Shown: piece by piece, positions 1-64,000 of the stretch
Position numbering within the stretch: the first letter of the stretch is position 1
Layout of the letters: the number at the start of each line of letters is the position of its first letter
Virus record (IMG/VR): IMGVR_UViG_3300037515_000188
Location: 1 to 64,000 of that record
Source: a virus
Strand: one strand, 5' to 3'
Length of the DNA stretch: 64,000 nt
Made by a program: the position numbers and the translations under genes
Notes under the pieces: model-generated
Databases searched by the model: none
What the model was told of the DNA's origin: nothing
Seen by the model: the letters and a program-made list of their open reading frames with translations, nothing else

Positions 1-3000
1 CTTATCTGTATAATAATGTTATTAATTAATTGATCCACTACATGTTTTATAATAACGTAAGTCTTTATTAATTGAAAAACTTTTATTTGCGGTGTATGAT
101 TATTAGTTTTAACAAATCCATATGGATGCGTGGAATAAACTGTTAAAATTTTCATAGTTAAATTTGTTTATTTTCTGCTATATTACTATATCAATGCACT
201 TTTTATTAAACCAAATATTTATCCAGATGTTTGACCATAATGGATATAAATATTCTCTCATATCAAATACTATAGTATCTAATTTAGTGTCTAATTTAAT
301 ATAAGAATCCGTTTTAATTTTTGTTAAAATATTATTTAAAATATGTCTATTTATAGAAGTTAAAATTTTCATTTTATAGTAGACCATATATCCAGACGTA
401 TTGGTTGAACAAATTGTTTTATGTTTCTTTGTATATCATTTAATCTAAAATACAAACCAATATATATTAATTTATCATTTCTTATTTTTTCTAAAATTTT
501 ATCTGTAACTGTAATATCAGTATGTTTTAATTTTAAGGGTCTCATTTTAATTTACAATAAATTATAGTATATATCAATACGTATATTATATCTATTAGTT
601 TCATTATTATTGAATTTTTATATTTTTAAGAATAAAACATTGTTTCTTCCATAATAATAATTTTTAATCTTCCAATAAATGCATCCAATGGTTGCAACCA
701 ATAATAATTTCCAAAGTGTGGATAACGTGGTAGTTTGTCATACGTATTATTTTTAAATTTTAAAATTTTCATATTTTTCAATAGGTTAGTTTACTTTTTC
801 CCTAGCTGGTAAAGAATTATAATCATATAAAAAATTTCGTACAATGGAACGTAAATCCCATAATGATCCTATTATAGTTAATTGTGATTGCTTGTTTTGT
901 CCAATTAGATTCCATAATGTATAATATACATTAGACCCGATACAGGATTTAAGAGTAAATTTTAAAATTTTCATATTTTTTAATAGGTTAGTTTATTTCT
1001 CTAACGAATAAGGAACTATTTCTGCTCTAATATTAGTCAATAATGGTTCAGTGGATAAATGTATTAACTTCCATAATGATGATAATGTTGATAGTTTTAA
1101 AACTCTTTTTTTATTTGTAATAATATACATTGCATCACCCATTTTTTCATGTTGTAATTCATAAGGACTAATTAATTTCATTTTTATATTATAACATAAT
1201 GGACCAGTATATTTTAATTCATAAGGTTTAATTAATTTCATATGTTATTTTTTATTTAACTGAAACCAAATACTCAGACGTATTGGATATATAAGTTGTC
1301 TTATATTTGTTTCTATATTTCTTATTTTGGCATAATATGGTAATGATTCTTTATAAGTATAAAACTTATTATGTAGACTATACATATATCTTAATTTTAA
1401 AATTTTCATTTCAATTAAGTTCCGACACTCCATCATAATAGATTTGAAATGTATATTTTAGACTTCTTTGTCTAAGACCTATCTGTATTGCGATTGGTTG
1501 TGAATATGCCTCATGCAATGCCAGAAATTGCCATGCCAGAGCACGAGCCTGTGCCGGACCATAGAGTCCAGCAGCATGTAGTAGACTACCATGCAGAGAC
1601 GGAGCAGGTATTCCGGCAGCATCATTAGTATTCTTAACAGGTATTTCTTTCCATGGATGAGTGGGATTTTCTCTATATACAGGTTCCCATCCGGTTATCG
1701 TTCCTTCCGCATGATCCGGAGTCATTTTAATTTTTCCAATATAGCATATAATTTTTTGGCGCAATGTCGGCATGCAGCAATATAACCTGCCCCATATAAT
1801 GGACCAAATGGGTTTTCATCCATGATAAAAGTGTTACATTTATCAGCAAATTCCTTTATTTCATTTTGTACTTCATCGAGTATGGTTTTTAAGTTTTCAG
1901 TCATGGTATTTTTCCTCTGTTGAATTAATTATAACATATAGAATAGTGTATTTAATAGATATTATATCATGACTGAATATTTTAGTATATATTTTTTCCA
2001 TTTCTGCAAATGATAGTGGCGAGTTAAAAATAATTCTTTTTTTATATGGATTAAAAATTAGTGTATTTAAAATTTGCATAAAGTTTTTCAGTGATATTTC
2101 TTTTTAAGTTGGATAATGATAATAATATCTCTCGTTTCATATTGAATATATTAGGTGGGGAAACTATTATAGTATATAATATTTCATCTTTTTTATAAGA
2201 TGGATTAAAAATTAATGTATTTAAAATTTTCATCTTATAAATATAACATAATTAAAATAATAAATCAAATCGTGGTTAATGCTTCCGATATCATATAGAA
2301 TTTATTATTATGGAAAGTATTCGAGATGTTTTTGTGTTAATATGATTGAATAGTCTAATACCTGATAATCCTGATAATCTTTCATTAAAAATAAGTTTCA
2401 TTTTCGTTCCTTCGTAATATCTGTTATAAACTAATGTATTCAAGATTTTCATTTTAATTGCATATATTCGATAATATTATTTTTAAGTTGGAAAGTATGA
2501 TCAAGTATTTTTTTCTCTATTTTTGATACTATGGAAAATTTATTCATGGATAATATTTGTTGTCTTTTATTCTTCCATATATAATTGTCTATGTTCGTAT
2601 GTATTATGGATTCTAAAATTTTCATAATGTAAGTCTAATATAATGGAAAGAATAAATCAATATATTTTAAAGCTAAATATCTAAAAATATTATGTTTTAA
2701 AGGTACTATATCATGAATATTTATTTTATCATATATATTTCTATTTTTTGTTATAAGTGATATTAAATATAAGTTAATACCAATTCGGTCTTTATTTGAT
2801 GGGTCATATATTAATGCGTTAAGTATTTTCATATTTTTTAGAACTGATGCGGTATCTGACACGTCCTGCTAATATATCCAATAGTGCATATCTATTAAAA
2901 TTTGTTCCGATGTTAATTTTGCAGTTAATATATTCATTAACATAAATTTTTATTTGTGTTATTAAATTGCTCATAATGTCAAATTCAGTATTGATTATTT

Positions 3001-6000
3001 TTCTATTTTTTCTTAATATATTAATATTAAAAATTTTTGGAATACTCCATTTACCTGTATCAGTATAAATTTTAGGTTCGTATATTAATGCGTTAAGTAT
3101 TTTCATATTTTTGTGTTTCTTGCCATATAATATTACGCAGTGGCATTATTATATTATATATATCTTGATATATAGTTCTAGTGTTTCTTGCCATATAATA
3201 TTACGCAGTGGCATTATTATATTATATATATCCTGATATATAGTTCTAGTCTTTGATGATGGATAATTAATAAATATATCAGGATGTATTATGGATTTTA
3301 AAATTTTCATATTATGAGTTTAACAAAATAGAAAGAATAAATCAATATCTAATAATAGTGTATTTTAAAGATATTATATCATTCATCCGCATATGGAAAA
3401 GTGTTTTACTATATATATTTTGTCGTTTCGCCATTGGTAAAGATAAATTAATGACGAAATTATTTTTATTGGAGTGATTATAAATTAATGTATTTAATAT
3501 TTTCATAATAAATCAGTTTCTTGAAGTATTGCTAAAAAAATATTCCATTTCATGGTCCCTATAATAGATATTCTGTCATCGGAAGTTATTAAAGAACGTA
3601 TCCTTTCCGATAGTTTGGAAATTAATAATTCATGAAAGAATAATTGTTCAGTTGCGGGAATGATATTTAATATTTTCATGTTTTGTTATAATTTGATGCA
3701 TGTTCATTAGTAGTGGAAATATTATATCATAAATGTAAATAAATACTTTGTCATTAGTTATTATCTGGCTGGTTAATGATAAGGGTAATTCATAACTTAG
3801 TATTTTTTTATCGTATATACGAAAGGTTAATGAGGTTAATATTTTCATTATATACACTGTTTAAGAATAATGTGTTTTAAACCTAATATATCGGAAATAG
3901 GGGAAATTATTTTAGTATATAATTTTTCATCTTTCTTTATAATTGATTTAATAATAATTATTTTTTCATAAGATGGATTAAAAATTAATGTATTTAAAAT
4001 TTTCATAATAATAATTGATAATAGAGATAATTTAATAATAATTCTTTTTTCATAAGATGGATTAAAAATTAATGTATTTAAAATTTTCATAATATATATA
4101 TTTTAATATGGAAAATAAATAAATGAGTTTATTTTTCGTAATATATGCATACGTATTGGATATATTTGTTGTTTTATATTTGTTTGTATATCTTCTATTT
4201 TATGATATTTGAAACAATGTCCTTCATTATATGATGAATAAATAAATTTATGTATATATTCATACCATACGGAACCTGCATATAAATTAAGTTGTAAAAT
4301 TTTCATAATGATATGGAGTCTATAATATTGTTTTTAATCGGAAGAATATGAGCATCTATCGTTTGCTCTATAGTTACCATAGTCTTAAAATTATTCATGC
4401 CAAACATCTGTGATCCTATATTTTTCCATAAATAATTGTCTATTTTATTTATGGTTCTTAAAATTTTCATGTTATTCTTTGTGTATATTTTCTATTATAT
4501 TACGCCATATTGGAATTATTGCATGATATACATAATTAAACACATTCATATTAACGTTAAATGTATTTGCCGGAATATTAGATGGTAGTCCAATAAATAT
4601 AGTTTTTTGTATATTAATATCTAATTTATTACATGATAAATCATTTAATATTTTCATTATGATATTATAACATGATATTGATAATGAATCAAATCATAAT
4701 TGAGGAGAAACATATCTAAGAATAGTATATTTTAAAGATATTATATCAAGAATGGAGTCAATATATATTTTAGTATATACTTTTTGCATTTCTGGCAATG
4801 ATAATACATATAAATTAATAGTACTTTCTTTTTGGTAAGCTGGATTATAAATTAATGAATTAAGTATTTTCATGATTTTTTATAAATTCTATAATGTTAT
4901 TCTTCAATATGATGGATACGATATCATATATTTTTACTTCCATATTTGTTATTCCAAACACGATATATTGGTCAGATAGTTTCATATTGAGCATAATATC
5001 TATTCTATTATATATGATAGATTCTAAAATTTTCATCTTATAAGTATAACATAATGGAAATAATGAGTCAAATATTGATTATATAATGAATAGTGAAATG
5101 GGAGATATTATAGATCAATCTAATTTTTTACATATATAATGAATAGAGATGTGGGGTGTAGTGGTATTATGTGGGAAATATTGGAAATCTATTGGGGGAT
5201 GTATTGAAGAGTTGGGGAGCTTAGTCCGCCTTCAATCTCTCATTAATATTTCAAAAATTTTATCTTTTAAAAGTCCCCGTATATTAATCATATCATTATA
5301 AAATTCGTAAAATTTATATGTATAAAATTCAGGTGATACTACCATAGGTGGCTCTATTTTCCATATATCCTTGTTGTTAATGTGTAATTTCAAAATTTTC
5401 ATAATATTTCATTAAAAGTCCCCATATATTAATACGTAATTTAATCATATCATTTGATAATTCTGATGTATAAAATTTAGATGTTACTAAAATAGCTGGT
5501 TTTATTTTCCATATATGCTCCCATATATGTTTCTTCCATTCTCTGGTATTATGTAATTTCAAAATTTTCATAATATTTCATTAATTTTATCTCTTAAAAA
5601 TCCCCATATATTAATATGTAACTTAATTATATTATCATTAAAAAATTCAGATGTATAAAATACAGATGCTATTTTAATATATAGGTCTATTGCCCATATA
5701 TGTTTATTTATTTCTTTATTAATGTGTAATTTCAAAATCTTCATAATTTTAAAACTCTCATAATTTCATTGTATACGTAATTGCGCAATCCATATACAGT
5801 ATTATAAAATTCAAGAGTTAATGTAGGACATATATAATATTCCACCATCTCTTTTAGTTCAATTTTTTGAAATTTCAAAAGTTTCATTTATGTTATAAGT
5901 ATAGCATAATAGAGATAATAAGTCAATTTATTTTTTCATATTTTTCAATAAGTTAGTTTATTTTTTCCCTAGCCAGTAAAGAAATAATTTATAGAATTAT

Positions 6001-8752
6001 TTTTTATTGGTGTGATGGATATATGAATTGGTCTCCATATTGTTTTCATTTCTAAATTAAATTTTTCTGACGCCAATGCATCCCAGCAGTTAAACTGTTT
6101 TTTATTCAAATTTTTTATTATATTATATAAATTTATTGATTCTAAATTTTTCATATTTTTCAATAGGTTAGTTTATTTTTTCTCAGGAGAATAAAATATT
6201 GTTTCTTTTATAATAATAATTTTTAACCCTCCAATAGATGTAGTTACTGGTAGTAGTATATAATTATATGTTCCAAAATATTGATAATATGGTAATTTGT
6301 TATACGTATTATTTTTGAATTTTAAAATTTTCATATTTTTCAATAAGTTAGTTTATTTCTTCTCGGGGGGAGTAAAACATTATTTCCTCTGCAAGAATAA
6401 TTTGTATCAATCCAAATTGGGTGTATAATGAACTCCACAATACTGTTAATTTTTTATTTAATGGATATGTACCGGGGACTTCAGGAATATTCATACTGAT
6501 AAGTGTATCGTTTATATGTAATGTTTTTAAAGTTTTCATAATCTATTAATTAACTTTGAAAATTTTATATCTAAATCTTCATATATATGATTACGTAATG
6601 AATTGGTCGCAACATTTATTTTCTGAAACATATTCAATGATAGCCAATAATTTTTTAACCCACCAATACTTATATCATTTCCTTTAATTTTTAATTTTAA
6701 AATTTTCATATTTTTCAATAGGTTAGTTTATTTTTTATCAGGATAATAAAATATTGTTTCTTTCATAATAATAATTTTTAACCCTCCGATAGATGTAATT
6801 AACTTTGAAAATTTTATATCTAAATCATCATATAAAATAGCAAGGAATGGATTTGTTGCAGCCTCTATTCTATGAAACATCTTTATCGCCAACCAATAAT
6901 TTTTTAACCCGCCAATACGTATATCATATCCTTTATTTTTTAAATTTAAAATTTTCATATTTTTCAATAAGTTAGTTTATTTTTTCCCTAGCTGGTAAAC
7001 AACCATTTCTGCTCTAATATTAGTCGTTAATGGTTCAGTGGATGAATATATTAAGTCCCATAATACACTACGTAGTAGTATTGGCATTTCCAATAATTTA
7101 TAATGTATATTAACACGTATATTGTATTTATTATTTTCCTTAGTTCTGAATTTTAAAATTTTCATAACTTTCAATAATGTTTATATTACTAGTTTTTAAT
7201 GGATAGACTGATATGAATACTGAATTCCATATGCTAGCTGGTTCATCATGTATTTCAACAAATGAATTTATATTACTCATTTTTATAGTATTGAATAGAT
7301 TTATAGATGTTAAAATTTTCATATTCTGTTATCACTAATTTAATAACATGTTTTAATACACTTATTTCATCAAATACAATAACTGAAATAATATTTGCAG
7401 TATCTACAGAATTTATTGTTAATTTATTAATTAAAGTATTATACCATAAAAATTCCGGCTTTTTAATTGATTTTAAAATTTTCATATTTTTCAATAGGTT
7501 AGTTTACTTTTCTCAGTGGGGATAAATAATTATTTGTTCTATAATATTAATTTGTAATATACCTACTGGAAAGGATATTAAATTCCATAATTTTGCCAAT
7601 GATCCTTCATGTATTATATCAAATGAATGGATATTACTCATTTCAATAGTATATAATAAATTAATTGATTTTAAAATTTTCATATTTTTCAATAGGTTAG
7701 TTTACTTTTTCCCTAGATGGTAAAGAATTATAATCATATAAAAAATTTCGTACAATGGAACGTAAATGCCATAATGATCCTATTACATACATTTGATTAT
7801 TATATTTAGATGACCATATTGTATAATATACATTATAACCAATACAGGATTTAATATTACATTTTAAAATTTTCATAAATTTCATCTACAATATTAGATT
7901 TTATCGAAGAAGTATACACATATATTTTCTTCCATATTTTTTTGTTTATTGTAAATGTATTAGATTCCCATAAGGTATAATATGTATCATACCCGATACG
8001 GGATTCAAAGTTAAATTTTAAAATTTTCATAAATTTCATCTACAATATTAGATTTTATCGAAGAGGTATACACATATATTTTTTTCCATATCCTTGTTTT
8101 TATTGTAAATTTAGATATATCGGGTCTAAATTTTAGATTATAAAGATTAAGTACTTTCATATATTATTTTGGTTTAATGTAATTTCCCGTTTTATATATG
8201 ATGTTAAAATATTAAATATAAAACCTAACTGTGACGACATTGCCGTTAACATGATTTTTTTATTAAGTGAACATGAATTTAAATTTGTAATTTTACATTT
8301 TATTTTAAATGCATTATCATTTTTTGAATGGGTAAGTGTTTTCATTAATCTGCTAGTTCTACTCTAAAATGTAAATTACAATTGGAGCATTCATAATTTG
8401 CATAATCACCACCACCGGTTAATCCATAATAATCATCATTGACATGATTGGCATCCGGATGTAGCCACCAGCCATTGTCACCCTTTGGCATGGGAGAATT
8501 TTTGAGCATATATTTCTTTGTTGCATTTTTGTATTATAACATAATGGATAATTAATGTAAAGAAAATGTTTTATGCAATTTTATACTTATGGATCGAATT
8601 TCATTTGTTATATGAAATTTTATATTGTGTAATGAAATATTGTGTAATGAAACATGTGTCAGTCGAGAAAAATTATTTTGTGTTTTATTCATATCATATA
8701 CTGCATCACCCAGTTTTGCATATATTAAATCATAAGGATTAATTAACTTCAT
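1..8752 (-). CDS. Array 1: ~40-45 tandem micro-ORFs (45-95 aa) of a hypervariable MK[ILT][IL] family
   Basis: ORF track plus shorter ORFs visible as recurrent (a/t)tttcat starts on the + strand. Starts are MKILK/MKILN/MKLI, stops overlap or abut the next start, and many pairs are paralogous. Confidence 0.75.
1411..1725 (-). CDS. hypothetical protein interrupting array 1 (likely start MTPDHAEG)
   Basis: Higher-GC ORF, not of the MK family; ATG overlaps the stop of 1722..1904. Confidence 0.6.
   Translation of the reverse strand: MTPDHAEGTITGWEPVYRENPTHPWKEIPVKNTNDAAGIPAPSLHGSLLHAAGLYGPAQARALAWQFLALHEAYSQPIAIQIGLRQRSLKYTFQIYYDGVSELN
1722..1904 (-). CDS. hypothetical protein
   Basis: 60-aa ORF preceded by GAGG. 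Confidence 0.65.
   Translation of the reverse strand: MTENLKTILDEVQNEIKEFADKCNTFIMDENPFGPLYGAGYIAACRHCAKKLYAILEKLK
3113..3248. repeat. 68-bp tandem duplication inside array 1
   Basis: 3113-3180 and 3181-3248 are near-identical. Confidence 0.9.
8345..8526 (-). pseudogene. small Cys-containing protein, apparently frameshifted in an A5 run
   Basis: The promoter-proximal ATG (8526) gives MQQRNICSK. The continuation NSPMPKGDNGWWLHPDA...YECSNC...ELAD* is in another frame (8345..8509). Confidence 0.45.
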
Positions 8753-8961
8753 TTTTATATTATAACATACTAAGTAATTGATGTAAAGGACGATTTTTCA
8801 GTTTTCAAATGGAAAACCCTAAACGATTTTTCCATTTTGGTTTTCAAAACCCTAATTGTTTTTAATTAATTTATGTAATCTTTAATTCATGAATTGTTAA
8901 TGATTAAAAACTCGTTAACAGAGTATTGACAAATTTATTTAATTATGTAATACTATATTAT

Positions 8962-9195
8962 ATGAAAGATAGTAATAAATTTCCATTATACTTATATGGA
9001 CCTTGTGACGAGGTAAATATAGTTCCTGTAGTGGGAGATACTATTGCGATTATGATATATTCCACCAGAGTATCGTTTAAGATCGTGACTGATGTTATAA
9101 CCGATGAATATGGATATATTACTATATGGGTAGCGGGTGATAAACAATATCGTTTATCTGAATGTTTTATTATACGATATGAGGAAATTAATTAA
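8962..9195 (+). CDS. hypothetical protein (probably leaderless)
   Basis: TTGACA...TACTAT immediately before ATG 8962; followed by a terminator. Confidence 0.7.
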   Translation: MKDSNKFPLYLYGPCDEVNIVPVVGDTIAIMIYSTRVSFKIVTDVITDEYGYITIWVAGDKQYRLSECFIIRYEEIN

Positions 9196-9230
9196 TTTAT
9201 TTGATTTCATATAAGGACATGGTTAAATTT

Positions 9231-9255
9231 TAGGACAGGGAAGTCCTTTTTTTTA
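9231..9255 (+). terminator. intrinsic terminator
   Basis: aggac-aggga-agtcct hairpin followed by a T run. Confidence 0.6.
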
Positions 9256-9760
9256 TTATAGTTAATTTATAAATTCTTTATATTCTATATTTTATATTGT
9301 AGTTTATATTATCATTAATCATTCCATTGGATATTATTAATGTTAATAATGATTCCATTGGAAATTCATTTATAATTTTTTAGTGGTGTGGTGTTATACT
9401 GTACTACAACACCAGTGTTGTTTTTTGCCACATATGGTGGTAAAAATACCACGGAATTTTAGTTCTGTTGTTTTTTTGCAACAGCTATGACAAAATAACT
9501 CCGGAACAACTATTCTGTTGTTTATTTGCAACATGTGTTGTAGTTATACCACACTTGTCTCGTTTTTGCAACTCCTTGTTGTTTATTTACAACAAATTTA
9601 TTTAAGATAAGCGAACCCCTTCCAGCGGGACGCTAGAATGATGATGATACTTACAGTATACCATAATGTAAAGATTATTTCAATGGGTTGACAAGATTGA
9701 TTTATTATGGTATTATATAGATAATGGGAGATATGAGTTTTCTAAAAGTTAAAAGCACAG

Positions 9761-9847
9761 ATTTCCCCCTGCTCGTGGCCTTCTCTCCGATGCTTCGCAG
9801 TCCTGTTGTTTATTGTTGGGAGCGGACTACTTCTTCTTCGACTTCAA
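9761..9847 (-). ncRNA. conserved 87-nt element, copy 1 (putative sRNA)
   Basis: Near-identical at 20500-20586 and 42574-42660. A - strand TTGCAT..TGgTATAAT promoter lies directly upstream; GTAGTCC/GGACTGC stem. Confidence 0.6.
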
Positions 9848-9944
9848 AACCATTATACCATAATAAGCAAAAAAATGCAAGGTGGATTTTTACTTTTATT
9901 TGTGATATGATAGGGGTTCTCAAAGTTGAAAGGAATTGATTGAA

Positions 9945-10109
9945 ATGAATGAAAACAAAGATACCTTAGATCATTTGGAAATGTGGCTTGCTTGTGAACC
10001 AGCGGATGAATATTGTACTGTAAGTTGGATGCGACAGATCGCTGCTGATTGGCGTGAAGAACGTTATCAATTTGAAGCATTTGAAAAACTAGTTGATAAA
10101 AATTGGTGA
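9945..10109 (+). CDS. hypothetical protein (54 aa), weakly similar to the N-terminus of 49164..49478
   Basis: MNENKDTLDHLEMWLACEPADEY...ADWREER vs DALDRLIEWINQEPEDK...RDWTKDR. Confidence 0.55.
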   Translation: MNENKDTLDHLEMWLACEPADEYCTVSWMRQIAADWREERYQFEAFEKLVDKNW

Positions 10110-12159
10110 AAACATTAAAATTTAAATATATTTATAAGCTTCCTAGAATTACTAAATATTATTATAGTAATACTAATAATATTAATTTGGTCTTTTTACA
10201 ATTACATTATGATAAATTAGGAAATGTTGTAGGTAATCAGGTATATGAGCAATTAAAATTTCCATTATTGCAAGAGTTAGATAATGATAATAGAATTATA
10301 TTAAAAGGTACTGCATATAGAATTATATTAAAAGGTACTGCATGATATGAAAATTTTAATTGATAATAATAATTTGCAGGATTTTGATAATATTAGACAA
10401 TTGCTAATTAGAAATCATAAAAATAAATATTTTGATATGTATTTATTATATGAGACTGGAGTATTTTATAATCTTGGTTCATTGTGTGATATACTCCGAG
10501 AATCAATTGATGAAAACAATTGTTTTTAAAAATATGAAACAGTATTATGATATATGTTTTTCTAATGAGATATTTAGAAACTTATTAGGTACTAAATTAA
10601 GTGCTGGAATTAGTATTGAAATGAATCCTGTTAAAATTTCAATTGTTCAAATATTGTGTGAACAAATGAGAATGATTAATGAAACTAATAAATTCAATTC
10701 TTTCTAATTATGGTGATTTACCGCACTATAGTTTCTATAGTATAATTAAAAATTCAATAGGAGTTACAACATGTGTTTCAACATATAGTAAAATTCATAA
10801 TCAGTTACATCAATTGTATGTAATATGGTTAAATATATCTTGTGAAATGGAAAATTATTTTAGTGGGGAGAATTGATTAATGAAAACAATAAATTCAATT
10901 CTTACTGATTATGGTTATTTACCACATTATAATTCCTATCTTACAGTTAAAAATTCAATAGGAGTTACAACATGTGTTTCAATATATGGTGAAATTCATA
11001 ATCATTTATCTCAATTATATATATTATGGTCGGATATATCTTGTGAAATGGAAAATTATTTTGGTGGGGAGAATTGATTAATGAAACTATTAAAATTTAC
11101 ATATACTCATAATCTTCCTACCGTTCCTAGATATTATTATTGTTATATTACAATTGCGCACTCAATAGGAGTTACAAAATGTAATTCAATATATAGTAAA
11201 ATTCATAATCAGTTACGGCGACGGAATATATTATGGTTTTATATATCTTGTGAAATGGAAAATTGTTTTTTTATGCGGAGAATGATTAATGAAAATTATA
11301 AACACATTAAAATATTATGCCTGTTTTCATTACATTAGGTTCATTATGTAATATAATTAAAGAAGTAATTAATGAAAGTCATCCCTATTAAAAATATACA
11401 ACGTTGTTATTATGGGGCATATTGTTATTATGGGGTATATAATAATATTGAAAGATTAATAAGTAGTAAATTGTGTATTAACATTAATTTTAGAGTATAT
11501 CCTGTTAAGAGTTCAGTTGTTCAAATATTGGATGATCAAGTGAGAATGATTAGTGAAAACAATAAATTCAATTTTTGCTAATTATGATGGTTTAGTTTAT
11601 TATCATTACTGTATTACAGTTGAGAACCCAATAAGAGTTACAAAATATAAATCAATATATGATGAAGTTCATCATCAGTTGCATCGGCGCAATATACTAT
11701 GGTATGATATATCTTTTGAATTATGGTATAATATATCTTGTGAGATAGAAGAGTGGAAAAATTATTAATGAAGCCGTTACAATTACCTGCTCCTTGTTTA
11801 TTAGAATATTATTATGATATAATAATTAAAAAACTAGTGAAACCGGAAAAAATTAATTTAATAAAGAATACATTTGATTCGATAGAATATAGTCCTATAT
11901 TAATACTTGCTGAGATTACAAATAGGTTTAAACAATTAAAAATTATTCTAATATTATGAAAATTATAAACACATTAATGTATAATATAGAATTACGAAAA
12001 AAGATATATACAATTATACAAGAATATGATAAAAAATATGCATCCATGCGGTTTCCTTCTGTTCCGTATGATACAAATGATTCAGTTTCTAATAAGATGT
12101 ACCCGTTTACAAATATTGTAGTGGACGAATTATTAAGAATAATTCATAAAAGATATTGA
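10103..12159 (+). CDS. Array 2: ~11 tandem MK[TLIV][IL] micro-ORFs
   Basis: 10679, 10880, 11081 and 11553 are clear paralogs (SIGVT..SIY..IH.QL....LW..ISCEME); overlapping ATGA junctions. Confidence 0.75.
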
Positions 12160-12235
12160 CAAATAAAATAATTTAATATAATATGAAAAATAATATCATG
12201 AATTTTATAATATTTTTGTAAGTTTAAAAAAACAG
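12157..12235 (+). mobile_element. internally deleted IS607/TnpB-type miniature element (left end with promoter fused to right end)
   Basis: 5' half aligns with the promoter end of the 20061-20226 element; tatttttgtaagtttaaaa (12211-12229) is identical to 13709-13727. Confidence 0.5.
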
Positions 12236-12290
12236 TTGACAATTTAAAATTAATTTGGTAATATACATTTAACATTAAAAAGGTAAACAT

Positions 12291-13199
12291 ATGGAAATTT
12301 CAGAACAAGTGCTAGAAAGTTTAAGAACCGAGTGGATTGATATTGGTTTTTCTACTGGTGATGTAGATGTGGAAAAGGCTAAGCCTTATATTGAAGAAAT
12401 TTATCGCAATGGTAAATTCGATCCACCTGAATTTTATTTTGTAGTTAGTTCTCCTATTGAATTGCTGCAATATAAAACAGTGTTGGAAACTCTTGATCTT
12501 GATGTCCTTCGTAAATCGAATGATCCTTATAAGTTGGTTGCCAAAAAGGCTAAAAAAATAACCAATATTAAACTTGATTATGAACAAATCTGTTTTGGTA
12601 ATCATGATGCCGCAAGCTTGGCATTTTATGATTATTTTGTTCGTTATGAACATGTTGATGGTATCGAACCCATTGTTCCATTTATTGAACTTGCAAAAGT
12701 ATGTGGATGGTGGATTCCATTAGACGGAGCGGTTATTCTTACCAATTTACCAACATCCATTAAAAAGGATGATGAAGGTAGATTGCATTGTGATAACGGT
12801 CCTGCCATTTCTTATGATAACAGTGATTTTGAAGTGTATATTTGGCATGGAGTAAGAATTCCTCCTGAGTGGATCAGAGACAAGAGTTTAACTGCTGAAC
12901 AGGCATTAAAACATCCACAAATAGAACAGCGTAGAGCCGCATGTGAAATTTTAGGGTGGCACAATGTTTTGGAACAGCTAAATAGTATTATAATCGATGA
13001 TCATGATGATGAAGAGATTGGTACATTGATAGAAGTTGAAATACCTGATATTGGAACTGAAAGATTTCTTAAAGTGAAGTGCGGTACCGGAAGAATATTT
13101 GCCATTCCTGTCCCGCCAGATATTAAAACGGCCCTAGAAGCAAATGCATGGACTTATGGGGTTGCGGCAAATGATTACATACCGGAGATTAGAACATGA
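12291..13199 (+). CDS. DUF6745-family protein
   Basis: Motifs FGNHDA..LAFYDYF, CGWWIP, DDEGRLHCDNGPAI, WHGVRIP, EQRRAACEILG, C.TGR.FA.PVPP. Confidence 0.8.
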   Translation: MEISEQVLESLRTEWIDIGFSTGDVDVEKAKPYIEEIYRNGKFDPPEFYFVVSSPIELLQYKTVLETLDLDVLRKSNDPYKLVAKKAKKITNIKLDYEQICFGNHDAASLAFYDYFVRYEHVDGIEPIVPFIELAKVCGWWIPLDGAVILTNLPTSIKKDDEGRLHCDNGPAISYDNSDFEVYIWHGVRIPPEWIRDKSLTAEQALKHPQIEQRRAACEILGWHNVLEQLNSIIIDDHDDEEIGTLIEVEIPDIGTERFLKVKCGTGRIFAIPVPPDIKTALEANAWTYGVAANDYIPEIRT

Positions 13200-13549
13200 G
13201 AACATTTAAGAACTGTGCAGCACAAGGCGATATTTTGATTACCAAAATTGAGTCTTTGCCTGAAAATATAGTAGAAGTAGCACCGACGGAAACAGGTGTG
13301 CATATCGTTGCCCATTCGGAAACAGGGCATCATCATGTAATTACATGTGATGACGTTGACTATTTTCATGCCGCAAATAATGATGATATGGATGGTTTTG
13401 TATCATATTTGCGCGTGAATAAAGAGACAACGCTTCGTCATTTGCGCACCTTTGATACCCATGAGCCAATTAAATTTCTTAAAGGCTTATTCAGGTTAAA
13501 TCGTCAGCGGGAATATGTAGCTGAAGGTTTCCGTAAAGCTCAAGATTAA
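13196..13549 (+). CDS. His-rich partner protein usually adjacent to DUF6745 genes
   Basis: AQGDILI, AHSETGHHH, H.THEPI, RQREY motifs; ATGA-coupled to the upstream gene. Confidence 0.75.
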   Translation: MRTFKNCAAQGDILITKIESLPENIVEVAPTETGVHIVAHSETGHHHVITCDDVDYFHAANNDDMDGFVSYLRVNKETTLRHLRTFDTHEPIKFLKGLFRLNRQREYVAEGFRKAQD

Positions 13550-13598
13550 TTTTTGACTTTTTAATTAAAATAATATCGACAGTGCTTACTGTCGATTG

Positions 13599-13733
13599 AA
13601 AATATACCGGGAGTTTCTCGGGATTTTAAGCCTGCGGAGAACGGAGTTCACTGAATGAAAATTTGGTTAGCTGTTCAATGAAACAGGAATTTAACGGAAA
13701 ATATAAATTATTTTTGTAAGTTTAAAAGAACGG
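13599..13733 (+). mobile_element. TnpB omega-RNA-like right end / IS607-type miniature element (no tnpB)
   Basis: ACCG(T/G)GAGTT..GGATTTTAAGCCTGCGGAG...ATGAAACAGGAA...AAGTTTAAAAGAACGG resembles the tnpB 3' tail (T-V-S-S-T..A-C-G-E..M-K-Q-E) and an IS607-like GG end. Confidence 0.7.
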
Positions 13734-13789
13734 TGTAATGAATCGGATCATATAATCCCTAAACAGATGAAGTTATAGGAAATATATTT

Positions 13790-13918
13790 ATGTCTCAGAC
13801 AGAAGAAGTTCGATTAATGGTTGAACGAAGAAAGGCGCAGGCTGAAGAAAAAAGGGTTCGTAAGGCACAAAAAAGATTACGAGATTCAAAAAAAATAAAA
13901 CTAAAGAAGTTTAATTGA
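13790..13918 (+). CDS. small basic protein (42 aa)
   Basis: MSQTEEVRLMVERRKAQ...; its leader is a duplicate of the 14007 gene leader. Confidence 0.5.
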   Translation: MSQTEEVRLMVERRKAQAEEKRVRKAQKRLRDSKKIKLKKFN

Positions 13919-14006
13919 TTAAATCTAATTAATTTTTACTTGCTTAAAACCAGTAAATATGATATCATATAATCCCTAAACAAATGAAATTATAGGAACT
14001 ATATTC

Positions 14007-14507
14007 ATGTCAAAGAAAGCAAAGTTAAAGCCGAGTATAAGTTTACCAATTAAACCGAGTAAACTTATTCGGGATGAACTTGATATGATTAATGTATTGC
14101 GTATAAATCCTAATTATAATGTGATTTATTTTAGTTGGGAGCATTACTATGATATAAATTATCATGGTGACGATAAAATTACGGTTTCTTTAGTTGGATG
14201 CTGGATCATCAAAAATATGGATTTTGATACATCTAACCTATTAGATGACGAAAATATGCCATCAAAAATTTATGATATATTGGAATCTCTTAATCAGTTT
14301 AATGATGGATATGTTGAAGATGCTTTAGATTCATTAAATATTTTAGAACAAGTACAAGATAAATTAATGTATCGTGATGTAATTGGTAAATGGATGAACC
14401 GGAATCATGTAAATCCAAAAGATTTTTCACAAGATACCAAAATATTGAAAACATGGTTTTCTCAAATGGAAACACTTGCTACTGATTTAGAAGCGATTGG
14501 ATTTTAA
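14007..14507 (+). CDS. hypothetical protein
   Basis: 166-aa ORF with promoter and AGGA RBS. Confidence 0.8.
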   Translation: MSKKAKLKPSISLPIKPSKLIRDELDMINVLRINPNYNVIYFSWEHYYDINYHGDDKITVSLVGCWIIKNMDFDTSNLLDDENMPSKIYDILESLNQFNDGYVEDALDSLNILEQVQDKLMYRDVIGKWMNRNHVNPKDFSQDTKILKTWFSQMETLATDLEAIGF

Positions 14508-14512
14508 AAATA

Positions 14513-14767
14513 ATGAGAAAATCATATAATACATGGTCTGATGAAAGACCAGATGAAGCTGGATATTATTGGCTTTATGGTTATCCATATAATAAAAATA
14601 ATACTGATTCTAATGGAGATAAAATTAGTCCAAAATTATTGTTTATTGAATCAAAACCGTGGAATGAAACTTTTATTTTAACGTTAGGTGGAAGTATGTT
14701 ATATAGTTCAGATTTTGGAGATGTTAAATTTAAAAAGGCTGATCCACCTAAACTTCCTAAATTATAA
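14513..14767 (+). CDS. hypothetical protein
   Basis: W...P...G.YW motif typical of small phage proteins. Confidence 0.75.
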   Translation: MRKSYNTWSDERPDEAGYYWLYGYPYNKNNTDSNGDKISPKLLFIESKPWNETFILTLGGSMLYSSDFGDVKFKKADPPKLPKL

Positions 14768-14782
14768 TAACGGATAATAAAT

Positions 14783-15034
14783 ATGAAATATATAGCTAAG
14801 TGCGATGTTGGAGATGATATACATGAAGTATTATGTGAGGCAGCCTTTGTAGAACTTGATGGTAATTGGTTTCCTGTACTTGGATATGACCCTTCTGACG
14901 ATGTATTGTGTCTGGAGAATTTTTGTGGAAATGATTATGAAATACATAATGCTTCAAAAAATATTTTACCACAAAATGTTAAGGTAGCAGTACAGGTAAC
15001 TGAGAATGATTTGTATTTTAAACTATTCGGATAA
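14783..15034 (+). CDS. hypothetical protein
   Basis: 83-aa ORF in operon. Confidence 0.75.
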   Translation: MKYIAKCDVGDDIHEVLCEAAFVELDGNWFPVLGYDPSDDVLCLENFCGNDYEIHNASKNILPQNVKVAVQVTENDLYFKLFG

Positions 15035-15113
15035 TTCTTATTGTTGACAATGGTCTGAAATTTTGTTATAATGGTGTCATTAGTTCAATAAACCTTTTAC
15101 ACGGAAGGGTATC

Positions 15114-17558
15114 ATGAAGTTACATACTGAAAATCGATCATTAGAATCCGCTGGAATGAATATCAGCGTTGATTTTTCCGTTAAGATGAACGGGAAAGCA
15201 TTCAATGTATTGTCCAGTGGCGTTTATTCCGATGCAATTTCTTCAATCGTTAGAGAACTTTCATCTAATTGTTGTGATTCTCATATTGCTGCTAGAAAGG
15301 CTGATGTGCCATTTGAGGTATATTGTCCTACTGGATTCGATCCATATTTTGCGGTAAAGGATTTCGGTACTGGTCTGAGATATTTTAAATATCATGGACG
15401 GGTTAAATGTGAAATTGATGGGGAATCAACCATTTGTATTTCTGGTGATATCAGGAATACAATTGCTAATATCCGTGTGGTAATCCTTAACGGAAATACT
15501 ACGGTAGGAATTACTACGATTCTATATGATAACACTGCTGATGAAACAATTTTTCGTATTCCTTTAACCTTAAAGAATAATTCCACTATAGATGTGGAAT
15601 TTGATGATGCGCTGGTTTTGTACAGCACATATTTTGAATCGACCAAAGAGGATTCCAATGATTTTATTGGAGCCTTTGGATTAGGGTCAAAGACTCCATT
15701 TGCATATACTGATAATTTTATTGTTATTAATCGTTATAATGGTATTGCTCGCACTTATAATATTTTTACAAGTGAAAATGGAGTACCGCAAATTAATTTA
15801 ATGGGAATGTCCAATACTGATGAATGTAATGGACTGGAAGTTAAATTATCAATAGCAAATGATGACCATATTAAATTTAAAAATGCGATTAAAGAACAAT
15901 TGAAGTTTTTTGATCCACTTCCAAAAATTTATAATGATACAATTAATTTTCCAACAATACTTCATAAAGGTGAAAATTTCATCTTAATGGATGATACAGA
16001 AGTATCTGTTGATAATATGTATTATCGTGGATATAATGTAGTTATTGGGAATAATGCATATAATATACCATATAATGTTGTTTCCTTATCCAAGATTTTT
16101 AAACATAAACTTGTATTACGCTTGGATATAGGTGAAGTTATGGTAACAGCTTCTAGGGAAGCGATTAAAACTGATGAAGTTACTCGTGATATTATTATTG
16201 AACGATTCAACCGTGCTACCGAGGAATATACCAATTATATTCTGGATATGATTAGCAGGGATGATATGCTGGATTATGAAAAGGCTATTTTCTTAAATAA
16301 TAATTCTGATAGTATTGATCTTGATTTGGATTCCGTTCATAAGAATGTTGGTAATCCACATTATTTATATAACTCAAATGAAATAAGTATTCCTGTTAGT
16401 TTATGGGGATCATATATTTCTTTTGATTATACAGAAAAGGAAACTACTGATTTTTATGGTAATATTAAAACCGCATTCACAGTTAATCATGCGAGAGCAA
16501 AATATGTAAGTAGTGTTTGGTATGAATATGATTTGAATAAGAATAAATCAAAAAGAATTGGTTTAGGACAAAAAGAATGGGTTAATTTTTCTCCGCAATC
16601 TACATATCTTGTATTTATTCGAGATGATGCATATGCGTTTCATAAAAAAATTACTCAATATTTTGATACTAATAATACTAGTAAATGCAATAAAATTTTA
16701 ATAGTCGATTCATTTATAGAGGACGTTAATATTGAAGCTATTAATGAATTAGTATCATTTAATACTACATTTGTTAAGTTATCTGATATTAAATTACCTA
16801 AGACAGCTAGGATAGCGTGTAGTAATAAGTCTACTACTCCAATTGCCCGCATATTTACTATAGGAAAAGATAGCGGTTATATTTTTTCACGATTGACTGA
16901 TTGGGGTACGGTATATACATCGCTTAAAAAAATTGAAAATGAGAATGCATATGTCGTATCAAGTTATAGAGATAAATTTGATAATATTCAATATAATGAT
17001 ATAATGTTTTTCCAGACTAGTATTACTCTGGGATTAATTGATAAAAGAATTGAAATTTATGCTGTTCCCAAAGCAAAATATGAAAAAGCTGTTAAATATG
17101 GATTTAAACCTATTACTGATTTGATTAATGAATTAAAAACTAAATTTCATATACCAGTTGATTATGTAAATTATTTAGCGTTGAAAATTTTAATAGATGA
17201 TATTAATAAGACGCATGACATTTTTAAACTTTTTAAACATTTTAATGATTCTGACTGGAATAAGATTAATACAAATACCAATCTTTATATATTACATCGA
17301 ATTGTTGAAATATTTGAAAAAAGATATTTGAAAAAAGGAAGTATTTTCAATGATATCAAAAAATTAAGTAACTATATGGATACTGGTTGTATTCCAGAAC
17401 AAAGTGAGTTTGTAAAAAAGACTATTGACAAAGTAGCAGAACTTTGTTATGATGTAACTAGTTCAATGTTACTTTTAAATAACATTAATCATTATAGTTT
17501 TGGTGATAATGATGAAGAAAGAGATGCATTGATTAAATACGTAAATTTTATTGGTTAA
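15114..17558 (+). CDS. rIIA: RIIA-like protein (GHKL ATPase N-terminus)
   Basis: VRELSSNCCDSH, F.VKDFGTGL, YF.STK..SND.IG.FGLGSK.PFAYTD, V..SRE.I; adjacent to rIIB. Confidence 0.92.
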   Translation: MKLHTENRSLESAGMNISVDFSVKMNGKAFNVLSSGVYSDAISSIVRELSSNCCDSHIAARKADVPFEVYCPTGFDPYFAVKDFGTGLRYFKYHGRVKCEIDGESTICISGDIRNTIANIRVVILNGNTTVGITTILYDNTADETIFRIPLTLKNNSTIDVEFDDALVLYSTYFESTKEDSNDFIGAFGLGSKTPFAYTDNFIVINRYNGIARTYNIFTSENGVPQINLMGMSNTDECNGLEVKLSIANDDHIKFKNAIKEQLKFFDPLPKIYNDTINFPTILHKGENFILMDDTEVSVDNMYYRGYNVVIGNNAYNIPYNVVSLSKIFKHKLVLRLDIGEVMVTASREAIKTDEVTRDIIIERFNRATEEYTNYILDMISRDDMLDYEKAIFLNNNSDSIDLDLDSVHKNVGNPHYLYNSNEISIPVSLWGSYISFDYTEKETTDFYGNIKTAFTVNHARAKYVSSVWYEYDLNKNKSKRIGLGQKEWVNFSPQSTYLVFIRDDAYAFHKKITQYFDTNNTSKCNKILIVDSFIEDVNIEAINELVSFNTTFVKLSDIKLPKTARIACSNKSTTPIARIFTIGKDSGYIFSRLTDWGTVYTSLKKIENENAYVVSSYRDKFDNIQYNDIMFFQTSITLGLIDKRIEIYAVPKAKYEKAVKYGFKPITDLINELKTKFHIPVDYVNYLALKILIDDINKTHDIFKLFKHFNDSDWNKINTNTNLYILHRIVEIFEKRYLKKGSIFNDIKKLSNYMDTGCIPEQSEFVKKTIDKVAELCYDVTSSMLLLNNINHYSFGDNDEERDALIKYVNFIG

Positions 17559-17572
17559 ACACGGAGAATTTT

Positions 17573-18826
17573 GTGAATACTGCATATACAATCACTGATA
17601 AAAGTATTGTACTTATGATTGATGGTAAAACTCAGATAATCAATCGAACTGATGATAGATTTTCTGATGTTTATGATGCCATTCGAGATAAGAATTTTGA
17701 ATCCATTCCTGCTATCCTTGATATTAAAGGTAAATTGATTTCTGATAGTTGTGGTGGATTATATTTATTGAACGGGGTACTTCATTGTAATGACTATAAA
17801 ATTGAGCCATTACTTGCGTCAAGAATTATTCGGATATATAAAGAAAGATTTGATCTTGTTCCAATTACGTTATTCCTTGAAAATCTTATGAGTAATCCAT
17901 CGGAACGTTCGAGGGAACAATTATATGGATTTATCGAAGCATGTAATTTACCTATTACTGCTGATGGGCATTTTCTTGCGTATAAAATGGTTACTTCGGT
18001 TTTTAAGGATATATATACTGGTACTATGGATAATAGTATTGGTTCAATTGTCGAAGTTCCTAGAGAAAATGTTGATCCTGATCCTAACAGAACATGTTCT
18101 AGAGGATTGCATTTTTGTTCTGAAGGATACCTTGGATCATATGGTACTAAAAGTTCATCGCAGGTTGTAATCGTGAAACTTAATCCGCGTGATGTAGTTT
18201 CTATTCCAATTGATTATAACAATGCCAAAGGTCGCGCATGTCGTTATGAAGTAGTTGATACTATTTCATGGGATGATAAAATCAAACCGTTATATACTGA
18301 TGAATATTCTGATAATGTATTAGAAGATAAATCGGAGTCTAATACTAATAAGCGGTGGGAACTTCGTCGTACTAGTGATGGGGAACTGATAGAAGCATTT
18401 ACTACTCGTGCGGAATCTCGTGTAGTTCGTAGAATAAATGGATATGATGACCATTATATATTAGATACGGATACTCAAGATGTTATAGCTGGGACTCCAT
18501 ATTCTGATTATCTTGATGATTACGAAGATGATGAATGTGTAGAGGAATATAATTACGCTGATGATGCCGATGACCCGGAATATAATGAAGATAACGATGA
18601 GGGGTATCTTGGTGATGATGAATATGAAGAGGAATATAATTGTGAAGATGACTATGAGACATATGAAGATGACGATAGTGATCTGCGATGGGTAGTTTAT
18701 AATATTCATGATGGTGGTACAATAGATTCATTTTATAGTCGAGTTGATGCTCGTGCTTTACGTAAAAGCTTAGGATACAGTGATTATTATATTTGGGATA
18801 GGATAAATAATAAAATTGTTGTATAG
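17573..18826 (+). CDS. rIIB: RIIB-like protein with an acidic C-terminal extension
   Basis: FLENLM.NPS, LPIT.DG.FLAYK, VD.DP.RTCS.GLHFCS, NP.DVVSIP.DYNNAK.R.CRYEVV. Confidence 0.92.
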   Translation: MNTAYTITDKSIVLMIDGKTQIINRTDDRFSDVYDAIRDKNFESIPAILDIKGKLISDSCGGLYLLNGVLHCNDYKIEPLLASRIIRIYKERFDLVPITLFLENLMSNPSERSREQLYGFIEACNLPITADGHFLAYKMVTSVFKDIYTGTMDNSIGSIVEVPRENVDPDPNRTCSRGLHFCSEGYLGSYGTKSSSQVVIVKLNPRDVVSIPIDYNNAKGRACRYEVVDTISWDDKIKPLYTDEYSDNVLEDKSESNTNKRWELRRTSDGELIEAFTTRAESRVVRRINGYDDHYILDTDTQDVIAGTPYSDYLDDYEDDECVEEYNYADDADDPEYNEDNDEGYLGDDEYEEEYNCEDDYETYEDDDSDLRWVVYNIHDGGTIDSFYSRVDARALRKSLGYSDYYIWDRINNKIVV

Positions 18827-18835
18827 ATAAAATAT

Positions 18836-18904
18836 CTTACTGATTATAAGTGACCGTGTAACACTTATTAATGGTTCGTCTTTCTCCTCCATTGCATCAG
18901 TAAG
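18836..18904 (+). ncRNA. putative three-way-junction RNA with an anti-SD-like loop
   Basis: cttactgat/atcagtaag closes ataagtg/cacttat and aatgg/ccatt; a loop contains TTTCTCCT. Confidence 0.4.
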
Positions 18905-18908
18905 TATA

Positions 18909-18938
18909 AAGGGGATGGTAGTTTATCCATCCCCTTTT
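18909..18938 (+). terminator. intrinsic terminator
   Basis: aaggggatgg-tagtttat-ccatcccctt followed by T residues. Confidence 0.8.
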
Positions 18939-19002
18939 CTATTGTTAATTTGATCATAATATGGTATAATATAATTACTAAATTATTGGAGGATATAATA
19001 GA

Positions 19003-19278
19003 ATGATAAAAGATGATGGAATGATTGAATCAGAATATGAAGACACTGAATGTATTTGCAAAGGTAATTGGCGCGCTATTGTACGGGAGTCTGAACATTT
19101 GATTGGTAAGAGATTTCATTGTGACAGAGACGGTAATGATTATACATTTTTTGGTCTTGTCCATGGTGATGATGATTATTATTATGGTATGTGTAGTGCT
19201 GGACGCCCCGTTGTATTAGCTAGTTGTGTAGGAGATTTACAGGGAAATGGATTTACTTTAATTCCAGATGATGAGTAA
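19003..19278 (+). CDS. hypothetical protein
   Basis: Promoter, GGAG RBS, 91 aa. Confidence 0.8.
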   Translation: MIKDDGMIESEYEDTECICKGNWRAIVRESEHLIGKRFHCDRDGNDYTFFGLVHGDDDYYYGMCSAGRPVVLASCVGDLQGNGFTLIPDDE

Positions 19279-19342
19279 TATAGGGTAGTTTCTTTGGATT
19301 TTAAGTCTATAAGAAACATATAAACTATTTTCATAAGTTTAA
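19278..19342 (+). mobile_element. degenerate remnant of the omega-RNA-like element
   Basis: agtttctttggattttaagtct...tataaactattttcataagtttaa aligns to both ends of 13599-13733. Confidence 0.4.
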
Positions 19343-19365
19343 TCTATAATGGAGTTTAATAGATA

Positions 19366-19593
19366 ATGATTCTATTAGAAATTATATCTTGGCTAATAAA
19401 ACAAGTATTTCAAATTGTAGTATTATTCCTTCCGATTTGTGCATTAGGGGCAATCCTATGGGGAACATGGATGCTCTTAGTATGGGTAGTCGATTCTCCT
19501 ATATTGTTTGTTATTTTATCCTTAGCTGTCTTTTATTTTGGTTATGAATTTTTTGTATATTTATTAAAGACTATGAACAGAAAATTGTTATAA
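19366..19593 (+). CDS. membrane protein (2 TM)
   Basis: Hydrophobic 75-aa ORF. Confidence 0.75.
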   Translation: MILLEIISWLIKQVFQIVVLFLPICALGAILWGTWMLLVWVVDSPILFVILSLAVFYFGYEFFVYLLKTMNRKLL

Positions 19594-19597
19594 TATT

Positions 19598-19710
19598 TCA
19601 TCCTAACAAAACGGATTTGTGGAAGGTGTACTATACTTTTCGGGAGTAACCAACGTTAGGATGATGATGAAGTGGATGGTTACACATAACATTGGGTGGG
19701 CTTTGTTATC
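19598..19710 (+). ncRNA. putative pseudoknotted small RNA
   Basis: tcatcctaac/gttaggatga stem; loop GTAACCA is complementary to downstream TGGTTAC; TGnTATAAT directly upstream. Confidence 0.45.
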
Positions 19711-20060
19711 AAACTCTAAACGATTTTTCAGTTTTCGTTTTCAAAACCCTAATTGTTTTACCCCATATATTTAATACTATAAGAATTGTATTTTAAACCA
19801 TTTTATATCACTTAACAACATTGTTTAGACGTGTTTAAACATGTATTACATTTAATCAATATCCTAATTTGAAATTGATTTAAAACTATAAATTGTATTT
19901 CAAACTATTTAGTCTTACATTATATTACATTACATATGAATTATTTAAAGTTATTAATGACAATTATAAATTGAATTCTATCTTAAATAAGATAGAATTC
20001 ATTGTAATCAAATAATGTATATCAAATAATGTATATCAAATACTATGAACTGCACCATGA

Positions 20061-20226
20061 CCGTTCTTTTAAACTTACGAAAATAATTTATATTTTCCGT
20101 TAAATTCCTGTTTCAATGAACGGCTAACCAAATTTTCATTCGGTGAACTCCGTTCTCCACAGGCTTAAAATTCCGTGGAACTCACGGTATATTTCTCATG
20201 TTATATTAACATATTCTATTTGTCAA
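20061..20226 (-). mobile_element. omega-RNA-like miniature element with its own sigma70 promoter
   Basis: Reverse complement highly similar to 13599-13733; TTGACA at 20226-20221 with -10 just upstream of the scaffold. Confidence 0.7.
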
Positions 20227-20499
20227 GAATAAATTTTATCCATTAATATTTCCATTGGAAATTCATTGATAATTTTTATAGCGTATTGGTGTTATACTAT
20301 ACTATAACACTAGTGTTATACTGTCCTACAACACTACTGTTGTTTTTCCACAACATATCCATCATGTTGTTTTTATACAACATGGACCTGTTATCATTCA
20401 CAGCATAACATAAAAATTATTTTAATATAAGTATTGACTTTATATGGAAAATATGATATAATTATAGTAACAAGATTTTTCTAAAAATGAAAAACCTGA

Positions 20500-20586
20500 G
20501 TTTCCCTCTGCTCATGGCCTTCTCTCCGATACTTCGCAGTCCTGTTGTTTATTGTTGGGAGCGGACTACTTCTTCTTCGACTTCAA
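20500..20586 (-). ncRNA. conserved 87-nt element, copy 2
   Basis: Near-identical to 9761-9847; - strand TTGACA promoter upstream. Confidence 0.6.
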
Positions 20587-20704
20587 GTATATTATCTCAT
20601 ATTATAGGATAAATGTCAATCTTAAAAATTTATTTAATTGATAATATCTCCTTGCAAATCAACGCTACTTATAGTATACTAATTTTTCTTTAATTCATTT
20701 AGAG

Positions 20705-21457
20705 TTGTTTACTGTGAAACTGCTTAATGTAGATAAGAATTCCAAAACAGTTAAAGGTCAAAAGAAAGGATATCTTACCGGAATTCTATATCTTTCTCCG
20801 GCTACCTTATCCGGGATAAATATTTGTCCTATGACAAAACTTGCAGGATGTGAAAAACTTTGTTTGAATTATACCGGACATTCTGCCATGTCTAAAAATA
20901 ATTCTACATTTGCTGCACTTGATGGTACTTTAATACCTGATAATAGACAGCAACATGGTAGATTAAATCGTACACAATTTTTTCATTCTGATCGTGAAGG
21001 ATTTTTAAATCAATTAAAGAATGAAATTAATAAATTAATCCACAAAGGTAAACGTGATAATCTTATTCCAGTAATTAGATTAAATGGTACATCTGATATT
21101 AGATGGGAGAATATCAAATTTAATGATGGGGAAACCCTATTTGAAAAATTTCCAAATATTACATTTTATGATTATACCAAATTGAATAATCGTAAAAATA
21201 TTCCGGATAATTATTATCTGTTATGGTCATATTCAGAGGCTAGTAAGAAATATGCTGCTATGCGGCCTGAAAATATGAATTGGGTAGTAGTATTTAAAGA
21301 TAGTAATTTTCCTGAAACATTTTTAGGTAGAAAAGTTATTGATGGGGATGAAAATGATTTACGTTTTTTAGACCCTGATAATATCGTGGTAGGAGTAAAA
21401 GCTAAAGGCCCTGCCAAAAAAGATACTAGTGGATTTGTTATTAGACTTGAAAATTAG
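20705..21457 (+). CDS. GP88-family phage protein (radical-SAM-like fold)
   Basis: CP...GC...CL, IRLNGTSDIRWE, FYDYTK, DGDE.DLRFLD, G.KAKG.AKKD.SGFV. Confidence 0.8.
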   Translation: MFTVKLLNVDKNSKTVKGQKKGYLTGILYLSPATLSGINICPMTKLAGCEKLCLNYTGHSAMSKNNSTFAALDGTLIPDNRQQHGRLNRTQFFHSDREGFLNQLKNEINKLIHKGKRDNLIPVIRLNGTSDIRWENIKFNDGETLFEKFPNITFYDYTKLNNRKNIPDNYYLLWSYSEASKKYAAMRPENMNWVVVFKDSNFPETFLGRKVIDGDENDLRFLDPDNIVVGVKAKGPAKKDTSGFVIRLEN

Positions 21458-21512
21458 TAATAGACATGGTATAATTAAACATCATAATTATTAACTTTTA
21501 TGGAGTAATGTA

Positions 21513-21851
21513 ATGTCACATATTTATTCACCACCGCCAGAATTAGGGGAACCCACATTTGATTATAAAGTTGATTATAAAACTAATTTGAAAATGGAAG
21601 AGGAATGGGTTGATAATCTTCGTTCATGGGTTAAAAATGAATTTGGAAATAAAGAATATGTAGGAGAAATTATATGTGATCCTGTAGCTGATGGATATGC
21701 GCAATACATGATCGCAAGCCTGCATCCATTAAAGTTAATACATTTACCTATTGGGGATGCATGGAATTCTAAATGGGCGCATAAATGGAGTGTCAAGGAT
21801 GTAAAATCAATGGTCAATTCTCAAAAAGCATTAAAAGAAATATTCACATAA
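21513..21851 (+). CDS. hypothetical phage protein
   Basis: Promoter, GGAG RBS; GE...PVADGYA.YM motif. Confidence 0.8.
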   Translation: MSHIYSPPPELGEPTFDYKVDYKTNLKMEEEWVDNLRSWVKNEFGNKEYVGEIICDPVADGYAQYMIASLHPLKLIHLPIGDAWNSKWAHKWSVKDVKSMVNSQKALKEIFT

Positions 21852-21871
21852 TAAAATTAGGAATATATAAT

Positions 21872-22099
21872 ATGTCTATCTCTAAGTCTAAATATATTGA
21901 ATCAGGTGGCGCATATTGTCCTCGGTGCGAATCTGTTGAATTATTAGTTTATGATATTCAATCTGATGACGATGGAATTGCAGAGCAATCTATTCATTGT
22001 GAGGATTGTTCTTTAACATGGATTAATGAATATGTATTAACAGATATTAGTTATGCATATGATAATGATACAAGAAAACATATCGAAATAACGGACTAA
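21872..22099 (+). CDS. zinc-ribbon protein
   Basis: CPRC...CEDC...W.NEY; start refined to the ATG after AGGA. Confidence 0.75.
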   Translation: MSISKSKYIESGGAYCPRCESVELLVYDIQSDDDGIAEQSIHCEDCSLTWINEYVLTDISYAYDNDTRKHIEITD

Positions 22100-22103
22100 T
22101 ATA

Positions 22104-22319
22104 ATGAAAATTAAAGATACTAAATTAAATATTGGCGGAGCTTTTAGATGTTGCCTTGAATCTTTTGATACTTATATAGAACAACAAGACGCGGATCATG
22201 AGTATAATGAAGGTGATATCATACCTTGTAAATGGTGTCAGGTTTATGATCCTGAAACGAGTGGTTTAATCTTACATAATGGAACATGGCAATCGCCTAT
22301 TTGGATAGGACTGGAATAA
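22104..22319 (+). CDS. hypothetical protein (Cys-rich)
   Basis: 71-aa ORF in operon. Confidence 0.7.
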   Translation: MKIKDTKLNIGGAFRCCLESFDTYIEQQDADHEYNEGDIIPCKWCQVYDPETSGLILHNGTWQSPIWIGLE

Positions 22320-22323
22320 TATC

Positions 22324-22512
22324 ATGAATGATGAAATCAATATTGCTTTATTTGATGAAGAAACTGGATGGTATGCTGTAACTGATTTTGGAGTAGTATG
22401 GGAATTGTTCAATGATGGTAAACAATTCAATCCTGATTTTGAAAATGAAGCTAATAAAGTTGTAGATTTGATTTTGGAAACTGGTAAACCCCCATTGGGG
22501 GATTGGGTATGA
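22324..22512 (+). CDS. hypothetical protein
   Basis: 62-aa acidic ORF. Confidence 0.65.
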   Translation: MNDEINIALFDEETGWYAVTDFGVVWELFNDGKQFNPDFENEANKVVDLILETGKPPLGDWV

Positions 22513-22513
22513 T

Positions 22514-22587
22514 TGGAGCGGGAAAAGGGAATCAAACCCTTATCATTAGCTTGGAAGGCTAAGGTAATATCATTATACGATACCCGC
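22514..22587 (-). tRNA. tRNA-Gly(TCC), slightly degenerate
   Basis: GCGGGTA...TTAGC-CTTCCAA-GCTAA...GGGTTTGATTCCC..TTCCCGC-T-CCA. Confidence 0.85.
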
Positions 22588-22592
22588 TAAAA

Positions 22593-22668
22593 TGGTACAG
22601 GTTAGGAAGATTCGAACTCCTACTTATTGGTTGGAAGCCAATGGTGCTACCGTTGACACTAAACCTGC
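22593..22668 (-). tRNA. tRNA-Gly(TCC), non-canonical acceptor end
   Basis: GCAGGTT...ATTGG-CTTCCAA-CCAAT...GTTCGAATC...AACCTGT-A-CCA. Confidence 0.8.
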
Positions 22669-22669
22669 A

Positions 22670-22746
22670 TGGAGTTAGGAATGGGACTCGAACCCACATT
22701 TATTCAGTTTTGCAGACTGATGCATAACCAATTCTGCCACCCTAAC
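22670..22746 (-). tRNA. tRNA-Cys(GCA)
   Basis: GTTAGGG...TCAGT-CTGCAAA-ACTGA...GGTTCGAGTCC...TCCTAAC-T-CCA; - strand TTGACA/TATAGT promoter upstream. Confidence 0.92.
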
Positions 22747-22873
22747 AAGTTAATACTATAATATATTTATACAAAATGTCAAGGTATTATTTATATTACT
22801 TGACTTTGTTATAAATATTTAGTAGAATAGAGACAAAGAATTATCTCTTATTCGCAATAGAGAGGATACTGCC

Positions 22874-23227
22874 ATGAAACTTATTACAGTAATTTTGACA
22901 ATAATTTTAACTGCACTGATTGCAAATAGTGCATTTGCGCATGGTCCGTCTAATTATGATAGATACGGAGTTCCATATTATACCTATCCTACTCCAGTAC
23001 CAGTAAATCCATATAGTCATTGTTATAATTGTCCTCCTTACGGTAATTATTATGGACATGGACGAGGACATAGACATGGACATACTGCGCATTATGGACA
23101 AGGTTATTATTATACTCCATATAATACCTATCCTAATCATTATCCACGATCACGTTCTGGACTTGGGATTACAATTTATGATAATAATTTTTCAGGATCA
23201 TTTTATTATTATGAATCAAATCGTTGA
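22874..23227 (+). CDS. secreted Tyr/Gly/His/Pro-rich protein
   Basis: Signal peptide MKLITVILTIILTALIANSAFA. Confidence 0.75.
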   Translation: MKLITVILTIILTALIANSAFAHGPSNYDRYGVPYYTYPTPVPVNPYSHCYNCPPYGNYYGHGRGHRHGHTAHYGQGYYYTPYNTYPNHYPRSRSGLGITIYDNNFSGSFYYYESNR

Positions 23228-23239
23228 TTAATATTAATT

Positions 23240-23506
23240 ATGGAATCAGAATTTGAAGATCAGTCTTGTACAGAAGAGGATGGGTGTCCTACGGAACTAG
23301 CTGTCTTACAAAGATTTTGGAGAGAACAACATCAAATTAAATTGAGTGTTGAAGCCATTTATGTATGTGATGTAGGCGGGAATTATGGCTCACCAAAATT
23401 TAGATGTTCTGGCTGTAATGGGATTGGGTTATCTGGCTCAAATAATCCACTTGAAGATATAAAACATAAATCAAATTGTCCTTATTTGACTCAATCAAAT
23501 TTTTAA
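23240..23506 (+). CDS. hypothetical protein (CxxC...H...CP)
   Basis: 88-aa ORF. Confidence 0.7.
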   Translation: MESEFEDQSCTEEDGCPTELAVLQRFWREQHQIKLSVEAIYVCDVGGNYGSPKFRCSGCNGIGLSGSNNPLEDIKHKSNCPYLTQSNF

Positions 23507-23543
23507 TCTATAATATTTCTTTAAAATATTAAAGAGGACAACA

Positions 23544-23855
23544 ATGAATGATATTAAACAATTTATAGAATTAGATACAAAATTATTTAGAAAATTATTA
23601 AATGCTGTTTCATCTTCTAATATTAATTGGAAAGATATAGCATTTCAATTGGCAGAAACTAATCCTGAATTATTTCTTGAATTAGTTAATTCTAATATAA
23701 CTATTGATTGGGAAACTGAATCCAATAAGTTATTTAAATCTGGTACGGATCGCGTCACTATAATTAGATATGTGACAGAAAATTCAAACATGGGAATGAA
23801 AGAATCTAGGGATTGGGTTGATAAACATCTTTATAAAACAAATATCAGTGAATGA
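23544..23855 (+). CDS. protein with a ribosomal L7/L12 C-terminal-like motif
   Basis: RVTIIRYVTENSNMGMKESRDWVDK resembles KI.AIK.VR..TG.GLKEAK..VE. Confidence 0.6.
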   Translation: MNDIKQFIELDTKLFRKLLNAVSSSNINWKDIAFQLAETNPELFLELVNSNITIDWETESNKLFKSGTDRVTIIRYVTENSNMGMKESRDWVDKHLYKTNISE

Positions 23856-23938
23856 ATTTGTAATAAAAATAGTTGATTTTATTTAATAGTTCGTGTAAAA
23901 TATATACTTAATTTCAATATCTAAATAAGGATTAAATT

Positions 23939-24691
23939 ATGTCTATTAATGTAAAGCGCGTTTTAGCTGAAGCAGATGACGGTAAGACTGTGTGGATGAC
24001 TCCTGCACAAGCCGATGCCCTTTCTGCTCTTGTCGAAATTCAAGCTGGTGGATGTGGAGCACTTCATGGGTATATTCCTACTAGTGGTTATGTGGAACCC
24101 CCAGTAATCAATATTCAAATGCTAACTCGATTCTCGTATAAGAAATTGGTTGAACGAAAGCTTTCTGCATTAGAGACTATTAATTTTGAAAATGTGCAAG
24201 ACGCTATTTCAAAAACTCCTAAATTAGCATCTTTGTCATTAGATGAACAGAAAGAGCAATTTAACATTTGCAAGGATAAAATGCTTGAATCATTGAACAC
24301 TACTCTTTCAGGAGATAGATCAGACTCACACCGTCAAGGACATGATCGTTGCTATGTTCGCTTTTCTTCAGGTGTGAAAGGACATTTGAAAACTGAAAAG
24401 GGAGAAGATAATTTACAGCAACCAATTTTAGTAAATGGATATCCTGTACTGGAATCTATCATGCTTGAGTATCTTGAATTGAATCGTACCATAGTTAAAG
24501 AAGGAGTGCGAAAGGTTGTTAATTCTGGACCTAAAGTCTTAATGGACAATGCAATTAGCACACTGTTAAATAAACGAAGTGTTGGTTTCAAGACTGCATC
24601 ATTGAAAGAAGATAATTTTGAAAAATTGGTTGTGTCTAAACAAGAGTTTTTGCCTGAAAACGTATCACCTGATATTTTAAGTATAGATTAA
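23939..24691 (+). CDS. hypothetical protein, paralog of 45293..46006
   Basis: Shared GYIPT, TRF.Y.KL, GDRSDSHRQGHDRCYVRF, ELNRTIVK.GVRK..NSGP.VLM. Confidence 0.85.
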   Translation: MSINVKRVLAEADDGKTVWMTPAQADALSALVEIQAGGCGALHGYIPTSGYVEPPVINIQMLTRFSYKKLVERKLSALETINFENVQDAISKTPKLASLSLDEQKEQFNICKDKMLESLNTTLSGDRSDSHRQGHDRCYVRFSSGVKGHLKTEKGEDNLQQPILVNGYPVLESIMLEYLELNRTIVKEGVRKVVNSGPKVLMDNAISTLLNKRSVGFKTASLKEDNFEKLVVSKQEFLPENVSPDILSID

Positions 24692-24693
24692 AA

Positions 24694-24784
24694 AATATGT
24701 AGGGAAGGAAGCATAAATTGGATGCGGAAAGAACCTTGCTGGGGACTTGCATAAACATCTGATCTGTTTCCGTCCCTATATATT
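24694..24784 (+). ncRNA. putative structured RNA / long hairpin
   Basis: aatatgtaggga-aggaagca pairs with tgtttccg-tccctatatatt. Confidence 0.35.
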
Positions 24785-24840
24785 TATCTTGCAAATTGCA
24801 ATAAAATATGATATGATATTTTTTCATTTTAAAGATTAAT

Positions 24841-24937
24841 GCGATGTGCAGTCTGGTGACATTCTCGACGGAGAACAGGTAGGTTCGAATCCTACGAGGG
24901 ATAAAAGCATGGTTCGACTCCATGCCACATCGCACCA
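24841..24937 (+). ncRNA. tRNA-like RNA with two T-arms and a 3' CCA
   Basis: GCGATGTG/CACATCGC-A-CCA; T-arms GTAGG-TTCGAAT-CCTAC and GCATGG-TTCGACT-CCATGC; no canonical anticodon arm. Confidence 0.7.
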
Positions 24938-24968
24938 AACATAAGTTAAATCATACGGGATTAAACTA

Positions 24969-25613
24969 ATGTCAAATTTTAAAAATTCTGAAGTAATTAA
25001 TCTTGCTATTACACATTTAGATAAATGGGGACTCTATGATTGGAGGGTAGGAATTATATCTACTAAAAGGCGTCTTGGTTCATGTGATATAAATAATAGA
25101 TGCATTAATATTTCATCTAATCATATTAAATACAGTGATGATGATGCAATAATTGATACCATTCTTCATGAAATTGCTCATGCACTTCATTATATGCATT
25201 ATGTAAATACTAATCGGAAAGATGAATTTAATTCTTATGTACTAAAAAATGGTGGATGGTATAGAAAGGTCAAATTTCATGGACTGGAATGGAAAAGATT
25301 TGCTCGTAAAGTAGGGGCAAATCCAAGTTCAAAAACACCTGCTGATGAGTTAAGAGAGACTATATATAAGTGGAGGGTGGTTATTATTGATGATGATAAT
25401 ATAAAACTAACTAATTCATATTGTCATCGTTTTATATCTAAATTACCTACAAAGATGCTTATTGGTAGACCTGATACTATAGGGAAACTCTTTTTGGTAA
25501 GCAAAACTGATGCTAATAAATTGGAAAATAATAATATGAATGTAATGGTTTATCAAATTCCAAATGTCCCTATCCCATTGCAAACATTTAGTAAACTTAA
25601 TCTGGTAACATAA
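24969..25613 (+). CDS. SprT-like zinc metalloprotease
   Basis: RRLG.C, DTILHEIAHAL, HG.EWK.FA..VGA.P. Confidence 0.85.
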   Translation: MSNFKNSEVINLAITHLDKWGLYDWRVGIISTKRRLGSCDINNRCINISSNHIKYSDDDAIIDTILHEIAHALHYMHYVNTNRKDEFNSYVLKNGGWYRKVKFHGLEWKRFARKVGANPSSKTPADELRETIYKWRVVIIDDDNIKLTNSYCHRFISKLPTKMLIGRPDTIGKLFLVSKTDANKLENNNMNVMVYQIPNVPIPLQTFSKLNLVT

Positions 25614-25860
25614 TGTTACCAGATTTTTGATCAAAATGATTTTGTATTTCTTTTAATTTTGCATCAAGAATATTAGGATTATCATTTATTGTAATAGTTA
25701 CAGCATCATTTAATATAGGAAATGAAATACATAATGTTAACTTTTCATCATGATCAAAAAGAGAATATGCAAGTGCATTAAATGTTGTATTATATATTTT
25801 ATATCGTTCATGTAAAATAACAATATCATGGATTAATTGTAAAAAAGTTTCTGAATTCAT
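25597..25860 (-). CDS. hypothetical protein
   Basis: 87-aa ORF filling a gap. Confidence 0.55.
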   Translation of the reverse strand: MNSETFLQLIHDIVILHERYKIYNTTFNALAYSLFDHDEKLTLCISFPILNDAVTITINDNPNILDAKLKEIQNHFDQKSGNIMLPD

Positions 25861-25909
25861 TTGATATCTCTGTTTTTATAGTATATACTATTTATACTGG
25901 GAGATATTT

Positions 25910-26206
25910 ATGCATATAGGAACATGTGGGCATGAGATAGATAATGAATGGTTTAATGATGCAAGAAGTTGTTACACCATATTGGATAGCATTGGAGTAT
26001 ATTTATACGTTACTACATGTAAAAAGTGTAGACAACAGAATGAAAATGATAGTATAATTGTTGATTCAGATAATATTCCATTTTTATCAAAAATTGATTC
26101 AACATCTATTTTAATTATAACTGATAAAAATGGAAACAAAAAAGTAATATATCTTGATAATGATGAAACGGTAGAACGGAAAAAATTATCAGATTATTTT
26201 CAATAA
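25910..26206 (+). CDS. hypothetical protein
   Basis: GGAG RBS; TCGH...CKKC. Confidence 0.7.
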   Translation: MHIGTCGHEIDNEWFNDARSCYTILDSIGVYLYVTTCKKCRQQNENDSIIVDSDNIPFLSKIDSTSILIITDKNGNKKVIYLDNDETVERKKLSDYFQ

Positions 26207-26224
26207 AATTTATGGAGTCTAATA

Positions 26225-27199
26225 ATGATTAAATTTTCTGAAATTGAAAGTTTTCGACATGTGCTTAAAAATGTAGAACGATATGTGGAATCTACATGTT
26301 CCCCTATTCCAGTGTATGATTATGTTGGAACCGTAAAATTACATGGCAGCAATGCAGGTATCCGTAGAACAATTGACGGCGAATTGATAGCGCAATCCAG
26401 AACAAGAATTCTTGATATTGCATCCGATAATTATGGATTTGCCAAATTTATAAATGATAATAGAGATGCCATTCATGCTTTATTCAATATGTATTTTGAT
26501 ACTAATTCTGATGTAGTTTTATATGGTGAATGGATCGGTAAAGGAATTCAATCGTCCGTAGCTATATCTGAATTGGATAAACATTTTGTATTATTTAGTG
26601 TAAGAATAAATGGTGAATATCAAGATGGATTTATTCCATTCCCGGAATATATTCAAGATAATGAAATTGGAATTTATAATATTTCCCAAATTCCATCATA
26701 TCATTTAACAATTGATTTCTCTAATCCTACAGAGGCATTAGAGGATGCAAATCGTTTTACTCTTGAAGTAGAAGAAGAGTGTCCATGGGGTAAGTTTCGT
26801 GGGGTTACAGGGACCGGAGAAGGCATTGTATGGATTCCTATTCAATGTCCTACTATTTCTGATCTATGGTTCAAGACTAAAGGTGGAAAACATTCTGGTA
26901 AGGATAGAGTTAAAGGAATAAAGGCTTCTATTTCTCCTGAAAAAGCTGAAACCATTGCTCAGTGTTTACATCTTGTTTTGCCGGAATGGCGGTTACAACA
27001 GGGACTTCAAGTATTAGAAGAACGAGGTATTGATATTGATTATCATGCTATTGGTCCGTATTTGAAATGGATCAATCAGGATATATTGAAAGAAGAATCT
27101 GATACCATTTCTGAAAATAATATTGAATGGAAAGAGATTACTAAAGCAATTTCCAGTCATGCTAGGAAATATATTATGGAAATAATTGAGACTTATTGA
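26225..27199 (+). CDS. RNA ligase (Rnl2-like family)
   Basis: Motif I KLHGSN, QSR, YGEW.G, GEGIVW, FKTKG. Confidence 0.85.
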   Translation: MIKFSEIESFRHVLKNVERYVESTCSPIPVYDYVGTVKLHGSNAGIRRTIDGELIAQSRTRILDIASDNYGFAKFINDNRDAIHALFNMYFDTNSDVVLYGEWIGKGIQSSVAISELDKHFVLFSVRINGEYQDGFIPFPEYIQDNEIGIYNISQIPSYHLTIDFSNPTEALEDANRFTLEVEEECPWGKFRGVTGTGEGIVWIPIQCPTISDLWFKTKGGKHSGKDRVKGIKASISPEKAETIAQCLHLVLPEWRLQQGLQVLEERGIDIDYHAIGPYLKWINQDILKEESDTISENNIEWKEITKAISSHARKYIMEIIETY

Positions 27200-27462
27200 T
27201 TATCCATTTTTAATTCTAACCATTTTCGTTTATGTTTTACTTCTTTACTATTATGTTTGCGAATAATTTTTTTTGCTCTGTTTAACCCATGTCCAAATCT
27301 TAAAGGTGAATTAATTCTATTTTTATTCATATCTCTCCTTTATAAATTAACTCTTTCATTATATAATTATCAGAAATTTCAAATTATGTCAATTAAAACT
27401 ATTGAAATTTGAATTAAATTATGATATACTTGTTATTCTTTACATACACATAGAAGTATAAA

Positions 27463-28752
27463 ATGAATAATGAAACCCGCCCCATTCTAATTGGTAAAGG
27501 TGAATCTCTTATTCATCTATTGCCCAATTATGGAAATCGCCATGGTTTAATTACTGGTGCTACTGGTACCGGTAAAACTATTACTTTGCAAGTATTAGCT
27601 GAAGGATTTTCTAATATTGGGGTTCCGGTATTTTTAGCTGATGCCAAAGGTGATTTGGCCGGATTATCATATTCTGGAAATTCACATCCTAAAATAAATG
27701 CGCGAGTACAAAAAATTGGTATTAATAATTTTAAACATTCCGCGTATCCAGTAATATTTTGGGATGTATTCGGAACTAATGGACATCCTGTAAGAACTAC
27801 TATATTTTCACTAGGACCATTGCTACTTTCCACCTTGTTAGAATTGAATGATACGCAAGAGGGAATTTTAAACATTGCTTTTCGTGTAGCTGATGAACAT
27901 GGATTGTTGTTAATTGATATGGACGATTTACGTGCATTATTAAGATTTGTTGCTGAAAATGCGGTTATATTTTCGCAGCAATATGGTAACATAAATGTAT
28001 CTTCTGTAGCATCCATTCAAAGACGGTTGTTAGTGTTAGATCAGCAAGGAGCGGAAGAATTTTTTGGGGAACCTGCAATTAAATTATCAGATATGATTCG
28101 ATGTGATTCTTCGGGTCGTGGTATGATTAATATATTAGTTGCGGATAAATTGATACATAAGCCTAAACTCTATTCCACTTTTTTGTTATGGATGTTGTCG
28201 GAATTATGGGAAACCTTACCAGAAATTGGTGATCCTGATAAACCAATTATGGTATTCTTTTTTGATGAAGCGCATTTATTGTTTAATCATGCACCGAGAA
28301 TATTATTGGATAAGATTGAACAAATAGTGAGGTTGATTCGATCCAAAGGGGTTGGAGTATATTTTGTAACACAAAATCCGTTAGACGTACCAGACGAAGT
28401 ATTAGGACAATTGAGCAATCGTTTTCAGCATGCCTTACGTGCATATACTCCGAGAGACCAAAAAGCAGTACGGGCAGCAGCAACTACTTTCCGCACTAAT
28501 CCTAATATGGATACGGAACGTGCTATACTTGAATTAAGCGTAGGGGAAGCATTAGTTTCAACATTACAAAATGATGGTATTCCAAATATAGTGGATAGAT
28601 GTTTGATATGTCCTCCTACATCGCGTATCGGACCCATTACACTAGAGGAACGCAATAAAGTGTTGTCATGTAGTCCAATTGAAAAACATTATGATACTAC
28701 TATTAATAGGACTTCCGCTACTGAAATTTTATTGCAAAGAAATAAATCTTGA
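27463..28752 (+). CDS. DUF853 / HerA-like ATPase (YjgR-like)
   Basis: NRHGLITGATGTGKT, FFFDEAHLLF, VRLIRSKGVGVYFVTQNP. Confidence 0.92.
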   Translation: MNNETRPILIGKGESLIHLLPNYGNRHGLITGATGTGKTITLQVLAEGFSNIGVPVFLADAKGDLAGLSYSGNSHPKINARVQKIGINNFKHSAYPVIFWDVFGTNGHPVRTTIFSLGPLLLSTLLELNDTQEGILNIAFRVADEHGLLLIDMDDLRALLRFVAENAVIFSQQYGNINVSSVASIQRRLLVLDQQGAEEFFGEPAIKLSDMIRCDSSGRGMINILVADKLIHKPKLYSTFLLWMLSELWETLPEIGDPDKPIMVFFFDEAHLLFNHAPRILLDKIEQIVRLIRSKGVGVYFVTQNPLDVPDEVLGQLSNRFQHALRAYTPRDQKAVRAAATTFRTNPNMDTERAILELSVGEALVSTLQNDGIPNIVDRCLICPPTSRIGPITLEERNKVLSCSPIEKHYDTTINRTSATEILLQRNKS

Positions 28753-28801
28753 CTTAAAACTAAATTTATGATATAGTAGTATTATTCATTTATTACTCGG
28801 G

Positions 28802-29029
28802 ATGCTAAATATCATGGGTGAATTAGATATTACAATTAGTGATCTTGATAAATGTTCTAAATGCAATCGGTATAATCAATTAATATTTCAAAATGCTGAA
28901 GGATGGTGGATTGCATGCGGATATCGCAAATGTAAACATCAGACTGGAATATATGAAGAACTTTTAGACGCCGCAGATATATGGGGTCTTAAAGCAAATG
29001 ATGAAATTTTAGAAATTATTACTGATTGA
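28802..29029 (+). CDS. Cys-rich hypothetical protein
   Basis: CSKC...C...C, W near the C-terminus. Confidence 0.65.
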   Translation: MLNIMGELDITISDLDKCSKCNRYNQLIFQNAEGWWIACGYRKCKHQTGIYEELLDAADIWGLKANDEILEIITD

Positions 29030-29059
29030 ACTAAATTGAATAAATATAATCAAAATCGC

Positions 29060-29087
29060 TTGACATATTTATAAATACGAGTATAAT
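29060..29087 (+). promoter_or_regulatory. sigma70 promoter with an embedded T4-type late box
   Basis: TTGACA-16-TATAAT with TATAAATA in the spacer. Confidence 0.7.
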
Positions 29088-29230
29088 GTCAATATATTCC
29101 CCATGCTTAGATTGATAAGGATGAGGTCAATTAAAATTTCTTATCCCATCCGGAAGGGACCGGTTAGCTACAATAAAAAAGTAATACCCATCTAAAGTAG
29201 CTACGGATGGGACTTTTCAAAGATGATAAT

Positions 29231-29312
29231 ACCGTGAGTTCCACGGGATTTTAAGCCTGCGGAGAACGGAGTTCACTGAATGAAAATTTAGTCAGCCGTT
29301 CGATGAAACAGG
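29231..29312 (+). mobile_element. omega-RNA-like scaffold lacking the element right end
   Basis: Near-identical to 13606-13687, then diverges after GAAACAGG. Confidence 0.65.
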
Positions 29313-29520
29313 TGCTGATCCATTTAGGGGATTAGAATCAATGGTGGTAATAGAACCGCGCGATTGATACAGTTACATTGTTTCAGACAACTCTGGAACA
29401 GATGGTAGAAGGGCATTATGTTCTTCGTGATCATCGGGGGTGTGACATTTTATAGGTTTACCAGCGTCACATCAGGTAAATGCGGCAGGATGGGGCTACT
29501 TACCAACAGTTTTAAGGGTG

Positions 29521-29642
29521 GGTATTGTCATATAATTGGATTGGAAGGCTTGACAAAAATTTAACTGGCGTTACACAGTAAATACAAATCAAGCGACCGT
29601 GACGGGTAAACCGGGATCACATTCAAATCTCGGGACAATATT
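29521..29642 (+). ncRNA. pseudoknotted RNA motif, copy A
   Basis: CTTGACAAAAAT...CGTTAC...TACAAATCAAGCGACCGTGACG.GGTAAACCGG inside a gtattgtc/gacaatat stem. Confidence 0.75.
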
Positions 29643-29673
29643 TACTCCTTATAGGTTTTGTAATATATGCGCG

Positions 29674-29788
29674 AATCGTTGTTCTATGAGGACTTGACAA
29701 AAATCTAATTGGTGTCACCCAGTAGATTACAAATCAAGCGACCGTGACAAGGTAAACCGGGATATTATCAATCTCGGGAACAACGATT
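29674..29788 (+). ncRNA. pseudoknotted RNA motif, copy B
   Basis: Same core with TGTCAC/GTGACA inside an aatcgttgttc/gaacaacgatt stem. Confidence 0.75.
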
Positions 29789-29918
29789 TTAGTTTATTGC
29801 TCATGGTGTAATTTGATTCGATGTCGTAAACTTGAATCTTATCACCATGAGCAATTTTATACTTTCATTTATTGAATTAATATGTTATAATGCTCTTTCA
29901 TAACATGGATTACACAAC

Positions 29919-31025
29919 ATGTTCCAGCAAAAACTCTATCAGAATTTAATGCAATTGGTAACAACCAATGAGGCATTTTATTATGTGGATCATGTAATCA
30001 ATAATGTAATCTATCGTGTATTCACCTATCGGTTAGCATCCTATACGGATTTTCTTAATCCTGATGCATTAGAATGCAGAGGACATATGTTCCGTTTAGA
30101 TGGTGATGCCGTTAAATTGGTTTCATTGCCATTTACAAAATTTTTTAACATAAATGAAAACCCAATGACTATGGATTTAGATTTATCGTCAATAAATTTT
30201 GCTCATGATAAAAGAGATGGATCATTAATAGCCACTTTCAAGCATGATGATATGATATGTTTGAAATCAAAAACTGCCATTGCATCGGATCAAGCATTAG
30301 ATGCCACTAAAGTAATGCATGCTGATCAACGGTTATTTGATGTAATTACAGATTTTGTAAATCAGGATTATACGGTAATTATGGAATACACTGCTCCTGA
30401 TAATCGTATTGTATTACCATATCAAAATAAAGAATTGAAAATTCTTGGAGTACGTAACAATAAGCATGGGGAATATATTGACTATGAGCAGTTATACGCT
30501 GATATTCCTGAATACATGGTAGATGATTATACCGCGTCTATCAATGGAACTGTAGAGGATTTCATTGCGTCTATTCCGTCTATGAAAGGGATTGAAGGAT
30601 TTGTAATTGGATTACCTTCAGGACAACGTATAAAAATAAAGACTGAAGAATATCTTGCATTGCATCGTGCAAAAGATTCTGTATATTCCAATAAACGTCT
30701 TTTTGAAGTGGTATTGAATGAAGCATCAGATGATTTGCGTTCCATGTTTCATGATGATGAATATGTAATCAATCGTATTACTGAAATGGAAAATATTGTT
30801 GGTCATGCATATAATGGTTTAGTGAATTCTGTAGAACAATATTATTCCAATAATAAAGAACTTGATCGTAAATCTTATGCAATTAAAGGACAACAGGAAT
30901 TAACCAAAACCGCATTTAATCTTGCTATGATGAAATACACTGGTAAGAAACCAGATTATAAAAATATGTTGTTGAAAAATTTCAAGGATTATATTGATGA
31001 TAATGAGCAGGATGAAACTATATGA
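29919..31025 (+). CDS. rnlA: RNA ligase 1 (T4 gp63/RnlA family)
   Basis: ECRG.MF, PF.KFFN.NENP, KRDGSLI, EY.AP.NRIV, IEGFV, KIKT..YL.LH. Confidence 0.92.
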   Translation: MFQQKLYQNLMQLVTTNEAFYYVDHVINNVIYRVFTYRLASYTDFLNPDALECRGHMFRLDGDAVKLVSLPFTKFFNINENPMTMDLDLSSINFAHDKRDGSLIATFKHDDMICLKSKTAIASDQALDATKVMHADQRLFDVITDFVNQDYTVIMEYTAPDNRIVLPYQNKELKILGVRNNKHGEYIDYEQLYADIPEYMVDDYTASINGTVEDFIASIPSMKGIEGFVIGLPSGQRIKIKTEEYLALHRAKDSVYSNKRLFEVVLNEASDDLRSMFHDDEYVINRITEMENIVGHAYNGLVNSVEQYYSNNKELDRKSYAIKGQQELTKTAFNLAMMKYTGKKPDYKNMLLKNFKDYIDDNEQDETI

Positions 31026-31216
31026 AAATCACGTTAATTCAAAAGGTTATTAAACGTCATAGTGTTGAGATAAGTGATTCATTTATTACAGCAATTAACG
31101 GAGAACTAGATTGTACTGAAATTAAGGATGAAATATTTAAATCGGTAAAAAAGAATGGATGGGATATAGAAGATGTTATAGTGGAAACTGTAATTATGGA
31201 CCCATTTGATTATTGA
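31022..31216 (+). CDS. hypothetical protein
   Basis: ATGA-coupled to rnlA. Confidence 0.7.
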   Translation: MKITLIQKVIKRHSVEISDSFITAINGELDCTEIKDEIFKSVKKNGWDIEDVIVETVIMDPFDY

Positions 31217-31284
31217 CAATAGTGATTAAATTTGGTATAATACATATTCACTAGTTAATAATTTTTATTTGGATGGATTAAAAA

Positions 31285-31632
31285 ATGAAACTCCTTACTA
31301 AAATTATCAGAAATGAATTGATCAAAAATCATGTTACTAATTCTTCATTGGAATCACACCATCAGGATTTTAAACCAGTAGTTAAATTTTTTAATCCTTC
31401 GGGAAGTGGAACATGGTTAATTACCGAACTTGATCCTGAAACTAACCTTATGTTTGGATTGTGCGATTTAGGAATGGGGTTCCCGGAACTTGGTTATGTT
31501 AGCCTAGATGAACTATCTCAAGTTCGATGCGCTTTTGGTCTGTCCATTGAACGAGACTTGTATTGGACTGCTAATAAAACATTGGGAGAATATGCAAAGG
31601 AATCGTATGATTTAGGATATATTAAAACATAA
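31285..31632 (+). CDS. DUF2958-family protein
   Basis: PVVKFFNP.G.GTWLITELD, FGLCDLG.G.PELGYVSL.EL, IERDLYW. Confidence 0.88.
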   Translation: MKLLTKIIRNELIKNHVTNSSLESHHQDFKPVVKFFNPSGSGTWLITELDPETNLMFGLCDLGMGFPELGYVSLDELSQVRCAFGLSIERDLYWTANKTLGEYAKESYDLGYIKT

Positions 31633-31665
31633 AATTATAAATAAATTCTATAGGAGGATATTATC

Positions 31666-31938
31666 ATGTTCAAATTTAATTCAGTAAATGGTTATATTTT
31701 AACGGATGATTATGGATTTCCATTATTTCTTCCTGATGAATATAAAAATATCGTTAAGTTCGATATCGAATCTTTAAAAAGTTTTTGTGTAGCGAATCAT
31801 ATTGTAGATAGAACGACATGGCATATTTTTAATGTTGGATATTGGAAAGATGACGGAGAATATGTTGCACCATTAGATTATTGGTATAGTGTATACATGA
31901 TATCAAAAGAGGATGAGGAATATGAGTATGAATATTGA
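31666..31938 (+). CDS. hypothetical protein
   Basis: AGGAGG RBS. Confidence 0.75.
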   Translation: MFKFNSVNGYILTDDYGFPLFLPDEYKNIVKFDIESLKSFCVANHIVDRTTWHIFNVGYWKDDGEYVAPLDYWYSVYMISKEDEEYEYEY

Positions 31939-32152
31939 TATTCTTACTGGTGAAGATGCTGAAAAATGTGTCAAGGCCCTAGAGAATTGGTTATCATCGT
32001 TTTTAGAATATAAATATACTTCTAGCGAAGGATATACTGGATGTATTGATGGGGAACTTGTATCAGTTACTATTGCTGCAAATATGGCCAGAAGATTATT
32101 AATAGCAGCTAAATCTAATAGCCTCGGTGGGTGCTTGCTTTGCAAGAATTAA
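31922..32152 (+). CDS. hypothetical protein
   Basis: GAGG RBS, overlaps the upstream stop. Confidence 0.6.
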   Translation: MSMNIDILTGEDAEKCVKALENWLSSFLEYKYTSSEGYTGCIDGELVSVTIAANMARRLLIAAKSNSLGGCLLCKN

Positions 32153-32194
32153 TATGGTATAATATTCAATTATATTTCTAACTTCGAGATAACA

Positions 32195-32824
32195 GTGAAA
32201 GATAAGGGAAGTATTGTTAGAAAGCTTGACAAAAATGGTTTAATTAAAGGTATCAAACCATTTGCGGTCAATACCCATTATGAAGTCATAATGGGATCAT
32301 TCGCATATGGCGTATCTAATACTACGTCCGACATGGATGTATACGGAGTATTTACTCCACCGATTGAATATATTTTTCCACATATTGCTGGTTTTATTCG
32401 AGGATTCGGAGAACCTGCTCCAGTTTATGATACATACCAGAAACATCATATTCAACATAATGAAAAGGAATATGATCTTGCATTATACAGTATAGTGAAA
32501 TATTTCAATTTATGTGCGGATAATAATCCAAACATGATTGATTCTTTATTTGTTCCTTCACGGTGTATCATTCATTCTGATACAGTAGGAGATATTATTC
32601 GGGAAAATCGAAAAATGTTTCTGCATAAGGGAATTCAAAAAAGATTTACCGGATATGCTTATTCTCAATTGAATAAATTGAAAACAAAGAAATTAACACC
32701 ATGTATGAAAAAATTGGAAGATTTTGAAAGTTTGCATAACATATTAAATTCACCTACCATAAATACTTTAGAAAAAGAATTAAAAACTAGAGGATTATGG
32801 AATGAAAGGAAAAATAACGAGTAA
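32195..32824 (+). CDS. Pol-beta nucleotidyltransferase (Nuc-transf/RlaP-like), N-terminal fragment
   Basis: GSFAYG....SDMDVYGVF, NNPNMIDSLF, F.GYAYSQL. Confidence 0.85.
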   Translation: MKDKGSIVRKLDKNGLIKGIKPFAVNTHYEVIMGSFAYGVSNTTSDMDVYGVFTPPIEYIFPHIAGFIRGFGEPAPVYDTYQKHHIQHNEKEYDLALYSIVKYFNLCADNNPNMIDSLFVPSRCIIHSDTVGDIIRENRKMFLHKGIQKRFTGYAYSQLNKLKTKKLTPCMKKLEDFESLHNILNSPTINTLEKELKTRGLWNERKNNE

Positions 32825-33734
32825 TAAAGATATAACAAATGAAAGATTTGGAAAATTAATAGCTATAAAACCAACAAATGAAAGAAATAGAAAATCTATT
32901 CTTTGGGAATGTAAATGTGATTGTGGAAATATTATAAAAAGATCAATTGGAGATTTAAATTCTGGTAAAAAGAGCGGAGCAAATCAATCATGTAATGAAT
33001 GTAAACAATCATTAAATTTAACAGGAAAAAAATATGGTAATTTAACTGCTATAAAACAAACAAAAAAAATTAAAGGAAAGGGATGGTATTGGATATTTAG
33101 ATGTGATTGTGGTAATAGTGTAGAAAAAATTGGTTCTCAAGTTTATAGAAAGGAAGGAAAATTAAATTGTGGATGTATAAAAAGAAAATTTACAAATAAA
33201 ATTGATTTAATGGGAAAACGGTTCGGTAAATTAAAAGTCATTTCAGAAAATGGATTATCAAACAAGCAACAAGCATTATGGAAATGTAAATGTGATTGTG
33301 GTAATATTATTTTAACTAGATCACATTACTTAATACAAGGAAGAAAAACACATTGCGGATGTATTAAAAAGAAATATAATAATCGAAAAATAATATTCTT
33401 AAATAATACTAAAATTAGTTATAGTTTTTGGAAAGGACTTAAATATGGCGCAAAATATAGAAATTTTGAATTTAATATAACTCCAGAATATATATGGAAG
33501 TTATTTAAAAATCAAAAAGAATTATGTGCATTAACAGGAAATGAAATATATCTTCTTCCATATTATACTAGAACTGCATCATTAGATAGAATTAATAGTA
33601 ATATTGGTTATGTTGAAGGAAATTTACAATGGGTTCATGTTAAAGTTAATATGCTAAAAATGAATTTTTCAGAAGATGATTTAATACATTGGTGTAAAAA
33701 AATATATGAGCATAACATTAAAAAATTTAAATGA
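32802..33734 (+). CDS. free-standing homing endonuclease (HNH/His-Me type with repeated DNA-binding modules)
   Basis: Three D(I/L)TG.(R/K)(F/Y)G.L...W.C.CDCGN repeats; C-terminal CALTG...SLDRINS..GY..GN.QWV...N..K. Confidence 0.85.
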   Translation: MKGKITSNKDITNERFGKLIAIKPTNERNRKSILWECKCDCGNIIKRSIGDLNSGKKSGANQSCNECKQSLNLTGKKYGNLTAIKQTKKIKGKGWYWIFRCDCGNSVEKIGSQVYRKEGKLNCGCIKRKFTNKIDLMGKRFGKLKVISENGLSNKQQALWKCKCDCGNIILTRSHYLIQGRKTHCGCIKKKYNNRKIIFLNNTKISYSFWKGLKYGAKYRNFEFNITPEYIWKLFKNQKELCALTGNEIYLLPYYTRTASLDRINSNIGYVEGNLQWVHVKVNMLKMNFSEDDLIHWCKKIYEHNIKKFK

Positions 33735-34161
33735 TAATGAATTATTAGAATATTATTCATTATATTCTATTTTAACTGTAAGAGAAAGAGATAGACATGT
33801 AAATAAAATAGATACTAAATTTTCTACTCATATAGTTCGCTTAATCCTAGAATGTGAAATGGTAATGGTTCTTCATGATCTCGATCTTGAAGCCCATAGA
33901 GAGATTCTAAAGAGTGTTCGTCGTGGAGACTGGACCTTAGAAGAAATTGAAAATTGGTTTAAACGGAAAGAAGCAGAATTAGAGACTCTTTACATTGAAA
34001 GTACCTTGCCATATTCCCCTGATTATGGTAAACTAAAGAAATTGCTAATGAATTGTCTTGAGGCTCATTTTGGTTCACTTGCAGCGTATTTTAACATGGA
34101 AGGTAGTAGCAAGGTGATGCAAGATAAATTGAATCGTATTAGATCAGTATTAGAGGAATAA
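33706..34161 (+). CDS. nucleotidyltransferase C-terminal fragment
   Basis: DTKF..HIVRL..E, RE.LKS.RRG.W, S.LP..PD...K.LL..CLE. Confidence 0.8.
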   Translation: MSITLKNLNDNELLEYYSLYSILTVRERDRHVNKIDTKFSTHIVRLILECEMVMVLHDLDLEAHREILKSVRRGDWTLEEIENWFKRKEAELETLYIESTLPYSPDYGKLKKLLMNCLEAHFGSLAAYFNMEGSSKVMQDKLNRIRSVLEE

Positions 34162-34361
34162 TGATGAATGAATTAAATCATGATAAATTAGTTCGTGCAT
34201 ATGTTGAAACATGTGTAGAAAATATGGATATTGCTGATTTGATTACATATGCAACTGAATGCATGACAGAAAGATTATATGATATTTCACAAGAAGAATT
34301 AATTAATGAAATAACAAAATTTCTTCCCGAGTTACTTGATGAATTTAATTTAGAGAAATAA
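34161..34361 (+). CDS. small acidic hypothetical protein
   Basis: Coupled ORF. Confidence 0.7.
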   Translation: MMNELNHDKLVRAYVETCVENMDIADLITYATECMTERLYDISQEELINEITKFLPELLDEFNLEK

Positions 34362-34582
34362 TGATGAATAAATTAACTCACCTAGTTAATTTTCCTGATA
34401 TTTATCTTATCAGATCAACATCAGAAATTGATGATGAGACTAGTGCATCCTTATTTTGGTCAGTTCATATAGGATGGGTATCGATTCAGGATGCTACTAT
34501 TTTTTTAAAATCAGAGATAGCCACTTTTGCATATTTTCCGCTCGGCAGTGAAATTATTTGTTATAAATATGAGGTAGAATAA
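34361..34582 (+). CDS. hypothetical protein
   Basis: LFWS...GWV....AT.F motif. Confidence 0.7.
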   Translation: MMNKLTHLVNFPDIYLIRSTSEIDDETSASLFWSVHIGWVSIQDATIFLKSEIATFAYFPLGSEIICYKYEVE

Positions 34583-34773
34583 AAAATGTATTTATATTTT
34601 AACCAATTGGATGAGGATGATAATAATAGATTGAATGATATTTATAATGATGTTATTAATTCTGATCCATATTTACAAATATCAAAAAATGATGTGAAAT
34701 TTATGCTTAAAATTATTGAAATACTTGATAATGAAATTAATATTCTTTTAGATAGAATATAGAGGTTAAATAA

Positions 34774-35094
34774 ATGAATACATCAGAATATCAATGGATA
34801 AAGATTCGTTATAAATGGGCGCATGGATTTGGACAATGGTTTTATATTTATGTAAGTAAAAAACTTTTAAAAGATGTTTATAAAAATAAAATAGATGATC
34901 TTTTTGAAGATAATAATTTCATAGAAGATTATTCATGGTCAGATAAATATCGTGAATATGAATTTAAATTAGTATCGCCATCTAAAGTTCCATTAAAAGT
35001 TTTGAAATCTTACATAAGACGATATGAATCTGATATGGATATTGCGCGTGATCAATTATTATATCTGAGGACTTTAGATGCCTACCGTACATGA
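34774..35094 (+). CDS. hypothetical protein
   Basis: GAGG RBS, 106 aa. Confidence 0.75.
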   Translation: MNTSEYQWIKIRYKWAHGFGQWFYIYVSKKLLKDVYKNKIDDLFEDNNFIEDYSWSDKYREYEFKLVSPSKVPLKVLKSYIRRYESDMDIARDQLLYLRTLDAYRT

Positions 35095-35335
35095 AAATCA
35101 TATTATAGAGGTAGCCACGGCATTAGGATTGAAATTATGCGTAGGTTGTGATGGATTTTTCGATACAGCTACTACTATATTTGAAGTAGATGAAGATAAT
35201 TACGGTAAAGAAATTTGTTCCGGGTGTCGTGAATTTAAGGAACTTAACGAGGAAATTATGGAAAAAGAAAATCAACTTGAATTTCTTGTAGACGGTTTGA
35301 AACATTTATTAAATGGAGTAGAATCATTTGACTAA
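35078..35335 (+). CDS. zinc-finger/coiled-coil hypothetical protein
   Basis: CVGC...CSGC. Confidence 0.7.
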   Translation: MPTVHENHIIEVATALGLKLCVGCDGFFDTATTIFEVDEDNYGKEICSGCREFKELNEEIMEKENQLEFLVDGLKHLLNGVESFD

Positions 35336-35363
35336 ATACGGTATTGATGATATAATTCAATTG

Positions 35364-35457
35364 TAAAATTCATTGTGCGTTGAAAGATAGATTACTCAAC
35401 TATTGCAAAATCTGGATAAGGATGAGGATAAAACAAACCCCAGACACATGAATTTTA
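35364..35457 (+). ncRNA. putative sRNA with GGA-rich loop
   Basis: Own TTGACT-17-TATAAT promoter; taaaattcat-tgtg/cacatgaatttta closing stem. Confidence 0.45.
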
Positions 35458-35493
35458 ATACATTAATCTAAATACTTTTAATAGGGATTATAA

Positions 35494-35769
35494 ATGAAAA
35501 TTTATTGTATTTTAAGTAATTATCAAGCAAATTTATCCTGTAGTGCATTTTATAATGAAAATAAAGCTATAAAAGAATTTCGTGAATTGGTATTAACAGA
35601 TATTAAAGATTGTACTAATTATGAAAATGAATTTGATATTAATTCATCATTTATAAGTAAAACAGAAGATGTTTTTTATTTTGCTGATTCTTCATATACT
35701 CATATAGATAGTGAACCATATGATATAGTATTGGAGGCAATAGAAGTAAATACAGAAGATGTAATTTAA
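35494..35769 (+). CDS. hypothetical protein
   Basis: 91-aa ORF. Confidence 0.7.
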   Translation: MKIYCILSNYQANLSCSAFYNENKAIKEFRELVLTDIKDCTNYENEFDINSSFISKTEDVFYFADSSYTHIDSEPYDIVLEAIEVNTEDVI

Positions 35770-35775
35770 TATTAT

Positions 35776-35853
35776 GGGACGGTAGCACAACTGGTTAAGT
35801 GCAATCCCCTCATAAGGGATAGGTTACAGGTTCGAGTCCTGTCCGTCCCACCA
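35776..35853 (+). tRNA. tRNA with CAT anticodon (elongator Met or Ile2)
   Basis: GGGACGG/CCGTCCC-A-CCA; ATCCC-CTCATAA-GGGAT; GGTTCGAGTCC. Confidence 0.92.
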
Positions 35854-36000
35854 TAATTTAAAGACAATCAACAAATGGTACAGAAAAATAACAAAATATG
35901 TTTGACTTTATAAATAATTGTGTTATAATATAATTGTTTGTGGTACTTGGGGTAAGCGGCAAATTGCATGTAAGCATTGTCACACTGCCCCCTTTTTTCA

Positions 36001-36077
36001 GGATCGTTAGCTCAATTTGGTAGAGCAGCGGACTTTTAATCCGGTGGTTATAGGTTCGATCCCTATACGATCCACCA
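36001..36077 (+). tRNA. tRNA-Lys(TTT)
   Basis: GGATCGT/ACGATCC-A-CCA; CGGA-CTTTTAA-TCCG; GGTTCGATCCC. Confidence 0.95.
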
Positions 36078-36101
36078 TATTATAAATGAGACCCATTATT
36101 C

Positions 36102-36269
36102 ATGGATAAAAACATTTCAGAAGATACCAAGACACGGGAACCATGTGAATATTGTGGTAGTCATGGGAAAATTATGGGTTATTTTGAAAAGTTAATAGAT
36201 TGTCCTATGTGTGATGGCTGGGGATGGACAGTTTATAAAAAAGAGGAATATATCAATGAGCAAAAATAA
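36102..36269 (+). CDS. small DnaJ-type zinc-finger protein (55 aa)
   Basis: CEYCGSHG and CPMCDGWG. Confidence 0.6.
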   Translation: MDKNISEDTKTREPCEYCGSHGKIMGYFEKLIDCPMCDGWGWTVYKKEEYINEQK

Positions 36270-36633
36270 TACAAAAAAAGTTAGTATGACAATTTATGAA
36301 GAACTTTATCCTGAACTCGTTGCGGAAATAGTTGATCTTGAACGTAAGTTAATTGAAGCATGTAAACCGGCAGTATGTAATGTATGTGGAGGGTTCCCAT
36401 TATCAAATGATAGAAAGTGTATTTGCGACGGTATTGGTACGGAGCAAGCTGAACTTGTTGGATTGCGTAAAGAAATATTTAAAAGTGATCAAGCAAATAA
36501 TGAAATATTAAAAATTTGCACTGAAAAAGATTATTATGAATTTAAAGATGAAACAGAGCAATGCATTTATTATAGAGGATGTTTGATAGCTATTGAAAGT
36601 ATTATACACAATATTCTTAACTATGAGAGATAA
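36256..36633 (+). CDS. hypothetical protein
   Basis: GAGG RBS; CNVC..CIC. Confidence 0.7.
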   Translation: MSKNNTKKVSMTIYEELYPELVAEIVDLERKLIEACKPAVCNVCGGFPLSNDRKCICDGIGTEQAELVGLRKEIFKSDQANNEILKICTEKDYYEFKDETEQCIYYRGCLIAIESIIHNILNYER

Positions 36634-36637
36634 TATA

Positions 36638-36853
36638 ATGAAAACAATTTTATGGATGATATTAAGATTTTTAATGCTGTGGGCATGCGTATTTTTAGCT
36701 TTGGCGGGTATACTAAGTATCAGCTATGGAATTTTTTTCATTGGTAATTTAATTCTTGAATTTTTAGGTCCCGGAGCCACTGCGTTACTTGGTGTATCAT
36801 TTATAACAGCTTTAGGTATAGCTGTCATAGAAGGATTGACGATATTAAAATAA
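36638..36853 (+). CDS. membrane protein
   Basis: Two hydrophobic segments. Confidence 0.7.
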   Translation: MKTILWMILRFLMLWACVFLALAGILSISYGIFFIGNLILEFLGPGATALLGVSFITALGIAVIEGLTILK

Positions 36854-36894
36854 TTTTTAATATACCTAATTTTTAAATATAGGAGATATCTTTC

Positions 36895-37164
36895 ATGAAA
36901 TATTTTATTGTTATACTTGCACTATTTTTACTTACCGGATGCGCGGATAATCCAACATATGTGATTAATGAATCTAATGTTCATGTCTATGGATTTTTTG
37001 GTGGATTTTGGCATGGAATGATCATTGTTTTTAATCTAATTGCCATGATCTTTTCTGATAATGTAGCCATTTATGCCCCAAGTAATTCCGGTGGTTGGTA
37101 TGCATTCGGGTTCTGGTTAGGATCATTGTTTCCATTAACATTAACAGGCAAAATAAAATATTGA
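36895..37164 (+). CDS. membrane lipoprotein
   Basis: Lipobox LTGC; GF.GG.WHG, N.GGWY.FGF.LG. Confidence 0.8.
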   Translation: MKYFIVILALFLLTGCADNPTYVINESNVHVYGFFGGFWHGMIIVFNLIAMIFSDNVAIYAPSNSGGWYAFGFWLGSLFPLTLTGKIKY

Positions 37165-37328
37165 CAACTGTAACTAAATATGATACTATATTTGAATGAT
37201 GGCTAGCATCTAGCATCATTTCAGTGAACTCCGTTCTCCGCAGGCGTAATCGGTGCCGGACATTCAGGCACAGTTGGCAGATACCTAGAAACTGCCATAA
37301 TTATATTTTTTAATACGGAATATATATT

Positions 37329-37757
37329 ATGATTATAAAATTAAAACCTAAACAACCTGATAAGAATCTAACAAATTCTATTGAAATAAATAATCATGAC
37401 TTAGGGGTTTTTAGCGGAATGACTATATCAGATATTTTTATTGCGATAAAAAAATATTTAAAATCTTTAAATTATACTGATGAAGAATTAACATATTTGA
37501 AATATGATGATATAAAAGTTTACCTTAAATATTCGGCTACTATAACTTTTATGTTTGATATACCAATATCAAAAGTCAATTATGATTCACAAGTTGAAAA
37601 ATTTAATACCAAGATGAAAAATTATAACAAATGGTATAATGAAAATAAAGATAAAATTGAACTTGAACTTGAAAATAGGACAAAGAGAAATAACGAAAGA
37701 AAAATTATTAACAAACATATATATGAATTAAAATCACAACTTAATCAATTAAATTGA
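37329..37757 (+). CDS. hypothetical protein
   Basis: 142-aa ORF. Confidence 0.7.
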   Translation: MIIKLKPKQPDKNLTNSIEINNHDLGVFSGMTISDIFIAIKKYLKSLNYTDEELTYLKYDDIKVYLKYSATITFMFDIPISKVNYDSQVEKFNTKMKNYNKWYNENKDKIELELENRTKRNNERKIINKHIYELKSQLNQLN

Positions 37758-37873
37758 GATGAATAATATGTTAAAGAAAATTGAAGAAATTATTCGTTGG
37801 GCAATTGTAATAATTATGGCAACCTTTATAATTAGTTTATATCTTTGATAAATATCTTAAAGAGGATATTATC

Positions 37874-38104
37874 ATGGCTAGACCGAGTAAACCTAAAACA
37901 TTTGCCAGAACTAAACAACGTAAAAATGCAAAATCAGGCATTAATAAACTTAGTGATGTCTTATATAGTGCTAATAAATTACTAAGAGATGTTAATGCTT
38001 TAGAGAAGGGTAAAGTTATAGATCGTATTGAACGTAGAGTTCTAGGTAAATTGGCATCTAAAGGTTTATCTTCAAACTTACTTAAAATTTTCAGAAAGCA
38101 TTGA
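37874..38104 (+). CDS. small very basic protein, late-promoter associated
   Basis: K/R-rich 76 aa; ATAAATA box inside an RBS-containing hairpin upstream. Confidence 0.75.
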   Translation: MARPSKPKTFARTKQRKNAKSGINKLSDVLYSANKLLRDVNALEKGKVIDRIERRVLGKLASKGLSSNLLKIFRKH

Positions 38105-38135
38105 CATTCATTCAATATTCATATATAATTATGGT

Positions 38136-39600
38136 ATGACGGATCAAAATTCATATAACACCGATGAATTCATATGGACACAAACAAACATAGAAAAAAC
38201 TAAAAAATTGCTTTATCCAGAATTAAATAAATTAATATATGTATTGAATGAATTAAATAATTCTAAGTCTGAATATCATAATGAGATATCATCCAGAATA
38301 TTTGTTATCATAGGTAGATTATATTCTTATTGCGAGATTCTTAATAATATACAATTAGAAAAATTATTAGCTACTTTACAAAGTCAAATATCAATATTGT
38401 TAAATGGTATTAATGATCCCGGTTCGTTAATCGATATCATGGATAGTAAAAATAACATTATAGAATTTATTAATAAAACATAAAAATGGATAGATTAAAA
38501 TATCAATTATGGGAAATGCTTACAGGAATTTCATTAATTCTTGATGGTGTAATCAGTCTAATAACATTTGGTTTTTGTAATACCACGTCTCGAATGATAA
38601 TTTTACAATATCGAACTACTGGAAAATTCTTTAATCCAATGCTAATTGATGATAAAATAGACTGGATAAATAGTCAAGATATTGGAGCAAATTGTAATTT
38701 TTTTATAGGAGAAAAAAATGAGTAATTACGCAAATCGTTTACGTGCAGCACAATTACGAGGTAATACATCACCAAAGGAGTTATATCTATTAGAGGAAGT
38801 TGCCGAACATATTGACCAACTGGAATCAAAGATGGAATGGAATAAATTTGATTATGAAGATGCATCTACATTACCTGATGAATCATTAATTGTAATATGG
38901 AATATAGATGGACAAATGTATGCCAAACATTTTACATATGAAGATAATGATATTAAGGATATTGTAGCATGGCGTAAAATTTTACCATCGGATATTCCAC
39001 CATGGTTTAAATAATGTTTACATTATTTCAACATAACAATATATTGTATTATGGTTCTAATGGTATTACCGCAGAAAATTTTGGTAAGGCAGATCAACCA
39101 AATGGATGTGTCTGGTTTTGGAAAGATGCTCCTGAATCCATAAAAAAAGAATATAAAGAATCACATCCAGATTTTTTTGCAAATGCTCCTTATGGTGTAA
39201 TAAAAGAATGGATTGATAACCATATTATAAAATTAGGCATTAAATTATAAATGATATTAAAATATTTAATACTTAAATAATTTTATATAACATTACTTTG
39301 CACGATAACATAGGTAATGTTATCGTGCAAAGTAATGTTAACGTAACTATAAGAAATATTAATTTTATGCATCCTTTACAACAAGTCATTATACGTACAT
39401 TTAATCCACGTTCTGGAATATCAGGCATGTCCCGTATTAAATTTAGAGATTTACCAAATATACTTAAACGAAATTGCGAACGTGGTATAAAGACAACGGC
39501 ATATGAAAATGGTGATATAGATGGCATAATTATTGGTGTCGTATGGCATGATGATATAGAAGGATGGAAATGGTATTGTGAACCAGTAGAACAAATTTAA
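38136..39600 (+). CDS. run of five hypothetical genes (38136-38483, 38486-38725, 38718-39014, 39014-39250, ~39298-39600)
   Basis: Contiguous or coupled ORFs; the first is leaderless after TTGACA/TATAAT. Confidence 0.7.
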
Positions 39601-39604
39601 GACG

Positions 39605-40081
39605 ATGCATGAATTCAACCCAAGTTTTGTTAAAGTAACTACAGCATATGAATGTGCTGATATAATTAATTCATATCATGAAGATTATCCACAACGAGTA
39701 TATTCCACTTATGAAATAATTAATAATTGTTTGGATATGAACATGGTATCAATAAATGAATTTGAATGCAAAGGGTTTCATAGTTACATTATGAATGACT
39801 TGGTACCCCAATATAGAGGACAATGGAGGAATACTTATGTCACCATAGGTGGATATCAACCGTGCGCTCCTTGGATGATACAGGGCGAAATAGAAGAAGC
39901 TAATTTATTTCCATTTGAATTTTCTTCAATAATTGACGAGTCTGATATTATTAGATGGTATAGACAATTTGAAATCATCCATCCATTTATTGATGGTAAT
40001 GGCAGAGTGGGGGGAGTGATTGCAGCAATTGCGTCTTATTGGTTTTCCAAGGGTGAATATTTACTTGCTCCGGGGCAATGA
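39605..40081 (+). CDS. Fic/DOC-family protein
   Basis: HPFIDGNGRVG. Confidence 0.88.
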   Translation: MHEFNPSFVKVTTAYECADIINSYHEDYPQRVYSTYEIINNCLDMNMVSINEFECKGFHSYIMNDLVPQYRGQWRNTYVTIGGYQPCAPWMIQGEIEEANLFPFEFSSIIDESDIIRWYRQFEIIHPFIDGNGRVGGVIAAIASYWFSKGEYLLAPGQ

Positions 40082-40126
40082 TTATGTTATCATATTATCA
40101 TCATAATATAGTTTGGAGTAAATGTT

Positions 40127-40315
40127 ATGAATGATGTACTGTATGTACTTTCCAGATGTAAATCAAAGACTGGCATAGAACGTTACAATACCACGCATTT
40201 TGGAACAGAACATGAAACCTTGTGTGGTAAAAAGGTTAATGAAATGTGGTGGATTGAAACTGATAACATACCAGTTACATGTAGAAAATGTATATCTAAA
40301 TATTGTGAACCATAA
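40127..40315 (+). CDS. small Zn-binding hypothetical protein
   Basis: H...TLCG...VTCRKC. Confidence 0.7.
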   Translation: MNDVLYVLSRCKSKTGIERYNTTHFGTEHETLCGKKVNEMWWIETDNIPVTCRKCISKYCEP

Positions 40316-40342
40316 ATTAATTACTCTTAATGGAATTTAATC

Positions 40343-40642
40343 ATGAGATCAAGTTTTAATTATAAAGTAAAACAGATACCATCAATAGGTGATGTTGTAG
40401 TTATTGTAGATCGGTCTACAGATGATGATAATTACATGTCAGTAACTAATGATGCAGAAAATGTAGTAGAACATATTGTTCACGATATAGAATATATACC
40501 AGATAGATTTGTATATTGCGATACAATGAATACATGGAGTGAATTAGAAGTTGAAACAGATGGTAAATTTTGTGGATTTTTACCATTAGGAGAAGATTTT
40601 TCGTTTGACATTTTGAAAAATTATTGTTATAATGAAGTCTGA
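40343..40642 (+). CDS. hypothetical protein
   Basis: SVTNDAENVV...Y.DT...W motif of a small phage protein family. Confidence 0.75.
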   Translation: MRSSFNYKVKQIPSIGDVVVIVDRSTDDDNYMSVTNDAENVVEHIVHDIEYIPDRFVYCDTMNTWSELEVETDGKFCGFLPLGEDFSFDILKNYCYNEV

Positions 40643-40650
40643 TAAATAAG

Positions 40651-40900
40651 GATAGGAATGACATATAACAGAGATGTACCTGTTAGTGGAGAAGGTAATT
40701 CCTTAGAGGAAAAACTTCGCTGAAGCTTAGATGTTATGTATGATGAACAGTCTGTTGCCGGGACTTGAATGGTTCGACCTATCAGCGCAATTAGATCAAT
40801 GATGGGTTAATAGATAGACGTATCGACGGAACTGTTGACTATAGAGCGGGATGGCAACCCGGTCATACATAGACGGAATAATACACCGTCCATTCCTATC
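40651..40900 (+). ncRNA. ~250-nt multibranched structured RNA
   Basis: gataggaatg/cattcctatc closing stem, internal tatgtatga/tcatacata, gttgcc/ggcaac, gacgg/ccgtc, taacag/ctgtta; early and late promoters upstream. Confidence 0.65.
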
Positions 40901-41183
40901 ATTATTTTTAATATTTCATAATTTATAATAGGTTATAAATATGGACACCTTAGAACTTATATTAACCAATCCGTTATTGTATATTGCCGGGTCTTTATTG
41001 TGTATTGTTCTTGTAATAGAATATGGAAGAGAAAATGATAATTTTCCTTTATGGTGTTCTTTCACTATATTTATTTCCCTATTGTTAATTTTTATTGCTT
41101 CATCTAAAATATTATGATATAATTATACCTCAATAAAACCATATACCTTAATGTCAACGTGAAGTATTAATTGGAACCTGAAC

Positions 41184-41716
41184 ATGAAAACATTAGAAGA
41201 ATGTAAAGCAGCAATAGATGAAATCTCGGAAATATGCAAAAAGCATGGAATACTCCTTGTAGGAACATGCAATAACGAAGGTATATACGGAGAAATTACT
41301 ATTGAAGATATTGATGATGTATTTGATATTTCAGTTCGTAAAGCGGACAATATTCTTAGATTTGAATATGAGAATTATGTAATTACTGGAATTAATCCTT
41401 ATTTTGATACTGCTAGAGAAGATAATACATGAATAATCCAAATGATTACAAAACAGAATTAGATAATATTCTTTTTCTTATCCGATCAGTGCATCCTGAC
41501 CCTGAATTTTCAGGAACCGCATATGATGGAGTGAACTGGTTACAACAGGAATATTTAAAGGAAATATTTTCTGATGACCATCCTGATATAGAAGTGATGG
41601 ATGATCTTGGAAATGAGCACACGATTCATTGGGAATATGGAGATGCATCTGTGGGTATTCAAAGTGGATATGTAATAGATGGCATGGTTGTTATTGATGA
41701 AATGAGAACCGAATAA
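41184..41716 (+). CDS. two hypothetical genes (41184-41432, 41429-41716)
   Basis: ATGA-coupled ORFs. Confidence 0.7.
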
Positions 41717-41817
41717 TCACTAAATAATAGTCGAAAATCCAAACGATTTTTCAGTTTTCGTTTTCAAAACCCTAATTGTTTTTTGACTTTTTGTGCTTAA
41801 TAGGATAAGATAATATC

Positions 41818-42138
41818 ATGCCAGCAAAGTTGTTAACAAAAGAATATCGTTACTTATCTGAATTTGATGATGAGACGATATCATTTCTTGCCAGTGTCTT
41901 ATCATACAATAATATTACTGGGTCTGGTCTAACATATAAATTAATGGTGTGTCTCGAATATTTGAATAGGTTGTTTAATCATAATGTATATGATAATGAT
42001 ACTGGAGATAACATATTAAAAACCTTTCATGAACGATATGGTGTCACAATGGAAACATTTGTTATTCTCGGGTTAGATGATGATATTAATAAAGTGTTAA
42101 ATAGGGGAAACCTATTTTCTTCGGTTTATAAAGGTTGA
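41818..42138 (+). CDS. hypothetical protein (leaderless)
   Basis: TTGACT-17-TAAGAT-6-ATG. Confidence 0.7.
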   Translation: MPAKLLTKEYRYLSEFDDETISFLASVLSYNNITGSGLTYKLMVCLEYLNRLFNHNVYDNDTGDNILKTFHERYGVTMETFVILGLDDDINKVLNRGNLFSSVYKG

Positions 42139-42573
42139 ATAATTTAAGTATATTTTATCTAAATTATAATTTAAGAACATGATGTAAGTTTATGTCAATG
42201 ATGAAAATGTATTAATGATCTATCAATCTTATTCTTTATTATTTGCAATTTAAAACTCCATTATAATTCCATTGGGAATTTTTAATGATTTTTTAGCCTA
42301 CCCCGCCCGATAATATTCCATTTGATTATATTGAAAAAGTCTAATATAACCAAAAGTTATATAACATAATTTTAACATAATTTTAACATAATTTTAACAT
42401 AATCAAAAGTTATAATCTCCCATAGCAAGCCATAGGCATAATTTACGCATTATGCGCACCGTCTTATATAATATCATAAAACAATATAAAATGTAAGGGG
42501 TTGACAAGCTTGATTTATTATGGTATTATATAGATAATGGGAGATGTGAGTTTCCTAAAAGTTAAAAGTACGG

Positions 42574-42660
42574 ATTTCCGCCTGCTCATGGCCTTCTCTC
42601 CGATGCTTCGCAGTCCTATTGTTTATTGTTGGGAGCGGATTGCTTCTTCTTCGATTTCAA
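42574..42660 (-). ncRNA. conserved 87-nt element, copy 3
   Basis: Near-identical to 9761-9847. Confidence 0.6.
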
Positions 42661-42785
42661 AATCATTATATCATAATAAGTAAAAAAATACAAGGGTTTT
42701 ATTCATGATAACATTTTTCATTGACCATATAGGAAAAAAATGTTATACTTGGCTAATTAATGGAATTATTCAGGAAAATTAAATA

Positions 42786-43288
42786 ATGAACAAGCCTTGT
42801 TATGTATCTGAATTAGATAGTGATCGACTTGAATATATTTATACATCTGCTAACCCTACGGATTTTTATAAGGAACGAGTACCAGTATTATCAGATGAAA
42901 ATTTCAGAATATTAGTAGATGCATATAATGAATTAGTTCAACTATATTATCGCGGAGAAGTAGAATGAAGAAATTAGTGATAGAAGATCATGAAGAAATT
43001 GATGTTAATGATACTACGTTAGGTAATTTGATTTTTTTATTGGAAGAATATCGTACAAAATACGGTGAAGATGCATATTTTTCAATGGATGCTGAATATG
43101 ATGATTATGATAGGATACGATGTTTCCGTACACGTATATTGTTTCAACGGAATGAAACGGATATCGAATATGACAAGCGGGTAAAAACATTGAAAATAAA
43201 GCGTGAACAAAGAAAAGCTGCCAAATTGACAACGGAAGAATATGAACGTAAATTGTTACAAAAATTGAAAGAGAAATACGAAAAGTAG
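42786..43288 (+). CDS. two hypothetical genes (42786-42968, 42965-43288)
   Basis: Promoter, RBS, coupled. Confidence 0.75.
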
Positions 43289-43361
43289 ACATTATTTTAC
43301 TTGACCTAATGGTGGAATCATGTTAAAATGGTTCCACCATTCAACAATACAGGAAAGAAAA

Positions 43362-43697
43362 ATGTCTCTTACCTTTGCTGAAATTTTTGAAAAAGCTTGT
43401 AAAGCCGCGCAAGAAAGTAGCGATTATGCAGAAGCTACTACAGATCATTGGTATCCTTGCGGTTTCGCATGGATCAATATCAAACCTGCCCGTGGACCCT
43501 TCATTTCATGGTGTCGGAAAAATGCTATCGGTGGAAAAGCATATGAAGGTGGTTGGAATATTACTTCTTATGCGGTGTGCCGACAAACTGCTACATGGTC
43601 TCAGAGCATGGTTGTAAAAAGTGCTGGTGTAGATGCCGCCGTTAGAGTGTTGCGCGAAAATGGTATCAATGCCTACCCATGTAACCGCATGGATTAA
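43362..43697 (+). CDS. conserved phage hypothetical protein
   Basis: CGFAW.NIKPARG, QS...K..G..A...VL...GI.A....R.D. Confidence 0.8.
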   Translation: MSLTFAEIFEKACKAAQESSDYAEATTDHWYPCGFAWINIKPARGPFISWCRKNAIGGKAYEGGWNITSYAVCRQTATWSQSMVVKSAGVDAAVRVLRENGINAYPCNRMD

Positions 43698-43748
43698 TCT
43701 AACAAGCTGGGAAAGGTTAGATACCTTTTCCGACTTTACTGTCTTAAA

Positions 43749-44853
43749 ATGGAATATACACTAATGCCCGATGTAACAGAAAATAATTGTACTCATGAAA
43801 ATTTTACAACGATTAAAAATGTAGGATATGATGCTGATCCTACCGGAGAAGAAAACCAACATATAGACAATTGTTTGGATTGCGGATGTTGCCGCTGGCG
43901 TATCGAAAGGTTACAAAATTTTACAGATTATCATCTAATACTCGGAGAATGGGGTAGTAATTGGTACTGGGTTTAATAAAAATATATCTTGAAAATAGTT
44001 GATTATTATGGTATGATATGCCATATCAAATGACCTAGTAAGGAAAATCAATCATGTATATTGTTTATGACATAGAGACTACAAAAATTGTAAAATCCTA
44101 TGATCTGGAACGGACAGCAAAAGCATTAGTCACCAGATTAAACAATGAAGCAACGTTCGCCGTTATTGCCTATACGGATGAAGATAATTATTATGCCAAT
44201 ATCGAAAAAATGATAGAACGCACTAATCTCATGACTGGTAAAAAATTTCTTGAAAGTGTAAATGTTCCTTATTGTTGTTCGCCATCATCTGAAACTTATT
44301 GGAGTTCATAATAAATATTCCTTGAAAATATCTGATTATTATGGTATGATATACCATATCAGATGACCTATAAAGGGAATCGGACATGAACGACACTAAA
44401 AGCTGGAAAACAATTGCCTATACCATTGAACGCACATTATTCTGGATTCTGTTAGTGGTGTCACTTTCATTCAACATCCTCGGATGGAATGATTATACTA
44501 CTATGGAATCACAAGTTAAATACATGAAAATGGAATTTGTTGATGATGTAGTAGGATATAATTATTGCGATAGAGAAGATAATATTTAAAAACTTCTGTA
44601 CAATGGTTTAGCAATATGATATAATGATTACATCATTTAAGGAATAACTTTAATGACTACTGATCCCGATTTTTTCAAAAAGCTGTATCTTTATAAAACT
44701 GCATTTTCGCCTTTGCATGATAGATATGTCGGTATTAAAAAGGTGCAAAGAGATGCATTTGGCGGCTATTGGATTACTGCTCATGTTACTGGATATCCTG
44801 AATACGAAACTTATTTATTCCGTCCGTTTGAATTGACAATGTATTGTCTCTGA
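43749..44853 (+). CDS. four small hypothetical genes (43749-43976, 44054-44311, 44386-44589, 44653-44853)
   Basis: Most have their own promoter. 44054 has the RTNLMTG..F.E....P.CCSPSSETYWS phage motif. Confidence 0.75.
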
Positions 44854-44868
44854 TTGGAGTATAAGTTA

Positions 44869-45213
44869 ATGGCTTACATGACTACAGAAAATGCCAAGCG
44901 TATCCGCACGGAATTGAAGAAATCTTTTCCAGAATTTAAATTTTCTGTAAAGAAAGGTTCTGGTAATTTGAGCATTGATGTAACCATTCTATCCGGTCCC
45001 GTAATTTTTGATTCGGAACGTCCCGATCATTCAGATTTAAATCCCTATTATCTGAATAAGTATGAACATTCAGAAATTCTTGAAAGAATGATTGCTATTA
45101 TCAATAATGGTAACTGGGATAAATCCGACATCATGACAGACTATTTCAATGTCGGATGGTACGTACATTTTCATCAAGGGAAATGGGACAAGCCTTATAT
45201 TCTTACACAATAA
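44869..45213 (+). CDS. LPD29-like domain protein
   Basis: AK.IR.ELKK.FP.FKFSV, D.SD.MTDYF.VGWY. Confidence 0.7.
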   Translation: MAYMTTENAKRIRTELKKSFPEFKFSVKKGSGNLSIDVTILSGPVIFDSERPDHSDLNPYYLNKYEHSEILERMIAIINNGNWDKSDIMTDYFNVGWYVHFHQGKWDKPYILTQ

Positions 45214-45292
45214 TACAAAAATGTATTGACAATAAATCCATAATTTGATATAATCGTTACACGATTTAAAGACAAGACGGAGAAATAAGTTC

Positions 45293-46006
45293 ATGTCTAT
45301 TCGTAAATTGATTACCGACCTTAATGGTAATTCAGTATGGGCTACTGAAAAACAATGTAATGCCATTGATGTATTGAAAGAGACCAATGCCGGTGGAATT
45401 GCCGGTATAAATGGTTATATACCGACTACTAATTATACTACGCCACCTGTTCAGAACATGCAGATCATTACCCGCTTCAACTATGAAAAGCTGCTACAGC
45501 GCCGTTTAAATGCCTATGCAGGAATTTCTTTTGACGATGTTAAACCTTATATTACAGGTAAATTAGTATCCCTTCCAGAAACAGGACAGCGTACCTTGTT
45601 TTTCCAGCGGTTACAGCAGGAAATTGATTCCGCTACCAAAACGATTGACGGAGATCGTTCAGACTCGCATCGTCAAGGACATGACCGCTGCTATGTACGC
45701 TTTACGGAAGGTATCAGCGCCCATCTAGTGACTGAAAAAGGTTCGGATGGTCTGATGCATCCTGTATTGTCTGATGGGTATCCTACCGTTGATTCTATCA
45801 TGGTATCATTCCTTGAACTGAATAGGACAATTGTAAAACAGGGAGTTCGCAAAATTATTAATAGTGGTCCCAGTGTTTTGATGAAGAATGCCATTGATAA
45901 AGTATTGAATCAGCGTAGCGTAGGGATTCGCAAAATTTCCCTGAAGGAAAATAACTTCGATAGTCTGAATATCAGCAAGAATAGTATAGTACCGGATAAT
46001 ATTTAA
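45293..46006 (+). CDS. hypothetical protein, paralog of 23939..24691
   Basis: See paralog; consensus TTGACA/TATAAT promoter. Confidence 0.85.
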   Translation: MSIRKLITDLNGNSVWATEKQCNAIDVLKETNAGGIAGINGYIPTTNYTTPPVQNMQIITRFNYEKLLQRRLNAYAGISFDDVKPYITGKLVSLPETGQRTLFFQRLQQEIDSATKTIDGDRSDSHRQGHDRCYVRFTEGISAHLVTEKGSDGLMHPVLSDGYPTVDSIMVSFLELNRTIVKQGVRKIINSGPSVLMKNAIDKVLNQRSVGIRKISLKENNFDSLNISKNSIVPDNI

Positions 46007-46024
46007 CAGACTAGGAAAAATATC

Positions 46025-46219
46025 ATGAATGCTAAGACAAATTCTGAAGATATGTTGGATTGTCCATTTTGTAAATCTAAACCAGTATTGCTAAGACCAA
46101 AAGAATTTACTTTTACTGTATCATGTGTGAATTGCAAGTGTAATGGAAATAATCCATACTCTTATGCAGGAACTAAAAAGGCTGCAATTAATAAGTGGAA
46201 TACACGATCATCGGAGTAG
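46025..46219 (+). CDS. Lar-family restriction alleviation protein
   Basis: L.CPFC...V.C..C.C...AI.KWN.R. Confidence 0.75.
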   Translation: MNAKTNSEDMLDCPFCKSKPVLLRPKEFTFTVSCVNCKCNGNNPYSYAGTKKAAINKWNTRSSE

Positions 46220-46229
46220 GAAAAACATC

Positions 46230-46421
46230 ATGTTTATAATTCATTGCTCAGATAATAAAGGAATAACATTATGCGGTGATGCTGATTCTATCATTCATTT
46301 AGCATATTTATTTGAACAAAACAAGATAGAATTTACTGTATCCGATAAATTTGGAACAATGGATCAAGATCAATTTGGATTCAGTGATTTTAAATTTTGG
46401 ATGATTAAAAAAAATTATTAA
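46230..46421 (+). CDS. hypothetical protein
   Basis: AGGA RBS. Confidence 0.65.
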   Translation: MFIIHCSDNKGITLCGDADSIIHLAYLFEQNKIEFTVSDKFGTMDQDQFGFSDFKFWMIKKNY

Positions 46422-46460
46422 TACTTGACAAAATAATTGAATTATAGTATTATTATAAAT

Positions 46461-46570
46461 GAAAGTGAAAGAGTAAGATAAATAGGAAAGTGGAAAAGTA
46501 AGATAAATTGGAGAAGTAAGATAAATAGGAAAGTGGAAAAGTAAGATAAATTGGAAAGAAAGTGTAAGAG
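46461..46570 (+). repeat. purine-rich tandem repeat (AGTAAGATAAAT(A/T)GGA x4)
   Basis: Directly visible; follows TTGACA-17-TATTAT. Confidence 0.85.
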
Positions 46571-46651
46571 AATTGCTGATGTGATTTTGCATTAGGAGCC
46601 AGTGGGTACACCAGTGAACAGAAATCGTAGCCGCGACTGGCATTTTTTTTA

Positions 46652-46773
46652 AAATGAAATAGTGGTTTAGAGAGGATTGACAAAAATCTATTGATGCCAC
46701 TTAATGGATTACAAATCAATCGACCGTGGCAAGGTAAATCGGAACCGATAGGAACCGGGCCACTTTTTCATTT
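46652..46773 (+). ncRNA. pseudoknotted RNA motif, copy C
   Basis: ATTGACAAAAATCT..TGCCAC..TACAAATCAATCGACCGTGGCAAGGTAAATCGG with compensatory changes vs copies A and B. Confidence 0.75.
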
Positions 46774-46796
46774 ATAATCAAACAAAGGATTTATTC

Positions 46797-47024
46797 ATGA
46801 TTAAAATAATTATAATTTGTATGATATTTGGCTTACTTGCGGGATGTAATGAATATTATTCAGAATGGCAAAATGCTCCAACATGTTATACTTGTACTGA
46901 AGCAGAAATGAATAGAGTACAAAATGAAGCAAAATGGTGTAAGGAAAATACTACTTATAAAGATACTTATTGCTTCGGTTCAGCCATTATGAGAATATGT
47001 CAAAAAAGGAATGTGAACCGATAA
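46797..47024 (+). CDS. lipoprotein
   Basis: Lipobox LAGC. Confidence 0.75.
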   Translation: MIKIIIICMIFGLLAGCNEYYSEWQNAPTCYTCTEAEMNRVQNEAKWCKENTTYKDTYCFGSAIMRICQKRNVNR

Positions 47025-47046
47025 TAGATATAATCAGAGATTAAAA

Positions 47047-47471
47047 ATGTCTAAATATACATTTATTAAAGAATTTTCTTTCGATCATCCAGATGTAAAA
47101 AGAACTATTCGCATCGAGATATGGCAGGATAACGAGCAAGATTATACATTCGCCGTTGATTCCATATTCTTAGATAAAAGTAAAACATTTTTTAACCCAT
47201 TCAACGGAGAGTGTGAAGTTATAGACGTTAGCCTTCCGGCACAATAATTTTATAACATAATATCATGCTATCAGAAGGAAAGACAAGGGAAAAGGCTCGT
47301 AAACTTTCGATAGAAGGTAATTGTATAGTATACGTTACTGAAAAACAATATACTGGTGGAAGAATAGATTATAATTATTGCGGAGCCGATGCGTTTCATT
47401 CTTTAAATACATGGTTTGAAGATGAAACCATAATTGCAACATACAAAAACGGTATAGAACAAAGAGATTAA
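47047..47471 (+). CDS. two hypothetical genes (47047-47247, 47265-47471)
   Basis: Contiguous ORFs. Confidence 0.65.
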
Positions 47472-47512
47472 AATTCTTGACAATCTACCATGATCCGTGC
47501 TATAATATTCCA

Positions 47513-47640
47513 TATTCAATAGATTTAGTGTAACGGTAGCACGACCTGCAATGGCAGGTAGCAGGCAGTTCGATTCTGCAATAGGGATTGGTTCCGGCTG
47601 ACAACTAAGAATGGTTCGACTCCATAGCTATTGAATACAA
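47513..47640 (+). ncRNA. second tRNA-like RNA with a D-arm and two T-arms
   Basis: tattcaatag/ctattgaata stem; TAGTGTAACGGTAGCAC D-arm; GCAG-TTCGATT-CTGC and ATGG-TTCGACT-CCAT; own TTGACA/TATAAT promoter. Confidence 0.7.
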
Positions 47641-47664
47641 ATTTCTGTTAATACGGAACAGATA

Positions 47665-48126
47665 ATGAATAAAATTAATGTAAATGATAAATTCAAGATA
47701 ATGGAATTAGCATCTAAGTATCTGTTAGATGAATTAAAAACAAATACAGATGTTTTATCATCGCCAGAAATAGTAAAAATATTCTTGCACACTCATATGT
47801 ACGGAAAAAAGAATGAGTGTTTTTGTGTTCTTTTTCTAACCTCGCAACATAATTTAATTGCATTTGAAGAATTGTTTCATGGTTCAATAAATAGTTCAGC
47901 AGTTTATCCTCGGGTAGTAGCTATGCGAGCATTAGAATTAAATGCAAGTGCCGTTATTTTTGCGCATAATCATCCGGGGGGAATAGCTAATCCAAGCCTT
48001 GAAGATAAAAATATTACAAAGGTATTAACCAAAGCCCTAGAACTATTTGAGATTAAAGTATTGGATCATCTAATTATAGGAAACGGAAATAATACTACAA
48101 GTATGAAGGAACAAGGAATGATTTGA
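47665..48126 (+). CDS. radC: RadC-like JAB domain protein
   Basis: E.F.VLFL, LF.G.I....VYPR, AHNHPGG...PS.ED..IT, LDHLIIG. Confidence 0.9.
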   Translation: MNKINVNDKFKIMELASKYLLDELKTNTDVLSSPEIVKIFLHTHMYGKKNECFCVLFLTSQHNLIAFEELFHGSINSSAVYPRVVAMRALELNASAVIFAHNHPGGIANPSLEDKNITKVLTKALELFEIKVLDHLIIGNGNNTTSMKEQGMI

Positions 48127-48197
48127 AACAATGATCTAAATGTGCTATACTATGTTCCATAGTTGATATAAATTTTAAGAAAAATAGAGAAATAATC

Positions 48198-48551
48198 ATG
48201 AGTACAAAAACAATTAGTAATTGTGATGATATTATCGATTCGAGAGATATTATAGAACGTATAAGTGATCTTGAAGATTTGCGTGATAATAATATCATTA
48301 ATGATGAAGAAAGTAATGAACTTGCCAGTCTAAAAACATTACAAGAAGAAGTTAAAAGCTTTTCATCGGAATGGGAATATGGAGTTACGCTAATCCACAA
48401 TAACTATTTCACAGAATATGCCATAGATGAACTTGGGAATTTACCGAAAGACCATATCGTCATAGATAAAGAAGCCATCGCGTATAATATTCAAGAGGAT
48501 TATACATCGGTGGAGTTTAATGGTTCTACATATTGGATACTTTCATCCTGA
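48198..48551 (+). CDS. acidic ArdA-like (antirestriction) protein
   Basis: Acidic; TLI...YF.EYA.DE...LP....ID....A.....DY..V. Confidence 0.5.
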   Translation: MSTKTISNCDDIIDSRDIIERISDLEDLRDNNIINDEESNELASLKTLQEEVKSFSSEWEYGVTLIHNNYFTEYAIDELGNLPKDHIVIDKEAIAYNIQEDYTSVEFNGSTYWILSS

Positions 48552-48673
48552 TAGGAGTAATTAATATGCCTATTATCTTAATGATTATGGCTACTATCAT
48601 TGTATTAATAGCTACTCATCTTATAGGACATGATCGACAAATTTTGTAATACATCATTATCGGAGTAAATGCT

Positions 48674-51196
48674 ATGAAGCGTTTATTTGTTGGTATCACA
48701 CCATCTGCATCGCGTGAAGTATTTCAATCGTTTATAACACCTACAGCAGATACGCATGGTGAAAAATATCTAGCATGCATTGGTCCCTTTCGTACTCGTA
48801 AAGCTGCTAATTTTATGTCTACTCATGGTAGAAATAATCCACATCTGCAAACGGTTGCGGATGCTGAACGCATAGTAAAACTTTTAAATTAACTTGATAT
48901 AATCCTAACATTATAATATAATATTCCATATTGAATAAGTAATTTAAAGGAAGAATATCATGAACTATACCTATGTAATCGACTATTCGGACTACGGATG
49001 GTATGTTGAATGGTATACGGATTCTGATAATGGATCAGGATTAGGGGACAATCCTAAAGTTCAATACTGGTATGGAACACGGGATGAATGCTATGACCGG
49101 GTTATGGAAGCGCCATGCGAAGATGCATGGTTTGATATGTAAAATAATCAAAAGGTATAAACTATGAAGGATTTATTTAATGTATTTTTTGATAAACCAG
49201 ATGCATTGGATCGTTTAATAGAATGGATCAATCAGGAACCTGAAGATAAGCTTTTTCAGTTTAATCGTGAAGTATTATCCATTATACGTGACTGGACCAA
49301 GGATCGTCAACGTATCGCAGACTTGGAAGATGCATTAAGACCATTCGCACATCCTGATTTGTGCAAGATGTTAAGCGGTAATGTTAAAGGTGATGCAAGT
49401 ATTGTTTTTCAAAGAGATAATGCTTTCTTGAGGATCGGAGATTTTGCACGAGCACAAAAGCTTTTAGCTAACGATTAATAAATATCTTTATGATTAATTC
49501 TCATTGTCTCATATCATTTGATCCTAATCGTCATGAAATGGATCGTGTATATTTTAATCCAAATTTTGATGCGGTGGACTGGGTAGAAGAATCTTTTAAA
49601 ATCGCCCCATCTGGTGGATACTTGTGCGGAGTGTTTAAAATAGTATTTCCTTCTACACTGTTATTGATTGATGTGAGATATGCTTAAATACATCTAAAGA
49701 GGAATAACATCATGACTACTATTAATGATCTTGAAACATATGTTACAAAATTAGAGGAACTTGTTTTACAGGGTGAAAGAATAGTAGAAGATTTCTTACC
49801 TAATATTGGAAAATGTGCATTACAAAATTACGCACAGCTTAATGAATTTTTAATTGCTGCCAGTTCATTGCGAAACAGTATTAAGGATCGAGTGAATTAA
49901 AAGCGGGTGTTCTTAGATAACGTTTGATATAATCCTGTCACTATACTATAATAGCGGAATGAATGATCGAATAAGTGATGAACGGATTACTGCGATTGAG
50001 GACATGCGCTTTAAAAATGTAATGGTTTCACCGCATCCGGCACGTTCAGATTTGGTAATGGAATTGATGAAGGCCCTTAAAGCCGAGCGCGCCCATGCTG
50101 TAGAATTGGAAAAACTCTTAAATAAATCTTGATATAATCCTGCCACTATGGTATACTAATATTTCAATAGGGAGATAAATTAATGAAGCCTACCTCTATC
50201 AGTTTTGAAAAAGAAAGTGTTGTTGACAATGAGAAGATACTCGCTATCCGATTGAAAGACAACATTGTTGAACTTGAATGCGGTAATAGCGTTTATCTTC
50301 ATGTTAATGACATTGATTGGATAGTTGATGTATTATCGCAACTAAATGATCCAATCTGAATAAGAATTGGTATAACAATCTAGGAACCAATTGTACACTC
50401 TGAAAGGAAACAACATAAAGCGCAGGAGTCTGATACCATGACTAGAGAAAAACTGCAAGATTACCAGAGAACAAAAACCGTGTATGAATGGGACTTTGAG
50501 GTAACTGACAAGTATGGTGACGTGATCGACCATAATCATATGGATCATCTACCAGTCAAGACTAATCTAACTGGTGAAAAAAACAACAAAGGTGATTTGG
50601 TCCTTATTCGTGATAGTGGCACGGATGCAGATGGTTTGCAGGATCGTCAGTGGGCTTACACCGAGCATGACGATGCTGGCTACCTGCAACTGCCATCGCA
50701 CTTTGATGGTGGATACAAAGTTCCGTCCAGATATCATACCGAACTGAAGAGATGGCAAGGAGATTAACACCATGACGAAAATCAAACGCACTGCAAAATG
50801 GATGAAGTATTTAACCATAGCAGAATTACGTCATATGAAAGATTGGCAGAAATCTTTAACGCTGAAAAGTTTTGTAGTTAACCGTGAGTATCAAACAAAA
50901 TCAAACGGGATAATTTGTTGGGAATGTAAAACGATTGAGAAAAAGTTATTGAAGGCTGGAGTACGATTGCCATTCAGCTTGACATAATCATCTTAATATG
51001 GTATAGTATTATTATGTCCTATATACTTAAACGAACGGATCAAAGTAGTGGCTATGTAGCCAAGTCTGGTTGCTCTCATAGTTATACAAACAAGATAGCA
51101 GAAGTTCTAAGGTTTGCTACCTATGAAGAGGCTAAGACAAATGCCTGCGGAAATGAAATTGTAGTTAATCTTGACCAAGCTGATCTAGTAATCTGA
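48674..51196 (+). CDS. run of small early hypothetical genes (48674, 48960, 49164, 49490, 49712, 49959, 50183, 50438, 50772, 51014)
   Basis: Short ORFs, many with a repeated TTGA(T/C)ATAATC...TATAAT-type promoter. Confidence 0.7.
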
Positions 51197-51235
51197 GCAT
51201 ATATCATAGACCGTAACATTAAAAAACAAGTTTGG

Positions 51236-51530
51236 AAAAAAATTAACTTTGTTTTAAAAGTACCCTTATATAATGGTGGGGGTGGAACTCAGTTTTCAGG
51301 GTCTGTATATACTTATTTTTATATTTCATGAAAAATTTATATTAACCATATTTTTATATCTTTTAATAATAATTATATACTTATCTTTACATAAAATTTT
51401 ATATTAATATACTTTATACGTATTTTTATACCCTATTATATTATAAAAAATTAGCTCTGTTTTAAAATTACTCTTATATTATAATAGCGTAAATCTCAGT
51501 TTTCAGGGTCTGTATATACTTATCTTTACA
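51236..51530. repeat. ~85-bp direct repeat pair at the convergent strand switch
   Basis: ctcagttttcagggtctgtatatacttat at 51288-51316 and 51495-51523, with homologous upstream flanks. Confidence 0.85.
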
Positions 51531-51599
51531 TTATATCTAAAATTAAACATTTCTAAAATTTCCATTTAATGTATCATATATAACGCATTAGACCCTTTA

Positions 51600-54500
51600 A
51601 TGTATTATATATAATACATTAACCAAAACTATCTTATATTTTTTTTTAAAAAATTTTGATCCATTTCATCTTGCATTATCATTTTAATATCAGATAAATT
51701 ACTATCATAAACTAATTTACTGTATATCTTCCTACGGTAAGTAAAATGATCATAATATATCATGCGAGGATGTAATATCTTAAAATAACATTTATTAATA
51801 ATATGCATAATCTTAATTTATAAGTTTATCAATATTCAATAAAAAATTTTATTATTTTTTTAATTAACTATATATTAAAAATTTTTTTTACCAAAAAATT
51901 TCGATTTAATTCATTCTTTATCATCACTCTTATATCATTTAAATGAAATAATATATGATATAGATAATATGCTTTAGACTGATTATAATTTAATAGCGTA
52001 TGCTCAATATAAGCAATTGAATCATTATACCTATAAAAAATATCTTTAACAATATTCATCTTCTAATTCTTCCACTATTCGATCTATTAACTCCCCCAAA
52101 ATATCAGTAAAATATACAACATCATATAACAGAGAATCATCATAATTCAATGGTAAACGTATTTTATAATAAAAATCTACATCAAGTTGTTTATATATTG
52201 GTTTCATACTAAATTTATCCTCTAATAATTAATTACAAATTTGTCAATTTTACTAGAAAATTCAATAAATCTTATATATAATTTTTATTCTTATTTCATG
52301 ATTTATTATATTCTTTATTATATTTAAATCATTATCATACATTATTTTACTATACATTTTTCTCATACTAAGACTCCGAGGGGATAAGATATTAAAAATT
52401 AAAGTATCTTTAATGATTTTCATTTTTTCATTCTAATAATAATATCTTGCAAAAAATAATCAATAACATTTATCATCATCCATAATTTTATATCATTTTC
52501 AGATGGATATATCTCTTTAAAATCGTGCATCATTAATGCCAATTCAATATTAATTTTTAATGTGTTATAAATTAATTTCATCAAATTTCAGACTAATATT
52601 AATTTACTTGTAATTATATTCATATACTTCTATTTCTTTTAATATTATATCCCTAATATTCTGATTAAATAATACTTTATCATACAATAAAACCCAATAG
52701 TCCGGATATAAGTTATATAACCTTAATGGTAGTTCAATTACTTGTTTATAAATTATTTTCATCCATCGCATTCTTTATTATCATATTCTTTATTATATTC
52801 AAATCATTATCATATAAGAATCTATGATATAAATAATTTCCTTTAAAATTGAAATCATTATCAATATAAACAAATAAATCGTTATATCTATAAAAAATAT
52901 CTTCAATAATTTTCATCTTTTCCATTTTCCAATTATATAATCTATTACATAATCTTCTATTAATTCTTCTAATACTATATTTACTGGTTCCCATATAATA
53001 TTATTAAAATATATACCATCATATAAAAATAATGTTGTATTATAATTATTATCAATTAACATTAAACGTATTCTATTAAATACATCCATAGAAATTTTTT
53101 TATAAATCAGATTCATAAAATATATAATCCAATTCTTCCAATACTACATCCAACAAAAATTCTTGATCCCCCAAATCATACATCTGTAATAGTTCTGAAG
53201 AATAATAACCTCCATCATATAATGCCTGACTAATAATATCAATATTAAACTGTTGATAAATCAGGTTCATAAAACATATAATCCAATTCTTCTAATATAA
53301 TATCAATTAATGAGTCTTCTTGAATCCTCCACTCAATTAATGAGTCTTTAATCCTCCACAATAAATCATACATCTGTATTTTTTGATAATAATCATTATC
53401 AAATATAGATTGTTCAATAACATTAATATTAAATTTTTTATAAATCAATTTCATATATTTTTTTTCTTAGTTCATGATTTATCATATGCTTTATTATATT
53501 CAACTCGTTATTATATATTAATGTATGATATTTGGTATAAATAATTTCATCCAGATCAAACATATAATGTTCAAATGCATTAAATGATTTACCCTTTAAG
53601 AATATTATTTTTCCAATAGTTTTCATAAATTTTTTAATGATTCCAATATAGCACTCTTTAAACGTATTATATTCATCATAATAGTAAAATATATTACCTC
53701 TTCTATTTTTGCATACTTTTTTTCATGCGTCAGTATATACCTGCCATCACCATCCCATTGTATTTGTTTATATATTAGTTTCATATATTTTCAATTCATC
53801 CAATATGATATCGATCATTGATTCTGAGTCATGCCATATAATATTCTGTTGTACATAATTCCATGTAATATTTTGTTTCCTATTCATAAAATCATGTATC
53901 TGAAATATTTCTGAATGATACTCGGTAACGAATAACATGTATACCTTATCTACGATACTAGCAAATTGGACATGAATTTGTTTCATAATTGCAATTCATC
54001 CAATAATACTGTTCTTATACCCGTAAGTCCGGGAATATAGATTATACGATTTATTTTTATGCTTTTAGCATATAATAATGTATAGAATAAATTTCCATCA
54101 AATTTATTTAATTGTTTATATATTAGTTTCATATATTTTCAATTCATCCAATATGATATCGATCATTGATTCTGAATTATACCATATAATATAATCCCAT
54201 GTAATACTTTGTTGCTTGTTTATGAAATCATGTATCTGTAATACTTCCGGATGATACTCGTGACATAATAATATATAAATAGTTGGTCTTATTTTAACTA
54301 ATTGTTTATTAATTATTTTCATATAATTCATCCAACATATCATCCACTACTTCTAATGTAATTCTAAATCGAGTAATATTATATACACTATCCATATAGT
54401 GAGATAAATACATCATTGCATCATAATGATTTTCACTTAATGATGAATATATTTTATCAAATACATTTTCTTCAAATTGTTTATAAATTAATTTCATTTT

Positions 54501-57500
54501 TTATTTGTTCTTTGATAACACTTAATATAGTTACAATATCAACCGAATATAATGGTAGAGTATAATAAAAATGAGTTTTTATTAACATCCAATGTATAGA
54601 ACCGAATACATTTTCTTCAAATTTGTTATAAATTAATTTCATATATTATACGCACCATATCATTAAAAAATAATTCATCTAATAATAAATTCTGAACCAA
54701 CACCAAATGCATGATTCTATAATGTTTTAACGGCTGCTTTATAACGTAAATTATTATCTATATTAAATTTAAACCCATTTAATTCATTATATACAATATT
54801 CATTATTTTAATTTGCCAATTCATTCAAAATAAATAATCTTAATAATTTTGTTGGATTATCAACATACCAACATATATTTGTTTCATCCGTTCCGGAAAT
54901 TTCGTTCCATAATGTAATACCCATTGCTTTTAATACAGTCTTTTTATATACCAACTTATGGAGTAATTTACCATTAGCAGTAAATTCATTTAATGAGTTA
55001 TAAATAATTTTCATCATAATTTATCCATTATAATATCCATTATGATATCATGTATTGCATCTACCCTTAATAATTTTTCTATTATTATTGGTTTGGAAAT
55101 ACACCAACATTTAGATATTTCATTTTCCGTTGCCGTGAAATACATTATACCCGACATATTTCCACGAAATAATATATAAGTTATTTTAACTAATTGTTTA
55201 TTAATTATTTTCATCTAAATTGGATTAATTCATCTATTATTAATTCCATCATAATTATTTCTAAAGTATTAAATTTAAATGTATGATAATACTTGTTATA
55301 CTCATTTATACATATTGAATTATATACGTCAGTAAGTATAATTGATTCAAATTGTTCATAAATCAATTTCATGAATTTATTTTCTTATAACTTATACAAA
55401 TCATATAACGTGTATAATATAAAATCTTTCATATGCAATCCAACATCTTCTCGTATAATAACTGGTTGTTCATGTTGGTAATAATACTTACAATAAATTC
55501 CCCGCCTGATTTGTTGTTCCCTAAATTTCATTTGGTTATAAATGAATTTCATTAATTTGTTCCATGATTGATAATTTTAATAATGAAGGGCTTTCACGAT
55601 TACTTAAAAAAACATTTGGCCCATTATGTAAAATTAAATTATACATTATCACTGGTTTAATTTTAACTAAAATAAATAGCATGTTTAATCTCCATTAAAA
55701 TAAATTGTATTAATGTTCTTGGAGTATTATTAATATTCCAAAATCTAGTTTTTACCATATCATTATTATAACATAATAATTTAAATAATAAGGGTTTTAT
55801 TTGAGATAATTGGTTATTAATTGTTTTCATACAGTATTGTAACATTATGTAAATTCAATTGTTTATAACTTAATTTCGTAATTCTTCCATTAGTTTATTT
55901 CGTATATCTAATATACTTTCAAAATAAAATGACAATAATAGTTTTGGATAATAATGAATACCCAATATTTTCCAATATATGTTATCAAATATATTTTCAT
56001 CAAATTGGTCATAAATTAATTTCATAAATTTGATCCCATATCAATATTTTAATTAAATTTAAATGCCCCAATATATTATAGGCAAATTATGCTTTTTACG
56101 ATATTCATGTATTAATATATTAATGATAAATGCATTTAATTGATTATAAATTAATTTCATCTTCGATATACTCATTATCATCTATTTCATCAACTATGGC
56201 ATCTGTAATAGTCCATAAAATATTATCATTTATAATATAGTCAATACAATCATAAGATTCTTCGCTTAATATAACTTTAAACTTACCAATTAATTCTGAT
56301 TCCAATTTTTTACAAATTATATTCATTTTTTATTTCTTCTTTTATTCTTAGTAATGGAACAAATACATTATTTGTAGGAGAATTAATCACTATATTTTGA
56401 TCATATGTTAATATTTTATTAAATTCATAATTATAATAAACTATAAGAATAGCTATTATATTAATTATAATTTCATTTAATTCTTTATAAATTAATTTCA
56501 TCTTCTAAATACTCATATACTCATATTCATTTATTTCATTAATTATAGTAGTAATAATCAATAAAATATTATCATGAATATATATTGCATCATAATATTC
56601 TTCACTTAATGGCAAATATAATTTATCTGTAAATATTAAATATAATTCTTTATAGATTATAATCATTATAGTATCTAATGTAATATTTCATAAAAAATGT
56701 AATCTTGTATTATTCTAATTAAATTAAATGATCTATGTGTAGTATGATATAATTGATTTACAATGCCTGAATGATCTATAACCATTTTACGAGGTTTCTC
56801 ATGGACACGAAGATCAAATAATTTGTTTTTAATAATTTTCATAAACTTGATCCAATATCAAATATACTGCCGCATGTCCAATCTGCGTTCTTATCATAAT
56901 CTGCATTCTTATCATACCAGTTAATTGATATATTCTATTTGATATAACATTATTATAAATATAATTTACATTATTCCTATCGTGCAATCGGTAATTTAAT
57001 AATTGTTTATAAATATTTTTCAATTTTTTTTCTTATGGATGCATCTAATCATCTGTATTTATTTTCGAGGAAAATGTATAACATTCTATTAACAAGTTTC
57101 TTACCATAACTGTAAAATTAATTTTAAGTAATTCTTTAAATAATAATTTTCTTTTTTCTTTAAATTTATGTTTTAAGACAACCTGCATGACAAATACATC
57201 TAAATTTATTTTAATATTGTTCATAAATTATTTTCCATGCATTTTTTTCATCAATTAATTGTTCTTTTATTAATAATCGTATAGATAGTAAATCATTATA
57301 ATAATATGATAATGATCCAATTATTATTTTTGATTTATTAGAATTTAATTCATTGCTATAAATTATATCATATATTGGTCGAAATATCAATGCTCTATTT
57401 ATAATAGTTTTCATAAATTATCAAGTTCGTGAATTATAAACATTTTTATATTATTAAAAATCAATAACATATAAATTTTATAATAATCTGAATATGCTAT

Positions 57501-57548
57501 TAAATCAAATATATATGTTATTTTTAATTTGTCGTTAATTAATTTCAT
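51600..57548 (-). CDS. Array 3: ~30 tandem micro-ORFs (MKLIY/MKII/MKTI family)
   Basis: ORF track plus shorter ORFs; C-termini ..I(L/I)(D/E)EL..YE overlap the next ATG; promoter TTGATA-17-TATAAT before ATG 57548. Confidence 0.75.
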
Positions 57549-57597
57549 AACTATTGTATTATACATTGTTTTTTTATTAATATCAATAAATACGTCT

Positions 57598-58245
57598 ATG
57601 AAATTGAATGAAATAATAGATTTTAAACATGAGATAAAATCAGCATCCGATCTTAAACCCGGAGTATTACAGGGTAGAGGATTTTTTTCAAAGGTATATA
57701 CCGATCAGGATGATCCACACATGGTTATAAAACAATCTAAATTTTCCGACCAACTTGATACAAGTGATGGGTATTACAAATATATTGAAGCAACCATTAA
57801 AAATGGAATGAATGGGGTTAATCCATATGTACCTAGAGTTTATAAAATAAATGCGATTGATACTGGTATGCAACTTATGAAAGGAGTAAATTCTTATAAT
57901 CATGAAGTTCAAATAGAAAAATTAAATGTGGTGTATGATCTTGATATTAAAGATATTGAATTTATTTTGTCGAAAATTTTTCCAGAAGATTTAGTATCTT
58001 CATTATTATCAAAGGAATCACCAAATGAAATATTTGAATCCGTATCTGATATATTATTTAAAATATTAAAAGGTACATATACAATTAAGAAAACCTTATC
58101 CAAGGATTTAAATCAAGTATTGGAATTAATTAAAAAATTATATGATGATAAAATAATTACAGAAATTGATTTAAAACCAGCAAACTTAATGATTCGTAGA
58201 AGTCCATATGGTCCACAACTTGTTATTACCGATCCGGCGGCATAA
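57598..58245 (+). CDS. protein kinase-like (T7 gp0.7-type) paralog 1
   Basis: GRGFFSKVY, P.MVIK, PRVY, DLKPANLM.R, LVITDP; ATAAATA upstream. Confidence 0.8.
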   Translation: MKLNEIIDFKHEIKSASDLKPGVLQGRGFFSKVYTDQDDPHMVIKQSKFSDQLDTSDGYYKYIEATIKNGMNGVNPYVPRVYKINAIDTGMQLMKGVNSYNHEVQIEKLNVVYDLDIKDIEFILSKIFPEDLVSSLLSKESPNEIFESVSDILFKILKGTYTIKKTLSKDLNQVLELIKKLYDDKIITEIDLKPANLMIRRSPYGPQLVITDPAA

Positions 58246-58246
58246 T

Positions 58247-58858
58247 ATGAAATTAAATGAAATTATAGACTTCAGACATGATAAAATTGATATGTCTTCC
58301 ATAAAACGTGGGGAACGAATGGGTTCAGGATTCTATTCAACTGTGTATGCGGATAATGATGATCCACACATGGTTATAAAGGATATGGAACGCCATGGGG
58401 GTGATAAACCAAGAGATGGATTTTCCAGCTATATAGAAGCAATTATTGAAAATGGAATGAATGGAGTAAATCCTTATGTTCCTAGAGTGTATAAATTAAA
58501 TTCCTCTAAAACCAAAGATAATGAATATAAACATACTTATCAAATTGAAAAATTAAATGATCTTGAACATTTAGATAAAAAAGATTTTGAATTTATATTT
58601 TCAAAACTTCTTTCTGAAGATAAGATTAAAGAATATACAGATCATTCTGTTCGTTTAGCATGGGCTTTGGCTTCTTATATTGATGATTTAGTACATGGAT
58701 ATGAACCATTGTCAAAATCCAAGAAATTAAATGAAGTTATAGAACTTATCAGACAATTATATCAGAGAGGACTTTCCTATGATATAAAACCTGAAAATAT
58801 GATGTATCGTTCAACACCATATGGGGCACAATTGGTTATTAGTGATCCATTATATTAA
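58247..58858 (+). CDS. protein kinase-like paralog 2
   Basis: GSGFYSTVY, DIKPENMMYR, LVISDPL. Confidence 0.8.
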   Translation: MKLNEIIDFRHDKIDMSSIKRGERMGSGFYSTVYADNDDPHMVIKDMERHGGDKPRDGFSSYIEAIIENGMNGVNPYVPRVYKLNSSKTKDNEYKHTYQIEKLNDLEHLDKKDFEFIFSKLLSEDKIKEYTDHSVRLAWALASYIDDLVHGYEPLSKSKKLNEVIELIRQLYQRGLSYDIKPENMMYRSTPYGAQLVISDPLY

Positions 58859-58869
58859 TAAATATATTT

Positions 58870-59493
58870 ATGAAATTAAATGAAATAATACAATCGGAAG
58901 TATCTATTCATGATACAAAAGATTATAATCCATTACAGATGGGAGATCATATAGGAACCGGAACATATTATACAAGTTATGAAAATCCTGATGATCCTCA
59001 TACAATTCATAAATTCTCAAGACAACCAACAATATCCCATGATGGATTTAAAATTTATGCTGATTACATTATAAAATATAATTTAGCATCGAAAAATCCT
59101 TATTTTCCAAGAATATATAAACATCGAACTAATATAGAACCTCCATCTGATTTATCATATGAATTTGAAATAGAAAAATTATTATTATATTATGATATAA
59201 GAATAAAAGAATTTCGTCCCATACTTGAATTATTATTTAATGACTCTGAAGTTGAAGAAATTATGAACATACATAGTAATGAAGGAATTACAATTAAAAT
59301 TGCTAGAAAAATACGATTGATGATAACACAAAATATAAAAAGTAAATCAAAATTATTAAATCAGGCATTTTTTATTATACAAAAGATAATACGTGATAAT
59401 TCTGATATATATATTGATATACATGAAGATAATATCATGTTTAGAAGAACTAATTCTGGCATTCAATTAGTTATTAATGATCCATTAGTTTAA
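58870..59493 (+). CDS. protein kinase-like paralog 3
   Basis: GTGTYYTSY, DIHEDNIMFR, LVINDPL. Confidence 0.8.
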   Translation: MKLNEIIQSEVSIHDTKDYNPLQMGDHIGTGTYYTSYENPDDPHTIHKFSRQPTISHDGFKIYADYIIKYNLASKNPYFPRIYKHRTNIEPPSDLSYEFEIEKLLLYYDIRIKEFRPILELLFNDSEVEEIMNIHSNEGITIKIARKIRLMITQNIKSKSKLLNQAFFIIQKIIRDNSDIYIDIHEDNIMFRRTNSGIQLVINDPLV

Positions 59494-59741
59494 AACTCAG
59501 GTAATGAAAATATACAATAATTTTCATCCAATCCATATTTTCCACCATAAAAAATATATTGTATTTCAAAGGGATCAAGTTTTCTTCCAGTGTATACACC
59601 ATTAACGGTTTCTTCAAGATAAATCATATCATATTTTTTAAACTCGCGATCATTAAAACGTAATTCAAATTTTTTATCCCCGCGTTCTATTGCTTGATAA
59701 TATTCTGTTTCAGTTTTTAAATGATGATGTTGCCTGCTCAT
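59490..59741 (-). CDS. DUF3850/ASCH-like protein
   Basis: H.LK...EYY.AI..G.KKFELR.NDR.F...D...L.E, GL...Y.I.S. Confidence 0.85.
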   Translation of the reverse strand: MSRQHHHLKTETEYYQAIERGDKKFELRFNDREFKKYDMIYLEETVNGVYTGRKLDPFEIQYIFYGGKYGLDENYCIFSLPEF

Positions 59742-59761
59742 AATTTATTCTCCAATTATTT

Positions 59762-60037
59762 TTAAGATATTGAAAAGATACAATAATCTTCATGTATTCC
59801 ATTTATATTATCACCATATAAAATATGTTTTATTTCAAATGATGGATATATTCTACCAGTTCTTGTTCCATTGACGGTCTCTTCAAAATAAATCATATCA
59901 TATAATTTAATGTTATTAGAATTTTCTCGTAATTCAAATTTTTTAACCTTGCGTTCTAAATCTTGAAATTCTTTTGTTTCCAAATCTAAATGATGATGTT
60001 CTCGGCATCTACCATAATATCCAGTTTGTATAACCAT
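59762..60037 (-). CDS. DUF3850/ASCH-like protein, diverged paralog
   Basis: Paralog of 59490..59741. Confidence 0.75.
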   Translation of the reverse strand: MVIQTGYYGRCREHHHLDLETKEFQDLERKVKKFELRENSNNIKLYDMIYFEETVNGTRTGRIYPSFEIKHILYGDNINGIHEDYCIFSIS

Positions 60038-60348
60038 AATTTTCTCCAGTTTATATCTAATCTTTTTTCAATATATCTAACTTTTTCCAATATATCTAAT
60101 AATTTTATGAAAAATACCAATAATATAAATTATTTTTATTCATTTTATTGTTCTAGTCCTTCATCAATTATTTTTTCTAATTCATCTAATGATATCTCTA
60201 AAGTTTTTTTAGCAACAGTATCCCAATGTCTCATAAATGATTTTGGAATTTTAATATTTCTTTGACGTGTAATTTCATCTTTTACTTTTTGTAAATATTT
60301 TTTTTCTATTTTATTTTCCATAATTATGTACCTTTAAATTAAATAATT

Positions 60349-60788
60349 TTATGAGAAATACCAATTAAAAAATGTGCCATATATTGCTACAATAAATGAT
60401 AATAATGTTATTATTGATATTACGGCTCCCGGAGTTTTATAATGATCTACCATAAATTTATGAATTTTCGACCCTATTACACCAAATATGAATACCCCGC
60501 TAATGAGTATGATAGATATTATAAATATTTCCAAAAATGTAAACAACATCATTAATCCTCGTCAATTATAATTGATAATAATTCTACAATATAATTATGA
60601 TATGAAATTACTTCTTCTTCCGGTGTGTATCGTTCTAACTTATTGTAAAAAATCCTAATTTCTTTTAATTTATCAGCAGCTTGTAAAGCTAATCCAACGG
60701 GAACTCTAATTTCTTGTTCCATATGTGGAAAATTATCATCATCATATTCATATGATTCTAATTTGTTGATTAATTTATCTATATTCAT
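60349..60788 (-). CDS. two hypothetical genes (60552-60788; membrane protein 60349-60552)
   Basis: Coupled ORFs after a - strand TTGACA promoter. Confidence 0.7.
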
Positions 60789-60854
60789 AAATTATAATAT
60801 ATTATATTAATTTATAAATGTCAAGGAATAAAAAATTATAATAAATATGATTAT

Positions 60855-61298
60855 ATGCTTGAAAATAATAAAATTATACATTGGAATGATTTATATGTCA
60901 CTATTAAAGTGAATGAAATTAATCGTGATATGAATAATATTCCAAATTTAATAAAATTTGAAATATATCCGCAAATATTTGATGTTTCATCTGGTGTATT
61001 CCATGAACACGAAATAAAATATAATAAAAGTAATACTGAATTGGTTGATACTATTAATAATGCAAACCCGTATTTTATAGTTTACATTTCATCTGTGAAT
61101 AATAATTTAAAAACATTAGAAGATAAAATGGATGACAATTGGGAGAATGTTGGTATGATGTATAATTTCATACCCTTAAACGATGTTAAATTTGTTTTAC
61201 AACGATGTTGTGAAATATTTGATTATTCACAAATTGAAAAACATTCTTATAATATGTTAATATTATATAATAAAAATTATACATTTAATATTAAATAA
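60855..61298 (+). CDS. hypothetical protein
   Basis: 147 aa; ATAAATA upstream. Confidence 0.7.
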   Translation: MLENNKIIHWNDLYVTIKVNEINRDMNNIPNLIKFEIYPQIFDVSSGVFHEHEIKYNKSNTELVDTINNANPYFIVYISSVNNNLKTLEDKMDDNWENVGMMYNFIPLNDVKFVLQRCCEIFDYSQIEKHSYNMLILYNKNYTFNIK

Positions 61299-61315
61299 TT
61301 ATAAATAATTATATT

Positions 61316-61612
61316 ATGAATATAAATGCTAATATTAATACACAACTTGGGTCGGGAGTGGTAGTATCTGGAGTCCCGCATGTGATCACATTTCCTATAC
61401 AAACAAAAATAGTTTCATTTGCCGTAAAACCATCATCAGGAAATATCATGAATATAAAATATAATCTTGATGAAAACGCTGATGTTATATTATGGATAGA
61501 ATGGACATATGGTGAAGTTAATGATACTCAAGTATGGTCTGCTGCTTTTAATGGTGGGTTTAGACAATTTGAGGTTAGTGGAGACGGAAATTATAGTTAT
61601 TCATGGGATTAA
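61316..61612 (+). CDS. putative late/structural beta-rich protein
   Basis: TATAAATA at 61300-61307. Confidence 0.7.
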   Translation: MNINANINTQLGSGVVVSGVPHVITFPIQTKIVSFAVKPSSGNIMNIKYNLDENADVILWIEWTYGEVNDTQVWSAAFNGGFRQFEVSGDGNYSYSWD

Positions 61613-61615
61613 GTC

Positions 61616-61888
61616 ATGGCAATACAATTACCTATACAATTACCTATACAATTACCTATACAAGCAGTAATACAAATATTACCAACACCAACACCATCTC
61701 CTACTATATCGTTAACTCCCACACCAACAATAACTCCAACAATAACGCCAACCATAACAATCACGATATTAAATTCGGTTGGGGGGTCATTTATGGTTCC
61801 ACTAGAGATATTAAATTCATCTGGTGAAAATTTTAACGTAATAAATGAAATCCGTAATTCTGATGGTGATATATTCTTTGTATCGTAA
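61616..61888 (+). CDS. Pro/Thr-repeat protein (putative virion decoration)
   Basis: (QLPI)3 and PTPTPSPT repeats. Confidence 0.65.
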   Translation: MAIQLPIQLPIQLPIQAVIQILPTPTPSPTISLTPTPTITPTITPTITITILNSVGGSFMVPLEILNSSGENFNVINEIRNSDGDIFFVS

Positions 61889-61949
61889 TTATTGACTTTT
61901 AATTTATTTTATGATATTATAGTATTTTAAATTATGAGGAATTTTTTTT

Positions 61950-62222
61950 ATGTATAAATTATTGATTTTTATGTTATTTCCAATTATGTTATTCGCTGGA
62001 GAGCCTGTATCAAATAGTGCAAAATCTGCACAGCTTGCAATTTCTGTTACTGTTATACATGGAAATAGTACAGATCAATCTTATGTTTCATATTCTAAAA
62101 TGGAATGTAAAATTGTGGATAATATTGAATATTGTACTCCTATAGATACACAATCAGATTCTACACTAGAAAATGATTCTATTTGTTCAGAATCGGAAGA
62201 AAATATAACTTGTTGGTATTGA
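61950..62222 (+). CDS. secreted hypothetical protein
   Basis: Signal peptide, sigma70 promoter, GAGG RBS. Confidence 0.7.
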   Translation: MYKLLIFMLFPIMLFAGEPVSNSAKSAQLAISVTVIHGNSTDQSYVSYSKMECKIVDNIEYCTPIDTQSDSTLENDSICSESEENITCWY

Positions 62223-62249
62223 AAACTAGATAATATTTTATAAAATATA

Positions 62250-62290
62250 ATCTCCTTTTTCTATATTTAATAAATATAGAAAAAGGAGAT
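62250..62290 (+). promoter_or_regulatory. RBS-sequestering hairpin containing a late promoter
   Basis: Perfect 20-bp inverted repeat; ATAAATA at the apex, AAGGAG in the 3' arm, ATG at 62295. Confidence 0.8.
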
Positions 62291-62294
62291 ATAA

Positions 62295-62747
62295 ATGCCG
62301 CAAAGAGAAGTTATTGTTTTATCTGAAGAAAACTCTAGATTAGAAGTTCCGCAATCAGGAGATACCTATTTAATGCCCCGCGATGTTTCTATTGTGGGAG
62401 ATGCAACAGTATCTGGAACAATTAATGGGCAAGATATTACTCAATTTATATATACTGGAGATATAGATTTTGCAGAAGATAAAGATTATATATTATGGTT
62501 TTCTGCTCCATTTAATGGAACTATAACAAGAGTATATACTAAATCAGAACTAGGAACAGCTACATTTACTATAAAAATAAATGATGTCGCATCTGGTGGA
62601 ACGCCTAATAATGTAAGTACAATTTCGGAAGAACAAATTCATTCTTCAGATAATGAATTTGTAACTGAGGATAAATTATCATTTACACTTGCATCTGTTG
62701 TTGATTGCGAAAATGTATCCTTTATTGTTTATGGTGTCCGTACATGA
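62295..62747 (+). CDS. putative virion structural protein
   Basis: Beta-rich acidic 150 aa under late control. Confidence 0.7.
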   Translation: MPQREVIVLSEENSRLEVPQSGDTYLMPRDVSIVGDATVSGTINGQDITQFIYTGDIDFAEDKDYILWFSAPFNGTITRVYTKSELGTATFTIKINDVASGGTPNNVSTISEEQIHSSDNEFVTEDKLSFTLASVVDCENVSFIVYGVRT

Positions 62748-64000
62748 GTTTTAATAAATCATTTACCCGTGATTTATCCGTAGCCGAGGAATGGGTTCGT
62801 AATCCTGAATGGGTGACATTACCAACAGTTACCACGGGCGATAACACTTTTGTTGGGTTGTATGCCATTCACCCGGACATTCCGAATCATTGCGCCTTAC
62901 GTGCTTCCGGAAATTACACGGTGGATTGGGGAGATGGAACCGCTCCGGAAAATGTAAATTCTGCCGTTACGGCAGAGCATACTTATAATTACGATGATGT
63001 TGACTTATTAGGTACTACTGTAGGTGCTGTGGATGCAGTTGACTGTACATTTCAGGATACTGAAGATACAGTTACGGTAACTGATCATCTATTTCAAAAC
63101 GGACACATTATCCAGTTTGCCACTATTAACAGCACAACAGGGATCAGTATTGATACCAAATACTATGTACGTGACCGAACTGTCAATACATTTAAAGTTT
63201 CGGCTACTAGAGGCGGGGATGCTCTGACTCTGACTACAGATGGCACCGGTACAGTCTATGCACCAATGTATCGGCAGGCAGTTATTGTAATCACTATGCA
63301 ATCAGCACAAACATTTACTAGTATTAGTTTGGACTTTTCGCATTCGGCAACATCAACTATTAATTTTAGTGGTTTACCATGGCTAGATATAATCATATGT
63401 GGTGCATCATTAACCATAATTGATCTCAATATGGGCTATAATCGGCGTCTTTCACGGCTGGAACAAGTCACTATTATTGATCACTCTATGATAAATATGG
63501 CTAACATGTTTATTAAATGCTTCGCTTTGCAATCCGTGCCATTATTTAATACAGCATCCGTAACGAACATGTCAAGCATGTTTAATAGTTGCAGCGCTTT
63601 GCAATCCGTGCCATTGTTTAATACAGCATCCGTAACGAACATGTCAAGCATGTTTAATGGCTGCGGCGCTTTGCAATCAGTGCCATTGTTTAATACGACA
63701 GAAGTAATAGGTATGAGTAGTATGTTTAACTTATGTTACTCCCTACAATCAGTACCATTGTTTGATACGGCAAAGGTAACGTCCATGAACAGCATGTTTA
63801 ATAATTGTACCTCTTTGCAATCAGTGCCATTATTTAATACAGCGGCAGTAACAACTATGTCCAGCATGTTTGCTAGTTGTAGCTCTTTGCAATCAGTGCC
63901 ATTATTTAATACGACATTGGTAGATATTATGAGTAATATGTTTAATGTATGCTACTCCCTACAATCAGTACCATTGTTTAATACAGCGGCAGTAACAACT
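62744..64000 (+). CDS. BspA/DUF285-type repeat surface/tail protein with a PKD-like motif (partial, runs off the window)
   Basis: Open from ATG 62744 to the end; YTVDWGDG...HTY; at least seven 23-aa repeats M..MF..C.(A/S)LQSVPLFNT..V.. Confidence 0.85.
   Translation, partial: MSFNKSFTRDLSVAEEWVRNPEWVTLPTVTTGDNTFVGLYAIHPDIPNHCALRASGNYTVDWGDGTAPENVNSAVTAEHTYNYDDVDLLGTTVGAVDAVDCTFQDTEDTVTVTDHLFQNGHIIQFATINSTTGISIDTKYYVRDRTVNTFKVSATRGGDALTLTTDGTGTVYAPMYRQAVIVITMQSAQTFTSISLDFSHSATSTINFSGLPWLDIIICGASLTIIDLNMGYNRRLSRLEQVTIIDHSMINMANMFIKCFALQSVPLFNTASVTNMSSMFNSCSALQSVPLFNTASVTNMSSMFNGCGALQSVPLFNTTEVIGMSSMFNLCYSLQSVPLFDTAKVTSMNSMFNNCTSLQSVPLFNTAAVTTMSSMFASCSSLQSVPLFNTTLVDIMSNMFNVCYSLQSVPLFNTAAVTT

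Follow-up and report, generated by a model that had tools for sequence, protein, structure and literature searches.

Multigene families that behave as 'genomic accordions' are known from large DNA viruses of eukaryotes, e.g., the amplification of K3L in poxviruses and the MGF families of ASFV. Like in the arrays discussed here, a single family has expanded in tandem and diverged, with a link to the interaction with the host, but the proteins are full-size, and copy-number change under selection has been shown.

In phages, small genes have been described in other arrangements. In the hyperplastic regions of T4-type phages, they are organized in promoter-early stem-loop (PeSL) cassettes (Arbiol et al., 2010, PMC2839356; PMC4122927). 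The 'ORFanage' of S-PM2 is a single locus that reportedly holds 13% of the ORFs and is dispensable in culture (Puxty et al., 2015, PMC4503421). Products of the SPO1 host-takeover module serve one purpose each, the binding of a host protein, e.g., RNA polymerase in the case of Gp44, HU in the case of Gp46, and ClpCP in the case of Gp53 (PMC6873191, PMC8892312, PMC8208478). All three are partial precedents for the arrays, and the statement in a first-pass annotation that no system of this form has been described was, therefore, too strong.

The DNA is derived from an uncultured large phage from sediment, of which a 109.8-kb fragment is available; the window is the 64,000-nucleotide stretch that was analyzed. 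The DNA has a G+C content of 22%. Approximately 86 tiny, back-to-back and fast-diverging mini-genes occupy ~16.8 kb in three arrays, which corresponds to ~15% of the sequenced part of the phage genome, and the surroundings include the rIIA/rIIB region. Array 1 (1..8752, minus strand) contains, after start refinement, 44 chained mini-genes of 48-120 aa. Forty-one of them are family members, including one at 3-155 (minus strand) that is truncated by the contig end. The other three are unrelated inserts on the same strand: an ORFan of 120 aa (1411..1773), for which no homologue was found outside this phage, a non-family ORF of 60 aa (1722-1904) that overlaps it, and an ORF of 54 aa with a CxxC motif (8345..8509). 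A largely non-coding control region (8753..10102) separates array 1 from the divergently oriented array 2 (10103..12159, plus strand), which consists of 9-11 mini-genes with a core family of five paralogues and leads into a gene for a DUF6745 protein (Pfam PF20530). Array 3 (51629..57566, minus strand) comprises 33 chained mini-genes, whose products typically start with MKLIYKQ and end with an acidic I..I..EL helix. Arrays 2 and 3 are thus present where the first-pass annotation had placed two further arrays.

At such a low G+C content, the open reading frames could be fortuitous and the region could represent decayed A+T-rich repeats or regulatory DNA, a reading with which the amino-acid composition agrees, as 54% of the residues are I, L, K, N, or Y, i.e., those that A+T-rich DNA encodes. 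However, the many consecutive small ORFs noticed on one strand are real: the minus strand has 44 ORFs with a minimum length of 45 aa, which cover 90% of positions 1-8752, vs. a mean of 2.7 and a maximum of 7 such ORFs in shuffled versions of this segment, and ORF coverage of the plus strand is 16-29%. Furthermore, 22 of the 26 indels between paralogues are multiples of three, which keeps the reading frames, and both the ATG starts and the overlapping junctions are conserved. If the observed substitutions had been placed neutrally, the chance that no stop codon arises would be ~1e-14 as the product for 14 pairs, although these pairs are not entirely independent. A non-coding origin is already contradicted by these data and is given hardly any credence; the arrays consist of genuine coding mini-genes.

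The proteins combine constant ends with a variable middle. The proposed common start was found as MK[ILTVN][ILV] in 38 of 40 array-1 family members vs. 3 of 102 other genomic ORFs of at least 100 aa, and 13 of the 40 members have the proposed C-terminal motif, P-[ILF]-x-x-x-[IM], in their C-terminal part vs. 2.0 in shuffles. The proteins are indeed hypervariable, since over all pairs the first tenth of the sequence has an identity of 0.47-0.55 and the remainder one of ~0.2. The hydrophobic spacing does exist, although it is weak: I/L/V/M show a lag-4 autocorrelation of +0.11 to +0.15, i.e., ~5 sd above shuffles, which is absent from control genes. AlphaFold2 models predict the mini-proteins to be largely helical, as suggested earlier. 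The products of array 1 are mostly basic, with a net positive charge in 35 of 40 members and a median pI of 9.5, and no membrane segments were found in them.

Amino-acid changes accumulated about as fast as silent ones (dN/dS 0.38-1.37), and substitutions at codon positions 1, 2, and 3 numbered 210, 155, and 165, without a third-position excess. Nei-Gojobori estimates of dN/dS are inflated by extreme A+T bias. A ratio near 1 together with random frame-breaking had been anticipated for decayed repeats, but the frames are intact; the ratio by itself also fits weak constraint. Selection holds each frame open and maintains the constant N-terminal peptide (MK-hydrophobic-hydrophobic) and the C-terminal amphipathic helix, whilst the middle is free to vary. 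Conservation of the N terminus could serve translation initiation (AUGAAAAUU) instead of docking to a partner as discussed below.

The arrays carry many promoter motifs. An extended -10 promoter, TATGTTATAAT, followed by 6 nt and an ATG, precedes the first gene of array 1 (promoter at 8750..8769, gene at 8552-8752, minus strand). Further copies are found in array 1 at 8524-8543, 5889-5908, 5034-5053, 4655-4674, 2231-2250, and 1179-1198, and in array 3 at 55756-55775. In total, this TATGTTATAAT-N6-ATG arrangement has nine matches in the window, eight of which are listed as promoters, vs. 0.88 expected, and its spacing implies that the first genes are leaderless. The full motif including the -35 box, TTGAYTYATTATTTCCATTATGTTATAMT, occurs four times vs. 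none expected, with the best copy at 5043..5071 (minus strand) and the others at 2240-2268, 2632-2660, and 5898-5926; the control region contains TTGACA-17-TATTAT on the plus strand (9688-9716). A host-type sigma-70 polymerase probably transcribes the arrays from these many strong extended -10 promoters, whose motifs suggest early expression. The reported coupling of stop and start codons was also borne out, as 21 of the 43 junctions in array 1 overlap (8 by ATGA, 11 by longer stretches, and 2 by 1-3 nt); at 13 others, the genes are 0-25 nt apart, and the remaining 9 have wider, promoter-bearing gaps. A strong Shine-Dalgarno motif precedes none of 40 genes in array 1, 2 of 9 in array 2, and 2 of 33 in array 3, vs. 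19 of 63 long ORFs. Translation would, then, not depend on such sites, the first gene of a unit being read as a leaderless message and later ones by overlap coupling or via A-rich spacers.

Whether the three arrays belong together is less obvious than the earlier description of arrays of the same design suggested. All-vs-all BLAST of the array proteins yielded clusters of 26, 19, 5, 5, 4, and 3 members. Beyond its own array, the array-1 HMM matched best to four array-2 genes (E 9e-4 to 7e-3), and the array-3 HMM matched array-1 genes (E 2e-5). Although weak, these inter-array scores of 9-19 bits exceed the 1-3 bits of shuffles that keep the first five residues and the composition, only 0-1 of 300 of which attained the real score. 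In hhalign, no link was seen between arrays 1 and 3 (probability 0.4%), and the probability for array 2 vs. array 1 was just 20%. No homologues outside this phage were detected among 15 billion proteins, and when profiles were run against 5.8 billion clusters and 1.84 billion representatives, only the phage's own proteins were retrieved, besides one spurious match to a repetitive protein of 1494 aa. Also in Pfam, PHROG, Atlas, and Foldseek, no match and no relation in sequence or fold to a characterized member of the host-takeover modules was found for the mini-proteins, in agreement with the earlier view that they belong to no described family. The mini-genes are paralogues private to this phage, and the three arrays may represent one old, very diverged family.

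The arrays carry traces of how they grew. A 54-nt junction cassette, which runs from the C-terminal tail of one gene via TAA and an 18-nt spacer to the ATGAAAA of the next gene (7677..7730, minus strand), is present in nine copies, the others being located at 766-819, 968-1021, 5933-5986, 6148-6201, 6328-6381, 6703-6756, 6952-7005, and 7479-7532. Two distant segments of 118 nt (757-874 and 7668-7785) are 98% identical, and the gene at 6728-6967 is chimeric. A 68-nt tandem duplication with 96% identical copies is located at 3108..3243 (minus strand), and one of these copies is absent from the contigs of run X4 (joint 3112->3181, side 163). Apart from this 68-bp duplication, contigs from four sediment runs are identical, and a search for array content in related phages found no close relative. 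Thus, the proposed gene accordion is backed by duplications, both tandem and dispersed, by chimeric genes, and by the 98%-identical junction segment, but in the population it is visible as a single difference of 68 bp. From the sequence, duplication and recombination appear to be ongoing in the arrays.

Such traces would also be left if the arrays were filler, made of near-neutral ORFans in a hyperplastic region, with products of little or no function. Their cassettes would multiply through recombination between conserved junctions and promoters, and their frames would stay open only because nonsense mutations disturb downstream expression. The junction cassette, the chimeric genes, the gene-conversion tracts, the privacy of the family, the lack of a third-position excess, and dN/dS near 1 are all consistent with this explanation. 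Moreover, ORFans are shuffled by PeSL cassettes in T4-type phages (PMC2839356), and the ORFan block of S-PM2 was reportedly lost spontaneously with a gain of fitness in culture (PMC4503421). However, keeping ~86 frames intact at 22% G+C requires continuous selection, the C-terminal motif and the hydrophobic periodicity suggest that the proteins themselves are constrained, the A+T bias mentioned above weakens the argument from dN/dS, and 15% of the contig is costly for filler. The docking model described below also counts against this explanation, which is considered improbable.

The neighborhood of array 2 suggests a partner for the mini-proteins. The DUF6745 gene (12291..13199, plus strand), which starts 132 nt after the end of the array, encodes a repeat-less protein of 302 aa, the sole copy in the contig and a predicted docking core. 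It is followed by a gene (13196..13549, plus strand) for a His-rich protein of 117 aa with an HSETGHHH motif, which accompanies DUF6745 in other phages and is 46% identical to its counterpart in locus L028. In at least 20 of 79 DUF6745-anchored loci of at least 4 kb from IMG/VR and JGI, chained mini-genes encode xxQV-repeat proteins of 50-80 aa that start with M[KRT]x[VI]. In some of these loci, as in this phage, arrays diverge on the two strands, and some members lack repeats; chained xxQV arrays lie beside a repeat-less DUF6745 gene in L004, L005, L010, L025, L028, L048, L053, L057, L086, L087, L091, L094, and L121. In L113 and in gene 38 of Mycobacterium phage prophiGD102-1, a QV tract is instead located inside the DUF6745 protein, at the position of residues 58-100 of the protein of this phage. 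A literature search did not find a paper on chained xxQV arrays beside DUF6745.

The HMMs of arrays 2 and 3 score 17-22 bits on real QV mini-proteins vs. a maximum of 7-13 bits on shuffles, none of 300 of which reached the real score, but these matches may mirror merely a common four-residue hydrophobic rhythm. The best E-value of the QV HMM in a homology test of the array proteins was 0.12, and hhalign found no relation to QV proteins for array 1 (probability 0.2%) or array 3 (0.9%). The xxQV repeat itself is absent, as lag-4 periodicity is 0.06-0.15 here vs. 0.68 in QV proteins and the consensus lacks a Q-V pattern.

Modeling supports, without showing, that an array-2 mini-protein binds DUF6745. 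For one array-2 member, with an alignment of just five paralogues, the modeled complex with the DUF6745 protein of this phage reached an ipSAE of 0.66 (median of 0.74, 0.66, and 0.57), whereas the best of three docking controls scored 0.00. Of 80 solved complexes, 58 attained this mark, as did 2 of 110 mismatched pairs; these counts are only rough because the analyst's own alignments were used. The runs agreed in at least 76% of contacts, with a partner pLDDT of at least 59. Predicted contacts involve residues 1-7 and 35-62 of the mini-protein and residues 55-70 and 92-115 of DUF6745, on and around the site of the internal tract, and include conserved positions such as G19, P55, I157, I173, and G187. 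The parts of the mini-protein that form the modeled interface are precisely the constant ones.

These observations may be combined in one explanation. The arrays would be the local, non-QV form of the detachable mini-gene libraries found beside repeat-less DUF6745 in many uncultured large phages. A mini-protein would clip via its conserved ends onto the DUF6745 core, where other DUF6745 proteins hold an internal xxQV tract, and the constant core would thereby display many alternative surfaces. Docking may extend to the products of arrays 1 and 3, and early timing and a host-directed role may be presumed. That a private, diverged mini-gene family serves as a non-QV DUF6745-docking library is put forward tentatively, with a chance approaching even; to our knowledge, one core for 86 partners has no precedent. 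A further step, i.e., that DUF6745, perhaps together with the 117-aa partner, takes any of ~86 mini-subunits with the ends docked and the variable middle exposed for combinatorial recognition, is rather unlikely. Such a system would draw on a gene library rather than on mutagenesis (DGRs) or fiber swapping, with the xxQV module replaced by unique helical bodies. Of the binder library proposed in the first-pass annotation, the 'specificity subunits' are backed by the DUF6745 context and the controlled docking of one modeled array-2 member, whilst the 'anti-defence decoys or sensor blockers' are pure conjecture.

Alternatively, the proximity of DUF6745 could be coincidental and the mini-proteins could be stand-alone early effectors in host takeover or counter-defense, each directed at its own host protein or nucleic acid, in a family expanded and diversified by an arms race. 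Small genes that adjoin the rIIA/rIIB region and are preceded by many sigma-70-type promoters, with predicted helical and, for array 1, mostly basic products devoid of detected membrane segments, would suit this role, as would dN/dS of 0.38-1.37 with frames kept. Precedents exist in the 26 small genes of the SPO1 module (PMC6873191) and in small early T4 genes. Furthermore, array 1 is divergent from DUF6745 and 3.5 kb off, and array 3 is located at 38 kb; neither is adjacent to it. However, known host-takeover modules consist of unrelated genes and not of ~86 paralogues, and the recurring synteny of DUF6745 with mini-genes, the docking model, and the match of constant parts with modeled contact parts would all be left unexplained. 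This alternative is a real possibility, though not a probable one.

Much of the unexplained coding capacity of large phages resides in blocks of tiny ORFans, and almost no gene in them has a known partner. A private library of ~86 members with a single conserved candidate receptor, DUF6745, adjoining it offers a testable handle. If confirmed, binding would provide the first function for a widespread Pfam family of unknown function and would account for the constant ends and variable middles of the mini-proteins. Judged from their sequence, the arrays may also be a clean natural case of Shine-Dalgarno-free, i.e., leaderless or coupled, translation; the other genes of the phage often carry such sites.

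Like the PeSL regions, the arrays are located near rIIA/rIIB in a large phage, have repeated strong sigma-70-like promoters between small ORFan genes, and contain short conserved DNA motifs as recombination points leading to modular shuffling and chimeras; cassette recombination is reflected here in the nine junction copies, the 118-nt tract, and the chimeric gene. However, PeSL pairs each promoter with a stem-loop terminator, whereas the three terminator-like sites found here (vs. 2.0 in shuffles) are all on the plus strand and none is on the coding strand, and the ORFans of hyperplastic regions are mostly mutually unrelated, whereas these are paralogues. The S-PM2 ORFanage is reported to share the lack of homologues elsewhere; its 13% refers to ORFs and the ~15% here to bases. 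The SPO1 module (genes 37-60; 26 small early genes) likewise groups small genes downstream of host-type promoters, but its genes are mutually unrelated, each with a fold of its own, whereas here one family is present ~86 times. Compared with the accordion families of eukaryotic viruses, in which copy number changes, a single 68-bp polymorphism was found here. Shared with the QV libraries are one-strand arrays of 45-85-aa genes with an M-K-x-[IV] start, fast divergence of members, some of which have non-repeat bodies there too, an upstream gene that extends in a different frame across the ATGAAA of the following gene (..NEI..), and a repeat-less DUF6745 with its 116/117-aa partner, flanked on either side and on either strand. 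Unlike in those libraries, the xxQV repeat is lacking, with no homology in hhalign and weak HMM similarity, the collection is far larger, with ~86 genes at three loci, one of which lies 38 kb from DUF6745, and the genes have leaderless promoters and no Shine-Dalgarno sites at 22% G+C. The window would represent a large non-QV variant of the QV mini-gene libraries.

Array 1 (1-8752, minus strand) consists of densely packed mini-genes: 44 open reading frames (ORFs) of at least 45 aa occupy 90% of this strand, against a mean of 2.7 and a maximum of 7 such ORFs in shuffles of the same DNA, whilst ORF coverage of the opposite strand is 16-29%. One-strand coverage is similarly high in array 2 (10103-12159, plus strand; 96%) and array 3 (51629-57566, minus strand; 91-93%). 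The first-pass annotation had described such a one-strand array together with two further ones, with about 85 genes in some 17 kb, and this estimate was accurate: array 2 contains 9-11 genes and array 3 contains 33, and the three arrays together comprise ~86 genes in 16.8 kb, ~15% of the contig. After refinement of the start sites, the 44 genes of array 1 consist of 41 family members, one of which is truncated by the contig end, and three unrelated inserts on the same strand, i.e., an ORF at 1411-1773 encoding a 120-aa protein without homologue elsewhere, a 60-aa non-family ORF at 1722-1904, and a non-family ORF at 8345-8509. The first two overlap, and G+C content rises locally where they lie; 1411-1904 (-) has the appearance of foreign DNA inserted into the array.

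The features said to unite the mini-proteins are real. An MK[ILTVN][ILV] start is present in 38 of the 40 array-1 members analyzed vs. 3 of 102 other long ORFs, and the C-terminal helix motif P-[ILF]-x-x-x-[IM], which had been called frequent, is found in 13 of the 40 vs. 2.0 in shuffles. The proposed coupling by stop/start overlap applies to 21 of the 43 array-1 junctions, including eight of the ATGA type; 13 others have gaps of 0-25 nt, and nine have longer, promoter-containing gaps.

The virus record from which this DNA derives measures 109,848 bp, of which the window covers the first 64 kb. It is classified as linear in IMG/VR, and a CheckV completeness of 47% implies that it probably represents about half of a phage genome of at least 200 kb. 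A circular or terminally redundant contig was ruled out by the absence of overlap between the ends and by the IMG/VR class. The record encodes RIIA, RIIB, two RNA ligases, a HerA-type ATPase, a DNA ligase and five tRNAs, and its G+C content is ~30% overall and 21-23% within the arrays. Several sediment metagenome runs contain near-identical DNA, and 3-6 other contigs encode identical mini-proteins. A megablast search with array 1 against 50,697 phage records gave no match, and an exact search of IMG/VR for the junction motif found no occurrence. When RIIB was used as an anchor, one 345-kb phage was retrieved (38% identity), which is without comparable arrays.

All-vs-all BLAST comparison, which the first-pass annotation had suggested, yielded clusters of 26 members (array 1), 19 (array 3 plus one array-1 gene), 5, 5, 4, and 3, showing at the sequence level that the array genes are true paralogues. 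The best pairs are 61-88% identical. Decay of the repeats with random frame-breaking does not account for them: dN/dS values (Nei-Gojobori) span 0.38-1.37, yet 22 of the 26 internal indels in 14 close pairs are multiples of three. Moreover, when the observed substitutions were placed at random, stop codons usually resulted, and the product of the per-pair open-frame probabilities over these pairs, which are not fully independent, is ~1e-14. Substitutions in the same pairs number 210, 155, and 165 at codon positions 1, 2, and 3, respectively. Over all pairs, the first tenth of the protein has an amino-acid identity of 0.47-0.55, which drops to ~0.2 elsewhere, with a slight rise in the C-terminal third. 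Judged from these alignments, the amino-acid identity of the mini-proteins is barely constrained, and since the extreme A+T bias inflates dN/dS, their middles are read as being under weak or diversifying constraint. The frame, the N-terminal peptide, and the helical C-terminus are under firm constraint. It is improbable that the mini-genes are near-neutral ORFan filler.

In AlphaFold2 models based on paralogue alignments, an array-1 member has a short helix at the N-terminus and a long one at the C-terminus (mean pLDDT 74.6), and an array-3 member is a single long helix (pLDDT 77). The array-1 proteins are mostly basic, with a net positive charge in 35 of 40. Membrane peptides were considered and ruled out, as the longest apolar run in these proteins is 10-12 residues and a membrane-spanning stretch is absent.

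The arrays bear many traces of duplication and recombination. A 54-nt junction cassette, consisting of a C-terminal tail, the stop codon, an 18-nt spacer, and the next start, occurs nine times. Two genes 6.9 kb apart, with bodies of just ~73% identity, share a 118-nt junction segment at 98% identity, a sequence pattern that is a mark of gene conversion. There are several recent tandem duplications (68, 84, 154, and 249 nt), one of which joined two gene heads in frame (3848-4090), and the gene at 6728-6967 is a chimera of two subfamilies. In the contigs of four sediment runs, zero substitutions relative to the window were found across the arrays, and the single population difference concerns the 68-nt duplication at 3108-3243, of which one copy is missing in one run; most contig joints were discounted because their sides are shorter than 50 nt and lie at paralogous repeats. 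Thus, of the gene accordion that had been postulated, duplication and recombination are evident, and the population variation seen amounts to this one 68-nt copy.

A family-specific promoter precedes at least eight array-1 genes and one array-3 gene. It has the form TTGAYTYATT..., TATGTTATAMT, six bases, ATG. The promoter-N6-ATG motif occurs nine times vs. 0.88 expected, and the full 29-nt motif four times vs. 0 expected. A generic sigma-70 scan, uninformative in such A+T-rich DNA, gave 148 sites vs. 136.5 in shuffles, and significance is limited to the longer family-specific motif. With the ATG six bases downstream of the -10 element, the transcript likely starts on the start codon, and the promoter-proximal genes are probably leaderless, as inferred from this spacing. 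A strong Shine-Dalgarno motif is found in 0 of 40 genes of array 1, 2 of 9 of array 2, and 2 of 33 of array 3 vs. 19 of 63 long ORFs of the phage. Internal array genes would thus depend on overlap coupling or A-rich spacers, and two modes of translation initiation would coexist in one genome. The 82-aa gene at 993-1241 (-) carries two copies of an MKLI(K/S)PYEL head, the second with its own TATGTTATAAT-N6-ATG promoter (1179-1198) located inside the first head, and it may also yield a shorter leaderless product; 7.5 kb away, the gene at 8552-8752 has a head and promoter with 81% identity to these.

As anticipated, the mini-proteins belong to no characterized family. Pfam and PHROGs searches with ten representatives returned nothing below E 0.02, a feature-based search of the ESM Atlas gave no usable match, and Foldseek against viral structures found nothing below E 6.9, although simple-helix models give a fold search little power. 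A profile of 21 array-1 proteins retrieved only this phage's own proteins from 5.8 billion clusters, as did exhaustive HMMER searching of 1.84 billion representatives, apart from one spurious match to a 1494-aa repetitive protein. The core family of array 2 is equally private to this phage. Between arrays, hhalign gave a probability of 0.4% for array 1 vs. array 3 and of 20% for the array-2 core vs. array 1. When all 606 ORFs of the genome were searched with HMMs, the array-1 HMM had its best matches outside its own array in four array-2 genes (E 9e-4 to 7e-3) and the next best in array-3 genes, and the array-3 HMM had its best outside matches in array-1 genes (E 2e-5). These scores of 9-19 bits were reached by 0-1 of 300 shuffles that kept the first five residues and composition. 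Because the cross-array matches are weak but consistent, the three arrays probably form one old superfamily. Together, they are a private, expressed-looking library of ~86 mini-genes with constant ends and free middles, which evolves through duplication, conversion, and chimera formation.

Array 2 leads directly into the gene for a 302-aa DUF6745 protein (12291-13199, plus strand; Pfam E 1e-25), followed by a 117-aa His-rich gene (13196-13549, plus strand). The latter's product, with an HSETGHHH motif and assigned to phrog_27831 (function unknown), accompanies DUF6745 here and in four comparison loci (L004, L005, L013, and L028) and is a possible third component. A full-text literature search for DUF6745 or PF20530 found no paper, and a DUF6745 scan of metagenomes found no close relative, the best being 58% identical on a 1.5-kb contig. 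In DUF6745-anchored loci from IMG/VR and JGI metagenomes, the gene is often flanked by chained genes for 50-80-aa proteins with an M[KRT]x[VI] start followed by xxQV tetrapeptide repeats. The collection made of these QV mini-genes comprises 93 non-redundant examples from 11 loci, and such chains are present at 20 or more of the 79 DUF6745 loci of at least 4 kb, a count from a simple detector that misses some. As in the arrays described here, the end of the upstream gene reads the next ATGAAA in another frame, and some members combine the constant start with a non-repeat body. L005 also shares the layout: on both strands, arrays run divergently around DUF6745 and the partner gene. The QV arrays of L028 (11173-15960) and L005 (3617-9891) are open in three frames at once, i.e., a QV frame, a second frame reading TKS, and one on the opposite strand reading DLV; the array-HMM matches and the conserved MK start are limited to the QV frame.

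The mini-proteins of the window differ from the QV proteins in lacking the repeat (lag-4 periodicity 0.06-0.15 vs. 0.68), and hhalign found no link between the two. The HMMs of arrays 2 and 3 score 17-22 bits on real QV proteins, well above shuffles, but these scores may reflect merely a common four-residue hydrophobic rhythm. In the main rival reading, which we consider possible though less likely than not, the mini-proteins would be stand-alone early effectors. In two cases, L113 and the product of gene 38 of Mycobacterium phage prophiGD102-1, a QV tract is internal to the DUF6745 protein, between an SP motif and a GxHD motif, where the window's DUF6745 has 43 unrelated residues (58-100). 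The DUF6745 core and the repeat module are thus connected by a fusion/split ("Rosetta stone") relationship.

Complex prediction paired the DUF6745 of the window (17 aligned sequences) with the array-2 protein encoded at 10880-11074 (five aligned paralogues). The ipSAE was 0.66 (runs 0.74, 0.66, and 0.57), against 0.00 for the best of three controls. Of 80 solved complexes, 58 attain the ipSAE mark, as do 2 of 110 mismatched pairs; these counts hold only roughly because own alignments were used. The runs have at least 76% of contacts in common, with a partner pLDDT of at least 59. No significant match to DUF6745 emerged from sequence or profile searches of the PDB and, with no solved relative found, it is unlikely that the docking pass reflects a structure memorized by the predictor. 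The mini-protein is predicted to make contact through residues 1-7 and 35-62, i.e., its two ends, with 8-34 mostly free. Contacts on the core include 55-70 and 92-115, at and near the position that the QV tract occupies in the fused forms, as well as family-invariant positions. The model supports, but does not show, binding of this protein to DUF6745. We tentatively favor, at a chance somewhat short of even, the reading that the arrays are a non-QV variant of DUF6745-linked detachable mini-gene libraries, whose products would serve as alternative subunits of a DUF6745 core.

Several other genes in the window deserve mention. Divergent from array 3 lie three tandem paralogues of ~210-240 aa (57529-59493, plus strand) with a weak protein-kinase match and MKLNEII at or near the start in all. 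Beside them, two tandem paralogues of 83 and 91 aa (59490-60037, minus strand) form a separate small family with the motifs HHHL...KKFELR...YDMIY.EETVNG. The gene at 62705-64441 (+), which runs past the window end at 64000, has a 578-aa product, probably a host-recognition or surface protein, in which BspA-type leucine-rich repeats (SLQSVPLFNT..VT.MSSMF) are numerous.

The closest published systems found are the PeSL-cassette-bearing hyperplastic regions of T4-type phages (PMC2839356), the S-PM2 ORFanage (PMC4503421), and the host-takeover module of SPO1 (PMC6873191).

Follow-up and report, generated by a model that had tools for sequence, protein, structure and literature searches.

In T4-type phages, the small genes of hyperplastic regions undergo modular shuffling by means of promoter-early stem-loop (PeSL) cassettes (Arbiol et al. 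2010, PMC2839356; Comeau et al. 2014, PMC4122927), in which the PeSLs provide the homology by which general recombination removes, adds or exchanges these genes (PMC2839356; PMC4122927). In jumbo phages, tandem paralogue arrays have been attributed to tandem duplication (Hua et al. 2017, PMC5646251). Here we describe an array of mini-genes, several of them chimeric, found in the first 64 kb (the window) of a 110-kb contig bearing rIIA/rIIB from a large uncultured phage, a contig that represents only ~47% of the genome.

The closest published parallel to this array is the PeSL-mediated modular shuffling of T4-type phages. In both cases, short conserved intergenic motifs contain both the stop of one small ORFan and the start of its neighbour, and cluster beside ORFans in a plastic, early region of a phage of the rIIA/rIIB type; no T4-type structural gene was identified on the contig in hand. 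The differences are that the junction described here contains neither promoter nor stem-loop (promoter cassettes are separate and also lack a stem-loop), that the units shuffled are paralogues of a single family, and that half-genes are exchanged besides whole genes. The arrays of the G and 121Q type, compared here by description only, likewise comprise tens of tandem same-family genes in a large phage, but they consist of very similar genes, whereas those described here are chimeric, bear a junction repeat and can be as little as ~12-20% identical to one another.

RESULTS

An array of paralogous mini-genes

The window contained three arrays (Table 1), together amounting to ~15% of the contig in hand and encoding proteins without a match to anything known; array 1 is located ~6 kb from rIIA/rIIB. 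A DUF6745 gene neighbours the array. In array 1, which has a GC content of 22%, 44 ATG-initiated ORFs of at least 48 aa occupied 90% of the coding strand, compared with a mean of 1.0 and a maximum of 4 in 300 shuffles; these ORFs are real genes. Nearly every mini-gene opened with ATGAAAATTTTA (MKIL), a start motif present in 32 copies on the coding strand versus 0 on the other, and 40 of the ORFs matched the family profile. The array was broken up by three non-family ORFs, two of which (nf1 and nf2) lie in a segment, 1411-1904, with a GC content above that of the remaining array.

The array-1 proteins were basic (median pI of 9.45), had no transmembrane segments and kept a C-terminal helix motif across the family, and the AF2 model was helical (pLDDT of 74.7). 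The dN/dS among paralogue pairs ranged from 0.4 to 1.3, being near 1 for several. No member matched Pfam or PHROGs, the ESM Atlas held no usable match, and Foldseek comparison of the AF2 model with viral structures gave nothing under E = 5. A profile search of 1.84 billion representatives returned 22 matches, all of which were the window's own proteins. No match was obtained when two members were compared with GenBank phages by tblastn or when IMG/VR and the JGI metagenomes were scanned for the exact junction, and an rIIA search of IMG/VR for relatives came back empty. The family was present at none of 80 metagenome loci with a DUF6745 gene (≤58% identity). From these searches, the array-1 family appears to be lineage-specific, without a homologue outside this phage. 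Since it was found in no relative, the shuffling events can be neither dated nor polarised.

Table 1. Positions of the arrays, chimeric genes, junctions, duplications and promoter cassettes in the window
Feature	Position	Strand	Description
Array 1	3-8752	-	41 paralogous mini-genes, 48-95 aa, median 59 aa; one cut by contig end
Second array	10103-12159	+	
Third array	51629-57566	-	
nf1	1411-1725	-	Non-family ORFan within array 1; ATGA-coupled
nf2	1722-1904	-	Non-family ORFan within array 1; Shine-Dalgarno-like AGAGGA
Gene A2	7857-8039	-	A N-half + A3 C-half; 154-nt tandem duplication with mid-gene end points
Gene F'	6728-6958	-	F body fused to H C-terminal tail + H junction
Gene XE	993-1241	-	g01-type promoter -10 + 5' end (start duplicated) fused to E C-half + junction
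Gene A'	786-974	-	Second copy of cassette A; 3' 136 nt + junction 2 mismatches from A
Gene H'	626-772	-	Second copy of cassette H (82%), without tail; downstream junction partly deleted
E remnant	550-626	-	Startless remnant of E N-half; 7086-7162 matches at 81%
Junction A' to H'	761-792	-	Upstream gene stops at second TAA
Junction XE to A'	963-994	-	Pattern match
Junction after gene I	5928-5959	-	Truncated start ATGAAAAAATAA (MKK*), then directly promoter cassette
Junction H to I	6143-6174	-	Pattern match
Junction G to H	6323-6354	-	Pattern match
Junction F' to F	6698-6729	-	Pattern match
Junction E to F'	6947-6978	-	Pattern match
Junction B to C	7474-7505	-	49 nt 100% identical to A to B copy
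Junction A to B	7672-7703	-	Pattern match
Tandem duplication	3113-3254		68 nt x 2.1, 97% (Tandem Repeats Finder)
Tandem duplication	3950-4122		84 nt x 2.1 (Tandem Repeats Finder)
Tandem duplication	7806-8110		154 nt x 2.0, 86% (Tandem Repeats Finder)
Promoter cassette	8759-8787	-	TTTACA-17-TATAAT with TG; 6 nt upstream of g01 ATG
Promoter cassette	5898-5926	-	TTGACT-17-TATACT with TG
Similar promoter cassette	5043-5071		
Similar promoter cassette	4664-4692		
Similar promoter cassette	3317-3345		
Similar promoter cassette	2632-2660		
Similar promoter cassette	2240-2268		
Similar promoter cassette	8533-8561		
Promoter cassette remnant	1188-1217		Inside ORF XE

A conserved junction between neighbouring genes

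The junction repeat (~32 nt) took in a stop codon, the first codons of the ORF that follows and the 13-29 nt between them, and the intervals were protein-coding genes of 150-530 nt. When the pattern AAACTAACYTATTRAAAAATATGAAAAWTTTA was searched with up to 3 mismatches allowed, nine matches were obtained, all on the minus strand, compared with 0 in 100 shuffles. The start-to-start spacings were 202, 4965, 215, 180, 375, 249, 527 and 198. A reading of the DNA made from sequence only had described nine repeats alternating with variable gene bodies; the nine copies were confirmed, but just five of the eight intervals held a single gene body, while two held 2-3 overlap-linked genes and one the rest of the array. 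The junction followed by the MKK* stub is a scar where two array sectors meet.

The DNA comprising the gene tail plus junction was 91-98% identical between copies. Different upstream genes ran into it in three different frames and stopped at the TAG, the first TAA or the second TAA, indicating that conservation is at the nucleotide level. The junction was conserved beyond neutral decay beside unalignable gene bodies, and local paralogue matches stopped abruptly at it; its role may extend beyond translation. No hairpin was found in the junction, the z-scores being positive in all eight copies tested (+0.14 to +1.48), with no structure beyond that of shuffles, and Rfam detected no structured RNA at E ≤1 over 1-14000. 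The junction repeat also contained no consistent -35/-10 pair. The phage has an ATAAATA motif upstream of several large genes. The junction was considered as a T4-type late promoter and rejected, as it reads ATAAACT or GTAAACT rather than this motif.

Chimeric genes and reassorted cassettes

Judged from their alignments, at least three genes (A2, F' and XE) are demonstrable chimeras, the N- and C-halves of each having different nearest paralogues (z of 10-46). The N-half of A2 was closest to A'/A (z of 10-15) and its C-half to A3 (z of 46). For F', 6796-6985 was 85% identical to 6547-6736 and 6694-6801 was 93.5% identical to 6139-6246, with the joint falling at a 6-nt microhomology, TAAYTA. 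For XE, 1131-1198, comprising the promoter -10 and the first 17 codons, was 88% identical to 8702-8769, and 961-1077 was 84% identical to 6945-7064. No single tree therefore fits both halves of these genes. The differences between paralogue copies included indels and were not limited to particular bases.

Whole cassettes had also changed neighbours. Cassettes A, E and H each occurred twice next to different genes and were joined every time at the junction repeat, the neighbour pairs being A to B versus A' to H', E to F' versus XE to A', and G to H versus A' to H'. Together, XE and the startless E remnant give the segment 550-1241 the permuted order E(C-half)-A'-H'-E(N-half).

These results bear out every mosaic and tandem duplication named in the sequence-only reading, including the mosaic structure of 993-1241, as well as the formation of mosaic genes by recombination at the junction and within genes. 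The common segment of 1245-1436 and 4103-4306 was recovered (51 nt, 86%), as was the tandem pair 6536-6718 and 6728-6967 (190 nt, 85%). The C-terminal half said to be common to 786-974 and 7697-7885 was likewise recovered; homology between these two genes in fact runs their full length (87%), with the 5' half ~78% identical and containing indels. The two fresh duplications placed at 3113-3248 and ~3960-4090 were both detected, and a third, of 154 nt (copies 7806-7959 and 7960-8113), was added. The 68-nt duplication is not a multiple of 3 and placed a copy of the 3' end of a gene in the spacer, while in gene 3848-4090 the 84-nt duplication doubled the first 14 codons together with the start. 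Outside the arrays, the only tandem duplications were the internal repeats of a DUF285 protein at 63505-64000; those within the arrays had periods of 68, 84, 154 and 201 nt. The startless E fragment, the MKK* stub, the microhomology joint and the out-of-frame 68-nt duplication are scars of the shuffling.

Promoters and translation

Array 1 contained 8-9 sigma-70-type promoter cassettes, each exactly 6 nt upstream of an ATG and none with a conserved hairpin. This geometry suggests that the first gene of each unit is on a leaderless mRNA. A Shine-Dalgarno-like core preceded only 1 of 42 family starts versus 35 of 71 large ORFs. The downstream genes, which lack a Shine-Dalgarno sequence, would be chained via overlaps or via the unstructured A/U-rich junction, where the geometry suggests that ribosomes may terminate and restart.

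Search for recombination genes and for variation

No tyrosine or serine recombinase, reverse transcriptase, RecA, GIY-YIG or endonuclease VII was found on the 110-kb contig. PF00589 and PF00078 (reverse transcriptase) were both absent from it, with 14 of 14 controls for the former search matched. Since the contig covers only ~47% of the genome, the missing half may contain a recombinase or UvsX-like gene. Targeting of the arrays by the stand-alone TnpB guide-RNA cassettes of the phage was also considered and rejected, as none of the 16-mers flanking the cassette at 13599-13755 matched 1-12200 at ≤1 mismatch. The 29 array proteins looked up, chimeras included, were identical on 2-6 independent contigs with a single one-residue variant, indicating that shuffling is historical or slow rather than a fast population-level generator of diversity.

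DISCUSSION

We conclude that array 1 is probably a birth-and-death multigene family whose shuffling is done by general recombination at conserved translation-junction DNA. It looks like ordinary duplication and recombination at unusually high intensity, with no dedicated machine. The sequence shows that the family, in an early-transcribed, hyperplastic region adjoining rIIA/rIIB, expands and diversifies as its genes are duplicated in tandem and recombine unequally or illegitimately. The near-invariant start region and the ~32-54-nt junction serve as portable homology patches at which whole cassettes acquire new neighbours, and mid-gene joints yield N-half/C-half chimeras. We propose that the recombination is performed by the general recombination/replication machinery of the phage without a site-specific enzyme, and that selection retains the in-frame products while scars persist. 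The multigene families (MGFs) of African swine fever virus and the gene "accordions" of poxviruses also expand and contract by unequal recombination. They resemble array 1 in being paralogue arrays of terminal or plastic regions that undergo birth and death and are thought to serve host interactions, but differ in belonging to eukaryotic viruses, in having larger genes and in sharing no junction module; array 1 gave no evidence of copy-number change under selection.

The sequence-only reading had likened the locus to an integron or CRISPR array that generates combinatorial diversity, in which case the junction would be an attC- or CRISPR-repeat-like site at which a specific enzyme inserts, excises and reorders cassettes. 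This would account for nine near-identical repeats at a regular ~200-nt spacing, for a module with stops in all three frames and for the reassorted neighbours, and as in integrons (IntI + attC) small same-orientation cassettes are bounded by a repeat with promoters upstream. We nevertheless regard a dedicated system as very improbable. Neither an intI-type tyrosine recombinase nor any other integrase, resolvase or reverse transcriptase was found in the 110 kb, the junction forms no attC-like imperfect hairpin, the repeat overlaps coding sequence and serves only 9 of ~40 gene boundaries, and further joints lie outside it, within genes or at microhomology. Scars, out-of-frame duplications and near-clonal proteins also argue against such a system. 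In contrast to a CRISPR array, the intervals are protein-coding and the repeat is made of gene parts, rather than spacers lying between inert units, and in contrast to a diversity-generating retroelement, copies differ by indels and without base restriction, with no reverse transcriptase found on the contig. That the repeats led the assembler to stitch chimeric genes together or to put the A'-H'-XE block in the wrong place is least credible of all. Although the contig begins within the array and its left part is on fewer independent contigs (2-4) than its right part (5-6), the cassette copies are diverged (78-87%) and hence represent distinct loci, the longest exact run common to A and A' is 50 nt, and F', XE, A2 and the 84-nt-duplicated gene recur letter for letter on 4-6 contigs.

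PeSL-like mini-circles, known from RB49/phi1 (PMC2839356), are unlikely. General recombination between two junction or promoter copies would excise small circles of one or a few cassettes for re-insertion elsewhere in the array or in co-infecting relatives, making the junction in effect a mobile cassette boundary. Re-insertion of a circle opened within E would produce the permuted order seen at 550-1241, and cassettes A, E and H do reappear out of order. However, a tandem duplication of E-A-H followed by truncation accounts for this order too, the E fragment is followed downstream by a complete Y-type gene instead of the reciprocal chimera expected, and with the family found in no other phage there is no sign of horizontal exchange. 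A little more doubtful still is the idea that the ~54-nt tail-plus-junction evolved as a frame-independent "universal cassette end", comprising stops in all three frames, a spacer without structure for re-initiation and the start of the following gene, so that any upstream half-gene and any downstream cassette are still expressed when they recombine, possibly via small circles. If true, it would be the phage's built-in route to new host-directed mini-protein combinations. The array might instead be inert filler, a runaway tandem duplication of AT-rich DNA that pads the genome, like the head-full ratchet suggested for jumbo phages, with mosaics as neutral by-products. Genome growth via tandem duplication has been proposed (Hua et al., PMC5646251), dN/dS is near 1 in several pairs, and the searches returned neither homologues nor known domains. 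We consider this improbable in view of 41 consecutive open frames in 22% GC DNA where ~1 is expected, the conserved start motif, promoters and coupling, and the family-wide C-terminal helix motif.

With parents and offspring of several chimeric genes in one genome, this array is an unusually legible record of how new small genes originate in phages, by tandem duplication with mid-gene end points and by exchange at a conserved stop-start module that serves three reading frames. In the PeSL idea, regulatory repeats act as handles for recombination; the array extends this to a translational junction that has neither promoter nor stem-loop. It also appears to offer a natural system for testing Shine-Dalgarno-independent translation along extended gene chains, leaderless at the first gene and by re-initiation thereafter. 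As for function, our guess, and the weakest step of the argument, is that the mini-proteins are early accessory proteins directed at the host, with selection on them relaxed or diversifying; their binding partners would inform on a class of phage accessory proteins that is large and unexplored.

Genome setting and gene content of the arrays

The window derives from an IMG/VR viral contig of 109,848 bp with a completeness of about 47% (CheckV). In addition to rIIA and rIIB, it encodes T4-type RNA ligases 1 and 2, a HerA-like ATPase and five tRNAs, and several large genes are preceded by ATAAATA late-promoter-like motifs. Since no structural genes were found on the contig, which represents about 47% of the genome, we refer to the phage as an rIIA/rIIB-bearing large phage. 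Three GC minima of 21 to 23% were observed, each of them with a mini-gene array (see table).

The minus strand of array 1 was found to carry 41 consecutive genes of a single paralogous family, encoding 48 to 95 aa, together with three non-family ORFs. ATG-initiated ORFs of at least 48 aa numbered 44 and covered 90% of this strand, compared with about one in shuffled sequences, indicating that they are genes. Nearly all family genes open with ATGAAAATTTTA; such starts occurred 32 times on the coding strand, were absent from the opposite strand and were found at 0.013 per kb elsewhere. The ORFan pair comprises a 60-aa protein, its gene bearing the ribosome site AGAGGA, and a 104-aa protein (ATGA-coupled, with no homologue among 5.8 billion clusters); the two genes resemble foreign DNA inserted into array 1. 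A 190-nt spacer at 5041-5231, C-rich on the coding strand and unlike its surroundings, contained no family ORF and gave no Rfam match. The plus-strand array, of about 10 mini-genes, lies between array 1 and a DUF6745 gene; four of its ORFs matched the array-1 profile (E values from 2e-6 to 0.03), and it contains a 201-nt tandem repeat of 3.1 copies (10668-11302, 79%) and perfect in-gene duplications of 27 nt and 24 nt.

Features of the mini-gene arrays and of the surrounding contig
Feature	Position	Strand	Description
Array 1	3-8752	minus	
Smaller mini-gene array	10103-12159	plus	
Further mini-gene array	51629-57566	minus	
A2	7857-8039	minus	N-half of A + C-half of A3
F'	6728-6958	minus	F up to ...GTTAATTA, then H
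XE	993-1241	minus	g01-type 5' end + C-half of E + junction
A'	786-974	minus	second copy of A
Startless remnant of N-half of E	550-626		directly after H'; 81%
Two non-family ORFan genes	1411-1904	minus	GC higher than array 1
MKK* stub	5928-5939		abuts promoter
Promoter cassette	8759-8787 (8752)	minus	
Promoter cassette	8509	minus	
Promoter cassette	5898-5926 (5887)	minus	
Promoter cassette	5043-5071 (5036)	minus	
Promoter cassette	4664-4692 (4657)	minus	
Promoter cassette	3317-3345 (3310)	minus	
Promoter cassette	2632-2660 (2625)	minus	
Promoter cassette	2240-2268 (2233)	minus	
Promoter cassette remnant	inside ORF 993-1241 (XE)	minus	
rIIA	15114-17558		35-38% identical to its counterparts in T4-like and jumbo phages
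rIIB	17573-18826		
TnpB, full-length	contig 68077-69240	minus	OrfB_IS605 and Cas12f1-like TNB domains
HNH homing-endonuclease-like protein	contig 97026-98756	plus	576 aa

Chimeric genes and their joints

The sequence-only reading had described several array-1 genes as mosaics and had pointed to fresh tandem duplications; every one of these mosaics was confirmed at the DNA level, as were the duplications. Genes are lettered here in transcription order from 8160 down: A3, A2, A, B, C, D, E, F', F, G, H and I. A2 originated by a tandem duplication of 154 nt (7806-7959 and 7960-8113, 86 to 87% identical) with mid-gene end points. In F', the H-derived part runs from CATCTAT through the junction (93.5% identity over 108 nt), and the F/H joint lies at the microhomology TAAYTA. 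The 5' part of XE, a chimera with the C-half of E, comprises the -10 element plus the initial 17 codons of a gene of the type of g01, the first gene of the array (8552-8752), at 88% identity, and its 3' part comprises the C-half of E and the junction at 84%. The 60 nt upstream of this g01-type part are a duplicated start, with the old promoter translated as ...LCYNIK. A family-wide test found that the best partners of the N-part and the C-part differed for A2, F' and XE, each with a z of 10 to 46. The N- and K-subfamilies showed weaker discordances, which are inflated in part by the overlap of C-terminal tails with the conserved start of the next gene.

The second copy of A, A', has two mismatches to A over the 136 nt at its 3' end, which cross the junction and reach into the following start, and is about 78% identical, with indels, in its 5' half. 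The high-identity tracts of A/A' and E/XE both start at a mid-gene ATTATGG (the "LW" hinge), and the homology of A/A', E/XE and H/H' (H' being the second copy of H) always ends inside the junction or the start repeat. The neighbors of the copies differ: downstream, A is followed by B whereas A' is followed by H', and E by F' whereas XE is followed by A'; upstream, H is preceded by G whereas H' is preceded by A'. The junction of H' is mostly lost, and in the order E(C)-A'-H'-E(N) gene E is circularly permuted. This order fits an old tandem duplication of E-A-H, both ends of which were trimmed, and it also fits a circle that was opened within E and then re-inserted.

Separately, a perfect in-frame 15-nt duplication of 2.1 copies (...SLHNISLHNI...) is present at 8622-8652 on the minus strand, inside gene 8552-8752, and shows coding sequence, too, to have undergone very recent small duplications.

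The junction as a nucleotide-level module

The repeat spanning stop, spacer and start is real, with nine copies compared with zero expected. Its portrayal as separating variable bodies held for five of the eight intervals, which contain a single gene body, and not for the other three; of the roughly 40 boundaries between genes of array 1, the majority are formed by promoter cassettes or by overlaps of -1 to -50 nt. At junctions the gap from the upstream stop to the next ATG is 13, 18, 27 or 29 nt. The tail-plus-junction DNA of about 54 nt (repeat family D3) is 91 to 98% identical between copies and is read in three frames, ending as ...SLPSREKVN with the second TAA as stop in A and A', as ...VYQLGKK with the first TAA in E, and as ...FFTG with a TAG in I. 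Its conservation is therefore not at the protein level, and the module has been joined to upstream bodies in every frame.

Promoter cassettes and translation starts

The promoter cassettes take the form TTGAYT or TTTACA, 17 nt and an extended -10 element, TGnTATAMT. In seven of nine, the distance from the -10 element to the ATG is exactly 6 nt, which would make the A of the ATG the transcription start, a leaderless geometry, and from this spacing we infer that the mRNAs are probably leaderless. An SD-like core was found upstream of 1 of 42 family starts, compared with 35 of 71 large ORFs and a background of 12%. The junction RNA was less structured than shuffled sequences in all eight copies examined. 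Together, the unstructured junction and the near absence of SD cores suggest that the array genes form chains translated without Shine-Dalgarno sites, in which the first gene would be leaderless and the downstream genes would be reached by termination and re-initiation. Both the 6-nt promoter spacing and the near absence of SD cores are unusual for an rIIA/rIIB-type phage, the large genes of which are often SD bearing. A hairpin of roughly -10 kcal/mol at 8800-8837 (minus strand), immediately 5' of the first array-1 promoter and within the divergent region between this array and the plus-strand array, may be a terminator or boundary element.

Population evidence

Exact-sequence searches of JGI/Logan assemblies were performed with 29 array proteins, each of which was identical letter for letter on two to six contigs. 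These included the chimeras F' (five contigs), XE (four) and A2 (six) and the gene with an 84-nt duplication (four), ruling out assembly artefacts and showing array 1 to be stable on the scale sampled. As the tails of overlapping genes are the translation of the first 26 to 50 nt of the next gene, the identity of proteins C, D, A3 and A2 across contigs indicates that the adjacencies C to D, D to E, A3 to A2 and A2 to A are kept. The sole variant found was S57A in gene A (7697-7885, minus strand), on an 8,052-bp contig. The change reproduces the residue of A' at one of only two positions that distinguish A from A' within their shared 136-nt tract, hinting that it may be a gene-conversion footprint; the odds of a chance match are roughly 5 to 10%, a figure estimated and not computed.

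Dedicated mechanism or untargeted recombination

A search of the rest of the genome for a recombinase and further junction copies had been proposed. On the contig, about 47% of the genome, TnpB and the HNH gene were found, and no tyrosine or serine recombinase, RecA, reverse transcriptase, GIY-YIG protein or endonuclease VII was detected. No link of TnpB or the HNH gene to the arrays was found, and the flanks of the one guide-RNA cassette tested did not match array 1. The joints lie variously at the junction, a 7-nt motif and a 6-nt microhomology; junk products include the E fragment, the MKK* stub and an out-of-frame 68-nt duplication; and tandem duplications have periods of 15 to 201 nt, those of at least 60 nt being confined to the arrays apart from one repeat-protein gene. 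The varied joints, junk products and many periods argue for events that would be untargeted and followed by selection.

The closest published mechanism is the modular shuffling mediated by promoter-early stem-loop (PeSL) cassettes in hyperplastic regions of T4-type phages, in which conserved stop-promoter-stem-loop-start motifs act as recombination handles and yield mini-circles (PMC2839356, PMC4122927). Array 1 works similarly in using a short repeat as a handle; however, this handle is a stop-spacer-start module lacking both the promoter and the stem-loop, two defining features of PeSL, and the array exchanges half-genes of one paralogous family. Of the initial interpretation, the mosaic genes with junction and mid-gene joints stood, whereas the likeness to integrons or CRISPR arrays failed on the features tested, as did membership among DGRs. 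Large tandem paralogue arrays are known from phages G and 121Q (PMC5646251).

The protein family

No homologues outside this phage were found in 1.84 billion representatives, in GenBank phages or among loci from distant relatives. The proteins are basic (median pI of 9.45) and not membrane spanning, with a conserved MKIL start and C-terminal [IL]xx[LI][KR]xNIxxxI and a variable middle. An AF2 model built with the family alignment (pLDDT of 74.7) predicted two helices, a short one at the N terminus and a long one at the C terminus, and gave no fold match. The dN/dS of paralogue pairs, 0.4 to 1.3, indicates relaxed or diversifying selection. The early promoters, small size and rapid turnover would fit host-directed accessory proteins, and array 1 represents a new family in which parent and offspring genes can be recognized within the array with unusual clarity.

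Follow-up and report, generated by a model that had tools for sequence, protein, structure and literature searches.

Does a module that recurs three times in the early region of a T4-like phage control genes, start replication, encode an RNA or a protein, or merely exchange DNA? The three modules considered here are best read, tentatively, as paralogous, lineage-specific control regions that head three rightward early-gene blocks, as judged from their sequence. To our knowledge, post-initiation control of T4-like early genes is poorly understood outside T4, and no description of a repeated sense/antisense leader unit in T4-like phages was found in the literature or libraries searched.

Phage and genomic context

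The source contig from IMG/VR comprises 109,848 bp (CheckV completeness 47%), the first 64 kb of which form the window analysed here. It has a G+C content of ~29% and is assigned to an AT-rich T4-like phage with no near kin among sequenced phages; its genes include rIIA and rIIB, those for both T4-type RNA ligases and one for a HerA-like ATPase. The best matches of rIIA among GenBank phages are ≤38% identical, and rIIB has one relative in IMG/VR (38% identity). GP88, the product of the gene downstream of module copy 2, has relatives in other assemblies at 63-69% protein identity, these closer relatives being found as proteins only, and at ≤51% among the matches listed in the metagenome scan. 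The region from 0 to 62 kb represents the early region and is dense in sigma-70-type promoters with the consensus TTGACA-17-TATAAT and an extended -10 box (ATTATGnTATAAT); canonical terminators are scarce according to a terminator scan. MotA and AsiA had no match in this 47% complete contig, and the control genomes were likewise without a match. Additional module copies and any partner protein may be encoded in the missing half of the genome.

Three copies of an ordered module

The sequence-only reading had proposed that the same parts follow each other in the same order at three sites, and all of these parts were located where it had placed them, in the same order and on the + strand:

8790-9880, copy 1
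19718-20620, copy 2
41741-42695, copy 3

Each module spans ~1 kb and consists of an A-box, a variable insert, a TTCCAnTGGAA box (B-box), TGTTG-N8-CAACA palindromes (copies 1 and 2 only), a promoter cluster and an 87-nt element, hereafter the core. The genome-wide search for further copies that the same reading had called for was run with nhmmer on the contig and yielded no fourth 87-nt element, leaving exactly three modules in the whole contig. Copy 1 lies at a strand switch, as had been noticed, with minus-strand ORFs up to 8752 followed by plus-strand ORFs.

Pairwise identities between the copies amount to 93/93/100% for the A-box, 94/93/90% for the core and 85/72/75% for the B-box, while flanks and inter-block DNA are 43-61% identical; the baseline for random window pairs of the same contig is 49.7 ± 5.4%. 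Kinship differs from block to block: copies 2 and 3 share an identical A-box, copies 1 and 2 are closest in B-box and palindromes, and copies 1 and 3 are closest in the promoters. This mosaic pattern shows that segments were exchanged between the copies by recombination. The genes downstream of the three modules are mutually unrelated and have no assigned function, so that no common regulatory logic is visible from them. Furthermore, many equally strong promoters also occur inside the gene blocks, and the modules are therefore not the sole operon heads.

The A-box and its inserts

The left part of each module contains the following features, of which promoters and transcripts, here and below, are predictions:

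8821-8862, + strand, copy 1 A-box, with a partial tandem duplicate at 8790-8822
19718-19759, + strand, copy 2 A-box, identical to that of copy 3 over 42 nt
41741-41782, + strand, copy 3 A-box, abutting the promoter of the insert
8926..9247, + strand, copy 1 insert: promoter 8926-8954, 77-aa ORF 8962-9195, terminator (hairpin plus T-run) 9232-9247
19972..20226, - strand, copy 2 insert: promoter 20226..20198, omega-RNA-like scaffold 20194..20060, 13-bp hairpin 20001..19972
41783..42138, + strand, copy 3 insert: promoter 41783-41811 (rank 54), leaderless 106-aa ORF 41818-42138

The A-box can be drawn as a nested imperfect hairpin with outer arms AAACGATT/AATTGTTT and inner arms GTTTT/AAAAC, the predicted fold of which is weak (-4 to -10 kcal/mol, z about -1.1). 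A function as intrinsic terminator was rejected, the hairpin being too weak and the terminator scan empty at these sites. The nested hairpin marks the sharp left junction of the module. The next promoter starts 1 nt after the A-box in copy 3 and 63 nt after it in copy 1, and copy 2 has a weak candidate only; the A-box region of copy 1 (8790..8862) is located directly upstream of a leftward promoter (8787..8759).

Each insert is, as far as its predicted parts tell, a self-contained unit with its own promoter. The scaffold of copy 2 (20060-20194) is gene-less and constitutes an inverted copy of the omega-RNA-like scaffold at 13600-13734, to which it is 93% identical. The insert ORFs of copies 1 (77 aa) and 3 (106 aa) have no Pfam or PHROGs match. 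As the junctions are sharp on both sides, the interval between A-box and B-box represents a preferred landing place for small autonomous genes.

The layout of copy 3 resembles the promoter-early stem-loops (PeSLs) of T4-like phages, which are short composite terminator/promoter motifs at many inter-ORF sites (PMC4122927; PMC2839356). Modules and PeSLs are both repeated regulatory sequences of variable early regions that combine a stem-loop with sigma-70-type early promoters, flank orphan genes and show recombination between copies. The modules could accordingly be passive recombination cassettes, i.e. PeSL-like repeats kept similar by gene conversion in a highly recombinogenic T4-like genome that serve mainly as landing pads for new genes and harbor a functionless core. 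The mosaic kinship of the blocks would then reflect exchange between copies, each of which holds a different self-contained insert between A-box and B-box, and in copy 3 an early promoter and start codon follow the A-box hairpin directly, an arrangement known from PeSLs (PMC4122927). We nevertheless consider such cassettes an unlikely explanation. PeSLs are short, occupy many sites between ORFs of hyperplastic regions and end in a Shine-Dalgarno sequence and start codon (PMC4122927), whereas only three A-boxes and three cores occur per 110 kb here, in three ~1-kb copies, and the core is located 100-200 nt from the next start codon. Moreover, the best-kept part of the modules is a promoter-less block of 87-115 nt between facing promoters, accompanied by palindromic operator-like arrays. 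Integron-like or other site-specific cassettes would call for a recombinase, and neither a tyrosine integrase nor a serine resolvase was detected among the sequenced 110 kb of this incomplete contig by searches that did match the control genomes.

Operator-like sites

Between the insert and the promoter cluster, the modules contain several types of symmetric or repeated sites:

9316..9385, + strand, copy 1 B-boxes, TTCCAnTGGAA at 9322 and 9353, then a conserved AATTCATTTATAATTTTTTAG tail
9389..9594, no strand assigned, copy 1 palindrome cluster, GGTGTT-N12-AACACC at 9389-9414 and TGTTG-N8-CAACA at 9466, 9516 and 9577
20244..20382, no strand assigned, copy 2 B-box (TTCCATTGG at 20250) and palindromes, GTGTT-N12-AACAC twice at 20289-20334 and TGTTG-N8-CAACA at 20338 and 20365
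42261..42403, no strand assigned, copy 3 B-box (TTCCATTGG at 42267), degenerate second box at 42313-42332 and tandem repeat at 42362-42403

TTCCATTGG, which is part of the palindrome TTCCAnTGGAA, occurs four times in the 109,848 bp (9322, 9353, 20250 and 42267), in each case on the + strand and within a module. This confinement to the modules rules out a general middle or late promoter motif. TGTTG-N8-CAACA is similarly restricted, with five sites in modules 1 and 2 and a single unrelated match elsewhere in the contig, and 8 of the 11 genomic matches to its half-site TGTTGTTTWT fall into the same two modules, one of them inside the conserved element. The palindrome cluster that had been described thus holds for copies 1 and 2; copy 3 lacks the TGTTG palindrome altogether and carries a perfect tandem repeat (3.8 x 11 nt) in its place. 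Palindrome spacing is irregular (50, 50 and 61 nt in copy 1; 24-27 nt in copy 2), the T-rich spacer lies on the + strand every time, and the sites are located 100-300 bp upstream of the promoter. The palindromes are most simply read as putative binding sites (operators) for dimeric DNA-binding proteins. Resemblances of the palindromes to LexA, parS, Fur and DnaA-box sites or to a Cas12a repeat failed when the sequence was read.

The conserved unit

The 87-nt element was recovered as the core of all three copies, but the conserved, putatively transcribed unit proved longer than first described (~115 nt; 9735-9848 in copy 1):

9735..9848, no strand assigned, copy 1 conserved unit, core 9760-9847, + strand 68% pyrimidine and 52% G+C
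20474..20587, no strand assigned, copy 2 conserved unit, core 20500-20587
42548..42661, no strand assigned, copy 3 conserved unit, core 42573-42660

In the alignment, the conserved stretch begins a few nucleotides past the predicted sense start and ends 2-3 nt short of the predicted antisense start, likewise 2-3 nt before GAAGTCGAAG as read on the minus strand. The G+C content of the core (48-52%) lies at about the 98th-99th percentile of the contig and the pyrimidine content of its + strand (67-68%) above the 99th, a combination of base composition and strand asymmetry as expected for a functional strand-specific nucleic-acid element.

The core could alternatively encode a small early protein (41-71 aa), translated from a leaderless start in copies 1 and 3, with the opposite strand giving rise to an antisense RNA as in type I toxin-antitoxin systems, a combination to which we assign a very low probability. 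Each copy does have an ATG-started ORF that crosses the core, always in one common frame (71, 41 and 48 aa), and in copies 1 and 3 its ATG follows the -10 box by 7 nt, a leaderless layout that is frequent in this phage. However, the 26 variable columns are spread 8/8/10 over the codon positions in every frame and thus lack a third-position excess, leaving the core without a detectable coding signal. All three frames of the + strand are open across the core, which is uninformative given the scarcity of A, and the minus strand contains stops in all frames (read by eye). The C-terminal end and the length vary from copy to copy, a leaderless start and a Shine-Dalgarno sequence are both missing in copy 2, the peptide lacks hydrophobic character (read by eye), and the 71-aa ORF over the core of copy 1 has no homologue among 5.8 billion proteins. 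A small protein encoded by the core is therefore unlikely.

RNA structure is not a conspicuous property of the unit either. On both strands the core folds no better than shuffled controls (z -1.9 to +0.7). The consensus fold of the sense strand reaches -13 kcal/mol (z +0.4, +0.7 and 0.0), and that of the antisense strand -19 kcal/mol with one 7-bp stem and a 20-nt loop (z -0.9, -0.5 and 0.0); among 25 pairs, one is compensatory, so that this comparison of only three sequences provides no covariation of use. Neither strand of the unit contains a strong terminator. Close to the sense start, the minus strand of each copy has a weak hairpin followed by CUUUUAACUUUU, representing a weak candidate for an antisense terminator (-5 to -11 kcal/mol) with an interrupted U tract.

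Facing promoters around the conserved unit

Promoters were predicted using a position weight matrix derived from 45 promoter-like sites outside the modules, with which both strands of the contig were scanned (219,622 positions). The modules make up 3.1% of the contig, yet contain 17 of the ~110 top-scoring positions, including the following:

9655..9716, both strands, copy 1 back-to-back promoters, leftward 9683..9655 (rank 9) and sense TTGACA-17-TGgTATTAT 9688-9716 (rank 22)
9880..9852, - strand, copy 1 antisense promoter, TTGCAT-17-TGgTATAAT (rank 28)
9883-9911, + strand, copy 1 further sense promoter (rank 85), preceding the gene that starts at 9945
20434..20462, + strand, copy 2 sense promoter, TTGACT-17-TGaTATAAT (rank 5), unrelated to its counterparts in copies 1 and 3
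20619..20591, - strand, copy 2 antisense promoter, TTGACA-17-TGaGATAAT (rank 34)
20652-20680, + strand, copy 2 further sense promoter (rank 86)
42468..42529, both strands, copy 3 back-to-back promoters, leftward 42496..42468 (rank 87) and sense 42501-42529 (rank 66)
42693..42665, - strand, copy 3 antisense promoter, TTGTAT-17-TGaTATAAT (rank 32)
42721-42749, + strand, copy 3 further sense promoter (rank 51)

In all three copies, facing sigma-70 promoters bracket the conserved unit, and both members of each pair rank in the top 0.03% of the contig. Copies 1 and 3 additionally have a leftward promoter, arranged back-to-back with the sense one. The further sense promoter lies beyond the antisense one and ahead of the first gene, so that the downstream genes could be transcribed without passing through the unit, in line with a regulatory role of the latter.

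The sense promoters of copies 1 and 3 are 96% and their antisense promoters 81% identical. The corresponding promoters of copy 2 share 62/58% and 56/61% identity with those of copies 1/3, which equals the baseline; they represent non-homologous replacements at unchanged positions. The antisense -10 box is located exactly 7 nt before GAAGTCGAAG in each copy. At a site density of ~1.5 per 10,000 positions, the probability of a chance promoter at that exact offset is <0.001. Promoter position was thus kept despite sequence turnover, and no other observation argues as strongly that transcription of both strands of the unit is the selected feature. The same comparison bears on the passive cassettes considered above: in copy 2, conservation of the core falls to baseline exactly at both predicted transcription starts, a boundary not expected of random conversion tracts. 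The regulatory hub that the sequence-only reading had put forward is supported at the sequence level by the excess of predicted promoters, several distinct palindromic sites and a facing pair fixed in position. No supporting evidence was found for its proposal of a DNA-entry or organising site.

Distribution of the module

None of the boxes appears to have a homologue in the searched collections (IMG/VR, JGI metagenomes, GTDB, GenBank phages and plasmids). Rfam returned nothing relevant, either at the gathering threshold for the whole window or at E ≤ 10 for copies 1 and 2. Exact 20-27-mers of core and A-box had no true match in IMG/VR, JGI metagenomes and GTDB genomes in scans that detect near-identical sequence only; three exact-word matches were dismissed as chance, lying inside coding DNA with dissimilar flanks. 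A blastn comparison of the modules with GenBank phage and plasmid records identified generic promoter-like similarity only, and nhmmer profiles of core, A-box and B-box found no further copies in 124 GP88-homologue loci or the whole contig. In 84 related phage loci, the gap upstream of the GP88 gene has a median length of 51 nt and the module is absent from the equivalent position. The module is thus best described as a lineage-specific insertion. With no homologue in the searched collections, selection and gene conversion are inseparable by cross-phage comparison.

Replication origins and small RNAs as alternatives

The predicted leftward RNA would also suit a role in replication. Purine-rich RNA on pyrimidine-rich DNA forms the most stable type of hybrid, and RNA from the minus strand of the core is 67-68% purine (>99th percentile of the contig). 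The modules might therefore be three homologous transcription-primed origins, at which this RNA hybridises to the + strand and primes the leading strand, although we regard this as improbable. It is similarly doubtful that an initiator binds the palindromes or tandem repeats, as proposed for T4 oriE, or that the modules act in the manner of baculovirus hr elements, as enhancer plus origin. T4 origins combine a promoter with downstream R-loop DNA, and the oriE early promoter is accompanied by a cluster of direct repeats (PMC3016281). [quoted passage not shown] The modules also resemble these origins in occupying several sites and in placing a promoter (early or middle in T4) beside repeats, which adjoin the promoters in all three copies. 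T4 origins are, however, mutually unrelated without a common motif, and require an A+T-rich unwinding element (PMC3016281), whereas the 87 nt downstream of either facing promoter form a conserved G+C-rich core (48-52% compared with 29% for the contig). The palindromes are irregularly spaced and missing from copy 3, and the 84 related loci lack the module ahead of the GP88 gene. A GC-skew analysis, which the sequence-only reading had proposed, was run and also counts against origins, with the skew following gene direction only.

In a combined form of this explanation, which on our analysis is quite unlikely, the modules would be enhancers and origins at once, comparable to baculovirus hr elements, with the facing promoters firing across the conserved, purine/pyrimidine-asymmetric block and generating a primer R-loop, and the palindromes recruiting a phage or host protein. 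If so, the phage would begin early transcription and its first replication rounds at one and the same repeated element.

A different role for the predicted transcripts would be that of a multicopy, trans-acting small RNA, encoded on either strand and directed against a host target or host defence, the link to the downstream genes being incidental. We assign this a low probability, and an equally low one to its corollary that the opposite promoter and the upstream sites only tune the level of this RNA. The conserved block is discrete and equipped with strong promoters of its own on both strands, and the phage possesses further RNA devices that stand alone, among them gene-less omega-RNA scaffolds, of which one is located within copy 2. 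In addition, the 5' (AAG)n run and the 3' hairpin and U tract predicted for the minus-strand RNA resemble those of Hfq-type small RNAs. Against this, a search for complementary trans targets elsewhere in the contig revealed none of at least 13 nt and only one 12-mer, and a small RNA gene would have to do without a strong terminator on either strand, an Rfam match or a homologue elsewhere.

A putative sense/antisense control of early genes

We tentatively favour, at somewhat below even chances, a reading of the modules as paralogous early control regions that each combine a sense leader, an antisense countertranscript and operator-like sites. The module would be a mosaic of A-box, inserted unit, palindromic sites and a sigma-70 early promoter cluster. 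In the predicted rightward transcript, the conserved unit would form the 5' leader that precedes the downstream genes, and from the leftward promoter a purine-rich countertranscript of roughly 100 nt would be produced. This RNA could act by pairing with the leader, resulting in masking or in RNase III cleavage of the duplex, by polymerase collision, or by both, and downstream early-gene expression would be damped or timed as an outcome. As the three units are 90-94% identical, each countertranscript could potentially act on all three leaders and thereby co-regulate the three blocks. The upstream palindromes may add protein-mediated control.

Control of a leader by a countertranscript is established for ColE1 RNA I/RNA II, R1 CopA/CopT and IS10 RNA-OUT/RNA-IN. 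The modules share with these systems a strong predicted opposite-strand promoter ~115 nt inside the 5' leader, found in all three copies, and a short RNA that would be fully complementary to the leader. They differ in that the predicted antisense RNA lacks compact kissing stem-loops and a strong terminator, no replication, transposase or toxin gene is located downstream, and three dispersed copies are present in a lytic-type phage.

Lambdoid phages control their early operons at OL-PL-nutL and OR-PR-nutR, and HK022 uses putL/putR. As in these phages, the repeated unit consists of palindromic operator arrays, a strong early promoter and a leader element common to separate early operons. In the modules, however, the promoter is not overlapped by the palindromes, which are located 100-300 bp upstream of it, and the facing promoter has no equivalent in nut/put systems. 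The location of the leader would fit a nut or put site, but its sense strand has no stable or conserved fold and no Rfam match, and boxA/boxB or a put-like two-hairpin fold are lacking.

If the sense/antisense reading is correct, a single pair of short RNAs would link three early gene blocks that are otherwise independent, and the module would represent a compact, portable control element composed of sigma-70 promoters, an antisense brake and operator sites. The sharp junctions at A-box and B-box furthermore bear on how the variable regions of large phages take up cargo.

Neighbouring genes

The window encodes a 429-aa protein (27463-28752) with a match to Pfam HerA_C (E 1e-204, 681 bits); so close a match to the cellular family is unusual for a T4-like early-region gene. 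Downstream of the second of the three copies of the ~1-kb non-coding module lies a gene of a widespread family:

20705-21457, GP88-family protein (PF17338), downstream of module copy 2

Matches to this family were obtained for 7,351 of the 8,000 candidate proteins at E <= 0.001, and in related phages the GP88 gene sits tight against the gene upstream of it, with a median gap of 51 nt (84 loci).

Hairpins and putative transcripts

In module copy 1, a G+C-rich hairpin on the minus strand (9610-9634), with a U-rich tail behind it, is located directly 3' of a strong predicted leftward promoter (9683..9655), which ranks ninth by promoter-model score over both strands of the contig. Judged from sequence, hairpin and tail may represent a small leftward RNA of ~50 nt that is confined to copy 1 and has a fold of -10.7 kcal/mol (z -1.0). 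Directly 3' of rIIB, an 11-bp G+C-rich, bidirectional terminator-like hairpin (18908-18937) is among the very few canonical terminators of the 64-kb early region.

Repeat architecture of the module

The first B-box, a palindromic TTCCAnTGGAA element, is flanked on both sides by AT-rich inverted repeats, TATTATCATTAATCAT and ATTATTAATGTTAATA (9307-9350), which by analogy could be loosely likened to Fur-type boxes. The A-box, a 42-nt block at the left end of the module, is partially duplicated in tandem in copy 1 (8790-8862), and this variant contains the B-box-like word TTCCATTTTGG, with TTCAGTTTTCG occupying that place in copies 2 and 3; another such word, TTCCATTTG, occurs in copy 3 at 42316.

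The A-box carries, in its 3' portion, a sequence (TTCGTTTTCAAAACC) similar to the right end of the 87-nt conserved core (TTCGACTTCAAAACC; 19733-19747 / 9834-9848 and 41756-41770 / 42647-42661), with 13 of 15 positions matching in copy 1, 12/15 in copy 3 and 10/15 in copy 2. The module is thus loosely bracketed by a direct repeat. By a rough estimate, the probability of such a likeness arising by chance is ~0.02-0.05.

Follow-up and report, generated by a model that had tools for sequence, protein, structure and literature searches.

In IS607-family elements such as ISFba1, the guide RNA of the TnpB nuclease (reRNA) is built of a 37-nt 5′ flank, a 73-nt core, and a 64-nt 3′ flank, after which the guide follows, and the core corresponds to the RAGATH-18 motif (Ren et al. 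2024, PMC11061315). The recombination catalysed by IS607 transposases takes place at a GG core dinucleotide (PMC10690162). Guide RNAs that are separated from a nuclease gene have also been described. Stand-alone omegaRNAs serve compatible effectors in trans (Altae-Tran et al. 2021, as related in PMC10691335), and PATE-like minimal elements of the IS200/IS605 type encode omegaRNAs whose function depends on a TnpB provided in trans (Meers et al. 2023, PMC10055086).

The window analysed here is the first 64 kb (64,000 nt) of a 109,848-bp IMG/VR virus record with ~30% G+C, which is ~47% complete according to CheckV. The public runs in which this record occurs are all sediment metagenomes, none of those listed is an RNA run, and five contain ~95% of the sampled words of a 2.5-kb test stretch (19000-21500). 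Its source is a large uncultured sediment phage. The window carries a family of short cassettes which, judging from their alignment with other phage sequences, are tnpB-less, shortened copies of the omegaRNA (reRNA) scaffold from an IS607-family right end. Gene-less guide RNAs as a kind are already described, and the present case mainly adds detail; new here are the trimmed scaffold, the way it is joined to phage promoters with no left end, the number of copies, and the lack of the cognate nuclease in the available half-genome. It provides a clean example of TnpB guide RNAs that outlive and outnumber the nuclease gene inside a virus, with the guide RNA trimmed to a 130-nt scaffold and rewired to phage promoters.

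Like the ISFba1 reRNA, the cassettes comprise a 5′ hairpin, an internal-loop core (CCUG-GGAG ... UGAA-CAGGAA), a 3′ flank, and a predicted guide, and their right end also finishes in GG. The cognate TnpB of related phages matches ISDra2 TnpB at E 2e-64 and, over its full length, the IS607 TnpB of ISFba1 (8IAZ) at E 1e-52, and an IS607 serine TnpA is found in relatives. The conserved loop letters CCUGYGGAG ... UGAA(A/G)CAGGAA agree with the RAGATH-18 consensus, but the threshold of this Rfam family (RF03064) is not reached here: the best score is 27.0 bits (E 0.054) against a gathering cut-off of 44.9, for one copy on the IMG/VR contig L012, where the sub-threshold match covers the CCUG-GGAG ... 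CGAUGAA-CAGGAA loop letters. RAGATH-18 gave no match for the window copies or the full-length relatives even at E up to 10, and no other Rfam family matched the cassettes. Two further differences concern the architecture: the ISFba1 scaffold lies downstream of the gene, whereas the scaffold of the phage relatives overlaps the tnpB reading frame, and the window copies have neither any tnpB nor one of the stem-loops.

The likeness to other gene-less guide RNAs is also partial. As far as the account in PMC10691335 goes, the stand-alone omegaRNAs resemble the cassettes in having no adjacent effector or transposase, in having their own flank as the guide, and in their expected action in trans. However, in that account they reside in genomes with a compatible effector and look mobilized with their ends, whereas the cassettes have no compatible effector in the available half of the genome, no left end, and a phage promoter fused to the scaffold. 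PATEs are likewise protein-less derivatives of TnpB elements that keep the RNA and depend on TnpB from elsewhere, but they retain both ends and are moved by Y1 TnpA (PMC10055086); the cassettes are of IS607-type (serine TnpA) origin, with no left end seen.

Copies of the scaffold in the phage record

Three intact and three decayed copies of the scaffold are present in the window (Table 1). The pattern TTTAAGCCTGYGGAGAACGGAGTTCAC, which represents a 27-nt core, has four matches in the window and none in 100 shuffles. A BLAST search of the whole 109.8-kb record with positions 13599-13735 as a query returned five matches, the query itself included: 20060-20194 (-) with 93% identity, 29229-29312 with 92%, 37220-37249 (-) with 97% over a 30-nt core, and 12206-12236 with 88% (E 1.3e-5), which is a 3′ piece of the scaffold. 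A repeat search of the sequence returns the same copy pairs. The covariance model R1, built from a 17-sequence alignment (A2, see below), scores the window copies at 149, 141, and 93 bits and finds nothing else in the record. The repeat family described in an earlier note on this DNA is real. The full copies reported there at 13599-13733 (+) and 20061-20226 (-) are placed by R1 at 13604-13733 and 20061-20190, the TTGACA promoter ascribed to the second one is indeed present (TTGACA-17-TAACAT at 20226-20198 (-)), and both predicted guides had been read correctly, as checked against the sequence. The copy at 29231-29312, by contrast, had been taken for scaffold-only but is in fact a full-length variant (29229-29358, 93 bits, model positions 1-155). 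As for the remnants, those given as 12157-12235 and 37220-37250 were recovered by BLAST, while the one at 19278-19342 was missed by both BLAST and the covariance model and is placed by hand and pairwise alignment only.

Table 1. Scaffold copies and their associated features in the window, together with the TnpB loci found elsewhere in the record
Feature	Position	Strand	Description
Cassette 1	13604..13733	+	complete mini-omegaRNA scaffold; R1 140.8 bits, E 7e-27; P1 hairpin, RAGATH-18-like core, shortened 3′ flank, end GAACGG (alignment A2)
Cassette 1 predicted guide TGTAATGAATCGGATCATAT	13734..13753	+	flank directly after right end; similarity between copies stops after GAACGG
Cassette 2	20061..20190	-	complete mini-omegaRNA scaffold; R1 149.3 bits, E 1e-28
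Cassette 2 promoter TTGACA-17-TAACAT	20198..20226	-	ends 7 nt before scaffold start
Cassette 2 predicted guide TCATGGTGCAGTTCATAGTA	20041..20060	-	flank after right end
Cassette 2 terminator-like hairpin	19972..20001	-	13 bp + T-rich tail; 39 nt past guide
Cassette 3 (variant scaffold)	29229..29358	+	R1 93.2 bits over model positions 1-155
Cassette 3 would-be guide	29359-29378	+	predicted from position
Relic	12156..12236	+	cassette promoter + decayed 5′ end joined to last ~30 nt of scaffold; core deleted
Relic	19278..19342	+	decayed P1 + AUUUUAAG joined to last ~35 nt of scaffold; core deleted
Relic	37191..37276	-	P1-like hairpin + 5′ strand of core (30 nt at 97%); 3′ half missing
Intact TnpB	68077-69240	-	outside window; other family
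Intact TnpB	92613-93773	+	outside window; other family
Truncated tnpB stub	83770-83895 (G000:C1)	-	retained omegaRNA region; the record's G+C-rich family

The three intact copies differ in their surroundings. Cassette 1 has no good promoter of its own. Cassette 2 lies on the strand opposite to the neighbouring genes, and its fold has a predicted energy of -34.7 kcal/mol (z -3.5). Over its first 84 nt, cassette 3 matches cassette 1 at 92% identity; in place of the 3′ flank it has a different hairpin, and it terminates in UAAUAGAACCG.

Two sequence features were noticed beside the cassettes. The gap between the guide and the terminator-like hairpin of cassette 2 (20002-20040 (-)) contains 2.5 tandem copies of a 14-nt unit, UUUGAUAUACAUUA. 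Around cassette 3, there is an ORF-free stretch of ~860 nt (including 29060-29228 and 29359-29918) with a G+C content of ~0.36, which extends from a promoter at 29060 to a T4 Rnl1-like RNA ligase gene (29919-31025) and bears long hairpins (CCCAUCCG..CGGAUGGG) in its first 170 nt.

Homology to tnpB 3′ ends and the fold of the scaffold

IMG/VR was scanned with the last 18 nt of the repeat, as was a genome collection. Besides this record, 15 contigs contain the 18-nt 3′ end: 12 come from IMG/VR, and three are short MAG contigs. The scaffold is present in 13 of them as a longer version (155-161 nt) that forms the tail of a tnpB ORF, which encodes 405-414 aa where it is complete and has its stop codon 30 nt ahead of GAACGG; the scaffold comes after the RuvC-III motif (..DRDLNASLNLK..) of this ORF. 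An IS607 transposase is encoded directly upstream of tnpB in L015 (NF033518, 189 bits against a cut-off of 110), and the start of a MerR-like tnpA was read by eye upstream of tnpB in G008. Most relatives are tnpB-only, with an IS607 TnpA in at least two records. All 20 copies diverge immediately past GAACGG; because similarity stops exactly there, the flank occupies the guide position.

Thus, the scaffold shared with tnpB 3′ ends, the TnpA genes in two records, and the GAACGG boundary identify the cassettes, at the level of sequence, as homologues of tnpB-attached, IS607-type omegaRNA right ends. The omega-RNA-like right end of an IS607-type element proposed in the earlier note is borne out in this respect: tnpB-associated ends do match, the tnpB-attached scaffold being present in 13 other contigs, two of the relatives' records carry the IS607 TnpA, and the flank beyond GAACGG stands in the guide position. 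The full element is common in other large AT-rich phages. The three MAG contigs are short, AT-rich, and binned into unrelated MAGs; as they all carry the full tnpB form, they give no clue to a host. The left end in L015 is cut off by the end of the contig, and the tnpB-only relatives have nothing in common upstream of the start codon, so that these sequences yield no TAM. In three phage contigs (L016, L020, and L024), tnpB begins within the end of a DNA methyltransferase gene (..NLNRQFIGIEKEKEYYDICLERLK), its start codon overlapping the final codons of that gene; this 5′ junction is identical in all three, and the flanks past the right end differ.

The alignment A2, which underlies R1, combines five cassettes with 12 full-length scaffolds and contains 62 invariant columns shared by the cassettes and the full-length RNAs. 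Across the 17 sequences, 16 of the 35 predicted pairs change on both sides while remaining paired. P1 appears as CCGGG/CUCGG, CCGAA/UUCGG, GGGAA/UUCCC, or CUGGC/GUCAG, the long-range pairing as CCUG/CAGG or CUUC/GAAG, and another stem as GAUGGG/CCCGUC or GAACGG/CYGUUC. By these comparisons, the fold of the scaffold is conserved and covarying. The stems named in the earlier note are likewise present, and their variation preserves pairing (CCGGG/CUCGG versus CCGUG/CACGG; GAACGG opposite CUGUUC or CCGUUC). The covariance-model comparison proposed there had a divided outcome: the Rfam model stays below its cut-off, whereas R1, whose alignment includes the tnpB-attached scaffolds, matches the cassettes.

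When the cassettes are considered alone, helices 1-4 are 98-100% paired, all variable paired columns keep pairing, and in P1 a double change from G-U to U-A retains the pair; altogether, 95% of the cells are paired versus 27-52% with the partners slid. Fixed changes in the cassettes affect only two of the 72 columns without variation in the full-length RNAs, and these two make up a compensating replacement of a C-G by an A-U pair. In this small data set, differences between the five cassettes are not depleted in the invariant columns (8/72 vs 9/58, p = 0.6).

Promoter fusion and spread of the shortened form

In comparison with the full element, the window cassettes are devoid of tnpB, of the left end, and of one 25-nt stem-loop of the 3′ flank, the latter deletion being common to all mini copies. 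The intact copies follow one precise architecture, which combines a predicted transcription start at the 5′ end of the scaffold with the same 25-nt deletion. Most copies begin a few bases after an ordinary phage early-type promoter, which takes the place of tnpB; the hexamer pattern of such promoters gives 39 promoter-like sites in the record versus 18.8 in shuffles.

The same fusion is found on L012, a 4.4-kb contig with four further promoter + mini-scaffold units in tandem. Over the promoter and scaffold (~175-190 nt), cassette 2 is ~86-90% identical to three of these units, and L012 and the record have nothing else in common over the available sequence. Several tRNA sequences accompany the L012 units: a tRNA-Thr(UGU) minus its first three bases (3157-3223 (-); Rfam tRNA 46.6 bits, model positions 4-67) lies directly after a cassette, as does the 3′ part of another tRNA with its T-arm, acceptor strand, and CCA (3600-3648 (-)), and an intact tRNA-Ala lies between cassettes. 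The L012 cassette was considered as a leader of a tRNA, as a tRNA in split or permuted form, and as a self-cleaving ribozyme, but these candidates were dropped once the tnpB-attached homologues emerged.

Cassette 1 is located upstream of the genes 15114-17558 and 17573-18826. In G006, G007, and G010, a full tnpB-omegaRNA occupies the same place relative to the homologues of these genes, so that the locus either held the element or repeatedly receives it. The promoter-bearing units and cassette 1 have the 25-nt deletion in common, as well as the bases that immediately precede the scaffold; the mini-cassettes are therefore all of one lineage.

The similarity of the cassette upstream region to the left-end region of G008 is not above that of shuffles. 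G008 is an 87-kb phage record that carries a full tnpA-tnpB element and also an internally deleted IS607 derivative (G008:C1:56996-57099, L034), in which the start of tnpA (~60 nt, MNKKILSISDAASILGVSDET..) runs into the terminal 80 nt of the omegaRNA/right end. Thus, the cassettes keep the RNA, whereas the G008 derivative, with the tnpA start joined to the right end, keeps both ends. The cassettes do not have the two transposon ends of MITE- or PATE-type elements, their upstream sequence being a phage promoter; the earlier suggestion of non-autonomous MITEs therefore does not hold in its classical form, the cassettes being unlike the one recoverable left-end region, that of G008.

One may ask whether the cassettes are simply functionless relics, left after the loss of the IS607-type nuclease gene, with right-end pieces spread by T4-like recombination and now decaying, and with promoters that are merely common intergenic ones. 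Several observations would be expected in this case: three of the six copies are broken, cassette 1, which has no promoter, occupies the syntenic position of the full element in relatives, the functionally invariant columns show no depletion of substitutions, G008 shows that the element family leaves internally deleted stubs in phages, and neither the cognate TnpB (in the record) nor a target (in the guide searches) was found. Decay alone does not readily account for variation in paired columns of the intact cassettes that always keeps the pair, including the G-U to U-A change in P1, nor for a precise architecture and a 25-nt deletion shared by two contigs otherwise unrelated over the available sequence, nor for cassette 2, which runs neatly from promoter to terminator in the opposite orientation to its neighbours. 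We consider functionless relics a serious rival explanation, second in likelihood. If the scaffold fails to load TnpB, the case documents the decay of an element in phage genomes.

Nucleases, guides, and a probable role in trans

The window encodes no nuclease, as the earlier note correctly stated. In the whole 109.8-kb record (~47% complete), PF07282/PF01385 are detected in three places only, none of the cognate TnpB family (Table 1); the full-record search that had been recommended did reveal two TnpBs and one stub, but not the nuclease that the cassettes would need. The resident TnpBs are ~30% identical to the cognate protein over ~220 aa, and R1 detects neither their omegaRNAs nor their 3′ ends anywhere in the record. 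The resident G+C-rich omegaRNAs share with the cassettes the layout and short core motifs (UGCGGGAACGAG vs UGCGGAGAACGGAG; GUGAGGCAGGGAU vs GUGAAGCAGGAAU). Cross-use of the resident TnpBs with the cassettes is conceivable, but nothing supports it. The resident proteins read ..IIIGDVSS.. and ..IIVGDVSS.. in place of the RuvC-II ..LEDL.. glutamate of the cognate and ISDra2-type proteins, so their catalytic Glu may be relocated or lost.

The tnpB stub repeats the arrangement of the cassettes. A TTGACA-17-TATAAT promoter ~190 nt further upstream (~84.1 kb) points into its retained 3′ portion of ~310 nt, and the stub is a second, independent unit of a promoter and an orphan omegaRNA, which belongs to a different TnpB family.

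The search for targets had no positive outcome. For the seven guides, the record and 268 kb of related loci contain neither another match with up to 5 mismatches nor a 12-nt seed match, and guide 1 has no other match in the record or IMG/VR. The sole outside match of guide 2 (19/20) falls in a capsid-sized gene of L032, a GC-rich IMG/VR contig. This match was rejected as a target because so large a collection should contain a few chance matches of an 18-mer. For the tRNA-Thr "guide" of L012, the only match was the guide itself, and two L012 "guides" are truncated tRNA genes and hence plain flank. The targets with a common TAM that the earlier note had recommended looking for were found neither in the record nor in the related loci or IMG/VR.

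On balance, we lean towards the cassettes being non-autonomous, probably selfish orphan omegaRNA genes that need the cognate TnpB in trans. Their homology to tnpB-attached right ends, the covarying fold, the GG boundary, the promoter-scaffold fusion, and the recurrence in L012 speak for such a role. Against it stand the absence of the cognate tnpB from the record and of any target beyond chance, the three relics, the undepleted substitutions at invariant columns, the plain flank in two L012 "guides", and cassette 1, which, like a leftover, has no promoter and takes the place of the complete element of relatives. The cassette RNAs would be made during infection and would act only when the cognate TnpB is supplied in trans, whether from the unsequenced half of the phage or from co-infecting relatives with the full element. 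The ~20 nt past GAACGG would then direct the cutting of matching DNA beside the adjacent motif of the nuclease, the guides being whatever flank each copy landed beside, and a selfish hitch-hiker on the nuclease could have its own retention or copying favoured via break repair. Should the mini-scaffold load the cognate TnpB, it would be a naturally minimized guide for an IS607-type editor, and guide-only elements might live off the nucleases of other phages.

A more specific proposal, that the phage has shed the nuclease gene and that its small set of promoter-driven, guide-only genes load onto the TnpB of co-infecting relatives, many of which carry the full element, and thereby cut a rival genome or copy the cassettes into it, seems unlikely to us. 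If true, it would amount to a parasite of a parasite at the RNA level, a natural instance of guides that spread in the absence of both effector and transposon ends.

A programmed weapon is less likely than a selfish role. The cassettes might form a domesticated multi-guide library that aims TnpB or a nuclease-dead, TldR-like relative, own or borrowed, at host or rival-phage DNA. The guides of TldR, a nuclease-dead TnpB, lie beside the effector gene and match a defined promoter target. They resemble the window cassettes as TnpB-type guide RNAs in a fixed, non-transposon use, but no effector adjoins the cassettes and no defined target was found for them. Features that would suit a library are the several intact guides, which differ in 3′ sequence and each have a promoter, the four tandem units of L012, and the similar layout and core motifs in the omegaRNAs of the two resident TnpBs. 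In one sediment run, moreover, the summed contig depth over the 3′ flank of the scaffold is ~20x as high as for the contigs of the phage itself, which weakly hints at further genomes with this right end in the sample. A library is, however, at odds with the empty target searches in the record, related loci, and IMG/VR, with guides that resemble arbitrary flank (a promoter region, truncated tRNA genes), with resident TnpBs of another family that are so distant from the cognate protein, and with relics, which argue against strong retention. The "domesticated multi-guide system" using a TnpB encoded elsewhere, as envisaged in the earlier note, is therefore unsupported, and we hold it to be quite improbable.

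The scaffold could also have been reused for purposes other than guiding, either as a stabilizing 5′ leader on a mobile promoter cassette or as a decoy that soaks up the TnpB of rival elements. In five of the seven units, the scaffold lies between a promoter and same-strand downstream genes or tRNAs, and in T4-type phages promoter cassettes are known to move as units (PeSL elements), which is in keeping with a leader. Yet no gene follows cassette 2, which is closed by a terminator, the nucleotides that are kept are those conserved in the nuclease-bound RNA, and independent evidence for either role is absent; such reuse has very little probability in our estimation.

Empty sites were sought in relatives and in population data. 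No close relatives of the phage were found in IMG/VR, INPHARED (near and distant modes), or the JGI metagenome collection, a related-locus search with the neighbouring 814-aa protein gave no relative, and two metagenome scans with cassette-specific patterns gave no match. In four sediment runs, contigs are interrupted at every cassette, which is usual for repeats, and no convincing empty site was seen among them. One contig joins 19759 to 20250, with only 28 letters on the short side. It was rejected as an empty site and read as cross-mapping, probably from a paralogous locus, since the two repeat families on either side of the joint also occur around loci at 8.8 kb and 41.7 kb.

One of these repeats, 49 nt long, occurs at 8814-8862, 19711-19759, and 41734-41782, each time ~600-800 nt upstream of a copy of another unit (9682-9882, 20421-20621, and 42495-42695; 92% and 67% identity). 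In this unit, a conserved stretch of ~130 nt with a higher G+C content (..CUGCUCAUGGCCUUCUCUCCGAUGCUUCGCAGUCCUG..GGGAGCGGACUACUUCUUCUUCGAC..) comes after a promoter (TTGACAAG..-TATTAT). Neither the copy at 9682-9882 nor the others match any Rfam family at the gathering score, and together they look like another family of small-RNA genes. At the 19.7-kb locus, cassette 2 sits between the 49-nt repeat and the ~130-nt unit.

Follow-up and report, generated by a model that had tools for sequence, protein, structure and literature searches.

The window analyzed here, a stretch of 64,000 nucleotides, comprises the initial 64 kb of an IMG/VR virus record of 109,848 bp that is estimated to be 47% complete and is very AT-rich (GC content, 28.7%). 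The record originates from sediment metagenomes. Its sequence is present in at least 11 sediment DNA runs among the runs listed, and contigs from four sediment runs were identical to the window, with zero natural variants. No RNA run was among those listed for the stretch. The first of the two loci studied contains a predicted non-coding transcript with two copies of the RNA motif described below; an Rnl2-like RNA ligase gene and a HerA-like gene are located upstream of this transcript, and a T4 Rnl1-type RNA ligase gene follows downstream (Table 1). The Rnl1 of the window is at most approximately 43% identical to the Rnl1 proteins of cultured jumbo and T4-like phages, and closer homologues with 60 to 73% identity were found. 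The HerA-like ATPase (positions 27463 to 28752), a near-full-length, bacterial-type protein of 429 amino acids, matches HerA_C (PF05872) with an E value of 1e-204 and is flanked by the two ligase genes. Directly 5' of the promoter of the non-coding transcript lies a 75-amino-acid ORF (28802 to 29029) that contains two pairs of Cys residues (CSKC ... CGYRKC) and is without a Pfam match. Apart from the two RNA ligases, the region also encodes DUF2958 and RadC proteins, which are typical host take-over or anti-defence genes. A search of the 110-kb record for a kinase-type AAA_33 domain, which served to represent Pnkp, gave no match.

The non-coding transcript is predicted to be driven by a sigma-70-type promoter that matches the consensus at all 12 positions. 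A T4-late-promoter-like string, TATAAATA, is found within the spacer of this promoter, and the Rnl1 gene has its own extended -10 element (TGTTATAAT) near position 29885. The only ORF of at least 40 amino acids in the transcript is a 48-amino-acid frame (29418 to 29564). The predicted RNA folds with a minimum free energy of -235 kcal/mol (z score, -7.1), and the two motif copies make up its 3' third. It ends after a long hairpin followed by UUUU, which looks like an intrinsic terminator in the fold models; this hairpin was absent from a simple terminator scan because its loop is too long for the scan. The 5' 430 nucleotides of the transcript (29094 to 29520) also fold extensively, forming several long perfect stems, and have no Rfam match; together with the two motif copies, they are predicted to form an unexplained large phage non-coding RNA of approximately 777 nucleotides.

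This 5' segment also contains an 84-nucleotide repeat (29229 to 29312) that is unrelated to the motif. Other copies of the repeat are found at 13604 to 13687 (+), 20107 to 20190 (-), and 37220 to 37249 (-), with 92% identity between copies. In the sediment runs, the repeat was present at 10 to 20 times the depth of its flanks and joined to other flanks, and it is therefore multicopy and probably a mobile element in the community. No sequence link between the repeat and the tnpB genes of the record (at approximately 68, 84, and 93 kb) was found.

The second locus carries a third, solitary copy of the motif in the leader of a small ORF, downstream of a sigma-70-type promoter with 11 of 12 consensus matches and of a terminator-like stem (Table 1). 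The Shine-Dalgarno sequence of the small ORF was single stranded in every fold.

Table 1. Coordinates of the motif copies and of neighboring features (window positions unless a contig is named)
Feature	Position	Strand	Details
Sigma-70-type promoter	29060..29087	+	TTGACA-16-TATAAT, 12/12 matches; from promoter scan
Predicted non-coding transcript	29094..29870	+	~777 nt, 40% GC, highly structured
Motif copy 1	29513..29651	+	P1, 29513-29529/29634-29651; P2, 29548-29553/29589-29594; P3, 29559-29583; loop L3, 29569-29574; pseudoknot partner, 29599-29604; GGUAAA, 29605-29610; P4 hairpin, 29611-29633
Motif copy 2	29674..29788	+	P1, 29674-29684/29778-29788; P2, 29692-29697/29734-29739; L3, 29713-29718; pseudoknot partner, 29744-29749; GGUAAA, 29751-29756; P4, 29757-29777
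Long hairpin, then UUUU	29796..29860	+	-26.9 kcal/mol
T4 Rnl1-type RNA ligase gene	29919..31025	+	Downstream of motif copies 1 and 2
Sigma-70-type promoter	46425..46453	+	TTGACA-17-TATTAT, 11/12 matches; upstream of leader with copy 3
Terminator-like stem, then U8	46589..46650	+	GCCAGU/ACUGGC; from fold; ends 2 nt 5' of copy 3
Motif copy 3	46652..46773	+	Two-part P1, 46652-46667/46759-46773; P2, 46675-46680/46716-46721; L3, 46695-46700; pseudoknot partner, 46726-46731; GGUAAA, 46733-46738; P4, ~46740-46757
75-amino-acid ORF	46797..47024	+	Lipoprotein-like N-terminus; starts 23 nt after copy 3
Papain-family cysteine peptidase pair	L181:11098-11913 and own record 66358-67062		Second position outside the window

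Fold and covariation of the three window copies

An earlier note on this DNA had reported three copies of a pseudoknotted RNA motif. Sequence inspection, blastn, and a covariance model built from the three window copies (R1) agree on their positions and on the plus strand. Within the 110-kb record, the copies share pairwise blastn identities of 83% (copies 1 and 2), 80% (copies 2 and 3), and 73% (copies 1 and 3), with E values from 1e-17 to 5e-6, and R1 retrieved exactly three matches in the whole record (E values from 1e-26 to 1e-31). A candidate degenerate copy at 29440 to 29520, which contains AGGUAAA, received no support from R1 even with the filters off. Copies 1 and 2 are arranged in tandem, 144 nucleotides apart, and copy 3 is solitary. 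The motif measures approximately 95 to 115 nucleotides, and the GC content of the copies is 38 to 40%, versus 28.7% for the genome.

The helix set common to the three copies comprises P1, P2, P3, P4, and a 6-bp loop-to-junction pseudoknot. In the 5'-to-3' direction, P1 is followed by a purine-rich joining strand that ends in RAGG, P2 (NNUUGA/UCAANN), an internal loop (CAAA(A)/ACAAA), and P3; the strand leaving P2 then reads CGACC, a hexamer complementary to the P3 loop, (R)GGUAAA, the P4 hairpin, and the return strand of P1. P3 is a hairpin with a loop of six nucleotides, all of which pair with the junction strand between CGACC and GGUAAA. The core is thus a multihelix junction in which P2, with its A-rich internal loop, continues into P3 and to which two more closing helices are attached. 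As the earlier note had claimed, the unpaired blocks CAAAA, (U)ACAAA, CGACC, and GGUAAA are invariant in the copies; RAGG and GGUAAA-N-CGG are further conserved single-stranded blocks. In the helix that follows GGUAAA, the first pair covaries within the family (C-G, U-G, and G-C) and is succeeded by the conserved CGG. The invariant ACC and GGU could form an additional mini-helix of 3 bp, a suggestion that concerns bases that never vary; the tertiary contact would in that case be a kissing loop.

The pairs described in the earlier note were recovered as well, and several results argue for their conservation. (i) P2 covaries between GCUUGA/UCAAGC in copy 1 and GAUUGA/UCAAUC in copy 3, and the pseudoknot reads CGUUAC/GUGACG, UGUCAC/GUGACA, and UGCCAC/GUGGCA in the three copies. 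(ii) The outer stems differ in sequence from copy to copy, with the pairing always kept; the P1 helices of copies 1 and 2 are distinguished by double changes at two positions and by the insertion of a pair, and that of copy 1 reaches approximately 17 bp in the fold of the full transcript. (iii) Standard pairs occupy 94% of the pair cells, pseudoknot included, compared to 86.4 ± 2.4% in shuffled alignments, none of which (0 of 500) reached 94%. Nine pairs changed on both sides among the three copies, versus 4.0 ± 1.4 in the shuffles. (iv) In the pseudoknot, 100% of the cells pair, with two double changes among the three copies, and pairing falls to 26 to 42% when the 3' partners are shifted by 1 to 3 columns. 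(v) The folding energy of each copy surpasses that of its shuffles (z scores from -3.7 to -4.4), and the fold is better on the plus than on the minus strand, with several G-U pairs that exist only on the former.

A fourth family member on the contig of an unrelated phage

Further relatives were sought with exact and degenerate DNA patterns in viral, metagenome, and genome contigs, and the hits were filtered using R1 and a script that scores P2 and pseudoknot complementarity. In all three collections, the strict patterns retrieved only chance hits that failed the model. A looser pattern yielded 75 loci in the viral contigs, among which the model and the script singled out one, located at positions 637 to 752 on the minus strand of L106, a contig of 27.5 kb and 51.8% GC from an unrelated phage. 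The remaining pattern hits were coding sequences (e.g., C5-methyltransferase genes) or promoters. Among approximately 130 pattern hits examined, L106 is the only one with both a perfect P2 and a perfect pseudoknot; by our own estimate, the probability of obtaining six of six P2 pairs together with six of six pairs in a hairpin-loop pseudoknot by chance is approximately 1e-6 per hit.

The L106 sequence reads AAGG-ACUGA-CAAAA-[P3 hairpin, loop CUACCA]-ACAAA-UCAGU-CGACC-UGGUAG-G-GGUAAA-GCGG and retains every invariant block, so that approximately 35 unpaired or junction nucleotides are invariant across both phages. Its P2 is perfect, with six pairs (GACUGA/UCAGUC) and a U-A to C-G exchange. The pseudoknot CUACCA/UGGUAG consists of six Watson-Crick pairs whose sequence is unrelated to that of the window copies, and across the four sequences, both sides have changed at five of the six pseudoknot positions. 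With only four sequences from two phages, the family is too small to give R-scape-type statistics any power. The covariation of the fold and the pseudoknot in the window, along with this perfect pseudoknot of different sequence in L106, bears out the proposal of the earlier note that the motif is a functional structured RNA. As possible functions, the note listed a ribozyme, an aptamer, and a protein-binding RNA without discriminating among them.

The connectivity of the L106 member differs from that of the window copies, in which the 5' and 3' ends exit through P1. In L106, GGUAAA is followed by GCGGUGC, which pairs with an upstream GCACCGC and thereby forms the helix that is the P4 hairpin in the window, and a 9-bp hairpin is located between the upstream GCACCGC strand and the strand joining into P2. 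When the closing helix of L106 is mapped onto P4 and its hairpin onto P1, every junction strand matches: P4 and P1 abut with 0 nucleotides between them, P2 is entered by a purine-rich strand that terminates in AGG, and the strand that leaves P2 is CGACC-hexamer-GGUAAA. The three-way junction of L106 thus probably corresponds exactly to a circularly permuted form of the window copies, as judged from one sequence; a perfect 7-bp match at the position of its closing helix would be expected by chance in roughly 0.6% of cases.

The L106 copy is single, lies outside any large non-coding RNA, and is situated on the 5' side of a 70-amino-acid ORF. Approximately 90 nucleotides before the motif, a terminator-like 10-bp hairpin with UUUU (L106:865-905, minus strand) follows the upstream ORF; L106 and copy 3 of the window thus share the same order of terminator-like hairpin, motif, and small ORF. 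The proteins of the two fragments that carry the motif resemble each other in a single case, a papain-family cysteine peptidase (23% identity; E value, 1.5e-5). No RNA-binding protein common to both fragments was found in these records, which are both only about half complete.

No additional members were detected in two more scans of viral contigs, and the family is thus present in 2 records among 2.9 million viral contigs. The scans of metagenome and genome contigs, which also returned no member, required TACAAA and would therefore miss members like L106, which has CACAAA. A second covariance model built from all four sequences (R2) found no further members in five phage records; a weak R2 hit at 43968 to 44049 corresponds to a promoter/RBS region. 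The only close Rnl1-bearing relative in IMG/VR is a complete phage of 316.8 kb (L034/G001), the Rnl1 of which is 64% identical. R1, R2, and the pattern all failed to detect the motif in this genome, in which the ORFs upstream of Rnl1 are densely packed, without a long non-coding gap. Searches with blastn against cultured phages returned no matches for the motif, L106, or the locus, and a literature search returned nothing relevant to the motif.

The repeats might also be read at the DNA level, as promoters, protein-binding sites, or remnants of a mobile element in which pairing is incidental. A TTGACA sequence does occur inside the conserved block, and the 84-nucleotide repeat, another multicopy element, is found in the same non-coding region. 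However, the TTGACA is not followed by a conserved -10 element: the hexamers 16 to 18 bp downstream are ACACAG, ACCCAG, and CTTAAT in the three window copies; L106 has ACCGAC at this distance, and its block itself reads CTGACA; and promoter scans listed no promoter at the TTGACA of the motif copies. There are no conserved terminal repeats either, the stems vary with their pairing kept, including by G-U pairs that exist only on the plus strand, and the pseudoknot covaries in an unrelated phage. We consequently disfavor this reading as very improbable.

Comparison with known RNA families

At gathering scores, Rfam 15 (4,227 models) identified only five tRNAs in the whole window. Scans at an E value of ≤10 of the regions 29400 to 29900, 29030 to 29560, 46400 to 46830, and L106:540-960 gave no match that overlaps any copy. 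This model set includes hammerhead, twister, twister-sister, pistol, hatchet, HDV-like, YrlA, pRNA, GOLLD, and ROOL RNAs and all riboswitch classes, and the result agrees with the earlier note, in which the motif could not be matched to the consensus of known ribozymes. The nearest match, to the RAGATH-1 hammerhead (E value, 7.9), falls outside the motif, on the opposite strand of the terminator hairpin. The element is thus very probably a real and new family of structured RNAs, carried in the sense orientation by phage transcripts and known from four members in two phages. In these sequence comparisons, it appears unrelated to any catalogued family and represents a credible new RNA class.

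By architecture, the closest counterparts of the motif are small pseudoknotted ribozymes and junction-type aptamers. The pistol ribozyme (RF02679) likewise has a hairpin loop of six nucleotides that is fully paired with a downstream six-nucleotide strand, an A-rich linker after the hairpin that precedes further helices, and an occurrence in phage and metagenome DNA. The two differ in that P2 of the motif encloses the pseudoknotted hairpin, whereas P2 of pistol encloses the pseudoknot partner and P3; other nucleotides are conserved, and no G-U cleavage-site context is identifiable in the motif. Despite the shared six-nucleotide loop pseudoknot, we therefore do not assign the motif to pistol, given that its P2 closes around the hairpin and that the Rfam model does not match. 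Hammerhead and twister ribozymes resemble the motif in that their helices surround a conserved junction with a loop-mediated tertiary contact and in that they occur in permuted forms and as tandem and scattered phage copies with no fixed neighboring gene; circularly permuted forms are typical of both. However, the hammerhead core (CUGANGA / GAAA / UH) is absent, the junction strands being CAAAA, ACAAA, CGACC, and GGUAAA, and the twister core is absent as well.

Aptamers of the SAM-I type share with the motif a multihelix junction, an arm whose internal loop allows its terminal loop to pair with a junction strand, and many invariant junction nucleotides. The motif differs from them in that it has no sequence similarity, kink-turn, expression platform, or metabolic genes and in the permuted connectivity of L106. 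When P1 was forbidden to form, the terminator hairpin downstream of copy 2 and the Shine-Dalgarno sequence of the ORF downstream of copy 3 were unchanged, the terminator forming with or without P1 of copy 2, and no alternative pairing that links P1 to a terminator or a Shine-Dalgarno sequence was found. Nor is there a recurrent gene family downstream, since the three loci are followed by Rnl1, the 75-amino-acid lipoprotein-like ORF, and an unrelated 70-amino-acid ORF, respectively.

These observations bear on a reading of the motif as a small-molecule aptamer, either an unconventional riboswitch or an RNA that sequesters a ligand such as a host signalling nucleotide. Many riboswitch aptamers likewise combine a compact junction rich in invariant unpaired nucleotides with a pocket-closing pseudoknot, the tandem layout recalls tandem aptamers, conservation in unrelated phages fits a universal ligand, and the region is rich in genes of the host take-over type listed above. 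Such an aptamer would nevertheless lack an expression platform and would precede unrelated genes. In addition, the apparent permutation, by which the 5' and 3' termini come to lie in a different helix, would be unusual for a riboswitch, and riboswitch classes are usually widespread, whereas this family is extremely rare. On balance, we regard an aptamer as unlikely.

The absence of an expression platform and of a gene-family association is also compatible with binding of a highly conserved host macromolecule (RNA polymerase, the ribosome, an RNA-binding protein, or an RNase), in cis or as a decoy. One example would be processive antitermination in early operons of the type mediated by putL and putR of phage HK022, with read-through of the terminator before Rnl1 and of downstream terminators. 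Like the motif, put RNAs are phage-specific cis RNAs that are present in more than one copy in separate operons, downstream of early promoters and without an expression platform. All four copies of the motif are on the sense strand, 3' of promoters and 5' of genes, copies 1 and 2 are directly 5' of the strong terminator hairpin that precedes Rnl1, and the junction into P2 carries the conserved RAGG(A). On the other hand, put RNAs consist of two simple stem-loops and have no pseudoknot; in two of the three loci, those of copy 3 and L106, the nearest terminator-like hairpin precedes the motif instead of following it; conservation of approximately 35 nucleotides would be tighter than usual for protein-binding RNAs; and the two fragments have no phage RNA-binding protein in common. 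This reading, which we rank second, is possible but doubtful.

Three further systems were rejected. (i) RNAs of type III toxin-antitoxin systems (ToxI, CptI) are similar in that tandem pseudoknot units are followed by a terminator and a gene, but their units measure 34 to 45 nucleotides, compared to approximately 144 nucleotides here, where two tandem units occur besides solitary copies (copy 3 and L106); moreover, the downstream gene encodes a T4_Rnl1-type ligase and not an endoRNase of the ToxN/CptN type. (ii) An omega RNA of TnpB/IS200-605 elements was discarded because both flanks of the motif pair in P1, leaving no free guide; neither R1 nor R2 detected a copy at the tnpB genes of the record. 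(iii) As to a Y RNA (YrlA)/Rsr system, the 110-kb record, at 47% completeness, yielded no TROVE match, and Rfam gave no YrlA match.

Candidate functions of the motif

Approximately 35 nucleotides are nearly invariant across phages with 29% versus 52% GC, and the function is therefore likely to be set either by chemistry or by an ultraconserved host machine. This suggests catalysis, a small ligand, or such a host machine as the constraint rather than a coevolving phage protein. We tentatively rank first a self-cleaving or processing ribozyme because the motif has neither an expression platform nor a gene association, occurs in tandem as well as solitary copies, has a probable permuted form, and contains a pistol-like pseudoknot. 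As a module that would work alone, without a partner gene, such a small ribozyme would process the transcripts in which it resides by self-cleavage; it would trim the 3' part of the 777-nucleotide RNA at copies 1 and 2 and cut the leader before the small ORF at copy 3 and in L106. With similar reserve, it might constitute a new ribozyme class that is phage-borne, is naturally circularly permuted, and is built from a junction and a fully paired six-nucleotide loop pseudoknot. Several points weigh against self-cleavage. No cleavage site can be named in the motif, and its many conserved adenosines could have a purely structural role, contacting the minor groove of the pseudoknot. Self-cleaving classes are seldom discovered, and by our own estimate, most novel motifs with such features are not ribozymes. 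In two of the three loci, the motif is located just 5' of an ORF, which also fits a cis-regulatory or RNA-polymerase-directed role. Furthermore, the family consists of four sequences from two phages, and the permutation is derived from one of them.

Cuts at equivalent sites of copies 1 and 2 would set free a unit of approximately 144 nucleotides with 5'-OH and 2',3'-cyclic phosphate ends, which the neighboring Rnl1- and Rnl2-type ligases might re-seal or circularize. A tie to the adjacent ligases, at which the earlier note had hinted, received no support: no Rnl1 or Rnl2 homologue was found in the second phage fragment, and copy 3 is not beside a ligase gene. The Rnl1-type gene is a neighbor of copies 1 and 2; we consider a coupling of cleavage to the two ligases highly improbable.

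As an alternative to self-cleavage, the motif may be a structural or stability module, i.e., nuclease-resistant end protection or an architectural or oligomerizing domain of the 777-nucleotide RNA. Its copies form the 3' third of this very stable RNA or, in copy 3 and L106, stand at the 5' side of small ORFs, and the exonuclease-resistant RNAs of flaviviruses are likewise tandem modules of a junction plus a pseudoknot. Between copies 1 and 2, loop and partner hexamers are also compatible in part, but the hexamers covary within each copy, which indicates pairing in cis. A purely protective fold would not need some 35 invariant nucleotides across phages, and the single L106 copy lies outside any large non-coding RNA. 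This module seems to us quite unlikely, and self-cleavage is retained as the first candidate.

Approximately 10 natural classes of self-cleaving ribozymes and approximately 50 of riboswitches are known. New classes of complex-folded, strongly conserved RNAs have so far been informative for RNA chemistry and useful as tools, and the motif shares the marks of earlier such classes, namely, invariant unpaired nucleotides, a covarying pseudoknot, a distribution over unrelated phages, and a form that is probably permuted. Should it lack catalytic activity, it would be a conserved phage RNA that must recognize something universal in very different hosts. At its size, the motif is small enough for quick bench work.

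A further repeated element is found upstream of copy 3. Between the promoter and the terminator-like stem with U8, positions 46461 to 46562 form a purine-only tandem repeat with a period of approximately 21 to 25 nucleotides and roughly four copies of a unit like GUAAGAUAAAUWGGARAGUGGAAAA. The repeat contains many GGA triplets, and its transcript could therefore be a small RNA that titrates a protein of the CsrA/RsmA type or another purine-binding protein.
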